Assembly (NCBI GenBank): GCA_945871905.1
Contig: CAMBXL010000006.1
Span: 34,033-98,032 of the forward strand
Direction of reading: 5' to 3'
Length of the DNA: 64,000 nt
From: Chitinophaga pinensis
GTDB lineage: Bacteria > Bacteroidota > Bacteroidia > NS11-12g > UBA955
Both the position numbers and the translations under genes were made by a program. Positions 1 through 64,000 of the stretch are shown one piece after another. The notes below the pieces were generated by a model, which saw only the letters and a program-made list of their open reading frames with translations, did not search any database and was not told the origin of the DNA. Numbering within the stretch: position 1 is the first letter of the stretch; the number at the start of each line of letters is the position of its first letter.

Positions 1-2
1 AT

Positions 3-176
3 AAAACTGTGGTTATAGTATTTCAACCACTCATCAAAATCTTCACCATTTGCAAATGCATCGTGATGAATAATAATTTTATCTCCATAGGTACGTAAAT
101 CTAATTCTACACCATATTCCTTTGGTGTATCCTTTAGTTGTTGAATGGTATTAATGCGATGTGCTATTTTAAGCAT
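3..176 (-). CDS. 5' part of a GDPD/PI-PLC-like phosphodiesterase-fold protein (runs off the window)
   Basis: Hand translation from ATG at 176: MLKIAHRINTIQQLKDTPKEYGVELDLRTYGDKIIIHHD; AHR...GVElDlR...HD pattern of GDPD-like TIM barrels; not in the ORF track. Confidence 0.65.
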   Translation of the reverse strand, partial: MLKIAHRINTIQQLKDTPKEYGVELDLRTYGDKIIIHHDAFANGEDFDEWLKYYNHSF

Positions 177-179
177 TAC

Positions 180-1796
180 TTATATCTTATATACATGTAT
201 TGAATCTACTACCGCTACTTTTTCATAAATGGGGATATCAATAGTTGAGATAATGTATTTAACATTTGCTTTTCGCAATTCATTTAAATTCCATTTTGGC
301 GAACTAGTAATGATATTATATTTTTCAAACTCAAAAGAATATAAAAATGCCTTATTGGAAAATAAATTATTTTTGCCAGCCAGAACAAATTCTTCACTAT
401 TAATACGCTTCCAAATCTCCCATTTTTCATTGGGATAAATATTAAGATATGCATCAAAAGTTTTATACCCGTTAAACAATGCTATGCCCGGGACAAAACC
501 CAAACAAACACTATTGTTTTTTTTTATTTCTGGATATTGTCTTGATAATTGTTTAAAAGCTGCTGTTTTATAATATTCATGAAAACTTATGTAACCTTCT
601 TTTTTTTTGTAAATCCAAGTATTTCCAAAAACATTTTCGGCATCTGATGAACCATAATAGTCTTTTGGATAAACCAAAAACATAACCCAAATAACTTGAA
701 AAAACAGGAAAGTTTTTTTAAGAATTTCTGAATGTATAATGCTTAATGTATAAGCTAACAATCCATACCACAAGAATGGAAACAAAGCCCAAAACCTAAT
801 ATTTACCCTAGCATTCAACAAGTCTTGTTTATTAGAAATATAGATTGTTAAAAAACATAAAATTAAAATAATTATTGGTATTATAAATAATTTAACACTC
901 TCTAAAATTCCTTTTTTGATTACAATCCAAATTCCAACTACGAAAACTAAAAGTACTATTAAGATATGCAAACTATGGAAATGATAATGTCCAAAAAGAA
1001 ATGCAAGTCCTGTAACACCAATTATTCCTTTAAAATTTAATGCATTATTCGAATAAACTATATCCATTCTATTAGATTCAAAACCACTCAGCAACAATTC
1101 AATCAATTGGAATTCCGTGAAAATAGAAACAATTCCCAAAAAAACAAAAGGCAAAACTAATCTGAATGATAATTTCCATTGCTTATAAAAAATTCCTAAA
1201 ATAGAAAGTATAAACAATACCGGAAAGGAAAATAGGTTACCAAAAGGAATAGAACTAAAAAAAGGAAACACAATGATTATTATCCATTTGGTAAAGTTAC
1301 AATTACCTTTAAATATTGATACCATTGCCCATGCTAAAATTGGGAGGCCTGCAACAGTTAAACTTGCGCCTGGATAAAAAGGTAAAAAAGAAAAAGCTAA
1401 TGCTACACCATTAAAAATCAAGCTATTTTTAGTTATTGTTGATTTTAAAAAAATCCTCATGCCTATAAAAGCAATTAAGTGCTGAATTATATAGTGAACT
1501 ACATAGGCAATAAACGGAGGAAACAAATAAAAACAAAAGCTCAAAAAATTATAGGCTGTTGGTAGGGTTGCTCTTGGCACACCGCCCATTACACCTTCTA
1601 CTATGGAATTGCCTGACGACCAATAAGAAGTAGAGTTGCCTAAAAAAGTAAACAAAGGTAAAATGCCATCTAAATTATCATGTACTAAAAACAAAGCATG
1701 GTTAGGCATAAACACTAAAGGAAAAAAGAATACAAACTGCATAATAGCAGAAAGCCACTCGTAAATATACTTTATTATTAATTGTTTAATTTTCAT
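180..1796 (-). CDS. Polytopic membrane protein, DUF6044/YkoS-like (possible GT-C-type glycan modifier)
   Basis: HDNLD motif near N-terminus, about 11 hydrophobic segments, soluble C-terminal domain; located in the polysaccharide locus. Confidence 0.6.
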   Translation of the reverse strand: MKIKQLIIKYIYEWLSAIMQFVFFFPLVFMPNHALFLVHDNLDGILPLFTFLGNSTSYWSSGNSIVEGVMGGVPRATLPTAYNFLSFCFYLFPPFIAYVVHYIIQHLIAFIGMRIFLKSTITKNSLIFNGVALAFSFLPFYPGASLTVAGLPILAWAMVSIFKGNCNFTKWIIIIVFPFFSSIPFGNLFSFPVLFILSILGIFYKQWKLSFRLVLPFVFLGIVSIFTEFQLIELLLSGFESNRMDIVYSNNALNFKGIIGVTGLAFLFGHYHFHSLHILIVLLVFVVGIWIVIKKGILESVKLFIIPIIILILCFLTIYISNKQDLLNARVNIRFWALFPFLWYGLLAYTLSIIHSEILKKTFLFFQVIWVMFLVYPKDYYGSSDAENVFGNTWIYKKKEGYISFHEYYKTAAFKQLSRQYPEIKKNNSVCLGFVPGIALFNGYKTFDAYLNIYPNEKWEIWKRINSEEFVLAGKNNLFSNKAFLYSFEFEKYNIITSSPKWNLNELRKANVKYIISTIDIPIYEKVAVVDSIHVYKI

Positions 1797-2985
1797 CCTT
1801 TAGTTTAAGTAATTGATTGTAAAGCTTTTCCATTTTGACTTCATAATCTAAATGGTCTTCGGCATATTTTCGCATTTTTTGGGGTAAATCTTGGTCTTCC
1901 AAGGCTTTTTTTGCAAACTCAATTACTTTTTCCATGTCAATGTGGCTATCATCATTGGGAAATTCTAATGCAAACTCTTTGGACTCTTCATTCAAGTCAG
2001 GGTCATTATAGGCATAGAAAAATGGTAAGCCGCGGGCAATATATTCTCTTGTTTTAAGAGTTGATGCTTCTTTTAATTCTTTTTTAAACAAGGAAAGCGT
2101 TGAAACACCAATATGAACATCTTGTAATAGTTGATCAATTTCTAATTTATTTTTATAACCAACGATTTCAACATAACTTCTTTCTGGAATTTCACCACTT
2201 ATTATATGGCCACAAATTAATAATTTAATTTTTTGATGAGGGTTTAATATATTATCTATTGAGTCAATTAATCTATCTAATCCATTCCATGGAGCATTAT
2301 TAGATGTTCCTTTTAGAAATATAATTTTTAAAGGTAGTTTTAAACCAATATTTTTTTTAACATCATAACTCTTAACACTGATTCCATTTGGTATAACAAT
2401 TACTTCTTTAGCGCCTTTATTTTCTTGATATTCTCCTATTTCTTTTGTAACAGCCACAACACCAGCAATATTCTTGACAAATAATCTTCCAAATAATTTT
2501 TCATTTAAAATTGGTACAAAATTATATTGAAACCAACTTAAGAACTTAGAAGGTTTTAAGCCAAAAAGATTATTATTTGCCAAACTTTTAATTTCTTCAT
2601 ATTCTTTTGATTGGTGTTCTGATATTATTTTTTTTCCGAATTTCTTTGAAATCTTATAAAGTAGAAATGACGATCCTGGAAACCTGAAATATAATAAATC
2701 TGAAATTAAATAATACCTTTGTATATAGTCATGAGTTGCTTTATCTAAAATAATTTTTTGACCAATAGATCTAAAATATTTCCATTTACACTTCTTTACA
2801 GGAATTAAATTTACAAATTCATTTAATGGTGTTATTTCGGATACTTCTGAACTTAAAAAAACACCTTCACAATTTGCGCCCGCTTTATTCAGATATTTTA
2901 TTTGATTAATTACTTTAGTTTGAACAGAAGAACCCTTTAAACTTGGTGATGTAAAAATGTATTTAATTGATAAATTATTCATCAC
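1786..2985 (-). CDS. GT-B glycosyltransferase (GT4-like)
   Basis: VIPNGI, GLDRLI, STLKTREYIARGLP motifs. Confidence 0.85.
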   Translation of the reverse strand: MMNNLSIKYIFTSPSLKGSSVQTKVINQIKYLNKAGANCEGVFLSSEVSEITPLNEFVNLIPVKKCKWKYFRSIGQKIILDKATHDYIQRYYLISDLLYFRFPGSSFLLYKISKKFGKKIISEHQSKEYEEIKSLANNNLFGLKPSKFLSWFQYNFVPILNEKLFGRLFVKNIAGVVAVTKEIGEYQENKGAKEVIVIPNGISVKSYDVKKNIGLKLPLKIIFLKGTSNNAPWNGLDRLIDSIDNILNPHQKIKLLICGHIISGEIPERSYVEIVGYKNKLEIDQLLQDVHIGVSTLSLFKKELKEASTLKTREYIARGLPFFYAYNDPDLNEESKEFALEFPNDDSHIDMEKVIEFAKKALEDQDLPQKMRKYAEDHLDYEVKMEKLYNQLLKLKDEN

Positions 2986-5900
2986 GTTGTTTTTAACTTC
3001 TTTTTTAAATAATTAATGTATAAATATGGATTTAAATAAATTTCTAATTTCTTAAATCGTTTCAAATTTTTGGTATTGTATTGTTTATAATGACTATGTG
3101 GGATAGGTTTTTCGTTGATATAAGAATTTAACTCTTCGTTAGTTAAATCAAATTTCTTAGCAACAAATTCGAAATCATTTTCAAGAATATCTTTGCTTGG
3201 ATAGGAAGGCTTTTCTAATTCTTTTATTGCCTCTTGTTTACTTATTTGACCTGAGTTGATCAAACTTGCTAAATGCGCTTTTCTTTTATCTACTCCAAAC
3301 TTTGCAGGTAATACATAGCCCTGATAAAAACGGGTGAATATAGATTCATAATGTTTACCACCATAATCTCTCCAACCCATTTTTTCTATTATCGTTTCTT
3401 TTGCGTTGTCCTTGTTATAATAGACAAAATCTAATAATGGATGAAATTGAATATTGTGTTTTTTGGTTTCCAAATATTCTTTTAATGGACTTAAAAGTTT
3501 AGTTGTTTTAAGTGGTTTTGTTCCAAATTTTTGGTGAATATCGTTAATATTATCAGTATCGGCTTTGTTATACCTCATTGAATGTGGTAAAATAAACTCT
3601 GTTTGATGATTAGTTCCTGATAAAATAGATTTAATTCCTTTACTTTTGGCTAAATTAAACAATGTTGCTTTTATCAAATGATCCGTTGGAACTTCCCAAT
3701 CTAAAACTGATGATTTAATATAGGACAATTGTAAATCTTTAAACTCTTCCCAATCTACAACATGGGTATATAAATCGAATCCTGTATAATCTACTATCCT
3801 ATTGATATTGTCTACTGCCAATTCACTGTTCCAGCCATTGTCAAAATGGACTAACAAAACTCTAATATTCCATTCCTTGGCTAAACAAACCAAATAAGAA
3901 CTATCTACGCCACCACTCAATCCTAATATTGCTTGGTATTTTCCTTTAGCACTTTTGATAATCTCTAGTGAATCTTCTAAATACTTTTGCTTTTGGGTTT
4001 CAGAAAGTGGATTTAATACATAAGCTTTTTCATAAGCCTGACAGTGGTTGCAAACTCCATTACTATTGAATGTTAAACTTGGATCGTCATTGGTGTCTAA
4101 TACACATTTACTGCACTGTATTGCTTCTGTTTTCTGCATAAATTCACTGATTAACTTGTAATTGATAGCTTGCCAAAGCTGAACTGCAAGAACATCTGTT
4201 ATGGTTTTGTTTTTTAACTGTTCTAAAAAAACTGACTTGTCTTGGAAATTTAATTCTTTTAAAAACAGATCTAATTCAGTTCTACTTAATAATTCTTGTG
4301 CATAACTGTTAAGCTCATTGTTAAACCATGAAACCAATGGAGAACCAATCCCAACTTTAAATGTTCTCTCTACTATAGAATGTGGTACTATCTCTTTTAA
4401 TGCATCTCTAACTATTCTTTTGGTATATCCCATCCCCAATTTGTGTTCTATTGGTAATTGAAAGCAAAATTCTACTAATCTATAATCCATAAATGGCATT
4501 CTTATTTCTACACTGTTTTGCATTGAAGCCCTATCAAAATGCATTAAATAACATGGCAAACTATAAATAAAAAAATCATTAAGTATAATTTGATTTTCAT
4601 AGGAAAATTCTTCAAAATGATATAATTCATCACTGAGATGATTGGCTTCATTAGGGATTTGTATTTTTTCTACTTTTGGCTTTTTCGATCTTAATAAAGA
4701 TTTCAACTTAACTTTTAAACTATTCTTGTTTTTTTCTACTTGGCTTATCAGTGAACCGAGCCTTATACTTACCGATTCTCTGTTATTTTCATGATACAGG
4801 TTCACCAAAACCTCTTTAACTAAAATTGCTTTTTTAATACTTCCAATTTCTAAATAGTAGTAAAACAACTTGTCTAACATATACCGATAGCCAAATAACA
4901 TTTCATCTACGCCATGACCATCCAATGATACAATCACTTTTTCATTGCGAACTCCTTCGTAAATTTTCGTAATAGCATTCATTGGCGTACCCGCAATTGT
5001 ATCAAATTTTTTTGTAACCTGCTCTATTTCTTGAGCCAAGTGGTCCATATTGTTACTAATACAAACCCAATTTTCTTTGCCCCATTTTTCAGCTACTACT
5101 TCAGCATATTGTTTTTCATCCATTTCTGTTCCTGGAAAAACTGCTGTAATGGCTTTTTTACATTGTTGAGCTTGTCGACTGTTATTGTTTGATTTTTCAC
5201 TTATGTGATTTACCATAGAATACACAGAGGAGGAATCTAAACCACCGCTTAATGCAGAAGCTAATGGTACATCTGAACGCATTCTTATTTTACATGCATT
5301 TTCAAACAAATTATAAAATGACTTTACATTTTCTTCGTATGAATTGGTATTGGGTTTTTTTATTTTAGCTCGAATGTCATACCATCTTTTTTGCTTGGGC
5401 AATGGTTTCCCTTTTTGAATTGTTAAAGTATGTCCAGGAAGTATTTGATAAATGTTGTCATAAATCGTTAATCCTAATCCTTCATGTGCTAATGAATTGT
5501 CAACTATTTCTTTTAATCGTTCTTTATTAATTTTTCTTTCAAAACCTTCTAAATTTTTGAATGCAATAGTCTCAGAGGCAAAAGCTATAAAGTGGTCATT
5601 GAAAGTATAATAAAGTGGCTTTATCCCAAATCTATCTCGTGCTAAATACAAACTTTTGTCTTGTTCATCCCAAATGGCGAATGCCCACATGCCATTAAAC
5701 TTGTCTAAGCAAGTTTTGCCCCAGTGGGAATAGGCAGCTAATATTACTTCTGTATCTGTGTCTGATTTGAAAACATGACCCAACTGCTGAAGTTCTTCTC
5801 TGACTTCAATAAAATTAAAGATTTCGCCATTGTAAATAATCCAATAACGCCCCTCGGCATAACTCATGGGTTGTTTACCGGCTTCACTCAAATCTAAAAT

Positions 5901-6059
5901 AGACAAACGGCGCTGACCCAAACCAAGCGTATTATTGTCAAACAGCTCATAACCTGCCCCATCGGGACCACGGTGAACCATTGAATCCGTGAAACGTTTT
6001 AAAGTTTCATATGAAACTAAATCGTTATTAAATTTCCAAATACCTGATATTCCGCACAT
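2982..6059 (-). CDS. asnB: Asparagine synthase-like amidotransferase (aa 1-640) fused to a WbpG/PseA-like N-acetyl-sugar amidotransferase (aa 641-1025)
   Basis: MCGI N-terminal nucleophile, HRGPD, RDRFGIKPLYY, LSGGLDSS; then MQKTEAIQCSKCVLD...CNHC, LSGGVDSS, HFDNGWNSELAV, GGKHYES, DKRKAHL. Confidence 0.9.
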   Translation of the reverse strand: MCGISGIWKFNNDLVSYETLKRFTDSMVHRGPDGAGYELFDNNTLGLGQRRLSILDLSEAGKQPMSYAEGRYWIIYNGEIFNFIEVREELQQLGHVFKSDTDTEVILAAYSHWGKTCLDKFNGMWAFAIWDEQDKSLYLARDRFGIKPLYYTFNDHFIAFASETIAFKNLEGFERKINKERLKEIVDNSLAHEGLGLTIYDNIYQILPGHTLTIQKGKPLPKQKRWYDIRAKIKKPNTNSYEENVKSFYNLFENACKIRMRSDVPLASALSGGLDSSSVYSMVNHISEKSNNNSRQAQQCKKAITAVFPGTEMDEKQYAEVVAEKWGKENWVCISNNMDHLAQEIEQVTKKFDTIAGTPMNAITKIYEGVRNEKVIVSLDGHGVDEMLFGYRYMLDKLFYYYLEIGSIKKAILVKEVLVNLYHENNRESVSIRLGSLISQVEKNKNSLKVKLKSLLRSKKPKVEKIQIPNEANHLSDELYHFEEFSYENQIILNDFFIYSLPCYLMHFDRASMQNSVEIRMPFMDYRLVEFCFQLPIEHKLGMGYTKRIVRDALKEIVPHSIVERTFKVGIGSPLVSWFNNELNSYAQELLSRTELDLFLKELNFQDKSVFLEQLKNKTITDVLAVQLWQAINYKLISEFMQKTEAIQCSKCVLDTNDDPSLTFNSNGVCNHCQAYEKAYVLNPLSETQKQKYLEDSLEIIKSAKGKYQAILGLSGGVDSSYLVCLAKEWNIRVLLVHFDNGWNSELAVDNINRIVDYTGFDLYTHVVDWEEFKDLQLSYIKSSVLDWEVPTDHLIKATLFNLAKSKGIKSILSGTNHQTEFILPHSMRYNKADTDNINDIHQKFGTKPLKTTKLLSPLKEYLETKKHNIQFHPLLDFVYYNKDNAKETIIEKMGWRDYGGKHYESIFTRFYQGYVLPAKFGVDKRKAHLASLINSGQISKQEAIKELEKPSYPSKDILENDFEFVAKKFDLTNEELNSYINEKPIPHSHYKQYNTKNLKRFKKLEIYLNPYLYINYLKKKLKTT

Positions 6060-6060
6060 A

Positions 6061-6765
6061 TTATATATTAATTTTCAAAAACTCTATCCAATTATTATTA
6101 AAAATTCCTTCTTTTTCCTCTTCTGCCAAACCTAATTCATTAAATATTTGATTTAATATATTAACCTGATTGCTTGGAGATGCAAAAGGATAGTCAGTTC
6201 CAAAAAAGAGTTTTTCTTTTGCTGTAAATTTTATAAGTTTTTTTAAATCATCTCGACAGCTTGAATCCTCCAAATATTGAAGAGATAAAGATAAATCATA
6301 ACCAACATTAGTAAAAGTTCTTAAATGAAAATAATACTTTAATATTTCATAACCACCAGCATGAGCTATTATAAATTTCCTGTCTGGAAAAACTTTAATT
6401 AGGTTTATTAACTCCTTCAAATTGGGTTGGTAAATTATATCCTCTCCATAATAAAAAGCATCGTAAATAATAGGAATGTTTTCGTCTAATTCTTTCAGTC
6501 TTTGAATTAAAAACGGATAATCTTTTTCCGCGATTTTTTGAATTCTACTGTGAATTTTTAAACATACTATTTTTTTTTCTTTTTTCAGGTTTTTGAAATA
6601 TAAAATGTCTTTATCAAAATCAAAAATTAGACTATGATAATGATTGGGGTATAGAGATGAATATTGCTCATAAGATTCAATTGAATTGAAAATAATATTA
6701 CCTGAAGATATGGAAATATCGTAATTTTCCATTCCTGTTTCTATATGTATATGACAATCGAACAT
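6061..6765 (-). CDS. Amidohydrolase-superfamily metal-dependent hydrolase/decarboxylase
   Basis: DCHIH, IAHAGG, FGTDYP motifs. Confidence 0.8.
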   Translation of the reverse strand: MFDCHIHIETGMENYDISISSGNIIFNSIESYEQYSSLYPNHYHSLIFDFDKDILYFKNLKKEKKIVCLKIHSRIQKIAEKDYPFLIQRLKELDENIPIIYDAFYYGEDIIYQPNLKELINLIKVFPDRKFIIAHAGGYEILKYYFHLRTFTNVGYDLSLSLQYLEDSSCRDDLKKLIKFTAKEKLFFGTDYPFASPSNQVNILNQIFNELGLAEEEKEGIFNNNWIEFLKINI

Positions 6766-6769
6766 GTAA

Positions 6770-7888
6770 TTAAAATAAATTTAGTGTTTGGACAAGTTTT
6801 TCTTTGGGCACTACTGTTAGGCACACTCTTATGTAATCCTCAAATTGACTACCGTAATTTCTTCCTTGTGTTACTATTATCCCTTTGCTCTCCAAAGCTG
6901 AAATACAATCTTGTACGTTATCATATATAGGTGTAACTTTAACCATCATATAAAAAGAAGCTTCACTTTTTAACACCTCAAAACCTTTGGATTTTAAGAT
7001 GGATTCGGCAATATGAAAACGTTCTTTATACACCTGTGAACAATAATGAGTAAAACTCTCATAAGTTTCTTTGTTTAGATTTTCTAAAAGAAACAATGCA
7101 AAGCTATTGACACAGGTGCTGATATGTTGGTTGAATAAATTAAATTTTTGGATAAACTCATAGTTCCCTTGGACATAAGCCAAACGCATACCAGGTAAAG
7201 ACATAGACTTGGAAAGCGAACCCACTCTGATTACTGTATTGCTATTTATCCATTCATGCAGTGGCTCTTTAAGGTCAAATACCAAATTTTTATAAACCTC
7301 ATCTAACACTAACCATATTTCTTGTTTCTCACAAAACGAAATCAAATCTTGTAATTGCTCTTTGGTAAATAACTGCCCTATGGGATTATTGGGGTTATTC
7401 AATAATAAAACTTTCGTTTTTTGATTTAAAAGTTCTTGTTTTAGCTTTTCAAAATTATAAGAATTTGAATTAAAATCATATTCAAAACCAGTCCAATTTA
7501 TATTTAGACTTATACAAATATCAGGATAACTGAGCCAATAAGGCTGAAAGAACATGACATGGTCTTGTTGGTTTGTTATGGTTTTAAGGGTTAAATAAAT
7601 GCCATATTTTGCTCCAGAACAGAGGCTTATTTCAGTTTGTGGATTAATATTTGGGTTCTCTTTAAAAACTATCTGATGCAAATTTTTTAAAGCCTTTATA
7701 CTGCCTTTGGTTGGAGTATATGCAAAGTTAGGTGATTGCACAAAATCCTTGGCTAAGTTAATAATCTCACTTGGCGGAGGAATGTCAGGCGAACCTACCG
7801 CAAGATTTGCAAAAACCGGAATTTCACTAAGCCCTTTGGACATTGAAGCTGAAGGAGTAATATGATTTAATGAGTTGTTAAATCGCAT
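6770..7888 (-). CDS. PLP-dependent aminotransferase class I/II
   Basis: NNPNNPIG, DEVY, SLSKSMSLPGMRLAY. Confidence 0.9.
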   Translation of the reverse strand: MRFNNSLNHITPSASMSKGLSEIPVFANLAVGSPDIPPPSEIINLAKDFVQSPNFAYTPTKGSIKALKNLHQIVFKENPNINPQTEISLCSGAKYGIYLTLKTITNQQDHVMFFQPYWLSYPDICISLNINWTGFEYDFNSNSYNFEKLKQELLNQKTKVLLLNNPNNPIGQLFTKEQLQDLISFCEKQEIWLVLDEVYKNLVFDLKEPLHEWINSNTVIRVGSLSKSMSLPGMRLAYVQGNYEFIQKFNLFNQHISTCVNSFALFLLENLNKETYESFTHYCSQVYKERFHIAESILKSKGFEVLKSEASFYMMVKVTPIYDNVQDCISALESKGIIVTQGRNYGSQFEDYIRVCLTVVPKEKLVQTLNLF

Positions 7889-9106
7889 TTAAATCGTGTT
7901 TAAAGACTTTAAAAAGTCAGTATAATTCTTATCTGCATCAAAATTATTGGCCCAAAAATCTTTCACTCCTTTTTTGAATTCATGATTTCTTGCCTTTGAT
8001 TCTAAAAATTCTTGTATTTGAACAGCTGCTTGTGAAGGAATAAAATCAAGTTCTAACAATACCCCAGTTTGCTTACTTACTATTTCAGGCACTCCACAAA
8101 TATTGCAACCCACTATTGGTATTCCAAAACTGATAGCCTCCATTAAACTTACAGGCAATCCTTCTAATTCACTTACGTTAATAAACAAATCTACAGCGTT
8201 TGCTTTATAGCATTCCATTAAGTCTTTATTAGGTACAAATCCTTTAAAAGAATAGTTATCTATATTTAATTCATTTTTAGCTTTTACTTTTACCTGTTCC
8301 ATCCCAATGCCTGTTCCAAAATGAGTCCAGTGATAGGGGATTTTTAAGTGGCTTAGTATTTCAATAATTAAATGAACTCTTTTGAGCGGAACAAAATTTG
8401 AGCATGAAACGATTTGATATATTTGATTATTTGAAATTGGATTTACTCCATTCTCAATAACTCCTAATTTTGATTTTACTAAGTTTTTAGCCCTTGAAAA
8501 ACGCTTATCCATATAATTTTGTCCATATTCTGACACTTGATACACTTTGTTTAACTTTGGTATTTCAACATAACGAAAAGGGTGGTATCCTCTTCCTTGT
8601 TGTTGTTCATCGAAATCAAATCCATGTGTTCTGCTCACAAGTTTTCCTTGCAATCCCAATTGCTTTGCAATAGCTAAAATAGAAGCCCAATCATTGAACC
8701 AATAAGAGTAGTATAAAGTTTGATGGGGTTTAAAAAGGTTTAAATGGTTGATGGTGATTTTTAATTCAATAGCATTATTTAATAATCCTACGAGTCTTTT
8801 AAAATTCCAATTAAACTGAGTAATATATTTAAATCGGTGTGGCGATTTAATAAATTCTAAAACAAACCATTTAATAACTATCCATCCATGTTTTAGTAGT
8901 ATTTTTTTAAGATAAACGGGTCTATTAGTTTCAAAATCTAGTACTTCCACATTGGGTGGCATGGGTAATTTTTCTGAACCATGACTTGACAAAGGAAAAA
9001 TAAAAATCTTTTCAAAAGCCTTTGACAAATAACTTATTTCTGTTTCCAAAAATGGTTCTCCCCCTTCATGAGGAAATTTTTCGGTAAAGAGGTAAAGATG
9101 CTTCAA
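7889..9106 (-). CDS. Glycosyltransferase family 4
   Basis: EGLPVSLMEAISFGIPIV (EX7E), HGFD; TTG start. Confidence 0.9.
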   Translation of the reverse strand: MKHLYLFTEKFPHEGGEPFLETEISYLSKAFEKIFIFPLSSHGSEKLPMPPNVEVLDFETNRPVYLKKILLKHGWIVIKWFVLEFIKSPHRFKYITQFNWNFKRLVGLLNNAIELKITINHLNLFKPHQTLYYSYWFNDWASILAIAKQLGLQGKLVSRTHGFDFDEQQQGRGYHPFRYVEIPKLNKVYQVSEYGQNYMDKRFSRAKNLVKSKLGVIENGVNPISNNQIYQIVSCSNFVPLKRVHLIIEILSHLKIPYHWTHFGTGIGMEQVKVKAKNELNIDNYSFKGFVPNKDLMECYKANAVDLFINVSELEGLPVSLMEAISFGIPIVGCNICGVPEIVSKQTGVLLELDFIPSQAAVQIQEFLESKARNHEFKKGVKDFWANNFDADKNYTDFLKSLNTI

Positions 9107-9117
9107 TTAAAATACTT

Positions 9118-10377
9118 TTATAACCTTTGGAGACGAAATATTACCTTTTCAATAGGAGTCATAACAACAATTGCAAGTTGAATTATAGCACAATGAATTT
9201 TACCCCAAATAGGGATATTGGATTTAATTTTATCTTCAATCGCATTCACAACCTCATTTACAGGGTAATTATAACCATATTGCTGAAACCATTCCAAACT
9301 TTTCTTACCCATTGAATCAGTACTTACCTTTTCAGATATACAATTACTTAGCGCCTTCGTTAGGGTTATTTTATCATAAGCATTAAGAATAGGATAGATA
9401 GTATTATCGTTTTCATCCCCTTTGTGTATGATAGTTTTTCCCATTGCCAATGCTTCATAAAGTGAAGTATAGGCTGGAAAAGCATCTGCGAGTTGCCCCA
9501 CAAATACATCACTAATTTTTAAACCATACAATAGATGTTTCTTTTCCATTTTAGGAAACCATTTTACGGAATCTGTTAACTCTAATTTATCTATCAATTC
9601 TTTAGATTTGTCAGTATCTGTTCCATAATCAATAGTTATAAGCGCAATTTTCTTTTCACGATAAATCGTTTTTAATTCTTTAATAGAATGAAAAAGTATG
9701 TCGTTACCCTTATCATGAATCGTATTTTTTGCAGCTACCCATTCATGCCTTACATGATGAAAAATCACAAAATCGAATTCACTTCTAATTTGGTCAAACT
9801 CTTTTTTATATTGTGATTTATTTAGATACTCCTGTGTATATTGAGGGGTATATAAATAAGGAATTCCAACTATTCTTTTGCCAAGTGGGTTAATTTTTCT
9901 TCTTTGTTTCTCCATTACCTCAGGAGCATTATTCATACTTAAAAAATCGGCGTATTTAATTCCATAGAATTGTTGTTTTGCCAACAAATGTAGTTTTAAT
10001 AACCATACAGGCGGTGGAAATCTATTTAACTCATAAAAGGGATAATGCGTTAAATCGGTACCAATAGCATAAAACATATTCAGCTTAATTCCGGCTTTCC
10101 AAAGTATTGAAGGTGCCCACTCAACACCAATATAAAAATCAAAGCCATTTATTTTATCTCTTATTTGTTTTTTTGTTAATTTTAAAAGATCGTCCCTATC
10201 CCATCCTAAATTAATTTTTTTTAGACTTATTATTGGTTCATGTGAATCTGCTTCTATTTTAAAATGATTATATTCACTTAAAAAAAAAATTGTAACATCA
10301 TATCCTTTGTCTATCAAAGCTCTTGCAGTTACTGATGGAATATTATTCATATTACCAAGGATGGCAATTTTTTTCAT
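9118..10377 (-). CDS. Putative GT-B glycosyltransferase
   Basis: GNMNN N-terminus, KGNDIL, YEALAMGKTII; locus context. Confidence 0.65.
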   Translation of the reverse strand: MKKIAILGNMNNIPSVTARALIDKGYDVTIFFLSEYNHFKIEADSHEPIISLKKINLGWDRDDLLKLTKKQIRDKINGFDFYIGVEWAPSILWKAGIKLNMFYAIGTDLTHYPFYELNRFPPPVWLLKLHLLAKQQFYGIKYADFLSMNNAPEVMEKQRRKINPLGKRIVGIPYLYTPQYTQEYLNKSQYKKEFDQIRSEFDFVIFHHVRHEWVAAKNTIHDKGNDILFHSIKELKTIYREKKIALITIDYGTDTDKSKELIDKLELTDSVKWFPKMEKKHLLYGLKISDVFVGQLADAFPAYTSLYEALAMGKTIIHKGDENDNTIYPILNAYDKITLTKALSNCISEKVSTDSMGKKSLEWFQQYGYNYPVNEVVNAIEDKIKSNIPIWGKIHCAIIQLAIVVMTPIEKVIFRLQRL

Positions 10378-11564
10378 AAAATTTCTTCAATTTCAAATTG
10401 TATTGTATTTTCTGCTTTTTTTGCTATTTCAAGAGCAGTTTCTCTGTCAATTCCTTTACTAACAATATACCCAGCTCTCTCTAGAGAATTTTTTAAATCA
10501 CCTACCACTTCTCCCTCTTTTTTTAAAATTCCAATATCAAGTATACCATTCCATTTTTTTACGTCTTCTAAACCTATAACTTTTTTTAAAATTCCATATC
10601 TTGGATTGAAAAATCTATACGTTGCTCCCTTTTTCTCTATTAAATTTAATTCTATTTTATCTCCCGTTAACAATTTTGCAACAGTTAAAGGTGCATTGAT
10701 TCCACTCACAGCTTCTATAATGGTATGAAAAATGTGGCCTCCACCTCCTCTTGCTCCCATTTCTACCATCACTATTTCCATGTTGTTTATTATCACTTCT
10801 GTGTGAGCCATTCCGGTATGTATGCCCAATGATTTAACTGCTTTTTTAACCGTTTCTTGTACTAAGGCTTCCTGTTTCTTGTCTAATTTTGCATGGTAAT
10901 TAAGGGAAGTTGCAACACGGGTTCTTAGGTCTGGTTTTTCCTTGTCACTCATTGCTAATACATAAACTTCACCTTCAATACTTATAGTCTCTATAGTGAG
11001 TTCAATCCCATCCACAAAACTTTCACAAATAAACCTGTTATTTCTAACATATGGTTTAGCAAATTCATATGCCCATTGTAAATCCTCCTTTGATTTTAGT
11101 ACAGAAATTCCTCTTCCTGATCCTCCACTATCTGTGGGTTTAATAACACATGGATATCTCACTGCCTGAACATTTTCTTCTAATTCTTTTATAGAAGAAA
11201 ATATAAAATACTTGGGATTAGGGATACCGTTTTTGGCCCAAGTATCTCTCATTATTCCTTTATCTGTAGCTGAAATTGCAGCTTCTTCTGAAATTCCTTT
11301 TAAACCTAATTGCTCTGAGACAAAAGCGGCACTTACTGTTCCCCAATCATTAATTGGCATAATAGCATCTACAGGGTTTGATTTTAGGTAGTCAAATAAA
11401 ATATTTTTATCAGAAAAATTCAGATTTACAAACTCATCGGCATATTCTGCTGCAGGGGCTTCATTATTGCCATCAATTGCAATAGTATAAAATCCACCTT
11501 CTTTGAGTTTTTTATACACATTAATATTGTAAAAACCTGCACCTAAAACCGCTATTTTTTTCAT
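10374..11564 (-). CDS. ATP-grasp domain ligase
   Basis: LGAG, DKGIMR, VIKPTDSGGSGRG, ESFVDGIE, EMGARGGG. Confidence 0.85.
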   Translation of the reverse strand: MKKIAVLGAGFYNINVYKKLKEGGFYTIAIDGNNEAPAAEYADEFVNLNFSDKNILFDYLKSNPVDAIMPINDWGTVSAAFVSEQLGLKGISEEAAISATDKGIMRDTWAKNGIPNPKYFIFSSIKELEENVQAVRYPCVIKPTDSGGSGRGISVLKSKEDLQWAYEFAKPYVRNNRFICESFVDGIELTIETISIEGEVYVLAMSDKEKPDLRTRVATSLNYHAKLDKKQEALVQETVKKAVKSLGIHTGMAHTEVIINNMEIVMVEMGARGGGGHIFHTIIEAVSGINAPLTVAKLLTGDKIELNLIEKKGATYRFFNPRYGILKKVIGLEDVKKWNGILDIGILKKEGEVVGDLKNSLERAGYIVSKGIDRETALEIAKKAENTIQFEIEEIL

Positions 11565-12250
11565 GCTAAAGGGTTTTCTTCTGGTTTAAATTTATTGCTT
11601 TCCGGGTCTTGCAAATATTTTTTAAGACATACCGTATCGTAAGTACTCCATTTTCTTCTGTCGACACAATCGAACCAAATATCTTCCTGTTCTTCTATCC
11701 AATCCAATTTATTTAAAAATTCTTCATTGTGTAATTCTTTTGGAATAATCACTACCCCACTATCATCGCAAACTGCAATGGTATCGTCATATTTTGCTCT
11801 TCTTTCCTCAATAATACTATTATCTAAATCTATTTCACTTGGCTTATTGAAACAACCTATTGGAGTTATCCCTTTTAACCAAATGGGATAATTTTCTTTA
11901 ATTAAATGTGGAATATCTCTTAACTTGCCTAGAACGATTAATGCTTCCGATTGACTGTAAAGCATTAAATACTTAGTCACTAAGTCTCCAAATATGGCTC
12001 TTTCGCCACAGTTAAAGGGCTCTGTAATAATAATTAAACCGCTTTCAATATCGGCAATTTGTCTGTGGTGTTCCCAATTGCTTTCATTGAGGGCATACGT
12101 CCATTTCACTCTTCCAACTTTAAAATGTTGTCTATTTAAAGGGTATAGACCATAATCTAAATTGCCTGTTTTATTCATACAATCAGCTACTTCAGTCGCA
12201 CTGATTCTATTTTTTTTTATTTTTTGGATGATTTGATCAGTAATATTCAT
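11561..12250 (-). CDS. RraA/HMG-aldolase-like protein
   Basis: ATEVADC, AIFGDL, GKLRDI, VCDDSGVVIIP motifs. Confidence 0.8.
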   Translation of the reverse strand: MNITDQIIQKIKKNRISATEVADCMNKTGNLDYGLYPLNRQHFKVGRVKWTYALNESNWEHHRQIADIESGLIIITEPFNCGERAIFGDLVTKYLMLYSQSEALIVLGKLRDIPHLIKENYPIWLKGITPIGCFNKPSEIDLDNSIIEERRAKYDDTIAVCDDSGVVIIPKELHNEEFLNKLDWIEEQEDIWFDCVDRRKWSTYDTVCLKKYLQDPESNKFKPEENPLA

Positions 12251-12260
12251 AATATTATAA

Positions 12261-13211
12261 TTAATATAAAACTTTAAATGCTTCTGCAGTTTTCAAAACA
12301 CCTTCTTCTAAATCTACTTTTGCTTTAAATCCTAAAATATCGTTGGCTTTGTCAACACTTGGTATTCTTAATGCTATATCTGCGGAAAGTGGTGGTCTGA
12401 ATTCAATTTTTGAACTTGAGTTCAGCACTCTACAAACTGTTTGTGCTAATCCTAATATGGTGATTACTGCCCTTGCATTACCAATATTAAAACTTTGACC
12501 TATGGCATTTGGATTTTCTAAACAACGGAACAAGCAATCCACAAAATCATCAACATAACACCAAGCTCTAATTTGATTGCCATCCCCATCTATATATATA
12601 GTTTCTCCTGCCAATGCTTTTTTTATAAATATTTGAATTGCTCCTTCACCAGTTTGCCCAGGACCATAGACATTAAATGGTCTAACAGTTACAATTGGCA
12701 ATTTGTATTTTTCGTAGTAAGCGTGTGATAAATGTTCTCCAGCTAACTTACTTACCGCATAAGTCCATCTAGCCTCTCCAGTAGTTCCTGCTACAGTTTG
12801 ATCTGTTTCAGAAGAACGAAATGCCATAGAACCAAACACCTCTGATGTTGAAAAGTCAATTAATCTTTCAATTCCGCCTGCTTGATAGGCCGCTTCTAAT
12901 AAATTAGCGGTGCCAATCATGTTTACCCTCATGGTTTTAACTGGATCTTTAATAACCGTATCTATTCCTGCAATTCCTGCAGCATGAACAATAATATTGT
13001 TACCTTTAATAGATTTTTCTAACAATGGGTAATCTAATACATCCCCTTTAATTATTTTTAAATTAGGATGGTCTGACAATCCACTACTTGTCAGCGTGTC
13101 TCTGTGAAAATTATCATAAACAACTATTTTATTGTCATGAATAAGCGTTTTGATTAAGGTGTTGGCAATAAAACCAGCTCCTCCGGTGATAAAGATATTT
13201 TTATTTTTCAT
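12261..13211 (-). CDS. NAD-dependent nucleotide-sugar epimerase/dehydratase (extended SDR)
   Basis: [28 protein letters not shown]. Confidence 0.92.
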
Positions 13212-13222
13212 TTTTATACTAT

Positions 13223-14323
13223 TTATAATTGATTGATTGCTGAGATTACTTTATTTATCTCCTCTTGTTGCATTTGAGGAAATAATGGAATGACCAAACC
13301 TTGGTCAAATGCTTTTAATGCATTTGGAAAGTCTGTTTTAGAATTATATCCATATTTATTTTTGTAATAAATCACTTCAGGGATACATTGTGCCCCATAG
13401 TTAGCGCCCACTCCTAATAACTTCAATTTTTCTATTGCCTCATTCTGAGTGATACCTTCTAGCAAAAGATGAAAAGATTGTAAACTATGAGTATAACCTT
13501 GAGGTATATGAGGTAATATTACTTTAGAATTTTTTATTTCTGAAAAATAATGCGCTGCAATTTCATTTTTTTTACTTAAAATTTCTTCAAATCTATTAAA
13601 CTGTGAAGCTACTAATGCAGCTTGAAAATCTGTCATTCTGTAATTAAAACCGGCTTCTACAAATCCTGTTTTTCCTTTGGTTACATCAACCCCATGGTTT
13701 CTAAGAATTCTGCATTTATAAGCAAATTCTTCATCATTCGTTGATATTAATCCCCCTTCGCCAGAGGTTATGGCTTTGCGAGGGTGTAAAGAAAAAGAGG
13801 CGCTTTGACCAAATGAACCTGTTTTTTTATTTTCGATACTAGCACCCAAAGCGCAAGCGGCATCTTCTAAAAAAAAGAGATTATGTTTTTTGCAAATATT
13901 GTTAATTTCTTTCGCATTTGCCGCAAGTCCAAACTCATGAACGGCCAATATGGCTTTAGTTCTTGGGGTTATTTTTTGTTCGATTAATTTAGTGTCAATG
14001 TTGAATGTATTGATATCTATATCTACAAAAACTGGAGTAGCTCCCACTAATTCTACAACATTGGCAGTAGCCACATACGAAAAAGCTGGAACTATCACCT
14101 CATCACCTGGGCCTATCCCTAATACTTTGAGCATAATATGCATGGTGGCAGTACCATTTGAAACCGCAATAACTTGTTTAACGTTTAAATAATCGGCAAC
14201 AGCTATTTCTAGTTTTTCAACTTCTTGACCTTGAACTAGCATGCCAGTTTTAAGTACATCAGAAACGGCATTGATATCCTCATCAATCAGCCAAGGTTTT
14301 GTAATTGGGATAAAATTTGACAT
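13223..14323 (-). CDS. DegT/DnrJ/EryC1/StrS sugar aminotransferase
   Basis: [35 protein letters not shown]; likely start MSNFIP at 14323 in a TAATG overlap with the wzt stop. Confidence 0.92.
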
Positions 14324-15594
14324 TATTTCAATTTTAAAATATCTACTTTTGCAGGAGCAAGATTCCATTCCCATGGATAGCTCTCTGTTGCTATTTTTGC
14401 TGCTTTGATTACTTCAAAAGCCAAAATATTTTCATGCATATCGATTGTAAGTGAAGTCGCCGTATTGTGAATACCCGGTGTAATCATAAAATTTCCTGGT
14501 AATAAATTATTCTCGAGTTCAAGTTCTATAACATTTTCACCTATATGAAGTGAAAAAGGAATGTTTTGATATTGGTTAAGTGCATGAAAAAGTATAGTGC
14601 CATTATTATCACTTATCTTTATATCAATTGATGCTGTTGGGACAGAAATGCTTGATTCTACATAAATTTTTATTCTAATTGGCTCCTTATAAAGTGTAGT
14701 TTCCGATATATTACCCTCATGATTAATCATTTCGATTTTTTTGATTAATGCTTCACCTGAACCAAAGCCTTTTTTATGTAACTCAATTTTTCCTGTTTGA
14801 TCTCCTGATTGATTTATTCTAAGATACCTGTTAACTGTTTCATCTATATTACCATCATATGTCAAAGTTCCATTCTCTAATAGTAAACCTCTGTTACAAA
14901 GCGTTTTTACCGCTCCCATATTATGACTCACAAACAACACTGTTCTTCCTTCCCCACTTACCGATTTCATTTTACCAAGGCACTTTTTTTGAAACTCAGC
15001 ATCCCCTACCGCCAAAACTTCATCCACCACCAAAATCTCAGGTTCTAAATGTGCGGCTACAGCAAAACCTAATCTGACGTGCATGCCCGAAGAATATCTT
15101 TTAACGGGGGTGTCTATATACCTTTCTACCCCAGAAAAATCGACTATTTCATCAAATTTAGATTTTATTTCAGCCTTACTCATCCCCATTATCGCCCCAT
15201 TTAAAAATACATTTTCGCGACCTGTTAACTCCGGATGAAACCCTGTACCAACTTCAAGTAAACTTGCCATCCTTCCATGTATAGAAATCTTACCAGTTGA
15301 AGGTATTGTTACTCTAGATAATATTTTTAGAAGCGTACTTTTGCCTGCTCCATTTTTTCCAATAATCCCCAAGACTTCTCCTTGTTTAACATCAAAATTT
15401 ATATCTTTCAATGCCCACACATATTCTGATGACCCTTTTTTTGAACGGTCATTCGTTTCTCCAATTTTCGCAAATGGATCTTCTTTTCCTTGTAAATTAT
15501 AAAGCCACCGTTTAAAGTCAGCTGCCATCGTTTTACTCCCTACTTGACCCAAGCGGTATTGTTTGGATATATTTTCTAATGTGATTGCATTCAT
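14323..15594 (-). CDS. wzt: Polysaccharide ABC exporter ATP-binding subunit with C-terminal Wzt_C-like domain
   Basis: GKNGAGKST, YSSGM, VDEVLAVGD, VSH; about 170 aa C-terminal extension. Confidence 0.93.
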   Translation of the reverse strand: MNAITLENISKQYRLGQVGSKTMAADFKRWLYNLQGKEDPFAKIGETNDRSKKGSSEYVWALKDINFDVKQGEVLGIIGKNGAGKSTLLKILSRVTIPSTGKISIHGRMASLLEVGTGFHPELTGRENVFLNGAIMGMSKAEIKSKFDEIVDFSGVERYIDTPVKRYSSGMHVRLGFAVAAHLEPEILVVDEVLAVGDAEFQKKCLGKMKSVSGEGRTVLFVSHNMGAVKTLCNRGLLLENGTLTYDGNIDETVNRYLRINQSGDQTGKIELHKKGFGSGEALIKKIEMINHEGNISETTLYKEPIRIKIYVESSISVPTASIDIKISDNNGTILFHALNQYQNIPFSLHIGENVIELELENNLLPGNFMITPGIHNTATSLTIDMHENILAFEVIKAAKIATESYPWEWNLAPAKVDILKLK

Positions 15595-15601
15595 TAACCT
15601 T

Positions 15602-16492
15602 TTATTTAACCTTATAAATTACACTAAGTGTAGGAAGAAGATTTTGCATGTTAGTACCTAATATTTTTCCTATTAAAGAGATAAATCTTTTTTTATTCGG
15701 CAATTTATTAATATCATAGTCTATAACTCTATTGCCCATATAGTCAAAAGGTGCTTGTGTCGATAAATAGTTCTCCATATTCCTAAAAGCATAATAATTT
15801 GTTATCAATTCAAATCTTTTCAAATGTTTTTTCAAAAATCTTAAGGAAACCGGTTGTGAAATACCTGACCAAGAACATTTAACCCACCCTTTTTTAATTA
15901 TTATTTCTCGAATTCTTATGGGCAGATAATGAAAAAACAATTTCCCTGTATCATGTCCATCTATAGGAAAAGTATAGTTAGGAGCATTAAAATAACAAAG
16001 TTTATTTATGTTTTCATTAATCGATTTAAGAAAAACTCTCTGACAATCTCTCGATGCAATACTATAATTCCCAGTATTTGACAAATGTTCAATTGTCTGA
16101 TATGAAATTATCACATCGAAATTATGATTAAAATTCATTGCAGAATCACACATTTCATTTACTATAATATCTTTCCCTAAAAAAAACTTTACAATTTTAA
16201 TTCCAAAATCTAATCTATCTCTATCTAAATCAAATAGTGTTATATTTCTATACCCTAAAAGATACAAAGCTAGTGACATTTGTCCGTCACCAGAAGCTAA
16301 ATCAATAATTCTATCTTCTATTTGCATTCCATTATCAATTAATGGAACAATTACCGCTTGTTTAAAATATATTGTTTTTTTGAAATATCTGATATAATCA
16401 TCAGTGCTTTCAAAGAAACCAATAGGGAAATTCTCATATTCAGGTAATTCTAAACCAAAATAATTTTTAAAAGTATTTTTTAATAAATCCAT
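15602..16492 (-). CDS. Class I SAM-dependent methyltransferase
   Basis: IIDLASGDG motif I, FDLD, YQTIEHL, APN..FPIDGH. Confidence 0.8.
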   Translation of the reverse strand: MDLLKNTFKNYFGLELPEYENFPIGFFESTDDYIRYFKKTIYFKQAVIVPLIDNGMQIEDRIIDLASGDGQMSLALYLLGYRNITLFDLDRDRLDFGIKIVKFFLGKDIIVNEMCDSAMNFNHNFDVIISYQTIEHLSNTGNYSIASRDCQRVFLKSINENINKLCYFNAPNYTFPIDGHDTGKLFFHYLPIRIREIIIKKGWVKCSWSGISQPVSLRFLKKHLKRFELITNYYAFRNMENYLSTQAPFDYMGNRVIDYDINKLPNKKRFISLIGKILGTNMQNLLPTLSVIYKVK

Positions 16493-16501
16493 AATTTCTA
16501 A

Positions 16502-17335
16502 CTAAACCGTATCCATAAAACTTTTTTCAACCTTGTGGAAGGTTACGATACCCACAAAGAGTAAAACAAACATATAGGTGGCACTGATTGCCAAGTTACT
16601 TATACTGAAAACACCCTCGCCCAAAAAACCGTATTTAATGGCTTCAATAATGGAACTCATTGGGTTCAATACATTTAACCAAAAACGCAAGTCTTCGGAT
16701 AAAATACTAAATGGATAAATGATAGGTGATGCATACATGAGCAACTGAACCCCAAAACCAACCAAAAATGTAAAGTCACGGTATTTGGTGGTTAGTGAAC
16801 TAATTAAAATACCAAAACCTAAGCCCAAACCGGCCATCATCATTACAAATATGGGCAACAGAACTACTGTCCAATTGGGTTGAATAGCACCAGTCCACCA
16901 GTAGTAAAAAAAGACAACTAAAAATAAAATAAACTGAATGCCAAACTTAATTAGGTTGGAAATAACAACCGACAAAGGCGTTATTAATCTTGGAAAATAA
17001 ACCTTACCAAACATGCCTGCATTACTTACAAAGGTGTTGCTAGTGGCTGTAAGGCAACTGGCAAAATAATTCCAAAAAGTTAAACCACTAAGATAAAATA
17101 GCAAAGGTGGTATGCCATCCGTTGAAATTTTGGCAAAATTGCCGAATATAAAGGTAAAAGTAACGGTGGTAAGAATAGGTTGAATAAAGAACCAAATAGG
17201 ACCTAAAACTGTTTGCTTATAAACCGCCACAAAATCTCTACGCACAAAAAGCATCAACAAATCACGGTATTGCCAAATAGCCTTGAAGTCTATGTCGTAC
17301 CATTTGTTTTGGGGTTTTATTTCGGTGGTGTACAT
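16502..17335 (-). CDS. wzm: Polysaccharide ABC exporter permease
   Basis: RRDFVAVYKQTVLGPIW, KVYFPR, YRD, NPMS. Confidence 0.93.
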   Translation of the reverse strand: MYTTEIKPQNKWYDIDFKAIWQYRDLLMLFVRRDFVAVYKQTVLGPIWFFIQPILTTVTFTFIFGNFAKISTDGIPPLLFYLSGLTFWNYFASCLTATSNTFVSNAGMFGKVYFPRLITPLSVVISNLIKFGIQFILFLVVFFYYWWTGAIQPNWTVVLLPIFVMMMAGLGLGFGILISSLTTKYRDFTFLVGFGVQLLMYASPIIYPFSILSEDLRFWLNVLNPMSSIIEAIKYGFLGEGVFSISNLAISATYMFVLLFVGIVTFHKVEKSFMDTV

Positions 17336-17344
17336 GGGGGGAAT

Positions 17345-17850
17345 GGTTATTGGTTAAGGGTTAATAGTTATTGGGTTTTGTAACCCACTAGTTTGAGCCT
17401 ATTCACGTGATGGAGTTTATACTGAGCTAGTTTACGCTGAGTCTATCAAAGGGAAGTAAAAGGTGGCATTCTAAATTGAAAAAGTCTCGATGACTATGGT
17501 TCGAGTGCCTCACCATGACATTCGAGAGTTTCTTATCGTTCAGAGTGGTTGTTTATGTGTTTATTGTTTCTCCTCGCGCTCTGCAGTTACTTATGTTCAC
17601 TCACTCTGCACACTCCCGAATGACTCGGGAATATTCTCCCATGCTCAAAGAGCATCTCTTTGCCCTCTTCTCCCAGCCCTCTCTGTGTTCTCCCGAATGA
17701 CTCGGGAGTGCTTTCTCAGTGCTCTCCGTGGTTAAATTCCAACTGTGTCTATGCTCGAAGAGCATCTCTGTGCGCTCTTTCTATATACTCTTTGCGCTCT
17801 CCCGAATGACTCGGGAGTGCTTTCTCTGCGTTCTCTGTGGTTAATTTCCT
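17345..17850 (-). repeat. Composite intergenic repeat cluster 1 (two A units, TCCCGAATGACTCGGGA x3, E module, heptamer run)
   Basis: Reverse-complement matches to 24849-25560 and 30565-31175; 17377-17428 matches 30980-31031 at 48/52. Confidence 0.9.
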
Positions 17851-17875
17851 CTCCTTGATATTACCCGTATTCTTC

Positions 17876-18385
17876 TCAAATCAACTTCAATTGCTTATAC
17901 GAGATATTAATTTTCATGCTTCCTTGTAAATTCTCAAAATGAACATATACAAATTCAGGATTTATTAACTGATAAACTTCGCCTTCCGTTCCTTTTAAAG
18001 GGCCACTTATCACCATTACTTTTCTGCCCTCTGATAATTGTTTGGAGTCAACTTCACTCAATTCTACACTATAACCGTGCTGTACTAAGGATTTTATAAT
18101 ATCAATTTCATATTGGTAAACAATTGCAGGCCTTCCATTGAATAATAAATAGGATACAAAACTGTCATAAGTTTTCAGTGAATCTATGTTGATTGTTGAT
18201 TCTTTGACAAACACATACGAATTAAACAAAGGTTTTTCTATAGTCTGTTTCCGATCTTTTCTTGTTGATACTGACTTTACTAATGGTAAATACACTTCGC
18301 TACCCATTACAGTTAGTTTATCGGCTAACCTTTTTTCATGTCTCGACTTGGTGTATATAACATACCATTTTTCTTTGTTTTTCAT
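17876..18385 (-). CDS. upxY: UpxY-family (NusG paralog) transcription antiterminator
   Basis: WYVIYTKSRHEK, PLFNSYVFV (NGN) and VISGPLKGTEG (KOW); heads the polysaccharide operon; ATG at 18385 preferred to TTG at 18391. Confidence 0.9.
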   Translation of the reverse strand: MKNKEKWYVIYTKSRHEKRLADKLTVMGSEVYLPLVKSVSTRKDRKQTIEKPLFNSYVFVKESTINIDSLKTYDSFVSYLLFNGRPAIVYQYEIDIIKSLVQHGYSVELSEVDSKQLSEGRKVMVISGPLKGTEGEVYQLINPEFVYVHFENLQGSMKINISYKQLKLI

Positions 18386-18388
18386 ATT

Positions 18389-18425
18389 CAAAGCACCGCC
18401 CCCTCAGTTACATTATCTGTCTGAG
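18389..18425 (-). promoter_or_regulatory. ops-like pause element with upstream hairpin
   Basis: Minus strand CTCAGACAGATAATGTAACTGAG-GG-GGCGGTGCTTTG directly before upxY; 8/12 match to enterobacterial ops GGCGGTAGCGTG. Confidence 0.5.
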
Positions 18426-18524
18426 TATGGTCTATTAAAATCTACTGATACCAATGGTTTCAGTAATTATTTATTTATTTCTTAAAATAGTTAAACAATT
18501 AACTTTTTTAAGTGTTTTTTTTAT

Positions 18525-19055
18525 TTACTTCTCCCACAATAATAAATAAGAATTCTTTTCATTATTGATTAACTTATCAACTTGTTTTGCCTCACTGTAC
18601 ACTTGATAATTAATGGTTTTCTCAATTTTTTTCTTGATTTTCAAACACAATTCATCCATAAAAACCACATCAATTTCTCCAACAATAAGCAAATCTATGG
18701 TTTCGCTGTTTAATCCTCTTGCAAATGAGCCACTTAAATACACTTTTTTAACATCTCCCAAACGTTTAACTAAATATTCAACTATCCAATCAATGCCTGT
18801 ATACTTTAAAATAATGCTGCTTATATCGTTAAATAAAGGATGCTGCTTGTTTGCTTGATAGATTTTTTTGTTGCCTTCAAACTGTGAATTAAGCATGCCT
18901 GCTTCTTCTAATTTGTTTAACTCTAACCTTATGGCATTGGTACTTTCTCCAAACTCCGATTCCAAATGCCTTAAATAAGACTTTGTCTCACTGTTTAAAA
19001 AGAATTTTAAAAGCAGTTTGATGCGTGTTTTGGAAGAAATTAAGGATTCTATCAT
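18525..19055 (-). CDS. Winged-helix (ArsR-like) regulator with C-terminal minimal nucleotidyltransferase-like domain
   Basis: SKTRIKLL...YLRHLESEFGESTNAIRLELNKLEEAGML; YLSGSFARG...TIDLLIVG. Confidence 0.8.
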   Translation of the reverse strand: MIESLISSKTRIKLLLKFFLNSETKSYLRHLESEFGESTNAIRLELNKLEEAGMLNSQFEGNKKIYQANKQHPLFNDISSIILKYTGIDWIVEYLVKRLGDVKKVYLSGSFARGLNSETIDLLIVGEIDVVFMDELCLKIKKKIEKTINYQVYSEAKQVDKLINNEKNSYLLLWEK

Positions 19056-19058
19056 CTG

Positions 19059-19083
19059 AATTGAGTAGCAAAACTACTCAATT
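19059..19083 (-). promoter_or_regulatory. Perfect 10-bp inverted repeat (operator) overlapping a -7 promoter box
   Basis: AATTGAGTAG-CAAAA-CTACTCAATT; minus-strand TAGTTTTG (TAnnTTTG) at 19069-19076; 3 nt from the ATG. Confidence 0.75.
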
Positions 19084-19297
19084 ATTTGGTGTTATGCAAG
19101 TGCTATTTAACTGTAATGTGTTATTTTTAAGTTAATAGCTTTATTCCCAATTTCGACTCTCCTTTGCGAGTCATTATATTCTCTGTATTGCTTATTAATC
19201 GCAATCTCAAGTGCTAAGTGCAGCTTTAAAGAATCTACTTTGTTTTAAAAGAAAGTCACACCCTTTTTTGAATACTTAACAGGCACAATAAAACAGT

Positions 19298-20017
19298 TTA
19301 ACTGTTCCACAAATTGTATTTCAAAATACAGTAAATCGCCCTGAAACCATCTTTCCATCCTATTTTTTTGCCTTCTTCATAGGTTCTGCCGTAATACGAA
19401 ATTCCAACTTCATAAATTCTTATCCTTGGAATGCGTGCTATTTTTGCTGTTACCTCTGGCTCAAAACCAAATCGATTTTCTTTAAACTGAATCGACTTAA
19501 TAATTTCTGACCTAAATACTTTGTAACAAGTTTCCATGTCTGTTAGGTTTAAATTGGTAAACATATTGGACATGAATGTCAATATTTTGTTGCCTATAGA
19601 ATGCCAAAAAAACAAAATACGATGCGGATTACCCCCCATAAAACGACTACCATAAACCACATCGGCTACACCATCCTCCAATGGCTTTAACAAAATATTA
19701 TACTCGTTTGGATCATATTCCAAATCGGCATCTTGAATAATGATATAATCCCCCTGTGCTTGTTCTATCCCCTTGTGAATTGCTGCACCCTTTCCCTGAT
19801 TAACAGCTTGCTTGTATAACTGAATGTCTAAATGTGGATTTTCAGCTTTGTACTTTTCTATCGTTTCTTGGGTTTGGTCCGTTGAACAGTCATTAACAAT
19901 CACTATCTCTTTCTGAATATTGTTCAATAAATTAACCTGCTGAACTTTGTTCAATATTAAATGTATGGTGGCTGCTTCATTGTAAGCAGGAATGATAATG
20001 GATAACTTTTTTGACAT
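19298..20017 (-). CDS. GT2 glycosyltransferase (polyprenol-phosphate sugar synthase-like)
   Basis: [34 protein letters not shown]. Confidence 0.92.
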
Positions 20018-20019
20018 GT

Positions 20020-21048
20020 TTAAGCTTGTCTTTTTATATAGGGATTTAAATCGTAAATGCGTTCTATTATTTCTACCACTTTCAAACCTTCTAAGGCATT
20101 AGTGGTAATGGTGTTTCTATGCAACAATGTGTCCACTACATTCTCGAATATATAATTGTGATTGGCAGCCGAACCTTTGTATGGTCCATAATCATTGGCA
20201 GGATTTGATGGCGGCAATTCAGGCATTTCGTAATCTTTGACATGACAATAAACCACTTCATTCATGTATTGTCCACCAATTTTTATACTGCCATTCTTGG
20301 CAACTACCGTTAAGCTGCTTTCTAAATTTTGATTCCATACAGCAGTTGAATAATTCAAACTACCCATTCCGCCATTTAAAAATCGGAAATTCACAAAACC
20401 ACTGTCTTCGAAATCTGTAAGGTCTTTGTGTGTAAAGTCATCAAATTTTGCTTGAATGTCTTTAATATCACCAAACAACCAATACATAATGTCGATAAAA
20501 TGCGAAAATTGCGTAAACAATGTTCCTCCATCTATAGACAATTGACCTTTCCACCCGTCTTTTTTATAATATCTCTCATCGCGGTTCCAGTAACAGTTAA
20601 TCTGAACCATGTAAATATCTCCTAAAATGCCATCGTCTATTACTTTTTTAATCCATTCTGAAGGAGGTGAATATCGGTTTTGCATTACGCAAAACACTTG
20701 CTTGGAAACTTGTAATGATTTAAAAATAATTTTTTCACAATCCGCTTTATTTAATGCCATTGGCTTTTCTATCACTACATGTTTTTTGTGCTCCAAGCCC
20801 ATTAAGGCGTGTTCAGCATGAAACCCATTTGGCGTTGCTATACACAACACATCAAACTCAATACCACTAGTCAAAAGCGCCTCTAAACTATTGAAAAACG
20901 GAACTGAATATTGTTCGATACCCAATTCTTTCGCTTCTCTTGTATCTGCTAATGCTACAAGTTCTGATTCTGGATGGCGAGTTACCATTTCTGCATGTCG
21001 CTTACCAATGTGACCACAACCTACAACTGCTAATTTAATTTTCTTCAT
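20020..21048 (-). CDS. Gfo/Idh/MocA oxidoreductase (WlbA/WbpB-like)
   Basis: [36 protein letters not shown]. Confidence 0.88.
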
Positions 21049-22775
21049 TCTTCTTTAATTAATTGATTATTTTGAATCCTGTATTTAATGTTGCAAATAT
21101 TAATGATTTTACTTTGATGTGCAACAATAATTATTGCCACATTGTGGTGATTGATTTGTTCGATACTTTCCTGAATAATCGCTTCTGTTTCTTCATCCAA
21201 AGCACTAGTAGCCTCATCGAAAATCAACAACTTGGCATTTTTATACAATGCTCTTGCTATGGCGATCCGTTGTTTTTGGCCTTCACTAATTTTAGAACCG
21301 TTTTCACCAATAACAGAGTAAATACCATTAGGAAGTAACTTTACAAATTCTTGTAATCCCGATTCTTGTATCACTTTTTGTAACTTTTCTGCATCAAATT
21401 CTCGACTAAGTGTAATGTTTTCATGCAGACTTTTGTTAAAAACAAATGGATTTTGATGAACAAACCCTATCTGTGTCCACCAACTATTGATATGGTCTTG
21501 GTCTAATTTTACGCCATCAACCGTTATATTGCCTTCTTGAGTTTTAATGAGCCCTGTAATAATTTTCATTAAGGTGCTTTTACCACTTCCACTTGCCCCA
21601 CGAATCCCTATTTTTTCTCCCGGTTTTACTTTAAAAGAAATATCTTTCAATAATGGTTTTTCTGAATCGGAATATTGATAAGAAATGTGATTAATCTCTA
21701 ATTCCTTATTAAATTCTACATGGTGGTGTTTGGCTAATACCGGATCGTGCGTTTCGAAATTAAAAAAATCTACAATGTGCTGATACATTTTTAACTTCAT
21801 GGCAGCAACCAACATTCTGTTTAAAGCAGGCACTAATCTAAATACTGATAACACAAATACTGCCGCCAAAGTTCTAAGTCCCGCAGGATTATCAGAGAAA
21901 AAATAGCCGTAAATAACCAAACAAATTACCGCAACCAATACAACAATTTCATTGGCTCGGGCAGGAATACTTTGATAAAACACGGAGCGCAAATCATTCT
22001 TAACCAAAGGCTGCTGTTTGCGTAAAAAATCATTGATAAAAAACACTGAAGATTGATTGAGCTTAATATCTACGATACCATTTAATCCAAAATTTAAACT
22101 GCCAATGGTTTCTTCTCTCAACTGTTTGGATTGTTCTCCTAATTGATAAATTTTTTTCTTTGTCATTGTATTGACAAGATAAAAGGCTGGCGCAGTAATG
22201 AGTACGATAACCAAAAATAAGGTTGGATTAAAAACCAATATCAATGTTACGATAAACAAAAGCACAATAAATTCACCAAATAAACTCACAAATGGCAATA
22301 AAATACCTGTTGAAAAATACAAAGAATGAAAATGTATTTTGTTAAATAATTCAGAAGTTCCCTTACCAACAAAAGATTCATAAGGCTTACTGATTAAGTT
22401 ATAAAATGATTTTTCGGTAAAATGATGAACAACCTCAACCGCTAAATTATTTAATTTTTTTTGTACATAAACAGCAACAATATTCTTGAAAATAAAAAAA
22501 CCAACTATTAAACCAATAAGTGTTATTAAAAACTGAGCTTCGGTTTGAAAATTAAAAGTTTGAAAAACCCATCGTAATTTGCTACTTTTATTTAAAAAAT
22601 TGCCGTCAATGGCTAACATCAAAACTGGAACAACGGTTGCTAAAGCAATTACATCTGCAAGTGAAACTAAAGCAGTAATAATTAACAAAACCTTTCCCCT
22701 CCTTCGTTCTTTATTGTCCAATAGTTTACGAAGTGAACGAATAGTATGTTTTATAGCATTGGTTTTACTAGGCAA
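21045..22775 (-). CDS. Fused TMD-NBD ABC exporter (PglK-like glycan flippase candidate)
   Basis: N-terminal TM helices; GASGSGKST, ISEGQKQR, FDEATSALD. Confidence 0.85.
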   Translation of the reverse strand: MPSKTNAIKHTIRSLRKLLDNKERRRGKVLLIITALVSLADVIALATVVPVLMLAIDGNFLNKSSKLRWVFQTFNFQTEAQFLITLIGLIVGFFIFKNIVAVYVQKKLNNLAVEVVHHFTEKSFYNLISKPYESFVGKGTSELFNKIHFHSLYFSTGILLPFVSLFGEFIVLLFIVTLILVFNPTLFLVIVLITAPAFYLVNTMTKKKIYQLGEQSKQLREETIGSLNFGLNGIVDIKLNQSSVFFINDFLRKQQPLVKNDLRSVFYQSIPARANEIVVLVAVICLVIYGYFFSDNPAGLRTLAAVFVLSVFRLVPALNRMLVAAMKLKMYQHIVDFFNFETHDPVLAKHHHVEFNKELEINHISYQYSDSEKPLLKDISFKVKPGEKIGIRGASGSGKSTLMKIITGLIKTQEGNITVDGVKLDQDHINSWWTQIGFVHQNPFVFNKSLHENITLSREFDAEKLQKVIQESGLQEFVKLLPNGIYSVIGENGSKISEGQKQRIAIARALYKNAKLLIFDEATSALDEETEAIIQESIEQINHHNVAIIIVAHQSKIINICNIKYRIQNNQLIKEE

Positions 22776-22963
22776 TTGTTAATTAGGGATTTATAGTTTC
22801 CGTTGCAAAAGTAAATAGAAATATTCTATTTTATTATGTTTGAATTTGAACATATTGAAGTTGTATTAGTTGATAATTTAATATAGAGGTTTGTGTGAAA
22901 GAATTTACAGTGTTGTATAACTTCATTCCAAATAGTTACTATTAACACTCAACCATTACAACA

Positions 22964-24256
22964 TTAACTAACCCTGTAAAGCAAAGTTCTCTCTATCGCC
23001 CTTGCCAACTCTTTCTCCACCTCTACTTCGTTTGCAAACTTTTGCCAATCGGCTACTGCTGCTCTCACTTGCTCAATCAATTGAATCGGTTTTTTAATGT
23101 TCATTTTGTCTGCAATGGATATAAAATCCTTGAGTTCAAAATCCGTTCTTTTGCCTTCAATACTCAAAGCATGTTGACTCACCCAAGGACTGTTGGGTCG
23201 GTATGCATGGCAAACATCAAATGCAGGAGACAATCGCCAAACGCCGCTTTTGTCCATTAAAAAAGCAAAGTTTTTGGTGTGGTCATCGCAATTGCGAGCC
23301 ATCACATTAAAAACCATCCTAATAAACAGTTGTTGAGCATCCGAATATGGCAAACCTAACAAACGCATGGTTTCAAACAATTGCTCATAGCTGTATAAAC
23401 CCACTTCGTTAAAATCGTAATGTTGCAATCCGCAAAAACTCTGCATGTGCAGTTTTTCATTACCTTGTCTATCAAACCTTTTAGTCATAAAATGTGCTCT
23501 GCCATGTTCCTCAAAAAGTTGACAGTCTTCCATAACGATACCAGCTTGTCTTGCCATTAAATAATAAGCCATTTCAACCCTTCCGTAGCCACTGCTAGCG
23601 CCAAATTGGGTATCAGTAACGCCATCAAATTTGATTAACCAATGCTCAAAACCCTCTGGAATGTCTGCTTGTCCGCTTCTAACTTGTTTCGTCTTGGGAT
23701 TAAAAGCAATGACAGCCTTGGCTCTGGCACCTCCTGCCGAAGTACCAATTTTAAGCATATCAACCAATTTTTTTTCATCCTCAATAGTCAATTCGCTTTT
23801 AAAATCTTGTCTGTCTTGTAAAATTTTTTCGGCTATTTGAACCAAACTATTGATTTCCAAATCAAAATCTTTGTCGTCGGGTTTAGGATAATTGGGGATA
23901 AATTCTAAAGCGCCCATCCCTCTGTTGCCAATAAAACAAAGTATTTCAACCGGATTCAGACTATTACTCGGTCTGTTGTTTTTTTGCAACCATGCATTGA
24001 TAATGGCATTTCCATATTTATCAGGCAAAACATCAGCCAACAAACCAGGCAATCCCTTAAAAGTATTGATATTGCGCAATTCAGGAAATGAAAATATTGA
24101 ATTTTGATTGGCTTTCGGCATCTTAATTGGGCTAATATCCCAACCTTTCAATTTAAAAGAAGTATCAAACTCAAAACTAGCAGTAGCACTGGCAGTGTTC
24201 CAAGCTATGGCTCCAACCAAATTGCCCCAAATATTGATAAAAGCAGTTGTTATCAT
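22964..24256 (-). CDS. hipA: HipA-family Ser/Thr kinase toxin
   Basis: LPDKYG, GTSAGGARAK, KRFDR, NCDDHTKNF, LSPAFD. Confidence 0.92.
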   Translation of the reverse strand: MITTAFINIWGNLVGAIAWNTASATASFEFDTSFKLKGWDISPIKMPKANQNSIFSFPELRNINTFKGLPGLLADVLPDKYGNAIINAWLQKNNRPSNSLNPVEILCFIGNRGMGALEFIPNYPKPDDKDFDLEINSLVQIAEKILQDRQDFKSELTIEDEKKLVDMLKIGTSAGGARAKAVIAFNPKTKQVRSGQADIPEGFEHWLIKFDGVTDTQFGASSGYGRVEMAYYLMARQAGIVMEDCQLFEEHGRAHFMTKRFDRQGNEKLHMQSFCGLQHYDFNEVGLYSYEQLFETMRLLGLPYSDAQQLFIRMVFNVMARNCDDHTKNFAFLMDKSGVWRLSPAFDVCHAYRPNSPWVSQHALSIEGKRTDFELKDFISIADKMNIKKPIQLIEQVRAAVADWQKFANEVEVEKELARAIERTLLYRVS

Positions 24257-24262
24257 TAGCGT

Positions 24263-24616
24263 TTACCAATCGGATTTTTTATCATCTTTGGGTATGGATT
24301 TGGAAGCTCTTTGACGTTTTTTATACTTGGACTGCATTTCTGCTAGTTGCAAAGGACTTAACTCTGTTTCTATCTCAAAAAAAGAAAGAAAATCTAATTG
24401 TCCCAATGCTCGCATTACTTGAATAAAAGTGAGTAAATTGGCTCCACCACCCGATTCCAATTCAATTAATGTGCTGCGATTAATGCCTGCATCTGCGGCC
24501 AACTGCGCTTGTGTTTTGTTGATGTTTAGACGCTTATTTTTAATAAAATCGCCCATTTTCTGTAAGAGTGCTTTATCGGTAAAAGCTTTGTAGTTAATGT
24601 TGTAATTAGTTAACAT
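24263..24616 (-). CDS. hipB: XRE-family HTH antitoxin
   Basis: KTQAQLAADAGINRSTLIELESG; directly upstream of hipA. Confidence 0.85.
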   Translation of the reverse strand: MLTNYNINYKAFTDKALLQKMGDFIKNKRLNINKTQAQLAADAGINRSTLIELESGGGANLLTFIQVMRALGQLDFLSFFEIETELSPLQLAEMQSKYKKRQRASKSIPKDDKKSDW

Positions 24617-24761
24617 TGTAATTATAAAACCACCTTAATGTTGATTTTACACTACAAAGTTAACACATAATTTTGATAATAAAAAACAGATAGTAAAAAT
24701 TGTTGCTTTTAACCAACATTAGTAATATAATTTGCAATTAATGTTAATATAATTCAACATT
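24596..24761. promoter_or_regulatory. Four palindromic operators AATGTTG-N8-CAACATT plus -7 box of hipBA
   Basis: Sites start at 24596, 24637 (degenerate), 24699 and 24740; minus-strand TAACTTTG at 24655-24662. Confidence 0.7.
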
Positions 24762-24782
24762 ATATTTAAAACGTTGATTTCT

Positions 24783-25550
24783 ATGACAAAAAACTCTCTA
24801 CGTTGAGCTTTTTAATGGAAACTCTAACCACGGAGAACAAAAAGGGAGAATTAACCACAGAGATCGCAGAGAAAACACAGAGAACACAAAGAGACTGTTG
24901 AAAAGAGAGCACAGAGATGCTCTTCGAGCATGGGGGATTAATCAACACCGAGACATATAGGTGAGCGCAGAGTGATGAAAACAAAAAGAACACAAAGAAA
25001 AAATTATAGCCTCGGGTTTTAACCCGAGGATATGAGTAAACACACACAATCCTTTTTGGCGACTTTTTTGCTTCTCCCTTGCAAAAAAGATGACAAAAAG
25101 CACTCTTCGGAAGGCTTTTTAATGGAAACTCTAACTACAGAGAACATAAAGGGAATTTAACCACGGAGAACGCAGAGAAAACACAGAGAGCGCAGAGTGA
25201 ATCATTAAGAGGGGAAAAAGAGAACACAGAGATGCTCTTCGAGCATGGGACTATAAAAGGTTGGCGTAGTGACATGAAATCCTCCATAGGTGGACAAGCG
25301 CTCTGGGTGAAAATAAAACAGCAATTAAACAATCACGCTGAACGTCGTGAAACAATTTTAACCTCCTAAACCCATTAAACACCTAAACAGCTAAACAATC
25401 ACGCTGAACAGCGTGAAACAAATAAACAACTCAACAACTAAACGCATAAACAATTTAAACCTCCTCAACCTTTTAAACCCTTTAAACACTCTTCGAGAGC
25501 CTTAGAGTGACAAACACCTAAACAAATAAACAATCACGCTAACAATCACC
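24783..25550 (+). repeat. Composite intergenic repeat cluster 2
   Basis: A units 24849-24934 and 25154-25249, 94-bp double hairpin 25006-25099, B module about 25263-25305, C modules 25327-25354 and 25393-25420, TAAAC-rich runs, CTCTTCGAGAGCCTTAGAGTGAC. Confidence 0.9.
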
Positions 25551-25632
25551 CTCTAATTTGAGATTGTTTAATTTTTGTTGTGCCAAATTTTAGTTTTCTT
25601 TGCAAACAGAAACAGACTAATTAAAGAGCATT

Positions 25633-26220
25633 GTGTTTGAAATAACCCCAAAAGAACAAATTTTAAAATCAATTAGGAAAAACTTGGTTCAACCACTTAG
25701 TAATCCCTATGCAAACATTAATTTGGACCTACAAGTTACTTCGCCTTCTATGCAGTTTGCTGATGAAAATTTTGTCGTTGAATGGACTAATGCTGGCTAT
25801 TACTTCCAAACCTATAATGGTCCTTACGATTTATTAAATAAAATTTCTGCTGGCATACAATCTTTTCAATTGGGCACTCCTGCCTTGTCTGAAAAATATT
25901 TATGCGGTTTATTTGACGAACACGAACTTCAGTATTTAAAACCTGAAACAATGCACTCTTCACTCATTTCAAGTGTTGCTAAACTTGAAAGTGGTTCGCA
26001 AACACTCTTCTTCAATTCGGAAATTCAACCCGTTATTCATTTCAATAAAGCAATCAATCTTATCCTATTCTGTTCGGCTCAACACATTGAAAACATTGAA
26101 GAAAATAAATATTTTAGTGATATTAGCATTAAAAACAATGTTAAAGTACAATTGCAAATGGACTTCTTTAAATCCTTTGAAAAAGTAATTCTATTGGTCG
26201 AGGAAACGCCCTTAGCTTAA
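25633..26220 (+). CDS. Hypothetical protein, divergent LUD (LutC/YkgG)-like
   Basis: N-terminal KEQILKSIRKNL and LESGS resemble Bacteroidota LUD proteins; preceded by a TTTG-type promoter. Confidence 0.45.
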   Translation: MFEITPKEQILKSIRKNLVQPLSNPYANINLDLQVTSPSMQFADENFVVEWTNAGYYFQTYNGPYDLLNKISAGIQSFQLGTPALSEKYLCGLFDEHELQYLKPETMHSSLISSVAKLESGSQTLFFNSEIQPVIHFNKAINLILFCSAQHIENIEENKYFSDISIKNNVKVQLQMDFFKSFEKVILLVEETPLA

Positions 26221-26224
26221 AGTT

Positions 26225-28441
26225 TTATTGCCCTAAAGCAATTTTATAAAACGCATTTGAACTTTTTCCCTCTATTCTTAAAATGTAGATATTGTAAGGC
26301 AAATTAAACAACAATTCACTTTCTCCTATCTTATTCTCTAATAGCAATTTACCGTCTATTGAATAAATCTTTAGTTTTACATTTTCTGTACCATTCCAAA
26401 CCAACAAATTACCGTTTTTTACAGTCCACATTTTTTCTGATGATAATGGTGAAATGCTTAACTCTGTTAATACTAAACCATCACTTTCGTTTACACAACC
26501 AAAATTATTATAGGCCAAAACTTTATAAGTGCCGTAACCAAGTGAATTAATTGTAGTTTTACTCGTATCCACTGCTTTATTATTGTAATACCAAACATAA
26601 AAACCACTTGCATTGGTACTCAAAACGCCATTGGACTCTGAAATACTTGGTTTGTTAGGAATAGCAACTGTATTTAATTGCAGTGTATCTGAATAATAAA
26701 AACAAGCCGAATCAGTCAATCTAACATGGTATTTTCCGGCTAAATTAGTTGTATGAGTTTGTGCTGTTCCTTGCTTTACAAAAACGCCATTTCTATACCA
26801 ATCGTATGTGCCCGACTTGCCTGAACTACTTAAGGTTGTATTGCTGCCTTCGCAAATAGAATCTACACCTGAAATATTCATTTTAGGTACTATTCTTGGA
26901 ACTATTTCCATCGAAAAACTGTCATTGGCATTAAACCCATCATTGGTTTGATTGGGCAAATAAATCCATCCGTATATTCTTTGTTTTTCTGGCTTTAAAT
27001 ACAAATTTGTTACATTAATAAAACTCGATTGTTTTGAACCTAATGAAGATGACAATATAATGGTAGTGTCTCTTTCAATCTCATTGATAAAGTATTTTAA
27101 CTTAAATCGGGTTATTGGATTAACACCATAGTTTGTTAAGTACAATTTTAAATTAAAATCCAAGCAAGCATTGTTATGAACTGCACGGTCGGGCATCACC
27201 CCCAAGTCTTGAGCCATACAATTTGAAGAAGGACTTATTTGTTTGGTTTTAGTAGCCACAATATTTTCCCAAACATCCCATGTAGCTGTTCCTTTGATTC
27301 TTACGTGTGAAACGAAACTTAAATTACTGCCATTATTTGTAGCAAATTGTGACCCATTTATTTTATTAAAACACAAGTTTGAAGAAGGGTCGGCGTGTTT
27401 GGTAATAGCAATACTAGGGAATATCATACTGAACCCATAATCTTGATGTCTGAACAACCCTAAAAGTGTTGAAGCTGTTGAAGGTGAAAATCTTTTGTAA
27501 TGACAAGAGCGAATATTAAACTGATAATCCGCATACAGCACACAAGCATCGTTATTGTACTTACCTCCCAATAAAACCATTGTGTCATTAATAATTTGAA
27601 TGGAACTCAGTGAATTTAATGTCGAGTTTACAATTGTTTTAGTGCTAATTGGCGAAAAAGCAGTATCGTAAATACCAATTCGTTTGTCACTTCCTACTAC
27701 ATACAATTTTTGATTAATGCGATCATAGTCAGCATCTGTAATATTGAAATCATTGGAACTGATTATTGAAGTTAAGCTATCTCCATTTGCTTTAAGCTTA
27801 ATAAGTCCCAATTTAGAACCATATTTTTGAAATAAAAGAATATTTGAACCATTGGTTTCTGCCATTTTACTAATGACTGAAGAGGTATTGGTAGTCCTGT
27901 AATCTAATAATCTGAACCATTTAAGATTGCCATTTGGTGCTATTCTAAATACACCACTTCGTGAACCCCATTCACCAAATTCGTAATAGGATACGTTTGT
28001 TCTTACTGAAACTAAGTAATCACCATTGTTAAGTTTAATAATTTTATCGGGGTGTTCATCTAAACCTGTATTGTACCAATTGGCCCATATAATTCTTCCT
28101 GATGTGGTGGCTTTGATAATACCCACATTTGAAGTGCCTATTCTTCCCAAAACCAAAAATGTAGAATCGTTTTCCATGATTCCGCCTTTACCATATATGT
28201 TCTGAGAAATACTTCCATTTTGAGTTTTAAAAGACATTGTCCATTCTTCGCCATTTTTAAAACTAAACCTTTGAACACTCAATAAATCGATAGTGCCAAA
28301 TGCCATAAAACCAGAATCAGATGCTTGAATTCTGTATATATTACTCGTTTCATTTACATTGCCATAGCAGTTTACAGACTCTTGTGAAAATGCTATAAAA
28401 GGGAGTAAAGAAATAATAATTGCAACTGTTTTTAAATTCAT
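26225..28441 (-). CDS. Secreted protein with beta-propeller-like and Ig-like repeats and a T9SS type A C-terminal domain
   Basis: Signal peptide MNLKTVAIIISLLPFIAFSQ; YDWYRNG, AGKYHV; C-terminal KIYSIDGKLL...IYILRI...YKI. Confidence 0.75.
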   Translation of the reverse strand: MNLKTVAIIISLLPFIAFSQESVNCYGNVNETSNIYRIQASDSGFMAFGTIDLLSVQRFSFKNGEEWTMSFKTQNGSISQNIYGKGGIMENDSTFLVLGRIGTSNVGIIKATTSGRIIWANWYNTGLDEHPDKIIKLNNGDYLVSVRTNVSYYEFGEWGSRSGVFRIAPNGNLKWFRLLDYRTTNTSSVISKMAETNGSNILLFQKYGSKLGLIKLKANGDSLTSIISSNDFNITDADYDRINQKLYVVGSDKRIGIYDTAFSPISTKTIVNSTLNSLSSIQIINDTMVLLGGKYNNDACVLYADYQFNIRSCHYKRFSPSTASTLLGLFRHQDYGFSMIFPSIAITKHADPSSNLCFNKINGSQFATNNGSNLSFVSHVRIKGTATWDVWENIVATKTKQISPSSNCMAQDLGVMPDRAVHNNACLDFNLKLYLTNYGVNPITRFKLKYFINEIERDTTIILSSSLGSKQSSFINVTNLYLKPEKQRIYGWIYLPNQTNDGFNANDSFSMEIVPRIVPKMNISGVDSICEGSNTTLSSSGKSGTYDWYRNGVFVKQGTAQTHTTNLAGKYHVRLTDSACFYYSDTLQLNTVAIPNKPSISESNGVLSTNASGFYVWYYNNKAVDTSKTTINSLGYGTYKVLAYNNFGCVNESDGLVLTELSISPLSSEKMWTVKNGNLLVWNGTENVKLKIYSIDGKLLLENKIGESELLFNLPYNIYILRIEGKSSNAFYKIALGQ

Positions 28442-28840
28442 TTTGGAAATTTTAATAAACTTCAAATATATTATTTTTAATTTTATTGTCAAATTATTAA
28501 AGAAAATGATTGTCATCATCTTTGTTAAAATAGTAACCATAATCATCTGACAAAAAAGTGATTGAAGTATCATTTACAAAAAAAATACTTTATGCCCATT
28601 TATAACCAACTAGTAACTATTCCTCAAAAGCGATAAAAATTAATTATTAAAGTGAATTTAAAATATTTATACAGATGATTTGGAAGGTAAACAACGTTTT
28701 TTCTATCATATCCATCTTTGGTATATAATTTATTAATGCTTTTAAGCTAATAACCTATAACTGTTAAACTCACTCGGAACAGCGTGAAACTATTAACCAA
28801 AAATCCATAAGTTTGCAGACAATTTATATAATAAAACAAA

Positions 28841-29752
28841 ATGACAGTAAGAGAAGATATTTTAAAAAGAATTGACGAAAAATATGCCGCCATCAATCAG
28901 AATTCGAATGTACACCTTGAGGGCTTAGTTCACGCCAATCCTATCACTTATTGGGATTATATTTTGCCTGAAGCTTTGTTGGGTTTACAAATACAGCGTA
29001 CTACCTTGCCCGATGAAATGGTGTTTATTATGTACCATCAAATCAATGAATTGTTATTTAAAATGATTCTTTGGGAGATAGATCAAGTCAGTAACGCTCA
29101 ATCCATTGAGGCCGCTTTTTTTACCGAAAAACTTCGTCGTGTAAGTCGTTATTTTGACATGTTATCCTCTTCTTTCGATATCATGGGCGATGGCATGGAA
29201 AAAGAACAATACATGAAGTTTAGAAACACATTGACGCCTGCAAGTGGGTTTCAAAGTGCACAATACCGATTAATTGAATTTGCATCAACAGAAATTATCA
29301 ACTTAATAGACAACCGTTTTAGGGCCACTATCGACCGTAACACTCCTATTGAACATGCCTTCGAACATTTGTATTGGCAAGCTGCTGGAAAAGACTTTGC
29401 TACCGGTCATAAAAACACTTTATTGGTCAATTTTGAGAAAAAATACAAGCATGATTTATTGTTGAAAATGGAAGATTATAACACTACTAATTTGTGGACT
29501 AAATTTCAGCAATTATCTGTACATGTTCAACAAGATGAAGCCTTGATAAAAGCCATGCGTCATTACGACTATACGGTGAATGTTAGTTGGGTAATGGCGC
29601 ATTACAATGCCGCGGGTAAATACTTAGGCAATGCCGAAGCCACGGGAGGTAGCGATTGGCGCAAATACATGCACCCCAAATACCAACGCAGAATTTTCTT
29701 TCCAGGGTTGTGGAGCGAAGATGAATTGAAAAATTGGGGAGAAGGGTTGTAA
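28841..29752 (+). CDS. kynA: Tryptophan 2,3-dioxygenase family protein
   Basis: YWDYI, DEMVFIMYHQINEL, PASGFQSAQYR, ATGGS; TAAGTTTG promoter at 28808. Confidence 0.9.
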   Translation: MTVREDILKRIDEKYAAINQNSNVHLEGLVHANPITYWDYILPEALLGLQIQRTTLPDEMVFIMYHQINELLFKMILWEIDQVSNAQSIEAAFFTEKLRRVSRYFDMLSSSFDIMGDGMEKEQYMKFRNTLTPASGFQSAQYRLIEFASTEIINLIDNRFRATIDRNTPIEHAFEHLYWQAAGKDFATGHKNTLLVNFEKKYKHDLLLKMEDYNTTNLWTKFQQLSVHVQQDEALIKAMRHYDYTVNVSWVMAHYNAAGKYLGNAEATGGSDWRKYMHPKYQRRIFFPGLWSEDELKNWGEGL

Positions 29753-29792
29753 GTAAAATACAATATTTTTCACCTATTTTCGTTTGGTGAAT

Positions 29793-30431
29793 ATGAAAAA
29801 GTTTTTGGTTTTTTTAGGCCTTTTTTACGCTTTAGGGTTATCTGCGCAATACAAATATCAAATAAAAGCCAATTTGCTTATTAGAAATGGCGGTTTTACC
29901 AATGGTTTTAATTTGGGTTTTGAAACCCTGCACAAGAAAACCAATTTTCTAATCGATTTCCAAACTTTTGCCGAATACCCTCAAGAGACAAAGAGAATAA
30001 GTAAAGAAAATCAAGTTTATAATTTAACTGAAATCAGTAAATACAATAGCTATTTGGGTACTAATTTAGGTATTATCACTTCATTAAGTGAATCTGATAA
30101 ATATTCTCTTTCTGGCGGCTTTAAAGCCTTTGTAGGTGTTCACACAAAAAGAACCATTGAAACACAATATACACTTGATTCAGGACAAGGAAATTATCGT
30201 TGGCGCAGCAATGATGTATCGCTATCAGATCATTTAACATCCACACAATCCTTTGCATATGGTGCCATACCTTTTGTGAGAATGAGTGCCAAACTAAGTC
30301 CACAGTTTTTCCTAATTCCTGAAATACAACTACCCATAACTGGAAATATAAATGCATCTCAAAGACAGGTCAATTTTAATATGGGTTTCAATATTTCTAT
30401 AGCTTATCATTTTATTAAAACTAAAGATTAA
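29793..30431 (+). CDS. Putative outer-membrane beta-barrel protein
   Basis: Signal peptide MKKFLVFLGLFYALGLSAQ; alternating beta strands; C-terminal ISIAYHF. Confidence 0.6.
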   Translation: MKKFLVFLGLFYALGLSAQYKYQIKANLLIRNGGFTNGFNLGFETLHKKTNFLIDFQTFAEYPQETKRISKENQVYNLTEISKYNSYLGTNLGIITSLSESDKYSLSGGFKAFVGVHTKRTIETQYTLDSGQGNYRWRSNDVSLSDHLTSTQSFAYGAIPFVRMSAKLSPQFFLIPEIQLPITGNINASQRQVNFNMGFNISIAYHFIKTKD

Positions 30432-30564
30432 AATATATTAAGTGTTGTAGCTGAAATTCACACAACAATTTTATTCGAATTGGCAACTCAGAAACCTACA
30501 CCAAACCAAGCCCAACGGTTGGATTTAGGTATTTTATGAAAGTAGAAGAGAGGTAGTTAGGGAG

Positions 30565-31175
30565 AATTAACCACGGAGAGCGCAGAGAATACACAGAGAG
30601 CGCAGAGTGAGGGAGGAAAAGAGAACACAAAGATGCTCTTCGAGCATGGAGGAATTAACCACGGAGAGCGCAAAGAATACACAGAGAGCTCAGAGAGAAA
30701 GGAAAAGAGAACACTGAGATGCTTGCTCTTCGAACATGGGAGTATTTAACCACGGAGAACGCAGAGAAAACACAGAGCACACAGAGATAAAAATAGAGAA
30801 TTAAAGAGGTGACACTGAGATGCTCTTCGAGCATGGGAAGAAAAACTTAGGGCGTAGTGAGGAGGAATCCTTCAAAGGTGTTCTAGCGCTCTGTGTAACA
30901 TTAAACACCTAAACAATCACGCTAAAAGTCGTGAAACCCATCAACCATTTAAACCCACTAAACACTCTTTACTTCGACAAGCTCAGTATAAACTCCCTCA
31001 CGTGACTAGGCTCAGCCTAGTGGGTTACAAACAAATAAATAATTTAAACCCCATCAACCATTTAAACCCATTAAACACCCTTCGGTACAGCCGCCAAAGG
31101 CGTCCATCCTCCATAGGCGGACACGCTCACAGGGTGACAAACAAATAATCAATAACGCTGAACGGCGTGAAACAA
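30565..31175 (+). repeat. Composite intergenic repeat cluster 3 (three tandem A units, then B, C, D, E and a nested hairpin)
   Basis: A units 30565-30649, 30653-30740, 30744-30837; CTTCGACAAGCTCAGT at about 30972; C modules 30911-30937 and 31155-31174. Confidence 0.92.
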
Positions 31176-31283
31176 ATAAAAATAATTTATAATCCCCTCA
31201 AAATCAGTTTGTTTACAAAAAAATTTTTAATTTAAATTGTTTAATTTAATTCGCATATAATTAAACTTTTCAAATAACAATTT

Positions 31284-31682
31284 ATGAACATTAAAAAATT
31301 AAATTTTAAAACACTAGCTTGGGCTATTGTGCCAGCTTTATTGATTGGATTTTCAGCTTGTGGTGACGATGAACCAACACCTCCAAGCACTACCACTCCC
31401 ACCAATACACTTAACAAAACTTCTTTAACCAATAATAAAGTTTGGTGGAATAAAGGAAGTGGGATTAAACATGATTTTAAACCAGATGGAAAATATAAAT
31501 CTTCTGGAACTTGGCGTTGGATTAACAATTCAGATACCATGGAGATTATAGGAACTTTAGGCGATCAACCTCAAAAATATCGATTTGCTTGGAATACTGA
31601 AACTGAATTAGAATGTGAACGTATTTCAGGGACAGGACAAGGTAGTGGATTGTTCTTAATGAAAACCACAGAGTGGCAATAG
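31284..31682 (+). CDS. Small lipoprotein (lipocalin-like fold possible)
   Basis: Lipobox FSAC followed by GDDEPTPP linker; GTW motif. Confidence 0.75.
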   Translation: MNIKKLNFKTLAWAIVPALLIGFSACGDDEPTPPSTTTPTNTLNKTSLTNNKVWWNKGSGIKHDFKPDGKYKSSGTWRWINNSDTMEIIGTLGDQPQKYRFAWNTETELECERISGTGQGSGLFLMKTTEWQ

Positions 31683-31703
31683 AATAATAAATCGATACAA
31701 ATT

Positions 31704-31730
31704 AAAGCGTTCTACGGAGCGCTTTTTTTT
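31704..31730 (+). terminator. Intrinsic terminator
   Basis: AAAGCGTTC-TACG-GAGCGCTTTTTTTT just after the lipoprotein stop. Confidence 0.8.
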
Positions 31731-31776
31731 ATGGAAAATTTAAGGTTAACAATACCTCCAAAGGAGGTAAATAGTA

Positions 31777-31870
31777 ATAGCCTCGGGTTTTAACCCGAGG
31801 TTATGAGTAAACACACGCAATCCTTTTTGGCGACTTTTTTGCATTTCGTTTGCAAAAAAGATGACAAAAA
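31777..31870 (+). repeat. 94-bp double-hairpin repeat, copy 2 (copy 1 at 25006-25099)
   Basis: 88/94 identity; CCTCGGGTT-TT-AACCCGAGG followed by CTTTTTTGC...GCAAAAAAG. Confidence 0.92.
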
Positions 31871-31934
31871 TTTTTGATTTAGGCATAACCAAATCAACAA
31901 CGTTATATATAGTTGTAATCTAATTGCTCATCAA

Positions 31935-32897
31935 TCACAAACTTCGTTTCCTTTTACGATTATTAAAATAATCCTGAACCGCCTTTTCGGTTGTCAGCCA
32001 ATTTTTACCTTGCTTATAGGCGTCTATCTTGCCTTTTCTGGCTAGCAAACTAACATACTCCTGACTGTAAGGCAATGACATTTCCTCTACAATAGTATTT
32101 ATTTCTTTGTATTCATCGTGGGTATTGTCCAAACTGCTTAAATATATATCCAAACTTCTTTCCATGGCTTGAATCATTAACAACAATAGTTTAGAATAAT
32201 CCCCCTCATTGGCTTTGTTAAGGGCATCGTAGTATTTTTTTCTATCGTTTTTTAGAATAATGGCTGGCGGAAAACCTTGTTTCATTAAAAGTAAATTGAA
32301 CAATAACCTAACTGTGCGACCATTGCCATCAAAAAAAGGATGAATCCAAACCAATCGGTGATGAAAAATACAAGCACTAATAATGGGATGTAAAGCTTTA
32401 GAATCTTTATTCACCCAATGAATCAATTCTTCTATCATATCATTAACCTTAAGGGCATTAGGTGGCGTAAAATTAGCCCCTGATATTCTTACTCCTGAGG
32501 TTCTATATCTACCAGCAATCTCTTTTTCTATACTTGCTAATACCAATTCATGCACTTCCAAAATAGTTCTATCTGTAAATTGGGTTTTTGATTGTGCTAA
32601 TTTTTCTATAAATTCTATGGCATTTTGATGGTTAAAAGCTTCAAAATGTTCTCTTAAAGATTTGCCTTTGATAGTAATACCTTCCTCTATAATGAGTTTG
32701 GTTTCTTGAAGTGTCAATGTATTGCCTTCTATACCATTGGAATTAAATGTCCACTCTAAAGATAAAGATTCCTTAATGCTTTTAAGGGCATATGCAGGCA
32801 AGGGTCTTTTTTCATCAAGACTTTGTTTTTTAGCATCAATTCTGCTGAGTTGTTGCTCTAAATTTTCAAAGGAATATGGATATTCTTGCCATTTCAC
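31935..32897 (-). CDS. Fic-domain protein (class II, autoinhibited) with C-terminal HTH-like domain
   Basis: HPFFDGNGRTVR; inhibitory SNGIEGN; C-terminal YSQEYVSLLARKGKIDAYKQGKNWLT. Confidence 0.9.
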   Translation of the reverse strand: MKWQEYPYSFENLEQQLSRIDAKKQSLDEKRPLPAYALKSIKESLSLEWTFNSNGIEGNTLTLQETKLIIEEGITIKGKSLREHFEAFNHQNAIEFIEKLAQSKTQFTDRTILEVHELVLASIEKEIAGRYRTSGVRISGANFTPPNALKVNDMIEELIHWVNKDSKALHPIISACIFHHRLVWIHPFFDGNGRTVRLLFNLLLMKQGFPPAIILKNDRKKYYDALNKANEGDYSKLLLLMIQAMERSLDIYLSSLDNTHDEYKEINTIVEEMSLPYSQEYVSLLARKGKIDAYKQGKNWLTTEKAVQDYFNNRKRKRSL

Positions 32898-33157
32898 CCC
32901 ACAAAGATACTAATATCGTTTTGAATTAAAAAGCAATTTTACCGATATTAAGAATAATCTACTTTATGCCAATTCTGTTCCACAATCTTTGCAAAACTTA
33001 ACCACTTGTTTATGGGTTTTATGCCTTAGTATTCAACAATCTATAAATAAACCCATTATCTCCCAAAAAAACGGCAGTGAATATAATGGTGGACACTTCC
33101 CTTTGACAGGGGCATTAGCTCATTAAGCGAAAGTTAAAAAAGGCGTATCTTTGCAAG

Positions 33158-34393
33158 GTGATACATTATAACATTCATAGGCTAGATAACGGTTTAACTC
33201 TTATACACCACGAAGATAATGCTACTAATTTATGTGTTTCAAATCTTTTGTACAATGTTGGCGCTAGGGATGAAAATCCAAACCAAACAGGTTTTGCCCA
33301 TCTTTTCGAACATTTAATGTTTGGCGGATCGGTTAATATTCCTTCTTTTGACACCCCTCTACAATTGGCAGGAGGCGAAAACAATGCCTTTACTAGCAAT
33401 GATATAACCAACTATTATGTCACACTTCCGGCAGACAATATCGAAACTGCACTGTGGTTGGAAAGCGACCGCATTTTGCGTTTAGATTTTTCTGAAAAAA
33501 GCCTCTCTGTTCAAAAAGGTGTGGTGATAGAAGAATTTAAACAACGCTACTTAAACCAACCTTATGGTGATGCTTGGCTAAAACTAAGACCCCTCGCCTA
33601 TCAAGTTCATCCCTACCAATGGGCAACTATTGGAAAGGAAACTAGTCACATTGAAAATGCTAAGCTAGAAGATGTTGTGGCTTTTTTTGAGCGTTTTTAT
33701 AACCCTTCCAATGCCATTCTTTGTTTGGCTGGCGCTATCAATTTTGAAAAAGCTAAAGAACTAACAGAAAAATGGTTTGGTACTATAAAAAGTGGGCCCG
33801 TTAATCCCAATAGTTATCCCAAAGAAACCCGCAAAACATCACGCTTAGAATCCACTGTTGTAGCAGATGTTCCACAAAATGCAATTTATATGGCATTCAA
33901 TACCGTGGACAGACATCATGATGATTATTTTGCATTTGACTTGTTGTCCGACTTGCTATCTGGTTCGGAGTCCTCGCGTTTTACTCAAACACTAGTGAAA
34001 GAACTAAAGTTATTTACCCACGTTCATGCTTACATCACCGGCGATATAGACGAAGGATTGTTTGTAATGGAAGGTAAATTGAATGATGGCGTTACTTTTG
34101 ATACAGCCGAAAAGGCATTATTAAAAACAATTCAAGATATTACTGACAATGGATTAAGTGAAAATGAATTGAATAAGGTTAAAAATAAAGTGATAACAAG
34201 CAACTTGTTTTCTAAAACATCCGTCTTAAATAAAGCAATGGCATTGTGCTATGCTCATTTACTGGGAAATGCCGATTTAATCAATACTGAGATAGAACAA
34301 GTAAAATATATACAAAAAGAAGATATTTTGAGGGTTTGTAAAGAATACATTTTAAGTGGCAATTATAGCATTTTAAACTACCAAAAACAATGA
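33158..34393 (+). CDS. M16 (pitrilysin) zinc peptidase, catalytic subunit
   Basis: GFAHLFEHLMF (HXXEH), NAFT, LESDR; TATCTTTG promoter at 33146. Confidence 0.93.
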   Translation: MIHYNIHRLDNGLTLIHHEDNATNLCVSNLLYNVGARDENPNQTGFAHLFEHLMFGGSVNIPSFDTPLQLAGGENNAFTSNDITNYYVTLPADNIETALWLESDRILRLDFSEKSLSVQKGVVIEEFKQRYLNQPYGDAWLKLRPLAYQVHPYQWATIGKETSHIENAKLEDVVAFFERFYNPSNAILCLAGAINFEKAKELTEKWFGTIKSGPVNPNSYPKETRKTSRLESTVVADVPQNAIYMAFNTVDRHHDDYFAFDLLSDLLSGSESSRFTQTLVKELKLFTHVHAYITGDIDEGLFVMEGKLNDGVTFDTAEKALLKTIQDITDNGLSENELNKVKNKVITSNLFSKTSVLNKAMALCYAHLLGNADLINTEIEQVKYIQKEDILRVCKEYILSGNYSILNYQKQ

Positions 34394-35640
34394 TTAACAG
34401 ACAATTAGCGCCAGAAATAATGGCAATTGAGTCAATAAAAACGGGATTTCCTTGCAAAAATGGAAACGCCTACCATATTGTGAGCAACGAAGCTGTATTT
34501 AAGCTCGATTTAATCTTTGATTCGGGTGGTTTTGGACAATATTCCAATAAATTTCATGCATTATTTGCAAGTGACTTAATATTAAGTGGCACTTCCAAAA
34601 AAAACGCAAACGTAATTTCTGAAGAACTGGACTTACTTGGTGCGTATGTTTTCATGAATTGTGACTACTACTCCCACTCTATATCAATTTACGGTCAAAC
34701 GGAATTTTTAGGTTTAATTCTTGATTTGGTTGTGGAAGCAATACTTGAATGTGAATATAACGAGGAAGAACTTAGTGTTTATAAAAGTAAAAAAATAAGT
34801 GAGCTGAATATCAACTTTGCTAAAACTTCTTTCTTGGCAAATAGGGCTATTAATGCTTTGATAGTGGGAGAAAATCATCCATTCGCCTCTCCTATTAATG
34901 AATCTATTATTAATGGAATTTCAAGAGAAGATTTACTGACTTACAAAAACTCGACATTAGCAAATCCTACATTTATTTTTACAGGTCCAGACACTATCAA
35001 CATCAGTGATTATTTAAATAACATTGGGTTTAAAACAAATCTAAACGAGGAGATTTCTGTGGAACATTCTATTAACACTTCCGAAGAAAAACGAATCGTT
35101 GTTAAAAAAGAAAATACCAATCAAAATGCTATAAGACTTGGTAAAATGATGCCTTCAAGAACCCATGAAGACTATTTTAAAATATCACTAACTAATTTAA
35201 TATTAGGAGGTTACTTTGGTTCAAGACTTATGAAAAACATACGTGAGGAAAAAGGCCTGACCTATGGTATTCACTCTTCAATAACCCCTTTCAGAACGTA
35301 TTCTTTGTTCAAAATTTCAAGTGAGTGTAATGCACAACTTACCAATGAGGTAAAAAATGAAATTGAGAATGAAATTAAAAACTTACAAACTGAACTAGTT
35401 GGAAATAATGAACTACAAACTGCTAAGAATTACTTAATAGGTAGTTTACTTCGTAATTTTGATGGGCCATTTAATATAGCAGATCGTTTTAAATCCAATC
35501 TTGACTTAAACGGTAAAGAGGGGTTTTATGAGGATTATTTTAAAGCTATCCATCAAACCTGTTCAGAAGATATTTTAGCATGTGCGAACAATTATTTTGA
35601 TTTTAATTCGTTAAAGTATTGCATATCAGGTGAATATTAA
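34390..35640 (+). CDS. M16 peptidase, non-catalytic subunit
   Basis: LGGYFGSRLMKNIREEKGLTYGI; no HXXEH; ATGA overlap with partner. Confidence 0.88.
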   Translation: MINRQLAPEIMAIESIKTGFPCKNGNAYHIVSNEAVFKLDLIFDSGGFGQYSNKFHALFASDLILSGTSKKNANVISEELDLLGAYVFMNCDYYSHSISIYGQTEFLGLILDLVVEAILECEYNEEELSVYKSKKISELNINFAKTSFLANRAINALIVGENHPFASPINESIINGISREDLLTYKNSTLANPTFIFTGPDTINISDYLNNIGFKTNLNEEISVEHSINTSEEKRIVVKKENTNQNAIRLGKMMPSRTHEDYFKISLTNLILGGYFGSRLMKNIREEKGLTYGIHSSITPFRTYSLFKISSECNAQLTNEVKNEIENEIKNLQTELVGNNELQTAKNYLIGSLLRNFDGPFNIADRFKSNLDLNGKEGFYEDYFKAIHQTCSEDILACANNYFDFNSLKYCISGEY

Positions 35641-37390
35641 GCCGTTCATATTGTTTTTGATGCTATTAGCCTCATTGGGTTTTCTCAATGCGCAAGACGT
35701 GCGTCCAAAAATCAGAAGAGCTTGTTTAAATAGATCTGATTCAACGCTTAATTTACTGTGGGTTAAGCCAATCAATAGTTGCGGTTCAATTACTAATTTT
35801 AGTATTTATGGACGGGATGATATTTTGGGTTTATTTATATATTTAGGCAACAGAACAGACATATCATTAGACAATGTAGCTATTAAGCTTAAGAATCTAC
35901 GTTCTTGGGAACTATACTTAGTTTATAACACAGATTGTAATGGGGTTGATAGTATTTTCAGTGATACCATTACTATTGACAACACAGCTCCTGATAACTC
36001 CCAAATTGACTCTGTAAGTATTGATTTAGTATCACAAAAAGCAATTATTGGTTGGTCAAGAAATACAAGTATAGACACCAAAGGATATTTAATTTACCAT
36101 GTTACGGGTTCAAACGATGTTATAGGTTCCACGGAGCAAACACAATACCTAGACAATGGTACACGAAACCCAACTGCTGCTTCAGTTTCATACAGTATTG
36201 CAGCTTATGACAGTTGTCAAAATACATCTTTAATAAGTGAAACACACAGCACTATATTTTTAAGAAGTCAATACAATCAATGTAACAAAACAATCAGTCT
36301 GTCTTGGACAAATTATGTTGGATGGCAAGTTTCAGAATATCAAATTTACAGAAGCATAAACGCAGGTAATTTCGAATTAGTTGGAACTGTAATTTCAAAC
36401 ATCAATCAATTTACTTACAATTTTAATTCATTTGGAGATTCTTATTGTTTTTTCATCAGGGCAATTAAATTTGACAGAACAGCTAGTTCGTCTTCTATTA
36501 ACACATGTATAAATACCCCTTTAATTATTGAAAGTAAAAATTCTTATGTTGCAAAAGCTTCGGTTCAAAACAATCATATAGAATTATCTTTAGTAACCGA
36601 AACTGGCACATCGCTTCAAAACATTCTTTTATACAAATCTGAAAACAACGGTGCTTTTCAACTTTATCAAACTATAAACAACACTGGCGGAACTATTAAT
36701 TTAATTGACAACAATGTAAGAGTAAACAGATTTACATATTCTTATTATTTCACCACACAAGGCCCTTGTGACTTTATCTTTGACACTTCACAAATTGCCA
36801 CTACAGTATTATTAAGAGTTAACCAAGTTGAAGCCGAAGTTCAAGAATTGAATTGGAATCTCTATAATGCGTTTATAAAAGAAACACAGAACCAAGAAAT
36901 TCTATTAAGTAATTCAATAGATTATAACAAAAGTTCCCCGTGGAACATTATTCAACAAACCAACAATATTAATACATCCCTGACCGACAACAGCCAATTT
37001 AGTATAAATTATCAAAGATTGTGCTACTGTATAAAATCAATTGAAAACTTACCTAACTCAACATTCAACAGACAAGATACGTCTTACAGCAATGTTGTAT
37101 GTGTAGATGCCGAACCAATAGTTTATTTCCCAAATGCTATTCAAATAAATGGATTTAATACTGTATTTAAACCCAAAGGCTTGTTTTTGAACAACACCGA
37201 ATCCACCATTTATATATACAACAGATGGGGTGAACTTGTACATACTGTGAAAGATATAAGCATTGGTTGGGACGGTAAAGACCAAAAAGGGGACTTTGTA
37301 CAATCAGATATATATGTCTACAAAGCAACTATTGTAGGAATTAATGGTAAAAAACTAAACTTTAATGGCACAATTTCTGTTTTAAAATAA
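35630..37390 (+). CDS. Protein with gliding-motility-associated (T9SS type B) C-terminal domain and FN3-like repeats
   Basis: YFPNAI..NG.N..FKP, IYNRWGELV, GWDG, YVY. Confidence 0.82.
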   Translation: MNIKPFILFLMLLASLGFLNAQDVRPKIRRACLNRSDSTLNLLWVKPINSCGSITNFSIYGRDDILGLFIYLGNRTDISLDNVAIKLKNLRSWELYLVYNTDCNGVDSIFSDTITIDNTAPDNSQIDSVSIDLVSQKAIIGWSRNTSIDTKGYLIYHVTGSNDVIGSTEQTQYLDNGTRNPTAASVSYSIAAYDSCQNTSLISETHSTIFLRSQYNQCNKTISLSWTNYVGWQVSEYQIYRSINAGNFELVGTVISNINQFTYNFNSFGDSYCFFIRAIKFDRTASSSSINTCINTPLIIESKNSYVAKASVQNNHIELSLVTETGTSLQNILLYKSENNGAFQLYQTINNTGGTINLIDNNVRVNRFTYSYYFTTQGPCDFIFDTSQIATTVLLRVNQVEAEVQELNWNLYNAFIKETQNQEILLSNSIDYNKSSPWNIIQQTNNINTSLTDNSQFSINYQRLCYCIKSIENLPNSTFNRQDTSYSNVVCVDAEPIVYFPNAIQINGFNTVFKPKGLFLNNTESTIYIYNRWGELVHTVKDISIGWDGKDQKGDFVQSDIYVYKATIVGINGKKLNFNGTISVLK

Positions 37391-37392
37391 CA

Positions 37393-37836
37393 ATGATACT
37401 AATAGCAGGTGAACACCAAAAACTAAAAAGACTAAAAAAACTTTGCAAGGAAGTTGTAAAACAAATTGTAATTGACCACAAAAAACAAACAGGGGAACTA
37501 AATATTATACTTGTTGATGACGAAAAATTACTTGAAATGAACATCAACTATCTTCAGCACGACTATTACACAGACATTATTACACACGATTTTTGTGAAG
37601 GCGATGAAGTAAACGGTGAACTATACATTAGCTTCGACCGAATAAAAGAAAATGCATTAACATATGGAGTGAGTTTCCACGTGGAACTTTTCAGAATTAT
37701 CATTCATGGAACACTTCATTTGTGTGGATACAAAGACAAAACCAAAAAAGAAAAAACTAAAATGACTGAAATGGAAAATCATTATTTGAATAAATTTAAT
37801 ATAGAGTTCCACGTGGAACAAAACAATGGAAAATAG
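37393..37836 (+). CDS. ybeY: rRNA maturation endoribonuclease YbeY
   Basis: YLQHDYYTDIIT, GELYIS, IHGTLHLCGYKD. Confidence 0.92.
   Translation: MILIAGEHQKLKRLKKLCKEVVKQIVIDHKKQTGELNIILVDDEKLLEMNINYLQHDYYTDIITHDFCEGDEVNGELYISFDRIKENALTYGVSFHVELFRIIIHGTLHLCGYKDKTKKEKTKMTEMENHYLNKFNIEFHVEQNNGK
37805..37820. promoter_or_regulatory. parS centromere-like site
   Basis: AGTTCCACGTGGAACA, 15/16 to TGTTCCACGTGGAACA; weaker copy GTTTCCACGTGGAACT at 37673-37688. Confidence 0.8.
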
Positions 37837-39679
37837 ATATGACGTTATTGTAGTGGGTGCCGGCCATGCCGGTTGTGAAGCTGCACATGCCGCCGCAACC
37901 ATGGGCAGCAAAGTGTTGCTGATAACAATGAACATGGAAACAATTGCTAAAATGAGTTGTAATCCTGCGATGGGTGGAGTGGCAAAAGGGCAAATAGTAA
38001 GAGAAATAGACGCTCTTGGAGGCATGTCTGGTCTCATAACAGACAAAACAATGCTTCAGTTTAGAATGTTAAATCGCTCTAAGGGAGCTGCTATGTGGAG
38101 TCCTAGGGCACAATCAGACAGAATGCGGTTTTCAGAACAATGGCGATTAACCCTTGAAGCGAATCCTAATATTGATTTTATGCAAGACCATGTGCATGCT
38201 GTAATAACTGAAAATAATATCGCTACAGGAGTTGAAACAGGACTTGGTTATAAAATTATGGGTAACGCTATAATTTTAACCAGTGGAACGTTTTTAAATG
38301 GAATAATACACATAGGTGAAAAACAGTTTGGTGGTGGTAGAATGGCAGAATCAAGTAGTGTGGGAATAACTACTTCTCTAGAAAAATTAGGATTTGAGAG
38401 TGGTAGAATGAAAACAGGAACACCTCCTAGAGTAGATGGTAGAAGCTTGGATTATTCGAAAATGGAACAACAAGATGGTGATGAAAATCCAGGTAAGTTT
38501 TCTTTCTTAAAAACAAGTACTAGACTAAAATCACAAAAACCCTGCTTTATAAGTTACACAAATTCTAATGTTCATGATATATTGAGAGAAGGTTTTGAAA
38601 AATCTCCTATGTTTAATGGCAGAATACAAGGTTTGGGTCCACGTTACTGCCCTTCTATTGAAGATAAAATCAACAGATTTGCAGAAAGAGACAGACATCA
38701 AATATTCGTTGAACCGGAGGGTTGGGAAACAATAGAAATGTATATCAATGGATTTTCTACATCTTTGTCCGAAGATATTCAACTAAAAGCGATGAAACAA
38801 ATACCAGGATTTGAAAACGCTAAATTATTTCGTCCAGGTTATGCAATTGAATATGACTACTTCCCTCCTACCCAACTAAAATTAACACTTGAAACCAAGT
38901 TAGTAAATAATCTATTTTTTGCTGGACAGATAAATGGTACAACAGGTTATGAAGAAGCGGCATGTCAAGGTTTAATGGCTGGAATAAATGCACATTTAAA
39001 AGTAAAAGAGCTTGACCCTTTCATATTAAGTCGATCAAATGCATATATTGGCGTTTTAATAGATGATTTAATCAATAAAGGAACTGATGAACCATACCGA
39101 ATGTTTACTTCTCGTGCTGAGTTCAGAATCTTATTAAGACAAGACAATGCTGATGAAAGATTGACAGAATTGGGGTATCAAATAAATTTAGCTCAGAAAG
39201 AAAGAATGGATGATTTAGATATCAAAAGAAATCAAATTAAAAAAAGCCTAAATTTAATTAAAAATAAATCTATTGAACCTAATGCTATAAACAATCTGTT
39301 AAATGAAAAAGAAACAGCAGAGATAAATCAAAAAGTAAAACTTGATAAGTTGATTTTAAGACCACAACTTACTATACGAGATTTTATACCCTATGTTGAT
39401 GAACTAAAAGAAATAGATTCAGAAATTCTTGAACAAATAGAAATCCTTATAAAATATGAAGGCTATTTAGACAAAGAAAATCAAATGGCTGAAAAATTAA
39501 AGAAACTTGAATACTATAAATTGAGTCCAGATTTTGATTACCATCAAATAAAATCTTTGAGTATTGAAAGTAGAGAAAAATTAAGTAAAATGAAACCTGA
39601 GAACATAGGACAAGCTTCAAGAATAAGTGGTGTTTCACCATCGGATATTTCAGTACTAATCGTATATTTAGGAAGATGA
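37826..39679 (+). CDS. mnmG: tRNA uridine 5-carboxymethylaminomethyl modification enzyme MnmG/GidA
   Basis: VVGAGHAGCEAA, MSCNPAMGG, KTGTPPR, GPRYCPSIEDK, GQINGTTGYEEAA. Confidence 0.98.
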   Translation: MENRYDVIVVGAGHAGCEAAHAAATMGSKVLLITMNMETIAKMSCNPAMGGVAKGQIVREIDALGGMSGLITDKTMLQFRMLNRSKGAAMWSPRAQSDRMRFSEQWRLTLEANPNIDFMQDHVHAVITENNIATGVETGLGYKIMGNAIILTSGTFLNGIIHIGEKQFGGGRMAESSSVGITTSLEKLGFESGRMKTGTPPRVDGRSLDYSKMEQQDGDENPGKFSFLKTSTRLKSQKPCFISYTNSNVHDILREGFEKSPMFNGRIQGLGPRYCPSIEDKINRFAERDRHQIFVEPEGWETIEMYINGFSTSLSEDIQLKAMKQIPGFENAKLFRPGYAIEYDYFPPTQLKLTLETKLVNNLFFAGQINGTTGYEEAACQGLMAGINAHLKVKELDPFILSRSNAYIGVLIDDLINKGTDEPYRMFTSRAEFRILLRQDNADERLTELGYQINLAQKERMDDLDIKRNQIKKSLNLIKNKSIEPNAINNLLNEKETAEINQKVKLDKLILRPQLTIRDFIPYVDELKEIDSEILEQIEILIKYEGYLDKENQMAEKLKKLEYYKLSPDFDYHQIKSLSIESREKLSKMKPENIGQASRISGVSPSDISVLIVYLGR

Positions 39680-40980
39680 AAAAATTAAGTATTTTCTTAT
39701 CTATATTGTTTTTAAACAGTTGTGCAAGTATAGGTTCACTAACTGGTGGGGATAAAGATGTAACAGCACCTCAGATATTAAAAACAAACTTAACTGAAAC
39801 AGAATTTAAAAATAAAAAAATATTGATTGTTTTTAATGAATATGTCGAACTTAATAATCAAACTGAAAATATTAAATTGTTTCCTAATCACAGTACACTT
39901 ACATGCAGATTAATTAAAAAAACATTAGAAATAGAATTTGATAGTGTTTTAAATAAAAATACAACTTATCAAATTTTGATTAATGAAGGAATTAGAGATG
40001 TTAATGAAGGAAATTTGTATACTGTAGAATTTTTATTTAGCACAGGAAAAGAAATAGATACATGTAAAGCAACATTCAAATATAATAATGATAAAAAGTT
40101 TAAAAATGTTGGTATTAATGTGTTTTCTAAAAAATTAGATTCTATTACATTTAATCATTTTGACTATCAGTATAAATTTAAAGAAAGTAAAATTGAATTA
40201 AAGGGTTTAAAAAAAAATGCGTCATATTATTATTTATTATACACAGACAATGACGCGGACAAAAGCTTTGATAAAAATACTGTTTACTCAATTGATACAT
40301 TTTCATGCTATAATAATGATATAAAAGTAAAGAATGAAATATTAATAGATACCAGTATTAAAATAAAAAGGTATAATAATTACACAAAACTTTTTAAAAC
40401 AGATTTAAACGCATTTTATAATAAAACCGATTCTATTTTATATTCGACGAAAGATTCTGCTTTAATTGGTCCAAAAACAGCTTTAAAAGACACATCTGTT
40501 ATAAATGAATTAAAAGATTTATTTAAAAATGGAATATCAATTATTGAAAATGGTTCTAAATATTCGTACTACATAAGACATTATAATACGAATTTAAAAA
40601 TATTAAATTTAAAAAATTACGAAACAAATTCAACTTTCAACTTTAATAAATCACATTCAAAAATTGATACATTTTATTTTAGTATTGATTCGTTAATTAT
40701 TAAAATTCCAAGCACTCAAATTGCAGAAATTAAGGAACCAAGTGAAATTAAATTTACTAATAAAAATGAGCTTGAATTATTTGTAATATTATACAAAGAA
40801 AATATAAATATTAAAACTTTTAATATAAAAGAAAAAGAATTTGAGATACCAATAATATCAGGAGAATACATCATTGAAGTTTTTAATAAAAACGCGATTA
40901 AAAACAAAGAAATTATCAGTCCAATAATATATAAAAAAATAAATTTAAAACCTAATTGGACAGAAGAAATTACACTATAA
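39676..40980 (+). CDS. Lipoprotein with bacterial Ig-like domain
   Basis: Lipobox LNSC, TGGDKDVTAP, FNEYV, IRDVNEGN, FSTG; usual mnmG neighbour in Bacteroidota. Confidence 0.8.
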   Translation: MKKLSIFLSILFLNSCASIGSLTGGDKDVTAPQILKTNLTETEFKNKKILIVFNEYVELNNQTENIKLFPNHSTLTCRLIKKTLEIEFDSVLNKNTTYQILINEGIRDVNEGNLYTVEFLFSTGKEIDTCKATFKYNNDKKFKNVGINVFSKKLDSITFNHFDYQYKFKESKIELKGLKKNASYYYLLYTDNDADKSFDKNTVYSIDTFSCYNNDIKVKNEILIDTSIKIKRYNNYTKLFKTDLNAFYNKTDSILYSTKDSALIGPKTALKDTSVINELKDLFKNGISIIENGSKYSYYIRHYNTNLKILNLKNYETNSTFNFNKSHSKIDTFYFSIDSLIIKIPSTQIAEIKEPSEIKFTNKNELELFVILYKENINIKTFNIKEKEFEIPIISGEYIIEVFNKNAIKNKEIISPIIYKKINLKPNWTEEITL

Positions 40981-41397
40981 AGTACTGTTATTTTTCAACA
41001 AAGTTAACAACACTCTATGGTGATTAATAATTATAAAATGAAAAAAGATTGAATGTAAAAAATTAAAAAGGATAAGTCAAATTTTGTGTGAATAAATATA
41101 GAATAAACTCTACAATATCCCCATTCTTAATATTTACATAATACTTTATTAACACAATTATTTAATTGTTAATACTTATGTTAAATAATTATAAAACAAT
41201 AATATACAAAACTAAAATTGGTGCATATTATAGCTAACAAATTATTAAAATATTGAAATCAAGTCAAATTAAAAAGAGTTATCACGATATTAACACTACT
41301 ATATTATTACAATATATTTTTAAAATAAATTATTAAGATTATTGAATAGTGAATAAGCGAAGATGGAGATTAAATATTTTAAATTACTTTTGTATCC
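40981..41397. other. Candidate replication origin (oriC)
   Basis: Very AT-rich 417-bp gap with DnaA-box-like 9-mers (TGTGAATAA 41087-41095, TTATTAACA 41146-41154, AGTGAATAA near 41348); near mnmG and parS. Confidence 0.55.
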
Positions 41398-42411
41398 ATG
41401 ATTGAAACAATCAAAAATATAGAAATTGAAGTTAATAATTTTGAAATTATTAATGAGCAATCATTAGAAAATTTTAGATTACAATTTCTGTCAAAAAAAG
41501 GAAAAATTTCAGAATTATTTGAAGTTTTTAAAACAGTAAGTGGAGAACAAAAAAAAGAAGTTGGAAAAACACTTAATGAATTAAGAATTTTAGCGGATGA
41601 AAAGTTTAATAGTTTTAAAGTAAATTTTCAATCAAGTCAAAATAAAAATTCACAAGAAATGGATTATTCATTACCTGTTAATGCTCTACAATTAGGAACT
41701 GAACATCCAATTAACAAAGTGAAAAATGAAATTATATCTATTTTTAAAACAATAGGTTTTTCTATCGCTTATGGGCCAGAAATTGAAGATGAATGGCATA
41801 ATTTTTCTTCGTTAAATTTCGCAGAAAATCATCCTGCAAGGGATATGCAAGACACTTTTTTTGTAGATAAAAATCCTCAAGGAAATTTTGCATTAAGAAC
41901 ACATACTAGTAGTGTTCAAATAAGACTAATGGAAAAAGAACCTGTGCCTATTCGTTCTTTGATGCCCGGGAGAGTTTATAGAAACGAAGCTGTTTCTGCT
42001 CGTTCTAACTGTTTTTTTCACCAAATAGAAGGTTTGTATATAGATGAAAATGTAAGTTTTGCGGATTTAAAACAAACATTGTATTATTTTGTGTCGCAAT
42101 TCTTTGGTGAAAGAGAAATAAGATTCCGTCCCTCCTATTTTCCATTTACTGAACCAAGTGCAGAAATGGATATATTTTTAGGAACAGAAACAGAACAAGA
42201 TTATAGACTAACAAAAGGAACAGGTTGGTTAGAAATTTTAGGATGTGGTATGGTTGATCCTAATGTTCTTATTAATTGTAATATCGATCCCGAAAAATAT
42301 ACAGGATTTGCTTTTGGAATGGGGATTGACAGAATTACAATGTTAAAATATGGAATTAAAGACATCCGTCAATTATTTGAAAATGATATTAGATTTTTAA
42401 AGCAATTTTAA
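41398..42411 (+). CDS. pheS: Phenylalanyl-tRNA synthetase alpha subunit
   Basis: HPARDMQDTF, LRTHTSSVQ, FRPSYFPFTEPSAE, GFAFGMG. Confidence 0.98.
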   Translation: MIETIKNIEIEVNNFEIINEQSLENFRLQFLSKKGKISELFEVFKTVSGEQKKEVGKTLNELRILADEKFNSFKVNFQSSQNKNSQEMDYSLPVNALQLGTEHPINKVKNEIISIFKTIGFSIAYGPEIEDEWHNFSSLNFAENHPARDMQDTFFVDKNPQGNFALRTHTSSVQIRLMEKEPVPIRSLMPGRVYRNEAVSARSNCFFHQIEGLYIDENVSFADLKQTLYYFVSQFFGEREIRFRPSYFPFTEPSAEMDIFLGTETEQDYRLTKGTGWLEILGCGMVDPNVLINCNIDPEKYTGFAFGMGIDRITMLKYGIKDIRQLFENDIRFLKQF

Positions 42412-42412
42412 T

Positions 42413-42787
42413 ATGGATAATGAGTTGTATTTGAAACAAATGTTAAATCTATTAACTTTAGATTTAAATCTTTTTAAAGAATCAATAAAGGAAGTAAGTA
42501 GAGATGTTATTAATGAGGGTTTTAGTAAATATCCTTTATTTGTAGCTCATCAAAGTGAAGTTAAAGTTGGTGAAGTAATACTTGATAAAGAAGAATTAGG
42601 CACCCATTTTACAATTCAAGCCAGTACAATGGAAGAATTTGTAGAAAAGAAGATTATATTACTGAAAAACGTAGAAAAATTTAAAGTTACTTACAAAAAT
42701 CCCGAAACGCATTGTTGTATATTCTTAATAACAGCCAATAGTGCTCAGTTTGTATTTGTACCATTTGAAAATAAAATAAGCGAATGA
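42413..42787 (+). CDS. Hypothetical protein
   Basis: ORF tightly packed in the pheS operon; SKYPLFVAH ... YKNP. Confidence 0.7.
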   Translation: MDNELYLKQMLNLLTLDLNLFKESIKEVSRDVINEGFSKYPLFVAHQSEVKVGEVILDKEELGTHFTIQASTMEEFVEKKIILLKNVEKFKVTYKNPETHCCIFLITANSAQFVFVPFENKISE

Positions 42788-43800
42788 ACCCAAGTGTAGC
42801 GGTCGTAATTTTAAACTTTAATACTAAATATTTTTTAGAAAATTTTTTAAAAAGTGTTGTAAACTCTAGCTACTCTAATTTTCAAGTTTATGTTGCAGAT
42901 AATGCTTCTACTGATGACTCAGTTAAATTTATAATAGACCAATACCCACAAATAAAATTGATATTTTTGGAAAAAAACTACGGTTTTACAGGAGGTTATA
43001 ACAGAGCTTTAAAGCAAATAAATTCCGACTATTATATATTATTAAACAGTGATGTTGAAGTAAAATCTGATTGGATAGAACCTATGGTTGAATTAGCAGA
43101 AAAAACGCCAAATATCGGCGCTATTCAACCCAAAATATTGGATTATAAAAATCCTTCGAAATTTGAATATGCTGGAGCAAGTGGAGGCTACATAGATAAA
43201 TATGGCTTCCCTTTTTGTAGAGGCAGAATATTTGAATCTTTAGAAGATGATTTAAACCAATACGATGATGAAAAGGAGATTTTTTGGGCAAGTGGAGCTT
43301 CTATGTTCGTTAAGGCTGATTTATATCACAAATTAGGGGGTTTAGATGAAGATTTTTTTGCGCACATGGAAGAGATAGATTTTTGTTGGCGCTTACACCA
43401 TCAAGGCTATAAGGTCATGATTTGCCCAAAAAGTGTTGTTTATCATGTAGGTGGAGGAACATTACAAAAAAGCAATCCTAAAAAAACGTATTATAATTTT
43501 AGAAATGGCTTAATATTATTAATTAAAAATTTACCATCTAATAAATTAGTTCCAATCTTATTTATGCGACTTTTGTTGGATCACATAGCTGCGTATAGAT
43601 GGTTGTTTCAAGGAAAGTATGGGGATTTTTTTGCAGTTGCAAAAGCACACAGACATTTTGTATTTCGCTTAAGCTATTGGTTTAAAAAAAGAGATGAAAC
43701 CAATAAAGAAGTTTATCATTCATTATTGGTTTATAAAAAAAGTATTGCACTTAGTCATTACTTAAGTAAAATAAATAAATACAAAGAACTGAACCCTTGA
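42784..43800 (+). CDS. GT2 glycosyltransferase (rhamnosyltransferase-like)
   Basis: DNASTDDS, NYGFTGGYN, LNSDVE, WASGA, HMEEIDFCWR. Confidence 0.92.
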   Translation: MNPSVAVVILNFNTKYFLENFLKSVVNSSYSNFQVYVADNASTDDSVKFIIDQYPQIKLIFLEKNYGFTGGYNRALKQINSDYYILLNSDVEVKSDWIEPMVELAEKTPNIGAIQPKILDYKNPSKFEYAGASGGYIDKYGFPFCRGRIFESLEDDLNQYDDEKEIFWASGASMFVKADLYHKLGGLDEDFFAHMEEIDFCWRLHHQGYKVMICPKSVVYHVGGGTLQKSNPKKTYYNFRNGLILLIKNLPSNKLVPILFMRLLLDHIAAYRWLFQGKYGDFFAVAKAHRHFVFRLSYWFKKRDETNKEVYHSLLVYKKSIALSHYLSKINKYKELNP

Positions 43801-44474
43801 AAATAGTTGTTTTATCAGGTGCAGGAATGAGTGCCGAAAGCGGCATTAAGACATTTAGAGACCATGACGGCCTTTGGGAAAATCACCGTATAGAAGATGT
43901 TGCAACGCCACAAGCATGGCATAAAAATCCTGAATTAGTAACCCAATTTTACAACCAAAGAAGAGTTCAGCTAGCGGATGTATTGCCCAATGAAGGACAT
44001 TATGCACTTAAAGAGTTAGAACAAAAACATGAAGTTGTTGTAATAACCCAAAATGTTGATGATTTGCACGAAAGGGCAGGTAGCTCAAACATTATTCATT
44101 TACATGGCGAACTTACCAAAATGAGGAACAACTTCAATGAAGTCTTCCATGTGGGATATAAACCGGTAAATTATGGCGAAAAATGCCCAAAAGGATTGAT
44201 TTTAAGACCACATATTGTGTGGTTTGGAGAAGAGGTGCCATTAATAAATAAAGCGGCGGAAATTACGAGAACAGCAGATTTATTGATAGTTATAGGAACC
44301 TCATTGGAGGTATATCCAGCAGCCGGTTTAGTTAATGAAGTGAATAAATCAACCGAAATAGTGCTTATAAATCCTCAAAAAACTAATATTTCCACGCCTT
44401 ACAAAAATAAGTTTGTACAAATTTTAGGTACTTCTGCAAAAAATTTGCCCTCATTTGTAAAAAACTTAATTTAG
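43797..44474 (+). CDS. cobB: Sir2-family NAD-dependent deacylase
   Basis: SGAGMSAESGIKTFR, TQNVDDLHERAG, LHG, RPHIVWFGE, GTSLEVYPAA. Confidence 0.93.
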   Translation: MKIVVLSGAGMSAESGIKTFRDHDGLWENHRIEDVATPQAWHKNPELVTQFYNQRRVQLADVLPNEGHYALKELEQKHEVVVITQNVDDLHERAGSSNIIHLHGELTKMRNNFNEVFHVGYKPVNYGEKCPKGLILRPHIVWFGEEVPLINKAAEITRTADLLIVIGTSLEVYPAAGLVNEVNKSTEIVLINPQKTNISTPYKNKFVQILGTSAKNLPSFVKNLI

Positions 44475-44540
44475 TAAATAGATTAATTTGTACTATAAAA
44501 TAGTAATTTTTGATATATTTGAAAAATTATTTATTTTATC

Positions 44541-45086
44541 ATGAACACAAAAATTGTATTTACCGCAATTGTATTAGTTTTATTTTCTAGTTGTCAACAA
44601 AGATTAAGTATCAGTAAAAAATACCATTCTTTTGGATGGAACATTGCACTTGAATCGAAACAAGAAAAAATGGAAAAAAGTGCTAAACCTCCTAAACGCA
44701 AGAAAAAAGAAACAACCGATTCGGAATCACTAACTCAAAAACAAGATGTTGTGGAAGAAAATTGGATTTTTTCTGCTGTTAAAAACAACCAAGAATTAGA
44801 GCTTTTCGAGCAACTTAAAATTAACAAATCATTCGATGTATTAAAAACAAAAGAAGTTTCTTCAGTTACAAATTTTGAATCAAAAAAGGCGCCTCAATTC
44901 CTCAAAAATCAACTAATAAAAAAAGCACAAAAACAAGGTATAAAAGAAACGAATGAAAGTGGTGCTTTAAAAACCTTAGGTTGGATCTTAATTATTTTAG
45001 GTTTGATTTTTATCCTGATAATTAGCATATTATTAGGTTTTATGCTATGTTTGTTGGGTTTGTTGTTTATTTTGGTAGGGAAGTAA
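44541..45086 (+). CDS. Hypothetical lipoprotein with C-terminal hydrophobic hairpin
   Basis: Lipobox FSSC; two C-terminal TM segments. Confidence 0.65.
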   Translation: MNTKIVFTAIVLVLFSSCQQRLSISKKYHSFGWNIALESKQEKMEKSAKPPKRKKKETTDSESLTQKQDVVEENWIFSAVKNNQELELFEQLKINKSFDVLKTKEVSSVTNFESKKAPQFLKNQLIKKAQKQGIKETNESGALKTLGWILIILGLIFILIISILLGFMLCLLGLLFILVGK

Positions 45087-45144
45087 TAATAAATAAAAAC
45101 CTTTCAAATCTCTGAGACCTGTTTTAACTTTGATTTCTTAATTT

Positions 45145-46407
45145 ATGAAATCAAATCAACCGCTAGCAGAGAGGGTACGACCTAAAAATATTAGCGAATT
45201 TATTGGTCAATCGCATCTTTTGGGTGAAGGCGGGCCTATAAGAAAATTTTTAGAACACGGACAACTTCCAAGTCTTTTATTTTGGGGGCCTCCGGGCGTT
45301 GGCAAAACCACCTTAGCTAAATTAATAGGAGAGCATCTTTCATTGCCTTTTGTACAGTTGAGCGCCATTAATGCAGGCGTTTCGGACATAAGAAAAATCA
45401 TTAGTGATGCCAAAATTAGTGGCAAAATTTTATTGTTTTTGGATGAAATTCATAGGTTTAATAAAAGCCAGCAAGACGCACTTTTGGGAGCGGTAGAAAA
45501 TGGCAACATAATATTAATTGGCGCAACCACAGAAAACCCATCTTTTGAGGTTAATCATGCCCTACTTTCAAGATGTCAGGTTTATGTGTTAAATGAATTA
45601 AGCAAGGAGGACTTGCTACAAATGATGCAGAATGCCCTTAAAACTGACGAAATTTTAAAAAACAAAGAGATTGATCTACAAGAAACGTCTGCACTTTTGC
45701 AGTACAGTGGCGGTGATGGTAGAAAGCTATTAAACAGTTTGGAAATGGTGTGCATGCAAGACGGGTCACCATTACTTATAACAGATGAAAAAGTTAAGGA
45801 AGTAATGCAAACTAAACAAATAGTGTATGACAAGGCAGGGGAGGAGCACTACAACATTATATCAGCCTTTATAAAAAGCATGCGAGGTAGCGATCCTAAT
45901 GCTGCTGTTTATTACTTGGCAAGAATGATAGAGGGAGGAGAAAATGCAGAATTTATTGCACGAAGAATGATTATATTGGCATCGGAAGATATTGGAAATG
46001 CCAATCCCAATGCTCTCGTATTATCCACAAGTACCTTACAAGCTCTGCAAACCATTGGAATGCCCGAAGGAAGAATTTTATTGTCACAATGTGCTATTTA
46101 TTTGGCTACTAGTCCTAAAAGCAATGCTTCCTATTTGGCTATAAATATGGCATTAGAGGCGGTAAAGAAAACGGGCGCACTTGGTGTGCCAAACCATTTG
46201 AGAAATGCACCTACTAGACTAATGAATGACTTAAATTATGGTAAAGATTATTTGTATGCGCATCAATTTGAAGATAATTTTATAGAACAAGAGTTTTTGC
46301 CACAAGAAATTAAAGGCACTGTGTACTATGAACCGGGAAATAACGCAAAGGAAAACGAATTAAGGTCATTTTTAAAGAAACGCTGGAAAGAAAAATATGG
46401 GTATTGA
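45145..46407 (+). CDS. rarA: Replication-associated recombination protein A (MgsA/RarA)
   Basis: PLAERVRP, GPPGVGKTT, DEIHRFNK, ATTENPSF, ISAFIKSMRGSDP. Confidence 0.96.
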   Translation: MKSNQPLAERVRPKNISEFIGQSHLLGEGGPIRKFLEHGQLPSLLFWGPPGVGKTTLAKLIGEHLSLPFVQLSAINAGVSDIRKIISDAKISGKILLFLDEIHRFNKSQQDALLGAVENGNIILIGATTENPSFEVNHALLSRCQVYVLNELSKEDLLQMMQNALKTDEILKNKEIDLQETSALLQYSGGDGRKLLNSLEMVCMQDGSPLLITDEKVKEVMQTKQIVYDKAGEEHYNIISAFIKSMRGSDPNAAVYYLARMIEGGENAEFIARRMIILASEDIGNANPNALVLSTSTLQALQTIGMPEGRILLSQCAIYLATSPKSNASYLAINMALEAVKKTGALGVPNHLRNAPTRLMNDLNYGKDYLYAHQFEDNFIEQEFLPQEIKGTVYYEPGNNAKENELRSFLKKRWKEKYGY

Positions 46408-46420
46408 TGAATCCATAATT

Positions 46421-46495
46421 GTAGGGGCAGAAAATATTCTGCCACTACAATTATGGGGTATTTGTTCATTGGGCAGAATATTTTCGTCCCCCTAC
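46421..46495. repeat. Inverted pair of GTAG-family REP sequences (REPIN-like)
   Basis: GTAGGGGCAGAAAATATTCTGCCACTAC (46421-46448) and inverted GGGCAGAATATTTTCGTCCCCCTAC (46471-46495). Confidence 0.85.
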
Positions 46496-46518
46496 GAATA
46501 ATCCAAACAATTAATGGT

Positions 46519-47040
46519 TTATTTATAAAATTTATCATCCTGTCATTTTTGGGGATTATTAACAATGTATGATGATATATTGTGATATGAAATTTGATTT
46601 TTAATAATGTGTTCGTAATAATTGCGCTGCCAAACTGTTATAATATCTGAATTTTTTCTTGCCCATTTTGTAACACCTATTTTGAATCCTTTAACCATAG
46701 AACCAATAGAATTTGGAATCATTTTTTGAAATTTATTTACATGACTTGTTTCTGATTTCACGCCATCCAAGTTTATCAATTCAATAATTCCATGAATATG
46801 ATTGGGCATAATGATAAATTCATGTAAAATGGCGTTTGGAAAATGATCTGGAATTTCTAGCCAGCATTCTTTCGCTGAGTTTCCTAAATTGTTCAATGTT
46901 ATATCGCCATTAATAATTTCACCGAAAATACACATTCTATCATTGCAGCAAATTGTAATAAAATATAATCCTGATTTTGAATAATCATAGTCTTTTAGTC
47001 TAATTGATTTTCTATGATGTATGAATGGATTGAATGTCAT
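46519..47040 (-). mobile_element. REP-associated tyrosine (Y1 HUH) transposase, RAYT; in-frame TGA at 46543-46545 truncates the last 8 codons
   Basis: HHRKSIRLKDYDYS..G.YFITIC, IMPNHIHGII (HUH), WQRNYYEHII, YIVNNP; read-through gives NPQK*QDDKFYK. Confidence 0.88.
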
Positions 47041-47632
47041 TTTTTAAAAGTGCCCCTAATGCAAATTTAAATATTTAGAATAGAAACCAACACATTGTAA
47101 TACACAAATATTAATTTAGTTAAATCAACAACTTTAATTTAATTTTTCAAGTGTATTTTATCTTGTGACTGTGAAATGACAGGGAGTTTAGATTATTATC
47201 ATAATGCTATGTTGTTGGTCAATAGACTCAACAACGTTTGTCGTTTTACTATATGGTTTTTACAATATTTATCCTTCGAATACACCTGTTTAGTCCGCTT
47301 CAGTTTTGGCACGAAGTCTATGTGAATTTCCAATTCTTAAGCGTTTTAAAAATCCTGATAAAAAACACAAAGCATTAATTTTGAGATATTTAAAGATAAT
47401 ATTGGTATTAAACAACCACTCAAAAATTGGTATTATGATATCATTTTTAAGCGTTTTTTTTAATCTTTATTTGTAGTGTTCAATAAAGAAAGATTTACTT
47501 AATTAATCTAAATCGATTGAATAAGAATTTTAATTAACCCAGTTAAAATGGGTTAATTCTAAACTTTAAACTTGTGGTGAACTAGTAGTTGACTAGTTAT
47601 ATTTATTCTATTATTTATTTTTCCTTGAACTC

Positions 47633-47662
47633 AAAAAAAGCCTTTACTAAAAGGCTTTTTTT
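47633..47662. terminator. Bidirectional-type intrinsic terminator
   Basis: AAAAAAAGCCTTT-ACT-AAAAGGCTTTTTTT next to the stop of 47665-49707. Confidence 0.8.
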
Positions 47663-47664
47663 AT

Positions 47665-49707
47665 TTAAAGTTCGTTGTAAGCTTTGATAAATTTAGCGCC
47701 TAGATTCTTGTATGGAGGAATGTAGTCTTTGAACTGAGCATTGTTTTGAAGTTTAACCCCAATCTGTTTCCATATATCTAACCAAACCAAATCTTTGCCC
47801 AAACGAATGGTTTCTGTAATTTCTTGAATAAGTGTGCTGTTTACTACCAATGTACCTACTTGTTTGGTGCTCACTATTTGAACATCCATGGCATTGTCCA
47901 TTGCTTTACTTATATTTTGATAACCACCACAACTCCCTAAAATAGCCACTTTATTACTGTGATTCATGTTTTCTAGCGTGTTTTCTATGTAATAACTGTG
48001 TCCACGGTGTACTATCAAATCGGGAAATCTACCGGTTTCTTCAAATAGCTTTTTTAAGTCTTCTCTGCCCTCAATTTCTGAATGAGGTTTGTTGGCATAA
48101 ATGAGCATTTTTTTGCCACTTATACTACTCAATAAAACATAATTACCCTTGTCTTCTTTTTTGTATAAACTTACAGGATACAATCCCAACCAATGGTTGA
48201 ATGCTGTTTCGCCATCTTCGTCATCAAAAAAGAAATGTTGCTGAATATGGATGTCGTTCTTAAATAAATCAATGCCATAAACACGGTCTAAAGCAGGAAT
48301 GTTAAACACATAATTTGAGGTGTATTCATTAGGGTCGCCTCCCGTTAATTTAAACAGTAATCCATAAATTTTAGTACCGTGTTCATTTTGATCTTGAATA
48401 CATTTTCTAAGTTCCCTTTTTATAGTTTTAACAAATATTCCTTTAACTTTTTCGTTTTCTAAACTGCCATAAGTGTCTGCTACATCCACTGCCGGACCTA
48501 AGTCGCCGCCATATTGGTATAAACCGGAAACAAACATGGTAATTAATGCATTTTGTTGACTGTCATTCATCGTCAATAAAAAGTCATCTATTTTGTTGTA
48601 ACCCGCGCATTGTTTTAAAAAAACCCTGAATTTATTGAAATTAAGCTGTTCTAAAAATGCATACCCCGAAGGCTCTTTTCGTTTTTCATTAAGTCGTTTA
48701 TACATTCCTAAAAATGAAGACGTAAATACCTCTTCTGCAGAATAAACAATGGAAGTGTATATTTCATAAGCATTGTCATTGTTGATGGGCGCAAATCGGA
48801 AAGGTTCTGTATCTTCGTGTCTAAGGTTAATTTCTACTACCCTAGACATGGCAATTGTTTCTATCTCTTTGTCAACAGTATAAGAAGCTAAAATGGATTT
48901 GTTTTTACGTAAATCAATCAGTGTTTTATAAAACAGAGCTTCATTCTTTGTAATATTTTCAGCTTGTTGAAAGCTTAGTTTCTTTCGCCATATCAAATCA
49001 ATCAAAGCATACGATTTAGATTGAACACCATACATTTGGTATAGTTGAATAATGAGCTGAATAACAGAATCACGGTTCGACTTTAAACTTCTTTCTATCA
49101 AATGATTACTTCCCAAATATTGTTTAATTGAGGCAGGGTCAATTTTTGCTAAATTTGTAATAACCTCACTGCCAAGTGGAGTAAATGCCAAGTTTTTAAA
49201 CTTATTTAAAACCTCAAAAGGATAAAAATTGGCAGCATAAGTCCAATAATTTTTGGCATATGGTTTTAAGTTAATAATATCGGCAATAATTAAGCTTGAT
49301 TTGACATCGTTTTTAAGCATTTCAAGCTCTTTTTCTTGGTTGTTTAATTGATACAGTTTTTGCGCCAATTTAAAGGCTTTTAAATATTGACTTATATGCG
49401 GAATGTCTTGTCTTTGAATTCTTTTTACAGTTTCAAATAATGCCCTAGCATTTCCATCAACCGATTTGGCATCCAGTTTTAAAATAGTAGTTTGCAGCTC
49501 ATCAACAAGGGTTATGTATACCAAAAAAGACAAGTTGTTTTGTTGCTGATTGCCAATATTTACCGCACTGTCTAAGTCGCCATCGTAAATATCTATGCGG
49601 TTTTGTTCATAGTCTATTTGCTTATTCCAATCTACTTTTTGAGCATAGGAAAACTGACTTATGATAAGTAGAAAGGTTGTGGTTATTGTTAGTTTAATAG
49701 TTCCCAT
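47665..49707 (-). CDS. Large exported hypothetical protein with C-terminal His/Cys motif domain
   Basis: Signal peptide ending SYAQ; IVHRGHSY, ILGSCGGY, IVSTKQVG. Confidence 0.75.
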   Translation of the reverse strand: MGTIKLTITTTFLLIISQFSYAQKVDWNKQIDYEQNRIDIYDGDLDSAVNIGNQQQNNLSFLVYITLVDELQTTILKLDAKSVDGNARALFETVKRIQRQDIPHISQYLKAFKLAQKLYQLNNQEKELEMLKNDVKSSLIIADIINLKPYAKNYWTYAANFYPFEVLNKFKNLAFTPLGSEVITNLAKIDPASIKQYLGSNHLIERSLKSNRDSVIQLIIQLYQMYGVQSKSYALIDLIWRKKLSFQQAENITKNEALFYKTLIDLRKNKSILASYTVDKEIETIAMSRVVEINLRHEDTEPFRFAPINNDNAYEIYTSIVYSAEEVFTSSFLGMYKRLNEKRKEPSGYAFLEQLNFNKFRVFLKQCAGYNKIDDFLLTMNDSQQNALITMFVSGLYQYGGDLGPAVDVADTYGSLENEKVKGIFVKTIKRELRKCIQDQNEHGTKIYGLLFKLTGGDPNEYTSNYVFNIPALDRVYGIDLFKNDIHIQQHFFFDDEDGETAFNHWLGLYPVSLYKKEDKGNYVLLSSISGKKMLIYANKPHSEIEGREDLKKLFEETGRFPDLIVHRGHSYYIENTLENMNHSNKVAILGSCGGYQNISKAMDNAMDVQIVSTKQVGTLVVNSTLIQEITETIRLGKDLVWLDIWKQIGVKLQNNAQFKDYIPPYKNLGAKFIKAYNEL

Positions 49708-50210
49708 AATATGATGCCTGCACATACTGATACATTGAATGAATGTTTGGTTCCAAATTGAGGAATTTCAATACATGTTTCGCAATATTTTAATACATTT
49801 TCATTGACTCCTTCTACTTCATTCCCAAATATGATGCCGTATTTTTTATTAGGGTCTAATTGGAAAGTTCCCAAAGGGGTACTTTCTGCGACTTGTTCCA
49901 CTGCCAATAAGGTAAATCCCTCACTAATCAGTTGTTTGCAAAGTTCCTCTGTACTTGAATGATAATGCCAATTGACACTGTCTTCGGCGCCTAAAGCGGT
50001 TTTGTGTATTTCGCGATGTGGAGGGGTAGCCGTAATACCACACAGATAAAGTGTGTCAATCCCAAAACCATCACAAGTTCTAAAAATACTACCCACATTA
50101 TTCATGCTTCTAACTTCGTCTAAAATAACACAAACAGAGTTGTTATTAGAACGTTTAAAGGTTTCAATATCTACTCTGTTTAATTCGTCTAATTTTAGTT
50201 TTTTAAACAT
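49689..50210 (-). CDS. TrmH/SpoU-family RNA methyltransferase
   Basis: VRSMNNVGSIFRT, KTALGAE, FGNEVEGV, IPQFGTKHSFNVSV. Confidence 0.93.
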   Translation of the reverse strand: MFKKLKLDELNRVDIETFKRSNNNSVCVILDEVRSMNNVGSIFRTCDGFGIDTLYLCGITATPPHREIHKTALGAEDSVNWHYHSSTEELCKQLISEGFTLLAVEQVAESTPLGTFQLDPNKKYGIIFGNEVEGVNENVLKYCETCIEIPQFGTKHSFNVSVCAGIILWELLN

Positions 50211-50304
50211 AAATATACAGAGCAAACCTAAGCTTTATTCATTGAATATTCAATGAAAGTTTTATTGATAAAATGTGGATGTGTATTGAATAGAGTGCAT
50301 TATT

Positions 50305-52920
50305 TTGCGTAAAGTTTTGAGTACAAAAAAGAACGACAATCCCACCCCTTTGATGAAACAGTATTTTGGGTTCAAGCAAAAGTACCCAGGAGCCTTGTTA
50401 TTATTCAGAGTAGGTGATTTTTATGAAACCTTTGGTGAAGATGCAATTGTGGCCTCTAAGGTGCTAGGTATTGTATTAACCAAAAGAGGAAGTGGCAGTG
50501 CAAGTGAAATTGAATTGGCTGGTTTTCCACACCATTCTCTCGATACCTATTTACCCAAATTGGTAAGAGCAGGTCACCGTGTAGCAATATGCGACCAACT
50601 CGAAGATCCTAAAATGGCAAAGGGGATTGTTAAACGTGGTGTTACTGAATTGGTTACTCCTGGCGTGGTTTTTAATGACAAGGTTTTAGACACCCATACT
50701 AGCAATTATTTGGCTGCCGTTTATTTCGAAAATCAAACAGTAGCTTGTTCTTTTTTGGACATCTCAACAGGGGAGTTTTTGGTTGCCGAAGGTCATGCCG
50801 ATTATATCGAAAAACTTCTCAATAGCCTCAGACCGTCTGAGGTTATTATTAGCAAAAAACAAATTGAACAATTTAAAACCCTAAGCCAAGATAAATTCTA
50901 TCAATTTGCTATTGATGATTGGGTTTTTCAATTCGATTATTGTAATGAAAAGTTGTTGAATCATTTCGGCACTACAACGCTTAAAGGTTTTGGAATAGGA
51001 CATTTAAAAGCAGCTATTGTTGCGGCAGGAAGTGCGCTATATTATTTGGAACACAATCAGCAAAACAATATTGGACATATAAATTCTATAAGTAGAATTG
51101 ACGAAGAAAAATATGTGTGGTTTGACCAATTTACCATCAGAAATCTCGAAATTTTATATCCTAGCTATCCCGGCGGAAAAAGTTTGATAGATATTTTGGA
51201 TTTAACCCGAACTCCTATGGGAAGTAGGTTGCTTAAAAAATGGGTGGTATTGCCTCTGAAGGATTTACACGAAATTAATCAAAGATTAAATACTGTTGAA
51301 ATATTGATTAATAATGATGAATCTCTGCAACAGTTCAGTGACTTGTTAACCCAATGTGGTGATGTTGAAAGAATAATTTCCAAAATCTCATTGATGAGAG
51401 CAAATCCAAGAGAAATATTACAACTTGGAAAAGCGCTTGACTGTGTTTTGAAAATTAAAAACATTAGCTCTCAACTTACGGGCACAGAAATGCAGGTATT
51501 TGCTGAACAACTGAACCCATGTACACTGCTTAAGGATAAAATATTTAAAGAATTAAAAACAGATGCACCAGCATTGGTTAATAAAGGGGGTGTTATAAAT
51601 GAAGGAGTTGATGCCGAGTTAGATGAAATAAGAGGGCTGCAAACCAATGGCAAAGAAAAACTATTAGAAATTCAAAAAAGGGAAATTGAGCGAACGGGAA
51701 TTAGTTCCTTAAAAATTGCGTTTAATTCGGTGTTTGGCTATTATTTGGAGGTAACCAATACACACAAAGACAAAGTGCCCGAAGATTGGATTAGAAAGCA
51801 AACTCTTACCAATGCAGAAAGATACATTACAGAGGAGCTTAAAGAGTATGAAGATAAAATTTTAAGTGCAGAATCTAAGTTATTAGAAATAGAAACCCGC
51901 TTGTATAATGAACTTTTACAACACATGGTTTCTTACGTTTCGGCTATTCAGTTAAATAGTCATCTACTAGCCAAATTAGATTGCTTACTAAGCTTTGCAC
52001 AATTGGCTATTGCTAATCAATATTCTAAACCTATTATCAACGATACTTTCGATTTAAACCTTATTGGTTGCAGACATCCTGTTATTGAAAAACAACTGGG
52101 TTTTGACAAAACATACATTCCCAACAATGTTGAACTTAAGCAAGAAACCCAAAGAATTATTATATTAACTGGTCCTAACATGAGTGGTAAAAGTGCCATT
52201 TTAAGACAAACTGCATTGGCAGTATTGATGGGGCAAATAGGTTGTTATGTGGCTGCAGAACAAGCGACTTTTGGTTGGGTTGATAGAATTTATACTAGGG
52301 TAGGGGCAAGCGATAATATTTCGGGAGGCGAAAGTACGTTTATGGTGGAAATGATAGAAACCGCCGGAATATTAAATAATATAAGCAAAAGAAGTTTGAT
52401 ATTGTTAGACGAAATAGGAAGAGGTACTAGCACTTTTGATGGCGTTTCTTTGGCTTGGGCAATAGCTGAGTATTTGGGCAAACATCCTGAAATGCCTAAA
52501 ACCATTTTTGCAACCCATTATCACGAGTTAAACGAATTGGAAAAAAACATAGAGGGAATTGTTAATTATCATATTTCTGTTCAGGAAACTAAGGACAATG
52601 TGATATTTTTAAGAAAATTAGTAAAAGGAGGAAGTGAACACAGTTTTGGAATACACGTAGCCCGCATGGCAGGAGTTCCCAAAACAGTGGTAAGTAGGGC
52701 AGAACAAATATTGATTGAGTTAGAGAAAGACCGTTCGCAAATAAGCGGAAGAGAAACTTTAAAATCGATGAAAGTACCCCAATATCAACTCACTATGTTT
52801 GGTGTAAGTGACCCCAAATTAGAGGCATTACATCAAAAAATTCAAAACCTAGAACTCAATGCCATGACTCCGATTGATGCCTTAATGAAATTGCAGGAAT
52901 TAAAAGGGATGGTGGAATAG
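50305..52920 (+). CDS. mutS: DNA mismatch repair protein MutS
   Basis: TPLMKQY, FRVGDFYE, TGPNMSGKS, DEIGRGTST, FATHYHEL. Confidence 0.98.
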   Translation: MRKVLSTKKNDNPTPLMKQYFGFKQKYPGALLLFRVGDFYETFGEDAIVASKVLGIVLTKRGSGSASEIELAGFPHHSLDTYLPKLVRAGHRVAICDQLEDPKMAKGIVKRGVTELVTPGVVFNDKVLDTHTSNYLAAVYFENQTVACSFLDISTGEFLVAEGHADYIEKLLNSLRPSEVIISKKQIEQFKTLSQDKFYQFAIDDWVFQFDYCNEKLLNHFGTTTLKGFGIGHLKAAIVAAGSALYYLEHNQQNNIGHINSISRIDEEKYVWFDQFTIRNLEILYPSYPGGKSLIDILDLTRTPMGSRLLKKWVVLPLKDLHEINQRLNTVEILINNDESLQQFSDLLTQCGDVERIISKISLMRANPREILQLGKALDCVLKIKNISSQLTGTEMQVFAEQLNPCTLLKDKIFKELKTDAPALVNKGGVINEGVDAELDEIRGLQTNGKEKLLEIQKREIERTGISSLKIAFNSVFGYYLEVTNTHKDKVPEDWIRKQTLTNAERYITEELKEYEDKILSAESKLLEIETRLYNELLQHMVSYVSAIQLNSHLLAKLDCLLSFAQLAIANQYSKPIINDTFDLNLIGCRHPVIEKQLGFDKTYIPNNVELKQETQRIIILTGPNMSGKSAILRQTALAVLMGQIGCYVAAEQATFGWVDRIYTRVGASDNISGGESTFMVEMIETAGILNNISKRSLILLDEIGRGTSTFDGVSLAWAIAEYLGKHPEMPKTIFATHYHELNELEKNIEGIVNYHISVQETKDNVIFLRKLVKGGSEHSFGIHVARMAGVPKTVVSRAEQILIELEKDRSQISGRETLKSMKVPQYQLTMFGVSDPKLEALHQKIQNLELNAMTPIDALMKLQELKGMVE

Positions 52921-52942
52921 GTTATCTTGGGTCTTGATTAAT

Positions 52943-53116
52943 TGTTTCACGCCCTTTAGCGTGATTGTTAAATTGTTAAATTAAGCCGTTGTTGGTCTTG
53001 GCTTAGCCGAGACCAACGACAAGTAAAGAAAATTGAGTTGTTGGTTTCGGCTAAGCCGAGTCAAACAACAGCACAAAATTGTTAAATGTTGCATGGTTTC
53101 ACACCCTTCAGCGTGA
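52943..53116 (-). repeat. Small repeat cluster: two C modules flanking an inverted pair of GTTGTTGGT...CAAC hairpins
   Basis: C modules 52943-52969 and 53096-53116; hairpins 52988-53020 and 53037-53069. Confidence 0.85.
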
Positions 53117-53431
53117 GGCTATACTTAGGTTCTCTAAGGTAGGAAAAGAGATGTAAAAAGTGTAATTCTCGAAAAGCAAAGCCCAAACATGCCACATAAA
53201 AAGAATTAGCTCCCTATAAGATTAGGGTGAAGACTTGGTTTTATTTTTCAATAGCTATAAAATTTATATCGACAATATTGTCTTAATTATATTATAAAAG
53301 ATATAAAAATAATTAAAATGTATACAATTATAGTATTAATAATATAAAATAGTAAAAATGTTGTAAAAATATATGGATAAACATATAATTTATGATAAAA
53401 ATTAGTATATTTGTAGGCTATTTAATATAAA

Positions 53432-53668
53432 ATGAAGGCAAATAACTATACATCTATTGCACTATTTGTTAAAAAAAAACGAAAAGAAACGAAACTGACC
53501 CAAGTAGAACTTGCTACAAAGGCGGGTGTAGGTTTGAATTTTGTTAGAGATTTAGAGCAAAATAAAAAAAAAACATTAAGGGTAGATAAAGTCAATGATG
53601 TGTTAATACTTTTTGGTCACGAGTTAGCTCCCACACCAATAGACAGAGAAAAATTAATTAACAGATGA
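53432..53668 (+). CDS. XRE HTH regulator (y4mF/HipB-like)
   Basis: LTQVELATKAGVGLNFVRDLEQ...LRVDKVNDVLILFG. Confidence 0.88.
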   Translation: MKANNYTSIALFVKKKRKETKLTQVELATKAGVGLNFVRDLEQNKKKTLRVDKVNDVLILFGHELAPTPIDREKLINR

Positions 53669-53991
53669 CAATTTTGAGAAAAGGTGCAGTATATATTCAT
53701 CAAGAATTGGCTGGTTTTGTTCAAGAAACGGAATTGGGTTATGAATTTAGATACACAGATGATTATTTAAACCAATCCAAACCTTTGCCTATCAGCAACA
53801 CATTGCCAATTAATACACAAATCTATTCGTCAAAGGTACTTTTCCCTTTTTTTGATGGATTGATACCTGAGGGATGGTTGCTTGACATAGCTCAAACAAA
53901 TTGGAAACTAAACCATTCCGATAGAATGGGATTATTACTTGCATGCTGCAAAGATTGCATAGGCGCTGTAAGTATTGTTGAGATAAAATAG
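53665..53991 (+). CDS. HipA N-terminal-domain protein (HipS-like)
   Basis: ISNTLP, LFPFFDGLIPEGWL, DCIGAVS. Confidence 0.88.
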   Translation: MTILRKGAVYIHQELAGFVQETELGYEFRYTDDYLNQSKPLPISNTLPINTQIYSSKVLFPFFDGLIPEGWLLDIAQTNWKLNHSDRMGLLLACCKDCIGAVSIVEIK

Positions 53992-54013
53992 AGGAATTTT
54001 AAAGTTCCAAGAA

Positions 54014-55051
54014 ATGAAAAATTTTAAAAAGAAATACCTAGAAGAAAAAGCACGTAGATTGTCTGTCAATCAAGTGGAAGAAACGCGTGTTGATTTTTTG
54101 GTCCCAAATAAGTGTTTGTACTGTTATGAACCATTAGACAACAAAAAAAGTGATTTTCACGAGGCGTGTAACAGAAAAATATTCGCACAAGCGGAAACAC
54201 CTTTACTTTCTTATTCAAAAGAACAATTGGAAAGTCTAGCTAAAAAAATAATACACAGTCAAATGGCTGTTACTGGGGTGCAAGCAAAGGTATCCTTGAG
54301 TATACATAGAAAAGAGGAGTTGAATCAAGTCAAAAAACTAACAATAGTGGGTTTGTATGGCGATTACATATTAAAACCACCTTCTGTTCATTATGAACAA
54401 TTGCCAGAGAATGAGCATCTGACCATGAAGTTGGCACATTTATGTGGTTTAAAAACAGTGCCTCACAGCTTGGTGCGATTGAAAGACAATACTTTATGTT
54501 ATATCACTAAAAGAATAGACCGACACAAAATGGGCAAGTTTCACATGGAAGATATGTGCCAACTCACAGAAAGATTGACCGAAGATAAATACAAAGGAAG
54601 TCATGAACAAGTGGCAAAAACCATCCTAAAATATTCATCAAATCCTTTACTAGATGTAAGCAATTTTTACGAATTGGTATTGTTTTGTTTTTTTACGGGC
54701 AATGCAGACATGCACCTAAAGAATTTCTCTTTATTGGGAGATGCTATGGGTAATTATTCCTTGTCTCCTGCTTACGATTTACTTAATACAGCATTGGTAA
54801 TACAGTCAGACAAAGAAGAATTGGCTTTAACTTTGAATGGCAAAAAAAGTAAGTTAAAATACAATGATTTCTTGGTGGCTTACGAAACCACTGGATTAAA
54901 CAAAAAAGTATTGGATAATACCTTAGAAAATTTTAAATATTGTTTATTTGAGTTTGAAAATTTGATAAACAAAAGCTTTTTGAGCGATGAATACAAACAA
55001 GGCTATTTGGATTTAATAAAAGACAGATACAAAAGGTTTGGATTGCTTTGA
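54014..55051 (+). CDS. HipA C-terminal kinase-domain protein (HipT-like)
   Basis: CLYCY, VTGVQAK, YILKP, ENEHLTM, GNADMHLKNF, LSPAYD. Confidence 0.9.
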   Translation: MKNFKKKYLEEKARRLSVNQVEETRVDFLVPNKCLYCYEPLDNKKSDFHEACNRKIFAQAETPLLSYSKEQLESLAKKIIHSQMAVTGVQAKVSLSIHRKEELNQVKKLTIVGLYGDYILKPPSVHYEQLPENEHLTMKLAHLCGLKTVPHSLVRLKDNTLCYITKRIDRHKMGKFHMEDMCQLTERLTEDKYKGSHEQVAKTILKYSSNPLLDVSNFYELVLFCFFTGNADMHLKNFSLLGDAMGNYSLSPAYDLLNTALVIQSDKEELALTLNGKKSKLKYNDFLVAYETTGLNKKVLDNTLENFKYCLFEFENLINKSFLSDEYKQGYLDLIKDRYKRFGLL

Positions 55052-55295
55052 TAGTGATAAAATGTTCAAGGACATTTATATCAATGAAGAATTCATAAAG
55101 GGATTTTTTTAATTTCCCTCTATTTAAGGATGTTATTTGATGGATTTTTAAAACTTTTCCAAAATCATTAATCGTTGATATTACAGAGCGTAGCCATTTT
55201 TAATTACTTAAAAACGGTTATAAATGGTTAAAATTTTTTATTGGTAATTGAGTACCCCAACTTTGCACCATCAATTATTTAAAAATTTGTATATT

Positions 55296-55637
55296 ATGAA
55301 CAATTTAAGAAATCGTGTTTTATTAATCGGCCGATTAGGGGCACAACCAGAAACCAAAACTTTAGCTAACGGAAGCACATTAACCCGTTTTAACTTAGCC
55401 ACCTCCGAGTCATACAAAAATGACAAAGGAGAGCGTATTACAGACACCCAATGGCACAACATTACCACTTGGGGTAAAGTAGCTGAACTTGCAGCACAAT
55501 TGCTAGACAAAGGCAAAGAAGTTGTTGTAGAAGGAAAACTAGTAAGCAGAGCTTACACAGACAAAGATGGTGTAAAACGCTATGTTACCGAAATCGTTGC
55601 AAACGACCTTTTATTGGTGGGTGCTAAGGCACAATAA
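55296..55637 (+). CDS. ssb: Single-stranded DNA-binding protein, short form without acidic tail
   Basis: NRVLLIGRLG, LATSE, TQWHNI, VEGKL..R.Y...G.KRYVTEI; ATG at 55296. Confidence 0.92.
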   Translation: MNNLRNRVLLIGRLGAQPETKTLANGSTLTRFNLATSESYKNDKGERITDTQWHNITTWGKVAELAAQLLDKGKEVVVEGKLVSRAYTDKDGVKRYVTEIVANDLLLVGAKAQ

Positions 55638-55656
55638 ATCTACATTACTTTTGTTG

Positions 55657-55691
55657 AAAAAGGGCTGTTCATTGACGAATAGCCCTTTTTT
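55657..55691. terminator. Bidirectional terminator between convergent genes
   Basis: AAAAAGGGCTGTTC-ATTGAC-GAATAGCCCTTTTTT. Confidence 0.82.
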
Positions 55692-56964
55692 ATTTTAAAG
55701 ACAGTATCTTAGAACCAATTTTGCAATTCAAACACAATTTCAAATCGCAATTATTTTGCTTTAGTTCAATCAATGCTTGTGAATCAAATGCGGTGCGTGA
55801 ATGAATGCCATATTGCGACCAATTGGTAATAATCTGATTGCTTTCTGAGGGCAATTGATGCAGAATATTTAAAGCTTTCTGACTGATGCTTTCGTTGCTT
55901 AACTGTTGCCCATACACAAACAACACAGGTACTACACTATTGATTAAAACAGATTGCATACTTGAAACAGATAAATCTGTGCTGTGAGCCTTGCTTTCTT
56001 TCCCAAAAACATAATGGGTTTGCCAATATTCACTTCCAGGTGATTTAAAGAAATTCAGAATTTTTTTAACATCGGTTTCTTCTATCACTTGACTCAACAA
56101 ATGATGACTGTTAAAAATCAGTTTTGAAAACTGCGCCAAACGCATAGTAGGTAAATTGCCCGGACGCATTCTCATTTGTTTAAAAACCGATTTTTCCATG
56201 GCTTTTAAATGGTATTTCTTTGACAAAAATTGCCATTCTTTTCGGAGTGTTTCGTGGTAGGTGCAGTCTATTTTTTCGGTTAAATAACCTGCTACCCCAA
56301 ATATCAAACTTTCTATTTGTAATAAATTGGATTGATGCTTTGCAATGATAGTAATAGGTAACGAAAAAGCCAATTGTTCAAAGGCATTGCCATTAATTCC
56401 AAAGCCAAAACAACGGGCTATGGATACATAAAAAACAGTATGCCAATCATTGTTTGATTGCTGTAATAAGCCCTTTACCCAATTAGTTTTTCGTTCTAAT
56501 CTTTCTATGGATTTTCGCTCTAATACTTGACTAATTGTAAATTGATCTATCAAAGGAAGTCGTTTGGCGCACGAAACCCAATCTTGATTCCCTTTAAGAA
56601 AATCGTAATGTTGAAGCAATGAGGTCTGAATTTTATTTTCCAAAGCTATACAAGGCAATAGGCTGCCATCATTGCGAAAACAGTCCATGTCATCTTTTAG
56701 AACTACATGTAAAATAGTGTTGTTATAGGCAGGGTTGTCTTGGTGCTTGTGTGTGTTCCATAAGTGAGAATGGGTGTGTAATTCAACATTACCAATCCAT
56801 AAAGTATCGTCTATTTTAACATGTGCATTCAAAAAGTCGGGACCGGCATTGGTATTCAGATTACCACGCTTAAAAATATCTACTTTTTGTCCTTTACTGG
56901 TTTTGAGTTCGAAAGAATTAAACAATCCTGTCTGCCAAATAAATTGAAATAATTCTTCGTTCAT
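55690..56964 (-). CDS. DUF2851-family protein
   Basis: MNEELFQFIW, AGPDF.NA, GNVELH, H.H..NPAYNNTILHVV, RP.N.PT.RLAQ, C-terminal CLNC.IG. Confidence 0.8.
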   Translation of the reverse strand: MNEELFQFIWQTGLFNSFELKTSKGQKVDIFKRGNLNTNAGPDFLNAHVKIDDTLWIGNVELHTHSHLWNTHKHQDNPAYNNTILHVVLKDDMDCFRNDGSLLPCIALENKIQTSLLQHYDFLKGNQDWVSCAKRLPLIDQFTISQVLERKSIERLERKTNWVKGLLQQSNNDWHTVFYVSIARCFGFGINGNAFEQLAFSLPITIIAKHQSNLLQIESLIFGVAGYLTEKIDCTYHETLRKEWQFLSKKYHLKAMEKSVFKQMRMRPGNLPTMRLAQFSKLIFNSHHLLSQVIEETDVKKILNFFKSPGSEYWQTHYVFGKESKAHSTDLSVSSMQSVLINSVVPVLFVYGQQLSNESISQKALNILHQLPSESNQIITNWSQYGIHSRTAFDSQALIELKQNNCDLKLCLNCKIGSKILSLK

Positions 56965-57137
56965 TTGTTAAACTTCAAATATAAAAAAAATTAAGGAAAT
57001 TGTACCATGCATTGATAAAAGTTTTCTTAATCTGTAATGACATGTTAATCAATTAGAAAATATTAAAAAATGATAAACTGTGTAATAAAAAATGGTGTTC
57101 AATTCTGATTTTCGGAAAATTAACTTAACTTTGTGAT

Positions 57138-57494
57138 GTGGCAAATTTGTTTGATACCTTAACTCGCAATCAAAGAAAACCTAGAGGTTTTAAGTATAAG
57201 CCTATTTATTTTGATGCAGAAAAAGCAGAATTTAAAGCTTATGTTGAAAAACTTAGGGCAGAAAGAGATGCCACAGACAAAGGGCTTTATCGTCCCAATT
57301 ATAAAGGAAAATTTACTTCACAAATTGGCAAAAAATCTGGCTATCAAAAACAAATGTTGTTTTACAATTTACGTTTGTTGTTTATCTTAATTGGGTTGGT
57401 AGTAGGTGCTTATTACTTATACAATACTGGTTTGTTCAATACTGCTGTCAATAAATTCCTGAATCTTTTTAGCAATAAAGATGGATTGTATTAA
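57138..57494 (+). CDS. Small membrane-anchored hypothetical protein preceding mutL
   Basis: KPRGFKYKPIYFD followed by one TM helix; TAACTTTG promoter immediately upstream. Confidence 0.7.
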   Translation: MANLFDTLTRNQRKPRGFKYKPIYFDAEKAEFKAYVEKLRAERDATDKGLYRPNYKGKFTSQIGKKSGYQKQMLFYNLRLLFILIGLVVGAYYLYNTGLFNTAVNKFLNLFSNKDGLY

Positions 57495-59295
57495 ACTATT
57501 ACCTGACAACATTGCCAATCAAATTGCAGCAGGTGAAGTAGTTCAAAGACCTGCCTCTGCCGTTAAGGAGCTTTTGGAAAATGCACTAGATGCTAAAGCA
57601 ACAGAAATTAAAGTCAATATAAAAGAGGGAGGTTCCACTCTTATTCAAGTCATAGACAATGGGGTAGGAATGAGTGTAACAGATGCTCGTATGTGTTGGG
57701 AACGCCATGCCACTTCCAAAATAAGTCAAGCAGATGATTTGTTTAGTTTAAAAAGTTTTGGTTTTCGTGGTGAAGCTCTAGCTTCTATTGCCGCCATTGC
57801 ACATGTGGAAATGAAAACCAAACGCAAGGAAGACGAAGTAGGTACTCATATAAAAATAGAAGGCAGTAAAGTGATAGATCAAAGTCCAATTGCGGTTGCT
57901 AATGGAACCCAATTTGCTATTAAAAACTTGTTTTATAATGTCCCTGCACGAAGAAATTTCTTGAAAAGTGTTGCCGTTGAAATGCGCCACATTATTGATG
58001 AGTTTATTCGTGTCGCTATTCCTCATCATTCCATTTCTTTTAGTTTATTTCACAATGAAAAAGAAGTTTTTTCTTTGAAACCAACTTCACCTATTCAACG
58101 GATTGCTGATATATTAGGCAAAAAAAATACGAATGGATTTTTGGTAGTGGATGAAACACACGATTTGATAAATGTTAAAGGTTATGTGGGCGAACCCGAA
58201 ATGGCCAAAAGAACACGTGGGGAACAGTTTCTCTTTGTCAACAACCGTTTTATAAAGGATTCTTATATCAACCATGCTATTGTTAATGCTTATGATCAAC
58301 TTATAGCCAAAGACCAATTTCCTTTTTATGTTTTATTTTTAGAGCTCGACCCTTCGCACATTGACATCAATATTCATCCTACCAAAACAGAAATTAAGTT
58401 TGATGATGAACGCTCTATTTACACATTGGTAAAGTCAGCCATTCGCAAAGCCCTTAACAATTATACGGCATTACCCGAGTTGGATTTTAACAAAGGAGAT
58501 GGTTTGGATGCTTTTTCTTTTAAACCACCTACTCATTTTTCAAGTTCTGCACCTGAGCCAAAAATAAATAAAGGATTTAATCCTTTTAAAACAGAAGAAA
58601 TGGATTCATTCAAAATGGTCCAAAACCAACAGTGGCATCAACTATTCGAAAACAGTTTTATCGAGAAAAATACGACTCAAAATCAAGAGGAAGCCATTCA
58701 ACATACTTTAATAAAAGACGAACAAGACTACAGAAATTCTGATTGTTTGATTTTACAAAGTGGTCATATCGTAAGTACCCTAAATGAGGCTTTGATAGTT
58801 ATTGACCAAAGGGCGGCACATGAGCGTATTTTATTCGAGAAATATTGCGCCAATATCATTTACCGTTCTGCTGCTGTTCAACAACTTTTATTTCCTAGAA
58901 CCATTCAATTAAGTCCTCCTGACTATGCCATGGTTCACGAGCTTTTGGATGATATTAAGGACTTGGGTTTTGATGTTGCCGATTTTGGGTCTAATTGTTT
59001 AATCATCAATGGGGTTCCTGCCGAAACCATTAAAGGGACCGAAAAAGAACTCCTTGAAAGTTTAATAGAAAGTTATAAAAACAACAGCACCCGTTTTACT
59101 GGTGACAAACGCCAATCGTTGGCACTGGCATTGGCACAAAATGAAGCTATTTTTAGAACACAAACCATCAATAAAGAGGAAGCACAAGACTTAATCGAAA
59201 GGTTATTTAAGTGTGAACAACCAAGTACAAGACCTAATGGCAAACCTGTTTATGTAGAACTCTCAAACTCAAATATCCTAGATTTTTTCAAATAA
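57481..59295 (+). CDS. mutL: DNA mismatch repair endonuclease MutL
   Basis: NQIAAGEVVQRP, DNGVGM, HATSK, GFRGEALASI, DQRAAHERILFE. Confidence 0.98.
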   Translation: MDCIKLLPDNIANQIAAGEVVQRPASAVKELLENALDAKATEIKVNIKEGGSTLIQVIDNGVGMSVTDARMCWERHATSKISQADDLFSLKSFGFRGEALASIAAIAHVEMKTKRKEDEVGTHIKIEGSKVIDQSPIAVANGTQFAIKNLFYNVPARRNFLKSVAVEMRHIIDEFIRVAIPHHSISFSLFHNEKEVFSLKPTSPIQRIADILGKKNTNGFLVVDETHDLINVKGYVGEPEMAKRTRGEQFLFVNNRFIKDSYINHAIVNAYDQLIAKDQFPFYVLFLELDPSHIDINIHPTKTEIKFDDERSIYTLVKSAIRKALNNYTALPELDFNKGDGLDAFSFKPPTHFSSSAPEPKINKGFNPFKTEEMDSFKMVQNQQWHQLFENSFIEKNTTQNQEEAIQHTLIKDEQDYRNSDCLILQSGHIVSTLNEALIVIDQRAAHERILFEKYCANIIYRSAAVQQLLFPRTIQLSPPDYAMVHELLDDIKDLGFDVADFGSNCLIINGVPAETIKGTEKELLESLIESYKNNSTRFTGDKRQSLALALAQNEAIFRTQTINKEEAQDLIERLFKCEQPSTRPNGKPVYVELSNSNILDFFK

Positions 59296-59305
59296 AAAAG
59301 CAGAC

Positions 59306-60046
59306 ATGAATCGATTATTTATTACACCCGTTATTAAACAAATTGTTATTGGTTGCGTGATTTTTTTTATAGGTGGCTTATTGTTGGAAAACAGACAAAT
59401 AGACCTTAAAGAGTATCTTGCACTTCATTATATAAAGGCCGATTTATTTCGACCTTGGCAGTTTATCAGTCACATGTTTATGCATGGTGGTCTTACCCAT
59501 TTATTGTTCAACATGCTTGCATTGATAACCATTGGAGGAACGATTGAGAATTTTTTGGGAGGAAAAAAATTCATAACCCTCTATTTTGTGTCAGGGTTAG
59601 GAGCTGTGGCCATTCACATGCTTTCACAATGGATTGAATTATATCATTTAACAGGCATTTGGATACCTAGTCCCGATATTTTTGACATTGAGTTAATGGA
59701 TGAGAAAACCATTAGATACAATACTGAATTTGTTAAAGAGGGTGCCAATATAAATACTATTGCAGGTATATTATTTACCAAAGTAGTAGGGGCAAGTGGT
59801 GCTATTTACGGAGTTGTTACTGCCTTTGCTTACTTGTTTCCCAATACCCAATTAATGATTATGTTTATTCCTTATCCAATTAAGGCTAAGTATCTAATTC
59901 CAGGATTTATAGCCCTTGATTTATTTTTGGGAATCAGTAATTTTGGGTGGGACCCCATTGCCCATTTTGCTCACATAGGTGGTGCTATATTTGGTTTTGC
60001 ATTGGTTTACTATTGGCGTAAGTTCGACAAAACAAACTTTTATTAA
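59306..60046 (+). CDS. Rhomboid intramembrane serine protease
   Basis: PWQ..SHMFMHGG..HLLFNM, GASGA, AHFAHIGGA. Confidence 0.93.
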   Translation: MNRLFITPVIKQIVIGCVIFFIGGLLLENRQIDLKEYLALHYIKADLFRPWQFISHMFMHGGLTHLLFNMLALITIGGTIENFLGGKKFITLYFVSGLGAVAIHMLSQWIELYHLTGIWIPSPDIFDIELMDEKTIRYNTEFVKEGANINTIAGILFTKVVGASGAIYGVVTAFAYLFPNTQLMIMFIPYPIKAKYLIPGFIALDLFLGISNFGWDPIAHFAHIGGAIFGFALVYYWRKFDKTNFY

Positions 60047-60164
60047 ACAATTATAACGGCCTTATATTTATTCAATTACTCCACAAAAAAGTGACATTAT
60101 CGTCACAAAAAAATAAGTTTTTAGTACCATATTATTTATAAAATTCATATTAATTTTGAACCGC

Positions 60165-61949
60165 ATGAAAAAAATCAATTCTCTCTTATTTGTTTTAAGC
60201 ATTTTATTTACTTTTTCAAGTACCCTTAATGCACAAACATCCAAAAAATACAGTGTCTATTTTGATGTCAATCAATCTACTATTAAGCCTAATGATTACA
60301 AAACCTTAGACAGTGTTGTAGCATTAATTAAAAAACAACCTATTATCAAACGTATTCAAATTAGTGGATATGCCGATACTACTGGAAACGCCGAAGCTAA
60401 TCAATTGCTTTCTGACAACAGAACCGATACTGTAGCAGGCTATATTTTGAGCAAAGGATTAATGTCCTACAAAAAACTAATTACATCGGCTAGTTTGGGT
60501 GATAATAATACTGACAAAACTTTGACTTTGGAAGAGCAAAGAAGAGTAGATATTGTGTTGTATTTTCCTAAACCAGACAGAGATACCATTATCCGTTTAG
60601 GTTGTATTTCTGCTTTTATTAAAGCCAATACTTTTGAGAATTTCAATAACAATGAATTAACTTTCAAATTGGAGTATATCAACAATAGCGAAGATTTAAA
60701 GAAAAATAAAATTCAAATGATAGACCAAGATGGTCAAAAATTATTGAGCAACGGATTGGTTAAGTTGGTGGCAATGTACAAAAGTAAACCAGTAAAAAAC
60801 ATCAAGCCAATAACCATCGAAATGCCAATTATCAATCAATTGAACAATTATGTGGTTTACAAATCTGTTTTAGACAAAACTAAAACAATGAGTTTTAAAG
60901 CAAGTCAGGATAAGGTAAGCTATATCGGTTCAAAAGCGGGACAAGATGGTGAACCTTGTTTATTACAATCGTTCCAATTGACAGACTGTAACACTATAAT
61001 GTGTGCAGGTATGAAAGAGCCTAATTGCTATTGTGCTGCCGACGCATTTGGTGGATTATTGTCTCCTGAAGCTAATAACGAGTTATTGAAATTGGGTGCT
61101 TCTAAAGGAGGTTTTTTATTAAACGATGGTTGTTTTAAGAAAATTGACCCAACAAAAGCACAGGTTGAAGTTTTGGATTTATTAAAGCCTGAAGAGTATT
61201 TGAATTTCTGTAATTCATTCCTTTATCCAGGAGTTGGAGATGTGCCACAAATTGCCAAATATACAAGAGAAGTATTGCGCTTTATAGACATCAACTTACC
61301 ACAACAAGCAGCTGATATTGACCAAGTAATGATTAAGAAAAACAGTGTTTTATTAATGATTCCTAAAAATCAAATTAAGTTCCAAAAAGATAAAAAGTAC
61401 GCCATCATAAATGCAGAAACCAGACAAGATAATTATTTGGTTTGGAACAAAAAAGCAATCTTTTCTGACTCTTGTAAGGGTTTAATCAATTGCGACTATT
61501 TAACCTTCGAAGTGCCATTTACAGGATTTTATACCTTGGTTGAACTTACACCATTGTCTAAAAACAAAGGAAAAGCTAAAACAGAGGAAGAGGGTGAAGA
61601 GGAAGAAGTGGTAAGTGATAGCAAAAAATTAAAAATTAAAGTTAAGAAGTTCAATAATGTGACAGTTGTATTTGGCGACAAAGGCAATAACTCCGCTGCT
61701 AATGCACAATTTATTGAAAACAAAGGCAAACATTCTATTTTAGAACCAAACATAGCTAAAAGCGAAAAAAACAATTATAAGTCACACTTATTTTTATGTT
61801 ACGTGCTTAAAGATGGTAAGCGTTATGCTTGGATAGGCAATGGCAGTGAAATGAAAAAATCATTGTTCAGTGGCAATTGGAAATCACCAAAACTACAATA
61901 TGTACCCGACGAAGAGTGGGAAAATTTTGTAAAAAAACACTGCGAATAA
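60165..61949 (+). CDS. Exported protein with N-terminal OmpA-like domain and Cys-rich C-terminal region
   Basis: Signal peptide ending LNAQ; VYFD, ISGYADTTG...NQLLSDNR, RRVDI. Confidence 0.75.
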   Translation: MKKINSLLFVLSILFTFSSTLNAQTSKKYSVYFDVNQSTIKPNDYKTLDSVVALIKKQPIIKRIQISGYADTTGNAEANQLLSDNRTDTVAGYILSKGLMSYKKLITSASLGDNNTDKTLTLEEQRRVDIVLYFPKPDRDTIIRLGCISAFIKANTFENFNNNELTFKLEYINNSEDLKKNKIQMIDQDGQKLLSNGLVKLVAMYKSKPVKNIKPITIEMPIINQLNNYVVYKSVLDKTKTMSFKASQDKVSYIGSKAGQDGEPCLLQSFQLTDCNTIMCAGMKEPNCYCAADAFGGLLSPEANNELLKLGASKGGFLLNDGCFKKIDPTKAQVEVLDLLKPEEYLNFCNSFLYPGVGDVPQIAKYTREVLRFIDINLPQQAADIDQVMIKKNSVLLMIPKNQIKFQKDKKYAIINAETRQDNYLVWNKKAIFSDSCKGLINCDYLTFEVPFTGFYTLVELTPLSKNKGKAKTEEEGEEEEVVSDSKKLKIKVKKFNNVTVVFGDKGNNSAANAQFIENKGKHSILEPNIAKSEKNNYKSHLFLCYVLKDGKRYAWIGNGSEMKKSLFSGNWKSPKLQYVPDEEWENFVKKHCE

Positions 61950-61981
61950 TAACATTATAAACTTTTTAAAAAATCATTAAG

Positions 61982-62006
61982 AACCTGCACTAGTGCAGGT
62001 TTTTTT
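61982..62006 (+). terminator. Intrinsic terminator
   Basis: AACCTGCAC-TA-GTGCAGGTTTTTTT. Confidence 0.82.
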
Positions 62007-62222
62007 ATGTGGTAACAATAAGTATATTAATTAATGAAAACAGAATAATCACAAAACCTTGTTAAAAACACTTACCTTTGCAGCAGTTTATTTATTTGCG
62101 GCATTCTAAGCCAGTTTTCAGAAAGTTCATTTGCAATCAATGTATTTTTATTTTCTAGTTTTCAATGATAAAGTTTAATACTTTATTTCCGCCCTTATTT
62201 TTATTAAAAACATTTATACATT

Positions 62223-63497
62223 TTGCAATTTACAGATTTAGGCATTATTAAGCCCATTTTAAACGCCCTTACAGACGAGGGTTACACCAAACCAACGCCC
62301 ATTCAACAACAAGCTATTCCTCATGTTTTAAAAGGAAAAGACATATTAGGATGTGCCCAAACAGGTACAGGAAAAACAGCAGCATTTGCCATTCCTATGC
62401 TTCAGTTATTAAGTCAAAACCAAGTACAAACAGTTGGCCGAAAACCGATTAGAGCACTTATATTAACCCCAACCAGAGAATTGGCCATACAAATACAAGA
62501 AAGTTTTAAAGTGTATGGAAAAAACTTACAACTCAGAAATTATGTAATTTTTGGAGGTGTTAATCAAAATCCACAAGTGGATGCTATTCGAAGAGGAATT
62601 GATGTTTTAGTTGCTACTCCAGGCCGTTTACTCGATTTGATGAACCAAGGATTTATTCAATTGAACCAATTAGAAATTTTTGTTTTGGACGAAGCAGACC
62701 GAATGTTAGACATGGGTTTTGTTCACGACGTAAAACGAATTATTGCTAAAATTCCTACTAAAAGACAAACTTTGTTTTTTTCGGCAACCATGCCCAATGA
62801 AATTCAAGCTTTGGCAAACAGCATTTTACGCAATCCTGTGAAAGTGGAAGTAGCACCCGTTTCATCAACCGCGGATACCATTCAACAGTCCTTGTTTTAC
62901 GTTTCTAAAGAAAATAAAAAGGATTTATTGGCTCACATTTTGGCTGACAAATCAATAGAGACTGCCTTGGTGTTTACTCGAACTAAACATGGTGCAGACA
63001 AACTAGTGAAACACTTAGTTAAATTGGGAATTACAGCGCAAGCTATTCACGGAAATAAAACCCAAAATGCAAGACAAAATGCATTGACTAATTTCAAGAA
63101 CAGAACTACTAGAATATTAGTAGCGACTGATATTGCAGCTAGAGGAATTGATGTGGATGAATTAACCCACGTTATCAATTATGAGTTACCCGAAGTACCC
63201 GAAACTTATGTTCACCGAATAGGTAGAACAGGTAGAGCCGGAAATAGTGGTATTTCTTTCTCTTTTTGCGAAGCCGAAGAAACCAGCTATTTAAGAAGTA
63301 TTCAAAAACTGATTGGTAAAAACATACCCGTTCAGGAAAACCACCCTTACCACGAGATATTTGAAGGATTTACTAAGCGACCAGCTAAACCAAGCCGTCC
63401 AGCAAGGCCACAAAGACCAAATGCAGGAGGAAACTCAGCAAAAAGTGGCAATAAATCGGGTAATGCCAAATCAAGCGGTCCCAAAAGAAGATACTAA
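62223..63497 (+). CDS. rhlE: DEAD-box RNA helicase (RhlE-like)
   Basis: [31 protein letters not shown]; TACCTTTG promoter at 62073. Confidence 0.9.
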
Positions 63498-63509
63498 CTC
63501 TTTAAGCGT

Positions 63510-64000
63510 TTAATTCTTTAACGGAAAACGCCCTGGCGTATAAGGTAGTTTTAGCTTTTCTAAGGTTTCATCCAAACTGTCAACTAATGTTTTAAGCTGA
63601 ACTGCTTTAGGATACAAAAGGTCTAATTTGCCTTTTACCTCGGCTAATTTTTCTTTATAAGTTGTGGTGCTTTCCTCTGTTGTGGCCCACAAGTTCCATA
63701 CAATACCTTCCACAGAACCTACTAACCCTGAAAGGGTTTCAAACTCTCTGCGAGATAAACTGCTATTGCCATATAATTCCAATTGAAGTTGATCCATCAA
63801 TTTTTCAATCTCATTAATTTTACTTGGCAATACATCGGGTCTAACTCGGTTTAATTCTTTCACGTAATTGATTTTATTTCGAACTTCGCCTATATAACCA
63901 TTCAAACCTTGAATTAAGTGCCTTACGGCAGCTAATTCTTCGTTAAACGCACTGTTTTTAGGTAAAGAATTATCAAACAAAGATTTTATAACAAAAGGTT
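63510..64000 (-). CDS. C-terminal end of a large protein, probably a BNR/VPS10-type glycosyl hydrolase-like protein (start beyond the window)
   Basis: Helical C-terminus ending PYTPGRFP, which I associate with that Bacteroidota family; the frame stays open to the window edge. Confidence 0.5.
   Translation of the reverse strand, partial: PFVIKSLFDNSLPKNSAFNEELAAVRHLIQGLNGYIGEVRNKINYVKELNRVRPDVLPSKINEIEKLMDQLQLELYGNSSLSRREFETLSGLVGSVEGIVWNLWATTEESTTTYKEKLAEVKGKLDLLYPKAVQLKTLVDSLDETLEKLKLPYTPGRFPLKN

Follow-up and report, generated by a model that had tools for sequence, protein, structure and literature searches.

Polar intergenic repeat islands in a Chitinophaga pinensis genome, probable mosaics of arms from GxxExxY and four-helix-bundle gene cassettes

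Bacterial genomes contain many intergenic repeats that are unexplained. BIMEs consist of REPs in alternating orientation, assembled into mosaics with fixed linker motifs. To our knowledge, no function has been assigned to the GxxExxY/PDDEXK_3 proteins or to the four-helix-bundle '23S IVS proteins', both of which form very large families. The 2012 survey of PD-(D/E)XK proteins gave the function of GxxExxY/PDDEXK_3 as 'Unknown'.

Four described systems come closest to the repeat islands reported here. The BOX elements of Streptococcus pneumoniae are built of boxA, boxB in n copies and boxC (Croucher et al. 2011, PMC3049150). Like BOX as described in that paper, our islands are composite modular intergenic repeats, apparently with a middle module repeated in tandem a varying number of times, and with predicted stem-loops, strain-variable copy number and frequent clustering with other repeats. 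In contrast to the terminal inverted repeats, target duplications and fixed A-B-C order described for BOX, neither of the former two was found here, the order is partly fixed, and one of the modules is associated with a nuclease gene. The REP/REPIN/BIME repeats with their RAYTs (Bertels and Rainey 2011, PMC3116915, PMC3337134) are likewise short, clustered, hairpin-forming extragenic sequences, and again a small gene is flanked by cognate inverted repeats with many gene-less copies elsewhere. However, the enzyme here is of the PD-(D/E)XK fold and no Y1 HUH transposase, and instead of REP doublets the repeats here are arrays of phased 7-nt words with a palindrome. The Ssn GIY-YIG nucleases and their NTS/SRM repeats (Chenal et al. 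2025, PMC11893778) offer a parallel in the single-domain nuclease gene with its own repeat on both sides and in the lineage-specific nuclease-repeat pairs, as reported there, although the nuclease superfamily is different. Finally, ORF-bearing 23S rRNA intervening sequences (S23p/IVP), as described for Coxiella (PMC4990558), carry a four-helix-bundle gene within complementary arms, and proteins of the same family (TIGR02436) are encoded at one of our sites in two related genomes. Unlike in those sequences, the site here is a protein-coding operon junction, and the gene is gone from the genome studied, leaving one-sided arms.

The window, i.e., the whole stretch of 64,000 nucleotides that was analysed, holds three repeat clusters. 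A preliminary description had placed them at 17345-17850 (minus), 24783-25550 (plus) and 30565-31175 (plus) and had seen common modules in them, on one strand per cluster; a repeat search of positions 17000-31500 bore out both points. The clusters and related features are as follows (C6 is the contig that contains the window).

16502..17335, minus strand: gene of a wzm-like ABC-2 permease, next to cluster 1 on its downstream side
17345..17857, minus strand: cluster 1, between wzm (16502-17335) and upxY (17876-18391)
17379-17425: E module of cluster 1
17605-17638: third H1 hairpin of cluster 1
17641-17736 and 17751-17844: two A units of cluster 1, each with an H1 hairpin nested inside
Remaining parts of cluster 1: degenerate C, D-type hairpin, A/C-rich runs up to the wzm start codon
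17876..18391, minus strand: upxY, gene of a UpxY-family NusG-like antiterminator (NF033644, 124.3 bits, cut-off 100), upstream neighbour of cluster 1
24783..25550, plus strand: cluster 2 (repeat search and genome-wide module matches)
24784-24846 and 25091-25153: P modules of cluster 2
24851-24932 and 25156-25247: A units of cluster 2
25005-25089: X module of cluster 2
25263-25309: B module of cluster 2
25333-25350 and 25387-25421: C hairpins of cluster 2, followed by TAAAC runs
About 25487-25511: D hairpin of cluster 2
30565..31175, plus strand: cluster 3 (repeat search and genome-wide module matches)
30567-30648, 30655-30737 and 30745-30835: three A units of cluster 3
30851-30900: B module of cluster 3
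30917-30934 and about 31153-31170: C modules of cluster 3
Between the first C and E of cluster 3: TAAAC runs and a D-type hairpin
30983-31029: E module of cluster 3
31077-31140: F module of cluster 3
31284..31682, plus strand: small lipoprotein gene (132 aa), with a shared promoter region and terminator
31775..31860 (C6:65807-65892), plus strand: X module on its own, downstream of the lipoprotein gene
C6:7376-8664, outside the window: GxxExxY cassette with mutually inverted arrays of phased words
C6:106485-106868 and C3:196414-196797, outside the window: lipoprotein paralogs

Module A is a unit of 82-90 nt made of five phased CACAGAG-type words (CACAGAG, CGCAGAG or CACGGAG) and a 15-nt palindrome. 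In addition to the modules listed in the preliminary description, we distinguished P (63 nt) and X (86 nt), which in cluster 2 combine with A into a higher-order repeat of 306 nt (P-A-X), the hairpin H1 inside the A units of cluster 1, and module F, whose 3' half is homologous to B. D, E and F have one common frame, starting with AAACAC-YCTT and ending with GRGTGAC-AAACA. When single modules were folded and compared with shuffled sequences, hairpins stood out for C (z −4.7), H1 (z −3.0) and X (z −6.1); the single strands of B and E were no better folded than shuffles (z −0.7 and −1.0). The palindrome of A showed weak covariation, with two compensatory changes versus about six single mismatches in 34 units.

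A 76-nt core of A occurs in five in-register copies across clusters 2 and 3 and matches cluster 1 in inverted orientation, with arms of 22-64 nt that are 78-97% complementary. Clusters 2 and 3 can be aligned at 72% across about 340 nt; positions 25215-25317 and 30803-30905, corresponding to the end of A plus B, are 75% identical over 103 nt. The similarity of E noted earlier between clusters 1 and 3 was recovered as 55-nt arms, 91% complementary (17377-17431 and 30977-31031), and B is indeed limited to clusters 2 and 3, with two nhmmer matches in the whole genome. The 21-nt head of A, with at most two mismatches allowed, has 17 occurrences in the genome and the reversed control pattern none, which excludes chance. 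As to the lack of a credible protein noted earlier, the ORFs of 81 and 88 aa overlapping clusters 1 and 2 have no Pfam match (E ≤ 0.1), and no remnant of a GxxExxY or four-helix-bundle gene was recognisable inside the clusters by tblastn (E ≥ 0.14).

About 40 places in the genome bear modules. Adjacent modules were co-stranded in 45 of 46 cases (25 of 26 without same-family tandem pairs), and the clusters are polar mosaics of several repeat families, as first described. The polarity of TAAAC/GTTTA words equals the module strand in nearly all islands with such words. With this co-stranding, the modules are not paired as inverted doublets of the REPIN kind, although C, H1 and X form hairpins singly, and within islands there is no strand alternation as in BIMEs. 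A cognate RAYT was not found either, as the only PF01797 match is below the cut-off and the one RAYT-like gene (C7:36949-37470) has another family of repeats on its flanks. The published SRM pattern has two matches in the genome and none in the clusters, and none of the six GIY-YIG matches of the genome adjoins an A or E module.

Nuclease genes flanked by the modules had been envisaged in the preliminary description, and one was found about 26 kb upstream of the window. It is a PF13366 (GxxExxY/PDDEXK_3) gene at C6:7909-8289 (E = 1.3e-41), also matching TIGR04256, which lies between inverted A arrays of five units on one side and four on the other, both pointing at the gene; its upstream and downstream flanks share 19 inverted matches. 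The three clusters contain only the words of this cassette, with neither the gene nor the inverted partner arm that is the defining trait of a cassette. In the protein, G24, E27, Y30, D67, E77 and K79 are invariant across 47 sequences. The structural model has a pLDDT of 95.6 and its best fold matches are Cas4, lambda-exonuclease and Hjc-type PD-(D/E)XK proteins, all of them weak (best E 5e-3, TM 0.5-0.6). From residues and model together, the nuclease is predicted to be functional.

The association of PF13366 genes with flanking repeats is general. Repeats common to the upstream and downstream flanks (E ≤ 1e-4) were present at 13 of 28 PF13366 loci in the genus and 12 of 30 phylum-wide, compared to 3 of 200 control small genes, all controls being from this genome only. 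Inverted 6-mer words, at least three per side, were seen at 8/28 (genus) and 4/30 (phylum) loci and at 11/508 controls, three of the latter being the two GxxExxY genes and one four-helix gene. The flanking words are of the C-R-C-N-R-A type. The arm type follows the protein clade: ACCACRRAG flanks were found at 6 of 15 loci in one clade and 0 of 15 in the other, and CGCAGAW flanks in the L040/L041/L030 clade, although related loci share flanks by descent, so that these counts and the flank counts above overstate independence. At the cassette site, the sister species G017 (about 95% nucleotide identity in matched flanks) and G002 have a different allele with other arms, with a DNA identity of 69% versus 95-97% for the flanking genes in G017, and G003 has a gene-less purine/pyrimidine remnant. 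Across the genus, A heads and the gene are weakly linked (PF13366 gene in 9/10 genomes with heads versus 13/23 without), and G006 has six A-type heads yet no PF13366 match at 97% completeness.

The second gene family appeared at the cluster 1 site. There, G017 and G045 carry a four-helix-bundle cassette, i.e., a PF05635/TIGR02436 ('23S rRNA IVS protein') gene between GTTTA/TAAAC arms with D/E hairpins, and the two proteins are 97% identical. The gene is absent from this site in the present genome, and G003 and G002 have short gaps. Inverted words were found at 15 of 29 four-helix loci, a count without a control set. TAAAC-rich runs with hairpins (C, D, E, F, B) belong to the type of arm found on either side of the four-helix-bundle gene.

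We think it probable, if not strongly so, that the three clusters are intergenic, gene-less repeat islands composed as mosaics of arm sequences from small selfish gene cassettes of two families. The higher-order unit formed by A and its companions P and X would represent the arm of the GxxExxY (PF13366, PD-(D/E)XK) cassette, and the A/C-rich runs of TAAAC words with embedded hairpins (C, D, E, F, B) that of the four-helix-bundle cassette. The polarity would be internal to the island, every module being embedded in, or copied beside, a directional word array. Nucleases or binding proteins of the gene-carrying copies may target the word arrays and stimulate copying or conversion from island to island, much like the relation between RAYT and REP or between Ssn and its repeats. 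No published description of such a gene-plus-arm design was found in the literature.

The preliminary description had instead proposed a non-autonomous higher-order element that combines several palindrome families and moves to new sites as one unit, which we regard as improbable. Some multi-module blocks do recur as units at non-orthologous sites, namely X-P-A in cluster 2, on contig C18 and at more sites in G017, and A-B-C in clusters 2 and 3, with a third occurrence in G003. The homology of clusters 2 and 3 is contiguous across module borders, A precedes the TAAAC-type modules in all four islands of this genome that hold both, and a stretch of 2.2 kb in G017, containing X-P-A units and two genes, corresponds to 36 nt in this genome. 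Part of the module order is kept in these cases, but C, D and E occur in any order genome-wide, and A, C and E are mostly found separately: TAAAC-type modules are present at only four of the nine A loci, and A at only two of the approximately 15 E loci. Seven of the nine A loci share one 132-kb contig, a distribution more in line with local duplication or conversion than with transposition. In addition, the genome has no Y1 transposase match at or above the Pfam cut-off, and the repeat around its RAYT-like gene is a different one.

Comparison with congeners also speaks against spread of the whole composite. In the more distant congeners compared, the corresponding site of each cluster either lacks it or holds other sequence instead. 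When clusters 1-3 were compared with G002, G003 and G017, their boundaries showed neither terminal inverted repeats nor target duplications, a weak test because the comparison sites carry other repeats. Cluster 2 is absent in G002, and in G003 it is absent together with hipBA; three differences set its G017 ortholog apart, namely a deletion of 80 nt between ACAGAGAAC direct repeats, an indel of 27 nt in a TAAAC run and a D-to-E hairpin swap. Cluster 3 has a single A in G017, a different inverted element with GTTAA/TTAAC arms takes its place in G002, and in G003 it is missing with the next two genes. Most of the G017 islands checked are at sites matching islands of this genome and differ in content by unit-level gains, losses and hairpin swaps, indicating change in place rather than transposition. 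The islands are shown to hold hot-spot intergenic sites, to be inherited vertically between sister species and to be altered in place, by a deletion between repeated purine words, by units being gained or lost, and by one type of hairpin taking the position of another.

The earlier alternative, a structured RNA leader or a regulatory element retained for the benefit of the gene downstream, appears slightly less probable still, whether as an antisense-blocking terminator array, a UpxY-related signal or an unstructured A/C-rich translation leader. All three clusters are oriented with their downstream gene, cluster 1 is directly downstream of upxY, and A/C-rich words reach the wzm start codon in four species (this genome, G000, as well as G017, G045 and G003). 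Furthermore, positions 17000-32000 contain 19 terminator-like sites (8.8 ± 3.3 in shuffles), of which 10 are within clusters, all opposite to cluster polarity. However, the orientation seen in the three clusters is not a rule: among islands between co-directional genes, eight agree and eight oppose. The counts are 11 and 12 with respect to the replichore and 10 and 9 for the local majority gene strand, and island polarity has no relation to the direction of genes or to the replichore. Rfam gave no match at gathering score in the whole window and none even at E ≤ 1 in 17200-31400, the covariation in the A palindrome is weak, clusters 2 and 3 are absent from the same junctions in G002 and G003, and unit numbers differ between sister species.

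Plain segmental duplication of whole loci followed by decay is very unlikely as a general account: the small lipoprotein gene has three paralogs, every one embedded in a repeat island (the third, on C3, likewise between islands), and cluster 3 shares with C6:106-107.6 kb the A array, a promoter region of about 85 nt, the lipoprotein gene and the terminator, but the middle parts of these two loci are unrelated mosaics, clusters 1 and 2 and most of the module-bearing places have no lipoprotein gene, and the lack of ancestral-segment remnants at every A/E locus limits this explanation to the lipoprotein loci.

Returning to the islands as gene-less mosaics of cassette arms, we tentatively extend this reading to a chain of events, itself rather doubtful as a whole. 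GxxExxY proteins could be site-specific nucleases or binders of phased CACAGAG-type arrays and constitute, with these arrays, a system for spreading repeats that parallels RAYT/REP and Ssn/SRM. The arm would in this lineage have become a higher-order unit of 85-90 nt multiplying in tandem, which would seed gene-less polar islands along with the arms of four-helix-bundle cassettes. The islands would then mark the junctions at which polysaccharide-locus and small-gene cassettes are exchanged.

Several islands are located at gene-content differences between relatives, including the upxY-wzm/O-antigen region, hipBA, a Fic gene and the small lipoprotein genes. Contig ends of G017 coincide with islands, and contigs of related lake populations begin or end at cluster edges; this coincidence with assembly ends is the practical side of the islands. 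Over short evolutionary time, the islands keep their sites and vary between sister species. The window links one kind of repeat island to the GxxExxY and four-helix-bundle families, and the five words and the palindrome of the A unit provide a concrete substrate for biochemistry.

The window covers positions 34033-98032 of contig C6. Its genome (2.5 Mb, about 34% G+C, 31 contigs, 99.7% complete) is placed in the Bacteroidota, which fits the UpxY-family antiterminator and the T9SS sorting domain found inside the window. The preliminary description had singled out three clusters with common modules, and a repeat search bore this out for the core of module A, for the end of A together with B (103 nt, 75%, clusters 2 and 3) and for E (55 nt, 91% complementary, clusters 1 and 3). 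The clusters and their neighbours are:

Window 17345-17857, minus strand: cluster 1, with upxY on one side and the wzm/wzt O-antigen exporter on the other
Window 24783-25550, plus strand: cluster 2, with a hipBA-like pair on one side and, on the other, a gene of unknown family (195 aa)
Window 30565-31175, plus strand: cluster 3, with a tryptophan dioxygenase/215-aa pair on one side and, on the other, a lipoprotein gene (132 aa) and then a Fic-domain gene

Module A is an 82-nt profile, and in cluster 2 it forms a 306-nt higher-order repeat with modules P (63 nt) and X (86 nt). The hairpin H1 is nested within A units at one position in cluster 1 and at a locus on contig C9. Modules D, E and F are built on a common frame, and the 3' half of F is common with B. 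The ORFs within the clusters had no Pfam match, and a tRNA scan found no tRNA. Several copies of X (window 25005-25089 and others, also in the sister species G017) show on the reverse strand a recurring ORF-like translation containing LGLKPEAI; no Pfam family matched it, and it is probably no more than a result of DNA conservation.

Self-comparison of intergenic DNA delimited 110 repeat islands, 22,225 nt in all, among which clusters 2 and 3 rank second and third in size. When module copies were counted across this genome by iterated nhmmer, A amounted to 23 units at nine loci, seven of them on contig C6, which carries the window, and E to 19 matches at about 15 loci; there were two matches for B, five each for F and P, and four for X. 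In the module map, 45 of 46 neighbouring pairs lie on the same strand (25 of 26 without the 20 same-family tandem pairs), and the counts of TAAAC versus GTTTA words agree with the module strand in nearly all word-carrying islands. X precedes P, P precedes A and A precedes B; A also stands before TAAAC-type modules in all four islands having both, while C, D and E were seen in every order. Random order and orientation had been named as the observation that would speak against a composite element. That observation is half borne out: inside an island the orientation departs strongly from random; the modules stand in largely free order and are mostly found separately.

The idea that a whole cluster moves as one unit draws only on homology at the level of blocks (X-P-A and A-B-C, with clusters 2 and 3 72% alike over about 340 nt). 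Element ends, duplications and a transposase were all looked for and not found, and with the modules mostly apart the spread as a unit proposed earlier was not upheld.

There are hints of a leader or other regulatory role as RNA. Of the 19 terminator-like sites at window 17000-32000, ten fall within the clusters, each on the strand that runs against its cluster, so their hairpins would stop antisense rather than sense transcription, and A/C-rich words stand directly at start codons. However, polarity towards genes is random genome-wide: by our own tally, eight islands run with their flanking co-directional genes and eight against, and the islands divide 11 to 12 with respect to the GC-skew strand and ten to nine with respect to the local majority gene strand. 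Island polarity thus shows no relation to flanking genes, replichore or local gene strand, and there was no Rfam match, either at the gathering score or at E ≤ 1. As a separate observation, the GC skew on C6 switches sign between about 65 kb, where it is −0.03 (near 7 kb it is −0.08), and about 106 kb, where it is +0.03; this interval starts at window position ~31000. With mnmG/gidA found at window 37826-39679, the window or its vicinity may contain an origin or terminus of replication.

We follow here the reading of the modules as arms of gene cassettes. Two families are concerned, one with a GxxExxY (PF13366) nuclease gene and one with a four-helix-bundle gene (PF05635/TIGR02436, '23S IVS protein'). 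The consensus of 38 A units from this genome and G017 contains five C[AG]C[AG]GAG words, at positions 6, 15, 26, 35 and 60, followed by a 15-nt palindrome. The palindrome is identical in 18 of 34 units, with two compensatory double changes and about six single mismatches, and is conserved mainly in sequence. Two GxxExxY genes lie upstream of the window:

C6:7909-8289, about 26 kb upstream of the window: 126-aa GxxExxY gene (PF13366/PDDEXK_3, E 1.3e-41; TIGR04256 'GxxExxY protein')
C6:32212-32583, just upstream of the window start: second PF13366 gene, bracketed by a non-A word

The first gene, inside a glycosyltransferase operon, is flanked by five A units on one strand and four on the other, and both arrays are directed at the gene. 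On its upstream side the second has CGCAGATTAA-type words and on its downstream side the complement of these, together with two 120-nt direct repeats, and its ortholog in the congener G045 has the same arms. In the protein of the first gene, G24, E27, Y30, D67, E77 and K79 are kept in 47 of 47 aligned sequences. Its predicted fold (pLDDT 95.6) resembles, by Foldseek, only PD-(D/E)XK nucleases, and these weakly (Cas4 SSO0001, E 5e-3, TM 0.5-0.6); a phmmer search of solved structures found no relative. At the site of the A-flanked gene, G017 and the congener G002 have a PF13366 gene with different arms and a DNA identity of just 69%, whereas the genes flanking this site in G017 are 95-97% identical. 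The protein match of the G017 gene is split into two pieces. In the congener G003 the site is a 167-nt gene-less gap with a purine-rich and then pyrimidine-rich remnant.

Of the 33 genomes of the genus, 22 have PF13366, as do 87 of the 151 Bacteroidota sampled. We scored sequence common to the 730-nt upstream and downstream flanks (E ≤ 1e-4) and, separately, inverted words, that is, a 6-mer occurring at least three times upstream with its complement at least three times downstream; in the genus, 30 loci were taken and 28 scored, two having one flank incomplete. With related loci not independent and all controls from one genome, common-flank sequence was found at 13 of 28 genus and 12 of 30 phylum loci against 3 of 200 genes coding for 90-200 aa and drawn at random from this genome, and inverted 6-mers at 8 of 28 and 4 of 30 loci against 11 of 508 controls, three of which were a four-helix-bundle gene and the two GxxExxY genes. 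Among the phylum loci, the best inverted words mostly conform to a single type (CACAGA, CACGGA, CACGAA, CGCAAA, CACCGA). Flanks with ACCACRRAG are limited to one clade of the protein tree (6/15 versus 0/15), and CGCAGAW flanks occur in the clade of the second paralog. Copies of the A-head pattern are most numerous here (17), followed by G017 (8), the congener G006 (6), and G002 and G045 (4 each), with 0-1 elsewhere in the genus; the reversed control pattern gave none apart from one in the congener G047. G006 has A heads and no PF13366 match, so the persistence of A arrays does not depend strictly on the gene; genus-wide, their dependence on it is weak, with G006 the one clear exception.

PF05635 matches occur in 28 of the 33 genus genomes. 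At the upxY-wzm junction of G017, a 121-aa TIGR02436 'four helix bundle protein' gene replaces cluster 1, and G045 has a 97% identical gene at the same junction. In both species, upstream of the gene lie a GTTTA-word arm with reversed D/E-type hairpins and then a TAAAC-word arm; downstream, a second TAAAC-word arm reaches the wzm start codon. The gap is 122 nt in G003, with TAAAC-type words still there, and 93 nt in G002. Given this gene and its arms, cluster 1 looks like two A units joined to the remainder of the cassette's right arm. No remnants of the proteins of either cassette family were detected within the clusters. This genome has three four-helix-bundle genes, all outside the window:

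C2:36604-36921: four-helix-bundle gene
C3:46145-46435: four-helix-bundle gene
C11:80898-81194: four-helix-bundle gene

They stand between housekeeping genes, one at a succinate dehydrogenase junction seen in many congeners, and have arm words other than TAAAC; at least two of the three have mirror-image short-word arrays on both flanks. A 5-mer present at least three times upstream, with its complement at least three times downstream, was found at 15 of 29 four-helix-bundle loci, a count without a control. Arm words vary from site to site, and the upxY-wzm junction was the only place where TAAAC-type arms were seen.

Comparison with relatives shows how the islands change in place. The flanking genes of G017 have about 95% nucleotide identity with this genome. 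Its ortholog of cluster 2 has a deletion of 80 nt between ACAGAGAAC direct repeats, which leaves P fused to the A tail, a 27-nt difference in a TAAAC run, and an E-type hairpin exactly at the position of the D-type hairpin here; in the cluster 3 ortholog of G017, a single A unit stands against three here. Flanks matching this genome were found for 13 of the 14 G017 loci examined, and at most of these this genome also has an island, with modules differing in number or kind (A A X P A versus A A A; E E versus D C; E E E versus D C E); one site differs by 2.2 kb including two genes. Clusters 2 and 3 are absent from the more distant G002 and G003. In G003 neighbouring genes are missing as well, hipBA to one side and the lipoprotein and Fic genes to the other; hipBA and cluster 2 form one 2.7-kb block (window 22884-25554), where G003 has 81 nt instead. 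G002 has hipBA but not cluster 2, and at the cluster-3 site an unrelated element with inverted GTTAA/TTAAC arms. From these matched sites and absences we conclude that the islands are old at their sites in the lineage of this genome and G017, with variable content, and coincide with differences in gene content.

A mosaic of E, A, A, X and A follows wzm at G017:C9:10949-11624 (L049/L061), exactly at the break in synteny with the O-antigen locus of this genome, placing repeat islands at the edge of a variable polysaccharide region. Contigs of four lake metagenomes over window 16000-33000 include pieces that start or stop where the clusters do. In the bins of clusters 2 and 3 the summed depth is raised 3-8 times, and one run has joints between modules of different clusters. 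As the matches involve repeats and other organisms, at 90% likeness and with short sides, no firm conclusion is drawn from them.

The gene next to cluster 3 belongs to a family of small lipoproteins (127-132 aa) without a Pfam or NCBIfam match:

Window 31284-31682: lipoprotein paralog, missing in G003 and G002
C6:106485-106868, outside the window: lipoprotein paralog
C3:196414-196797, outside the window: lipoprotein paralog

Over the first 28 residues, two paralogs agree fully and the third differs at one position, and each gene is embedded in a repeat island. Segmental duplication accounts for the likeness of cluster 3 to the 106-kb locus on C6, which have A array, promoter region, gene and terminator in common, but leaves the remaining repeat likeness unexplained.

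For islands of putative cassette arms, the closest published kinds are BOX composite repeats, REP/REPIN/BIME with RAYT, Ssn/SRM, and ORF-bearing rRNA intervening sequences; their defining features are mostly not shared here. A link to Ssn/SRM was rejected, as the published SRM pattern had no match in the clusters. A RAYT-like gene at C7:36949-37470, outside the window, has an HUH-type motif and a PF01797 match below the cut-off, and is flanked by its own GTGGTTGG...CCAACCAC-type repeat family, unrelated to modules A-F. A 2012 survey of the PD-(D/E)XK superfamily gives the function of PDDEXK_3 as unknown, and the GxxExxY/PDDEXK_3 papers examined, by passage or by title and abstract, do not concern repeats. 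Among the titles listed for four-helix-bundle and 23S intervening-sequence literature, none dealt with operon cassettes, and in these searches we found no paper that ties operon GxxExxY or four-helix-bundle genes to word-array arms. Three things are particular to this genome: an arm has turned into a higher-order unit of 85-90 nt in tandem arrays, this A arm co-occurs in one polarity with the arms of a second cassette family, and island content turns over at sites that are themselves retained.
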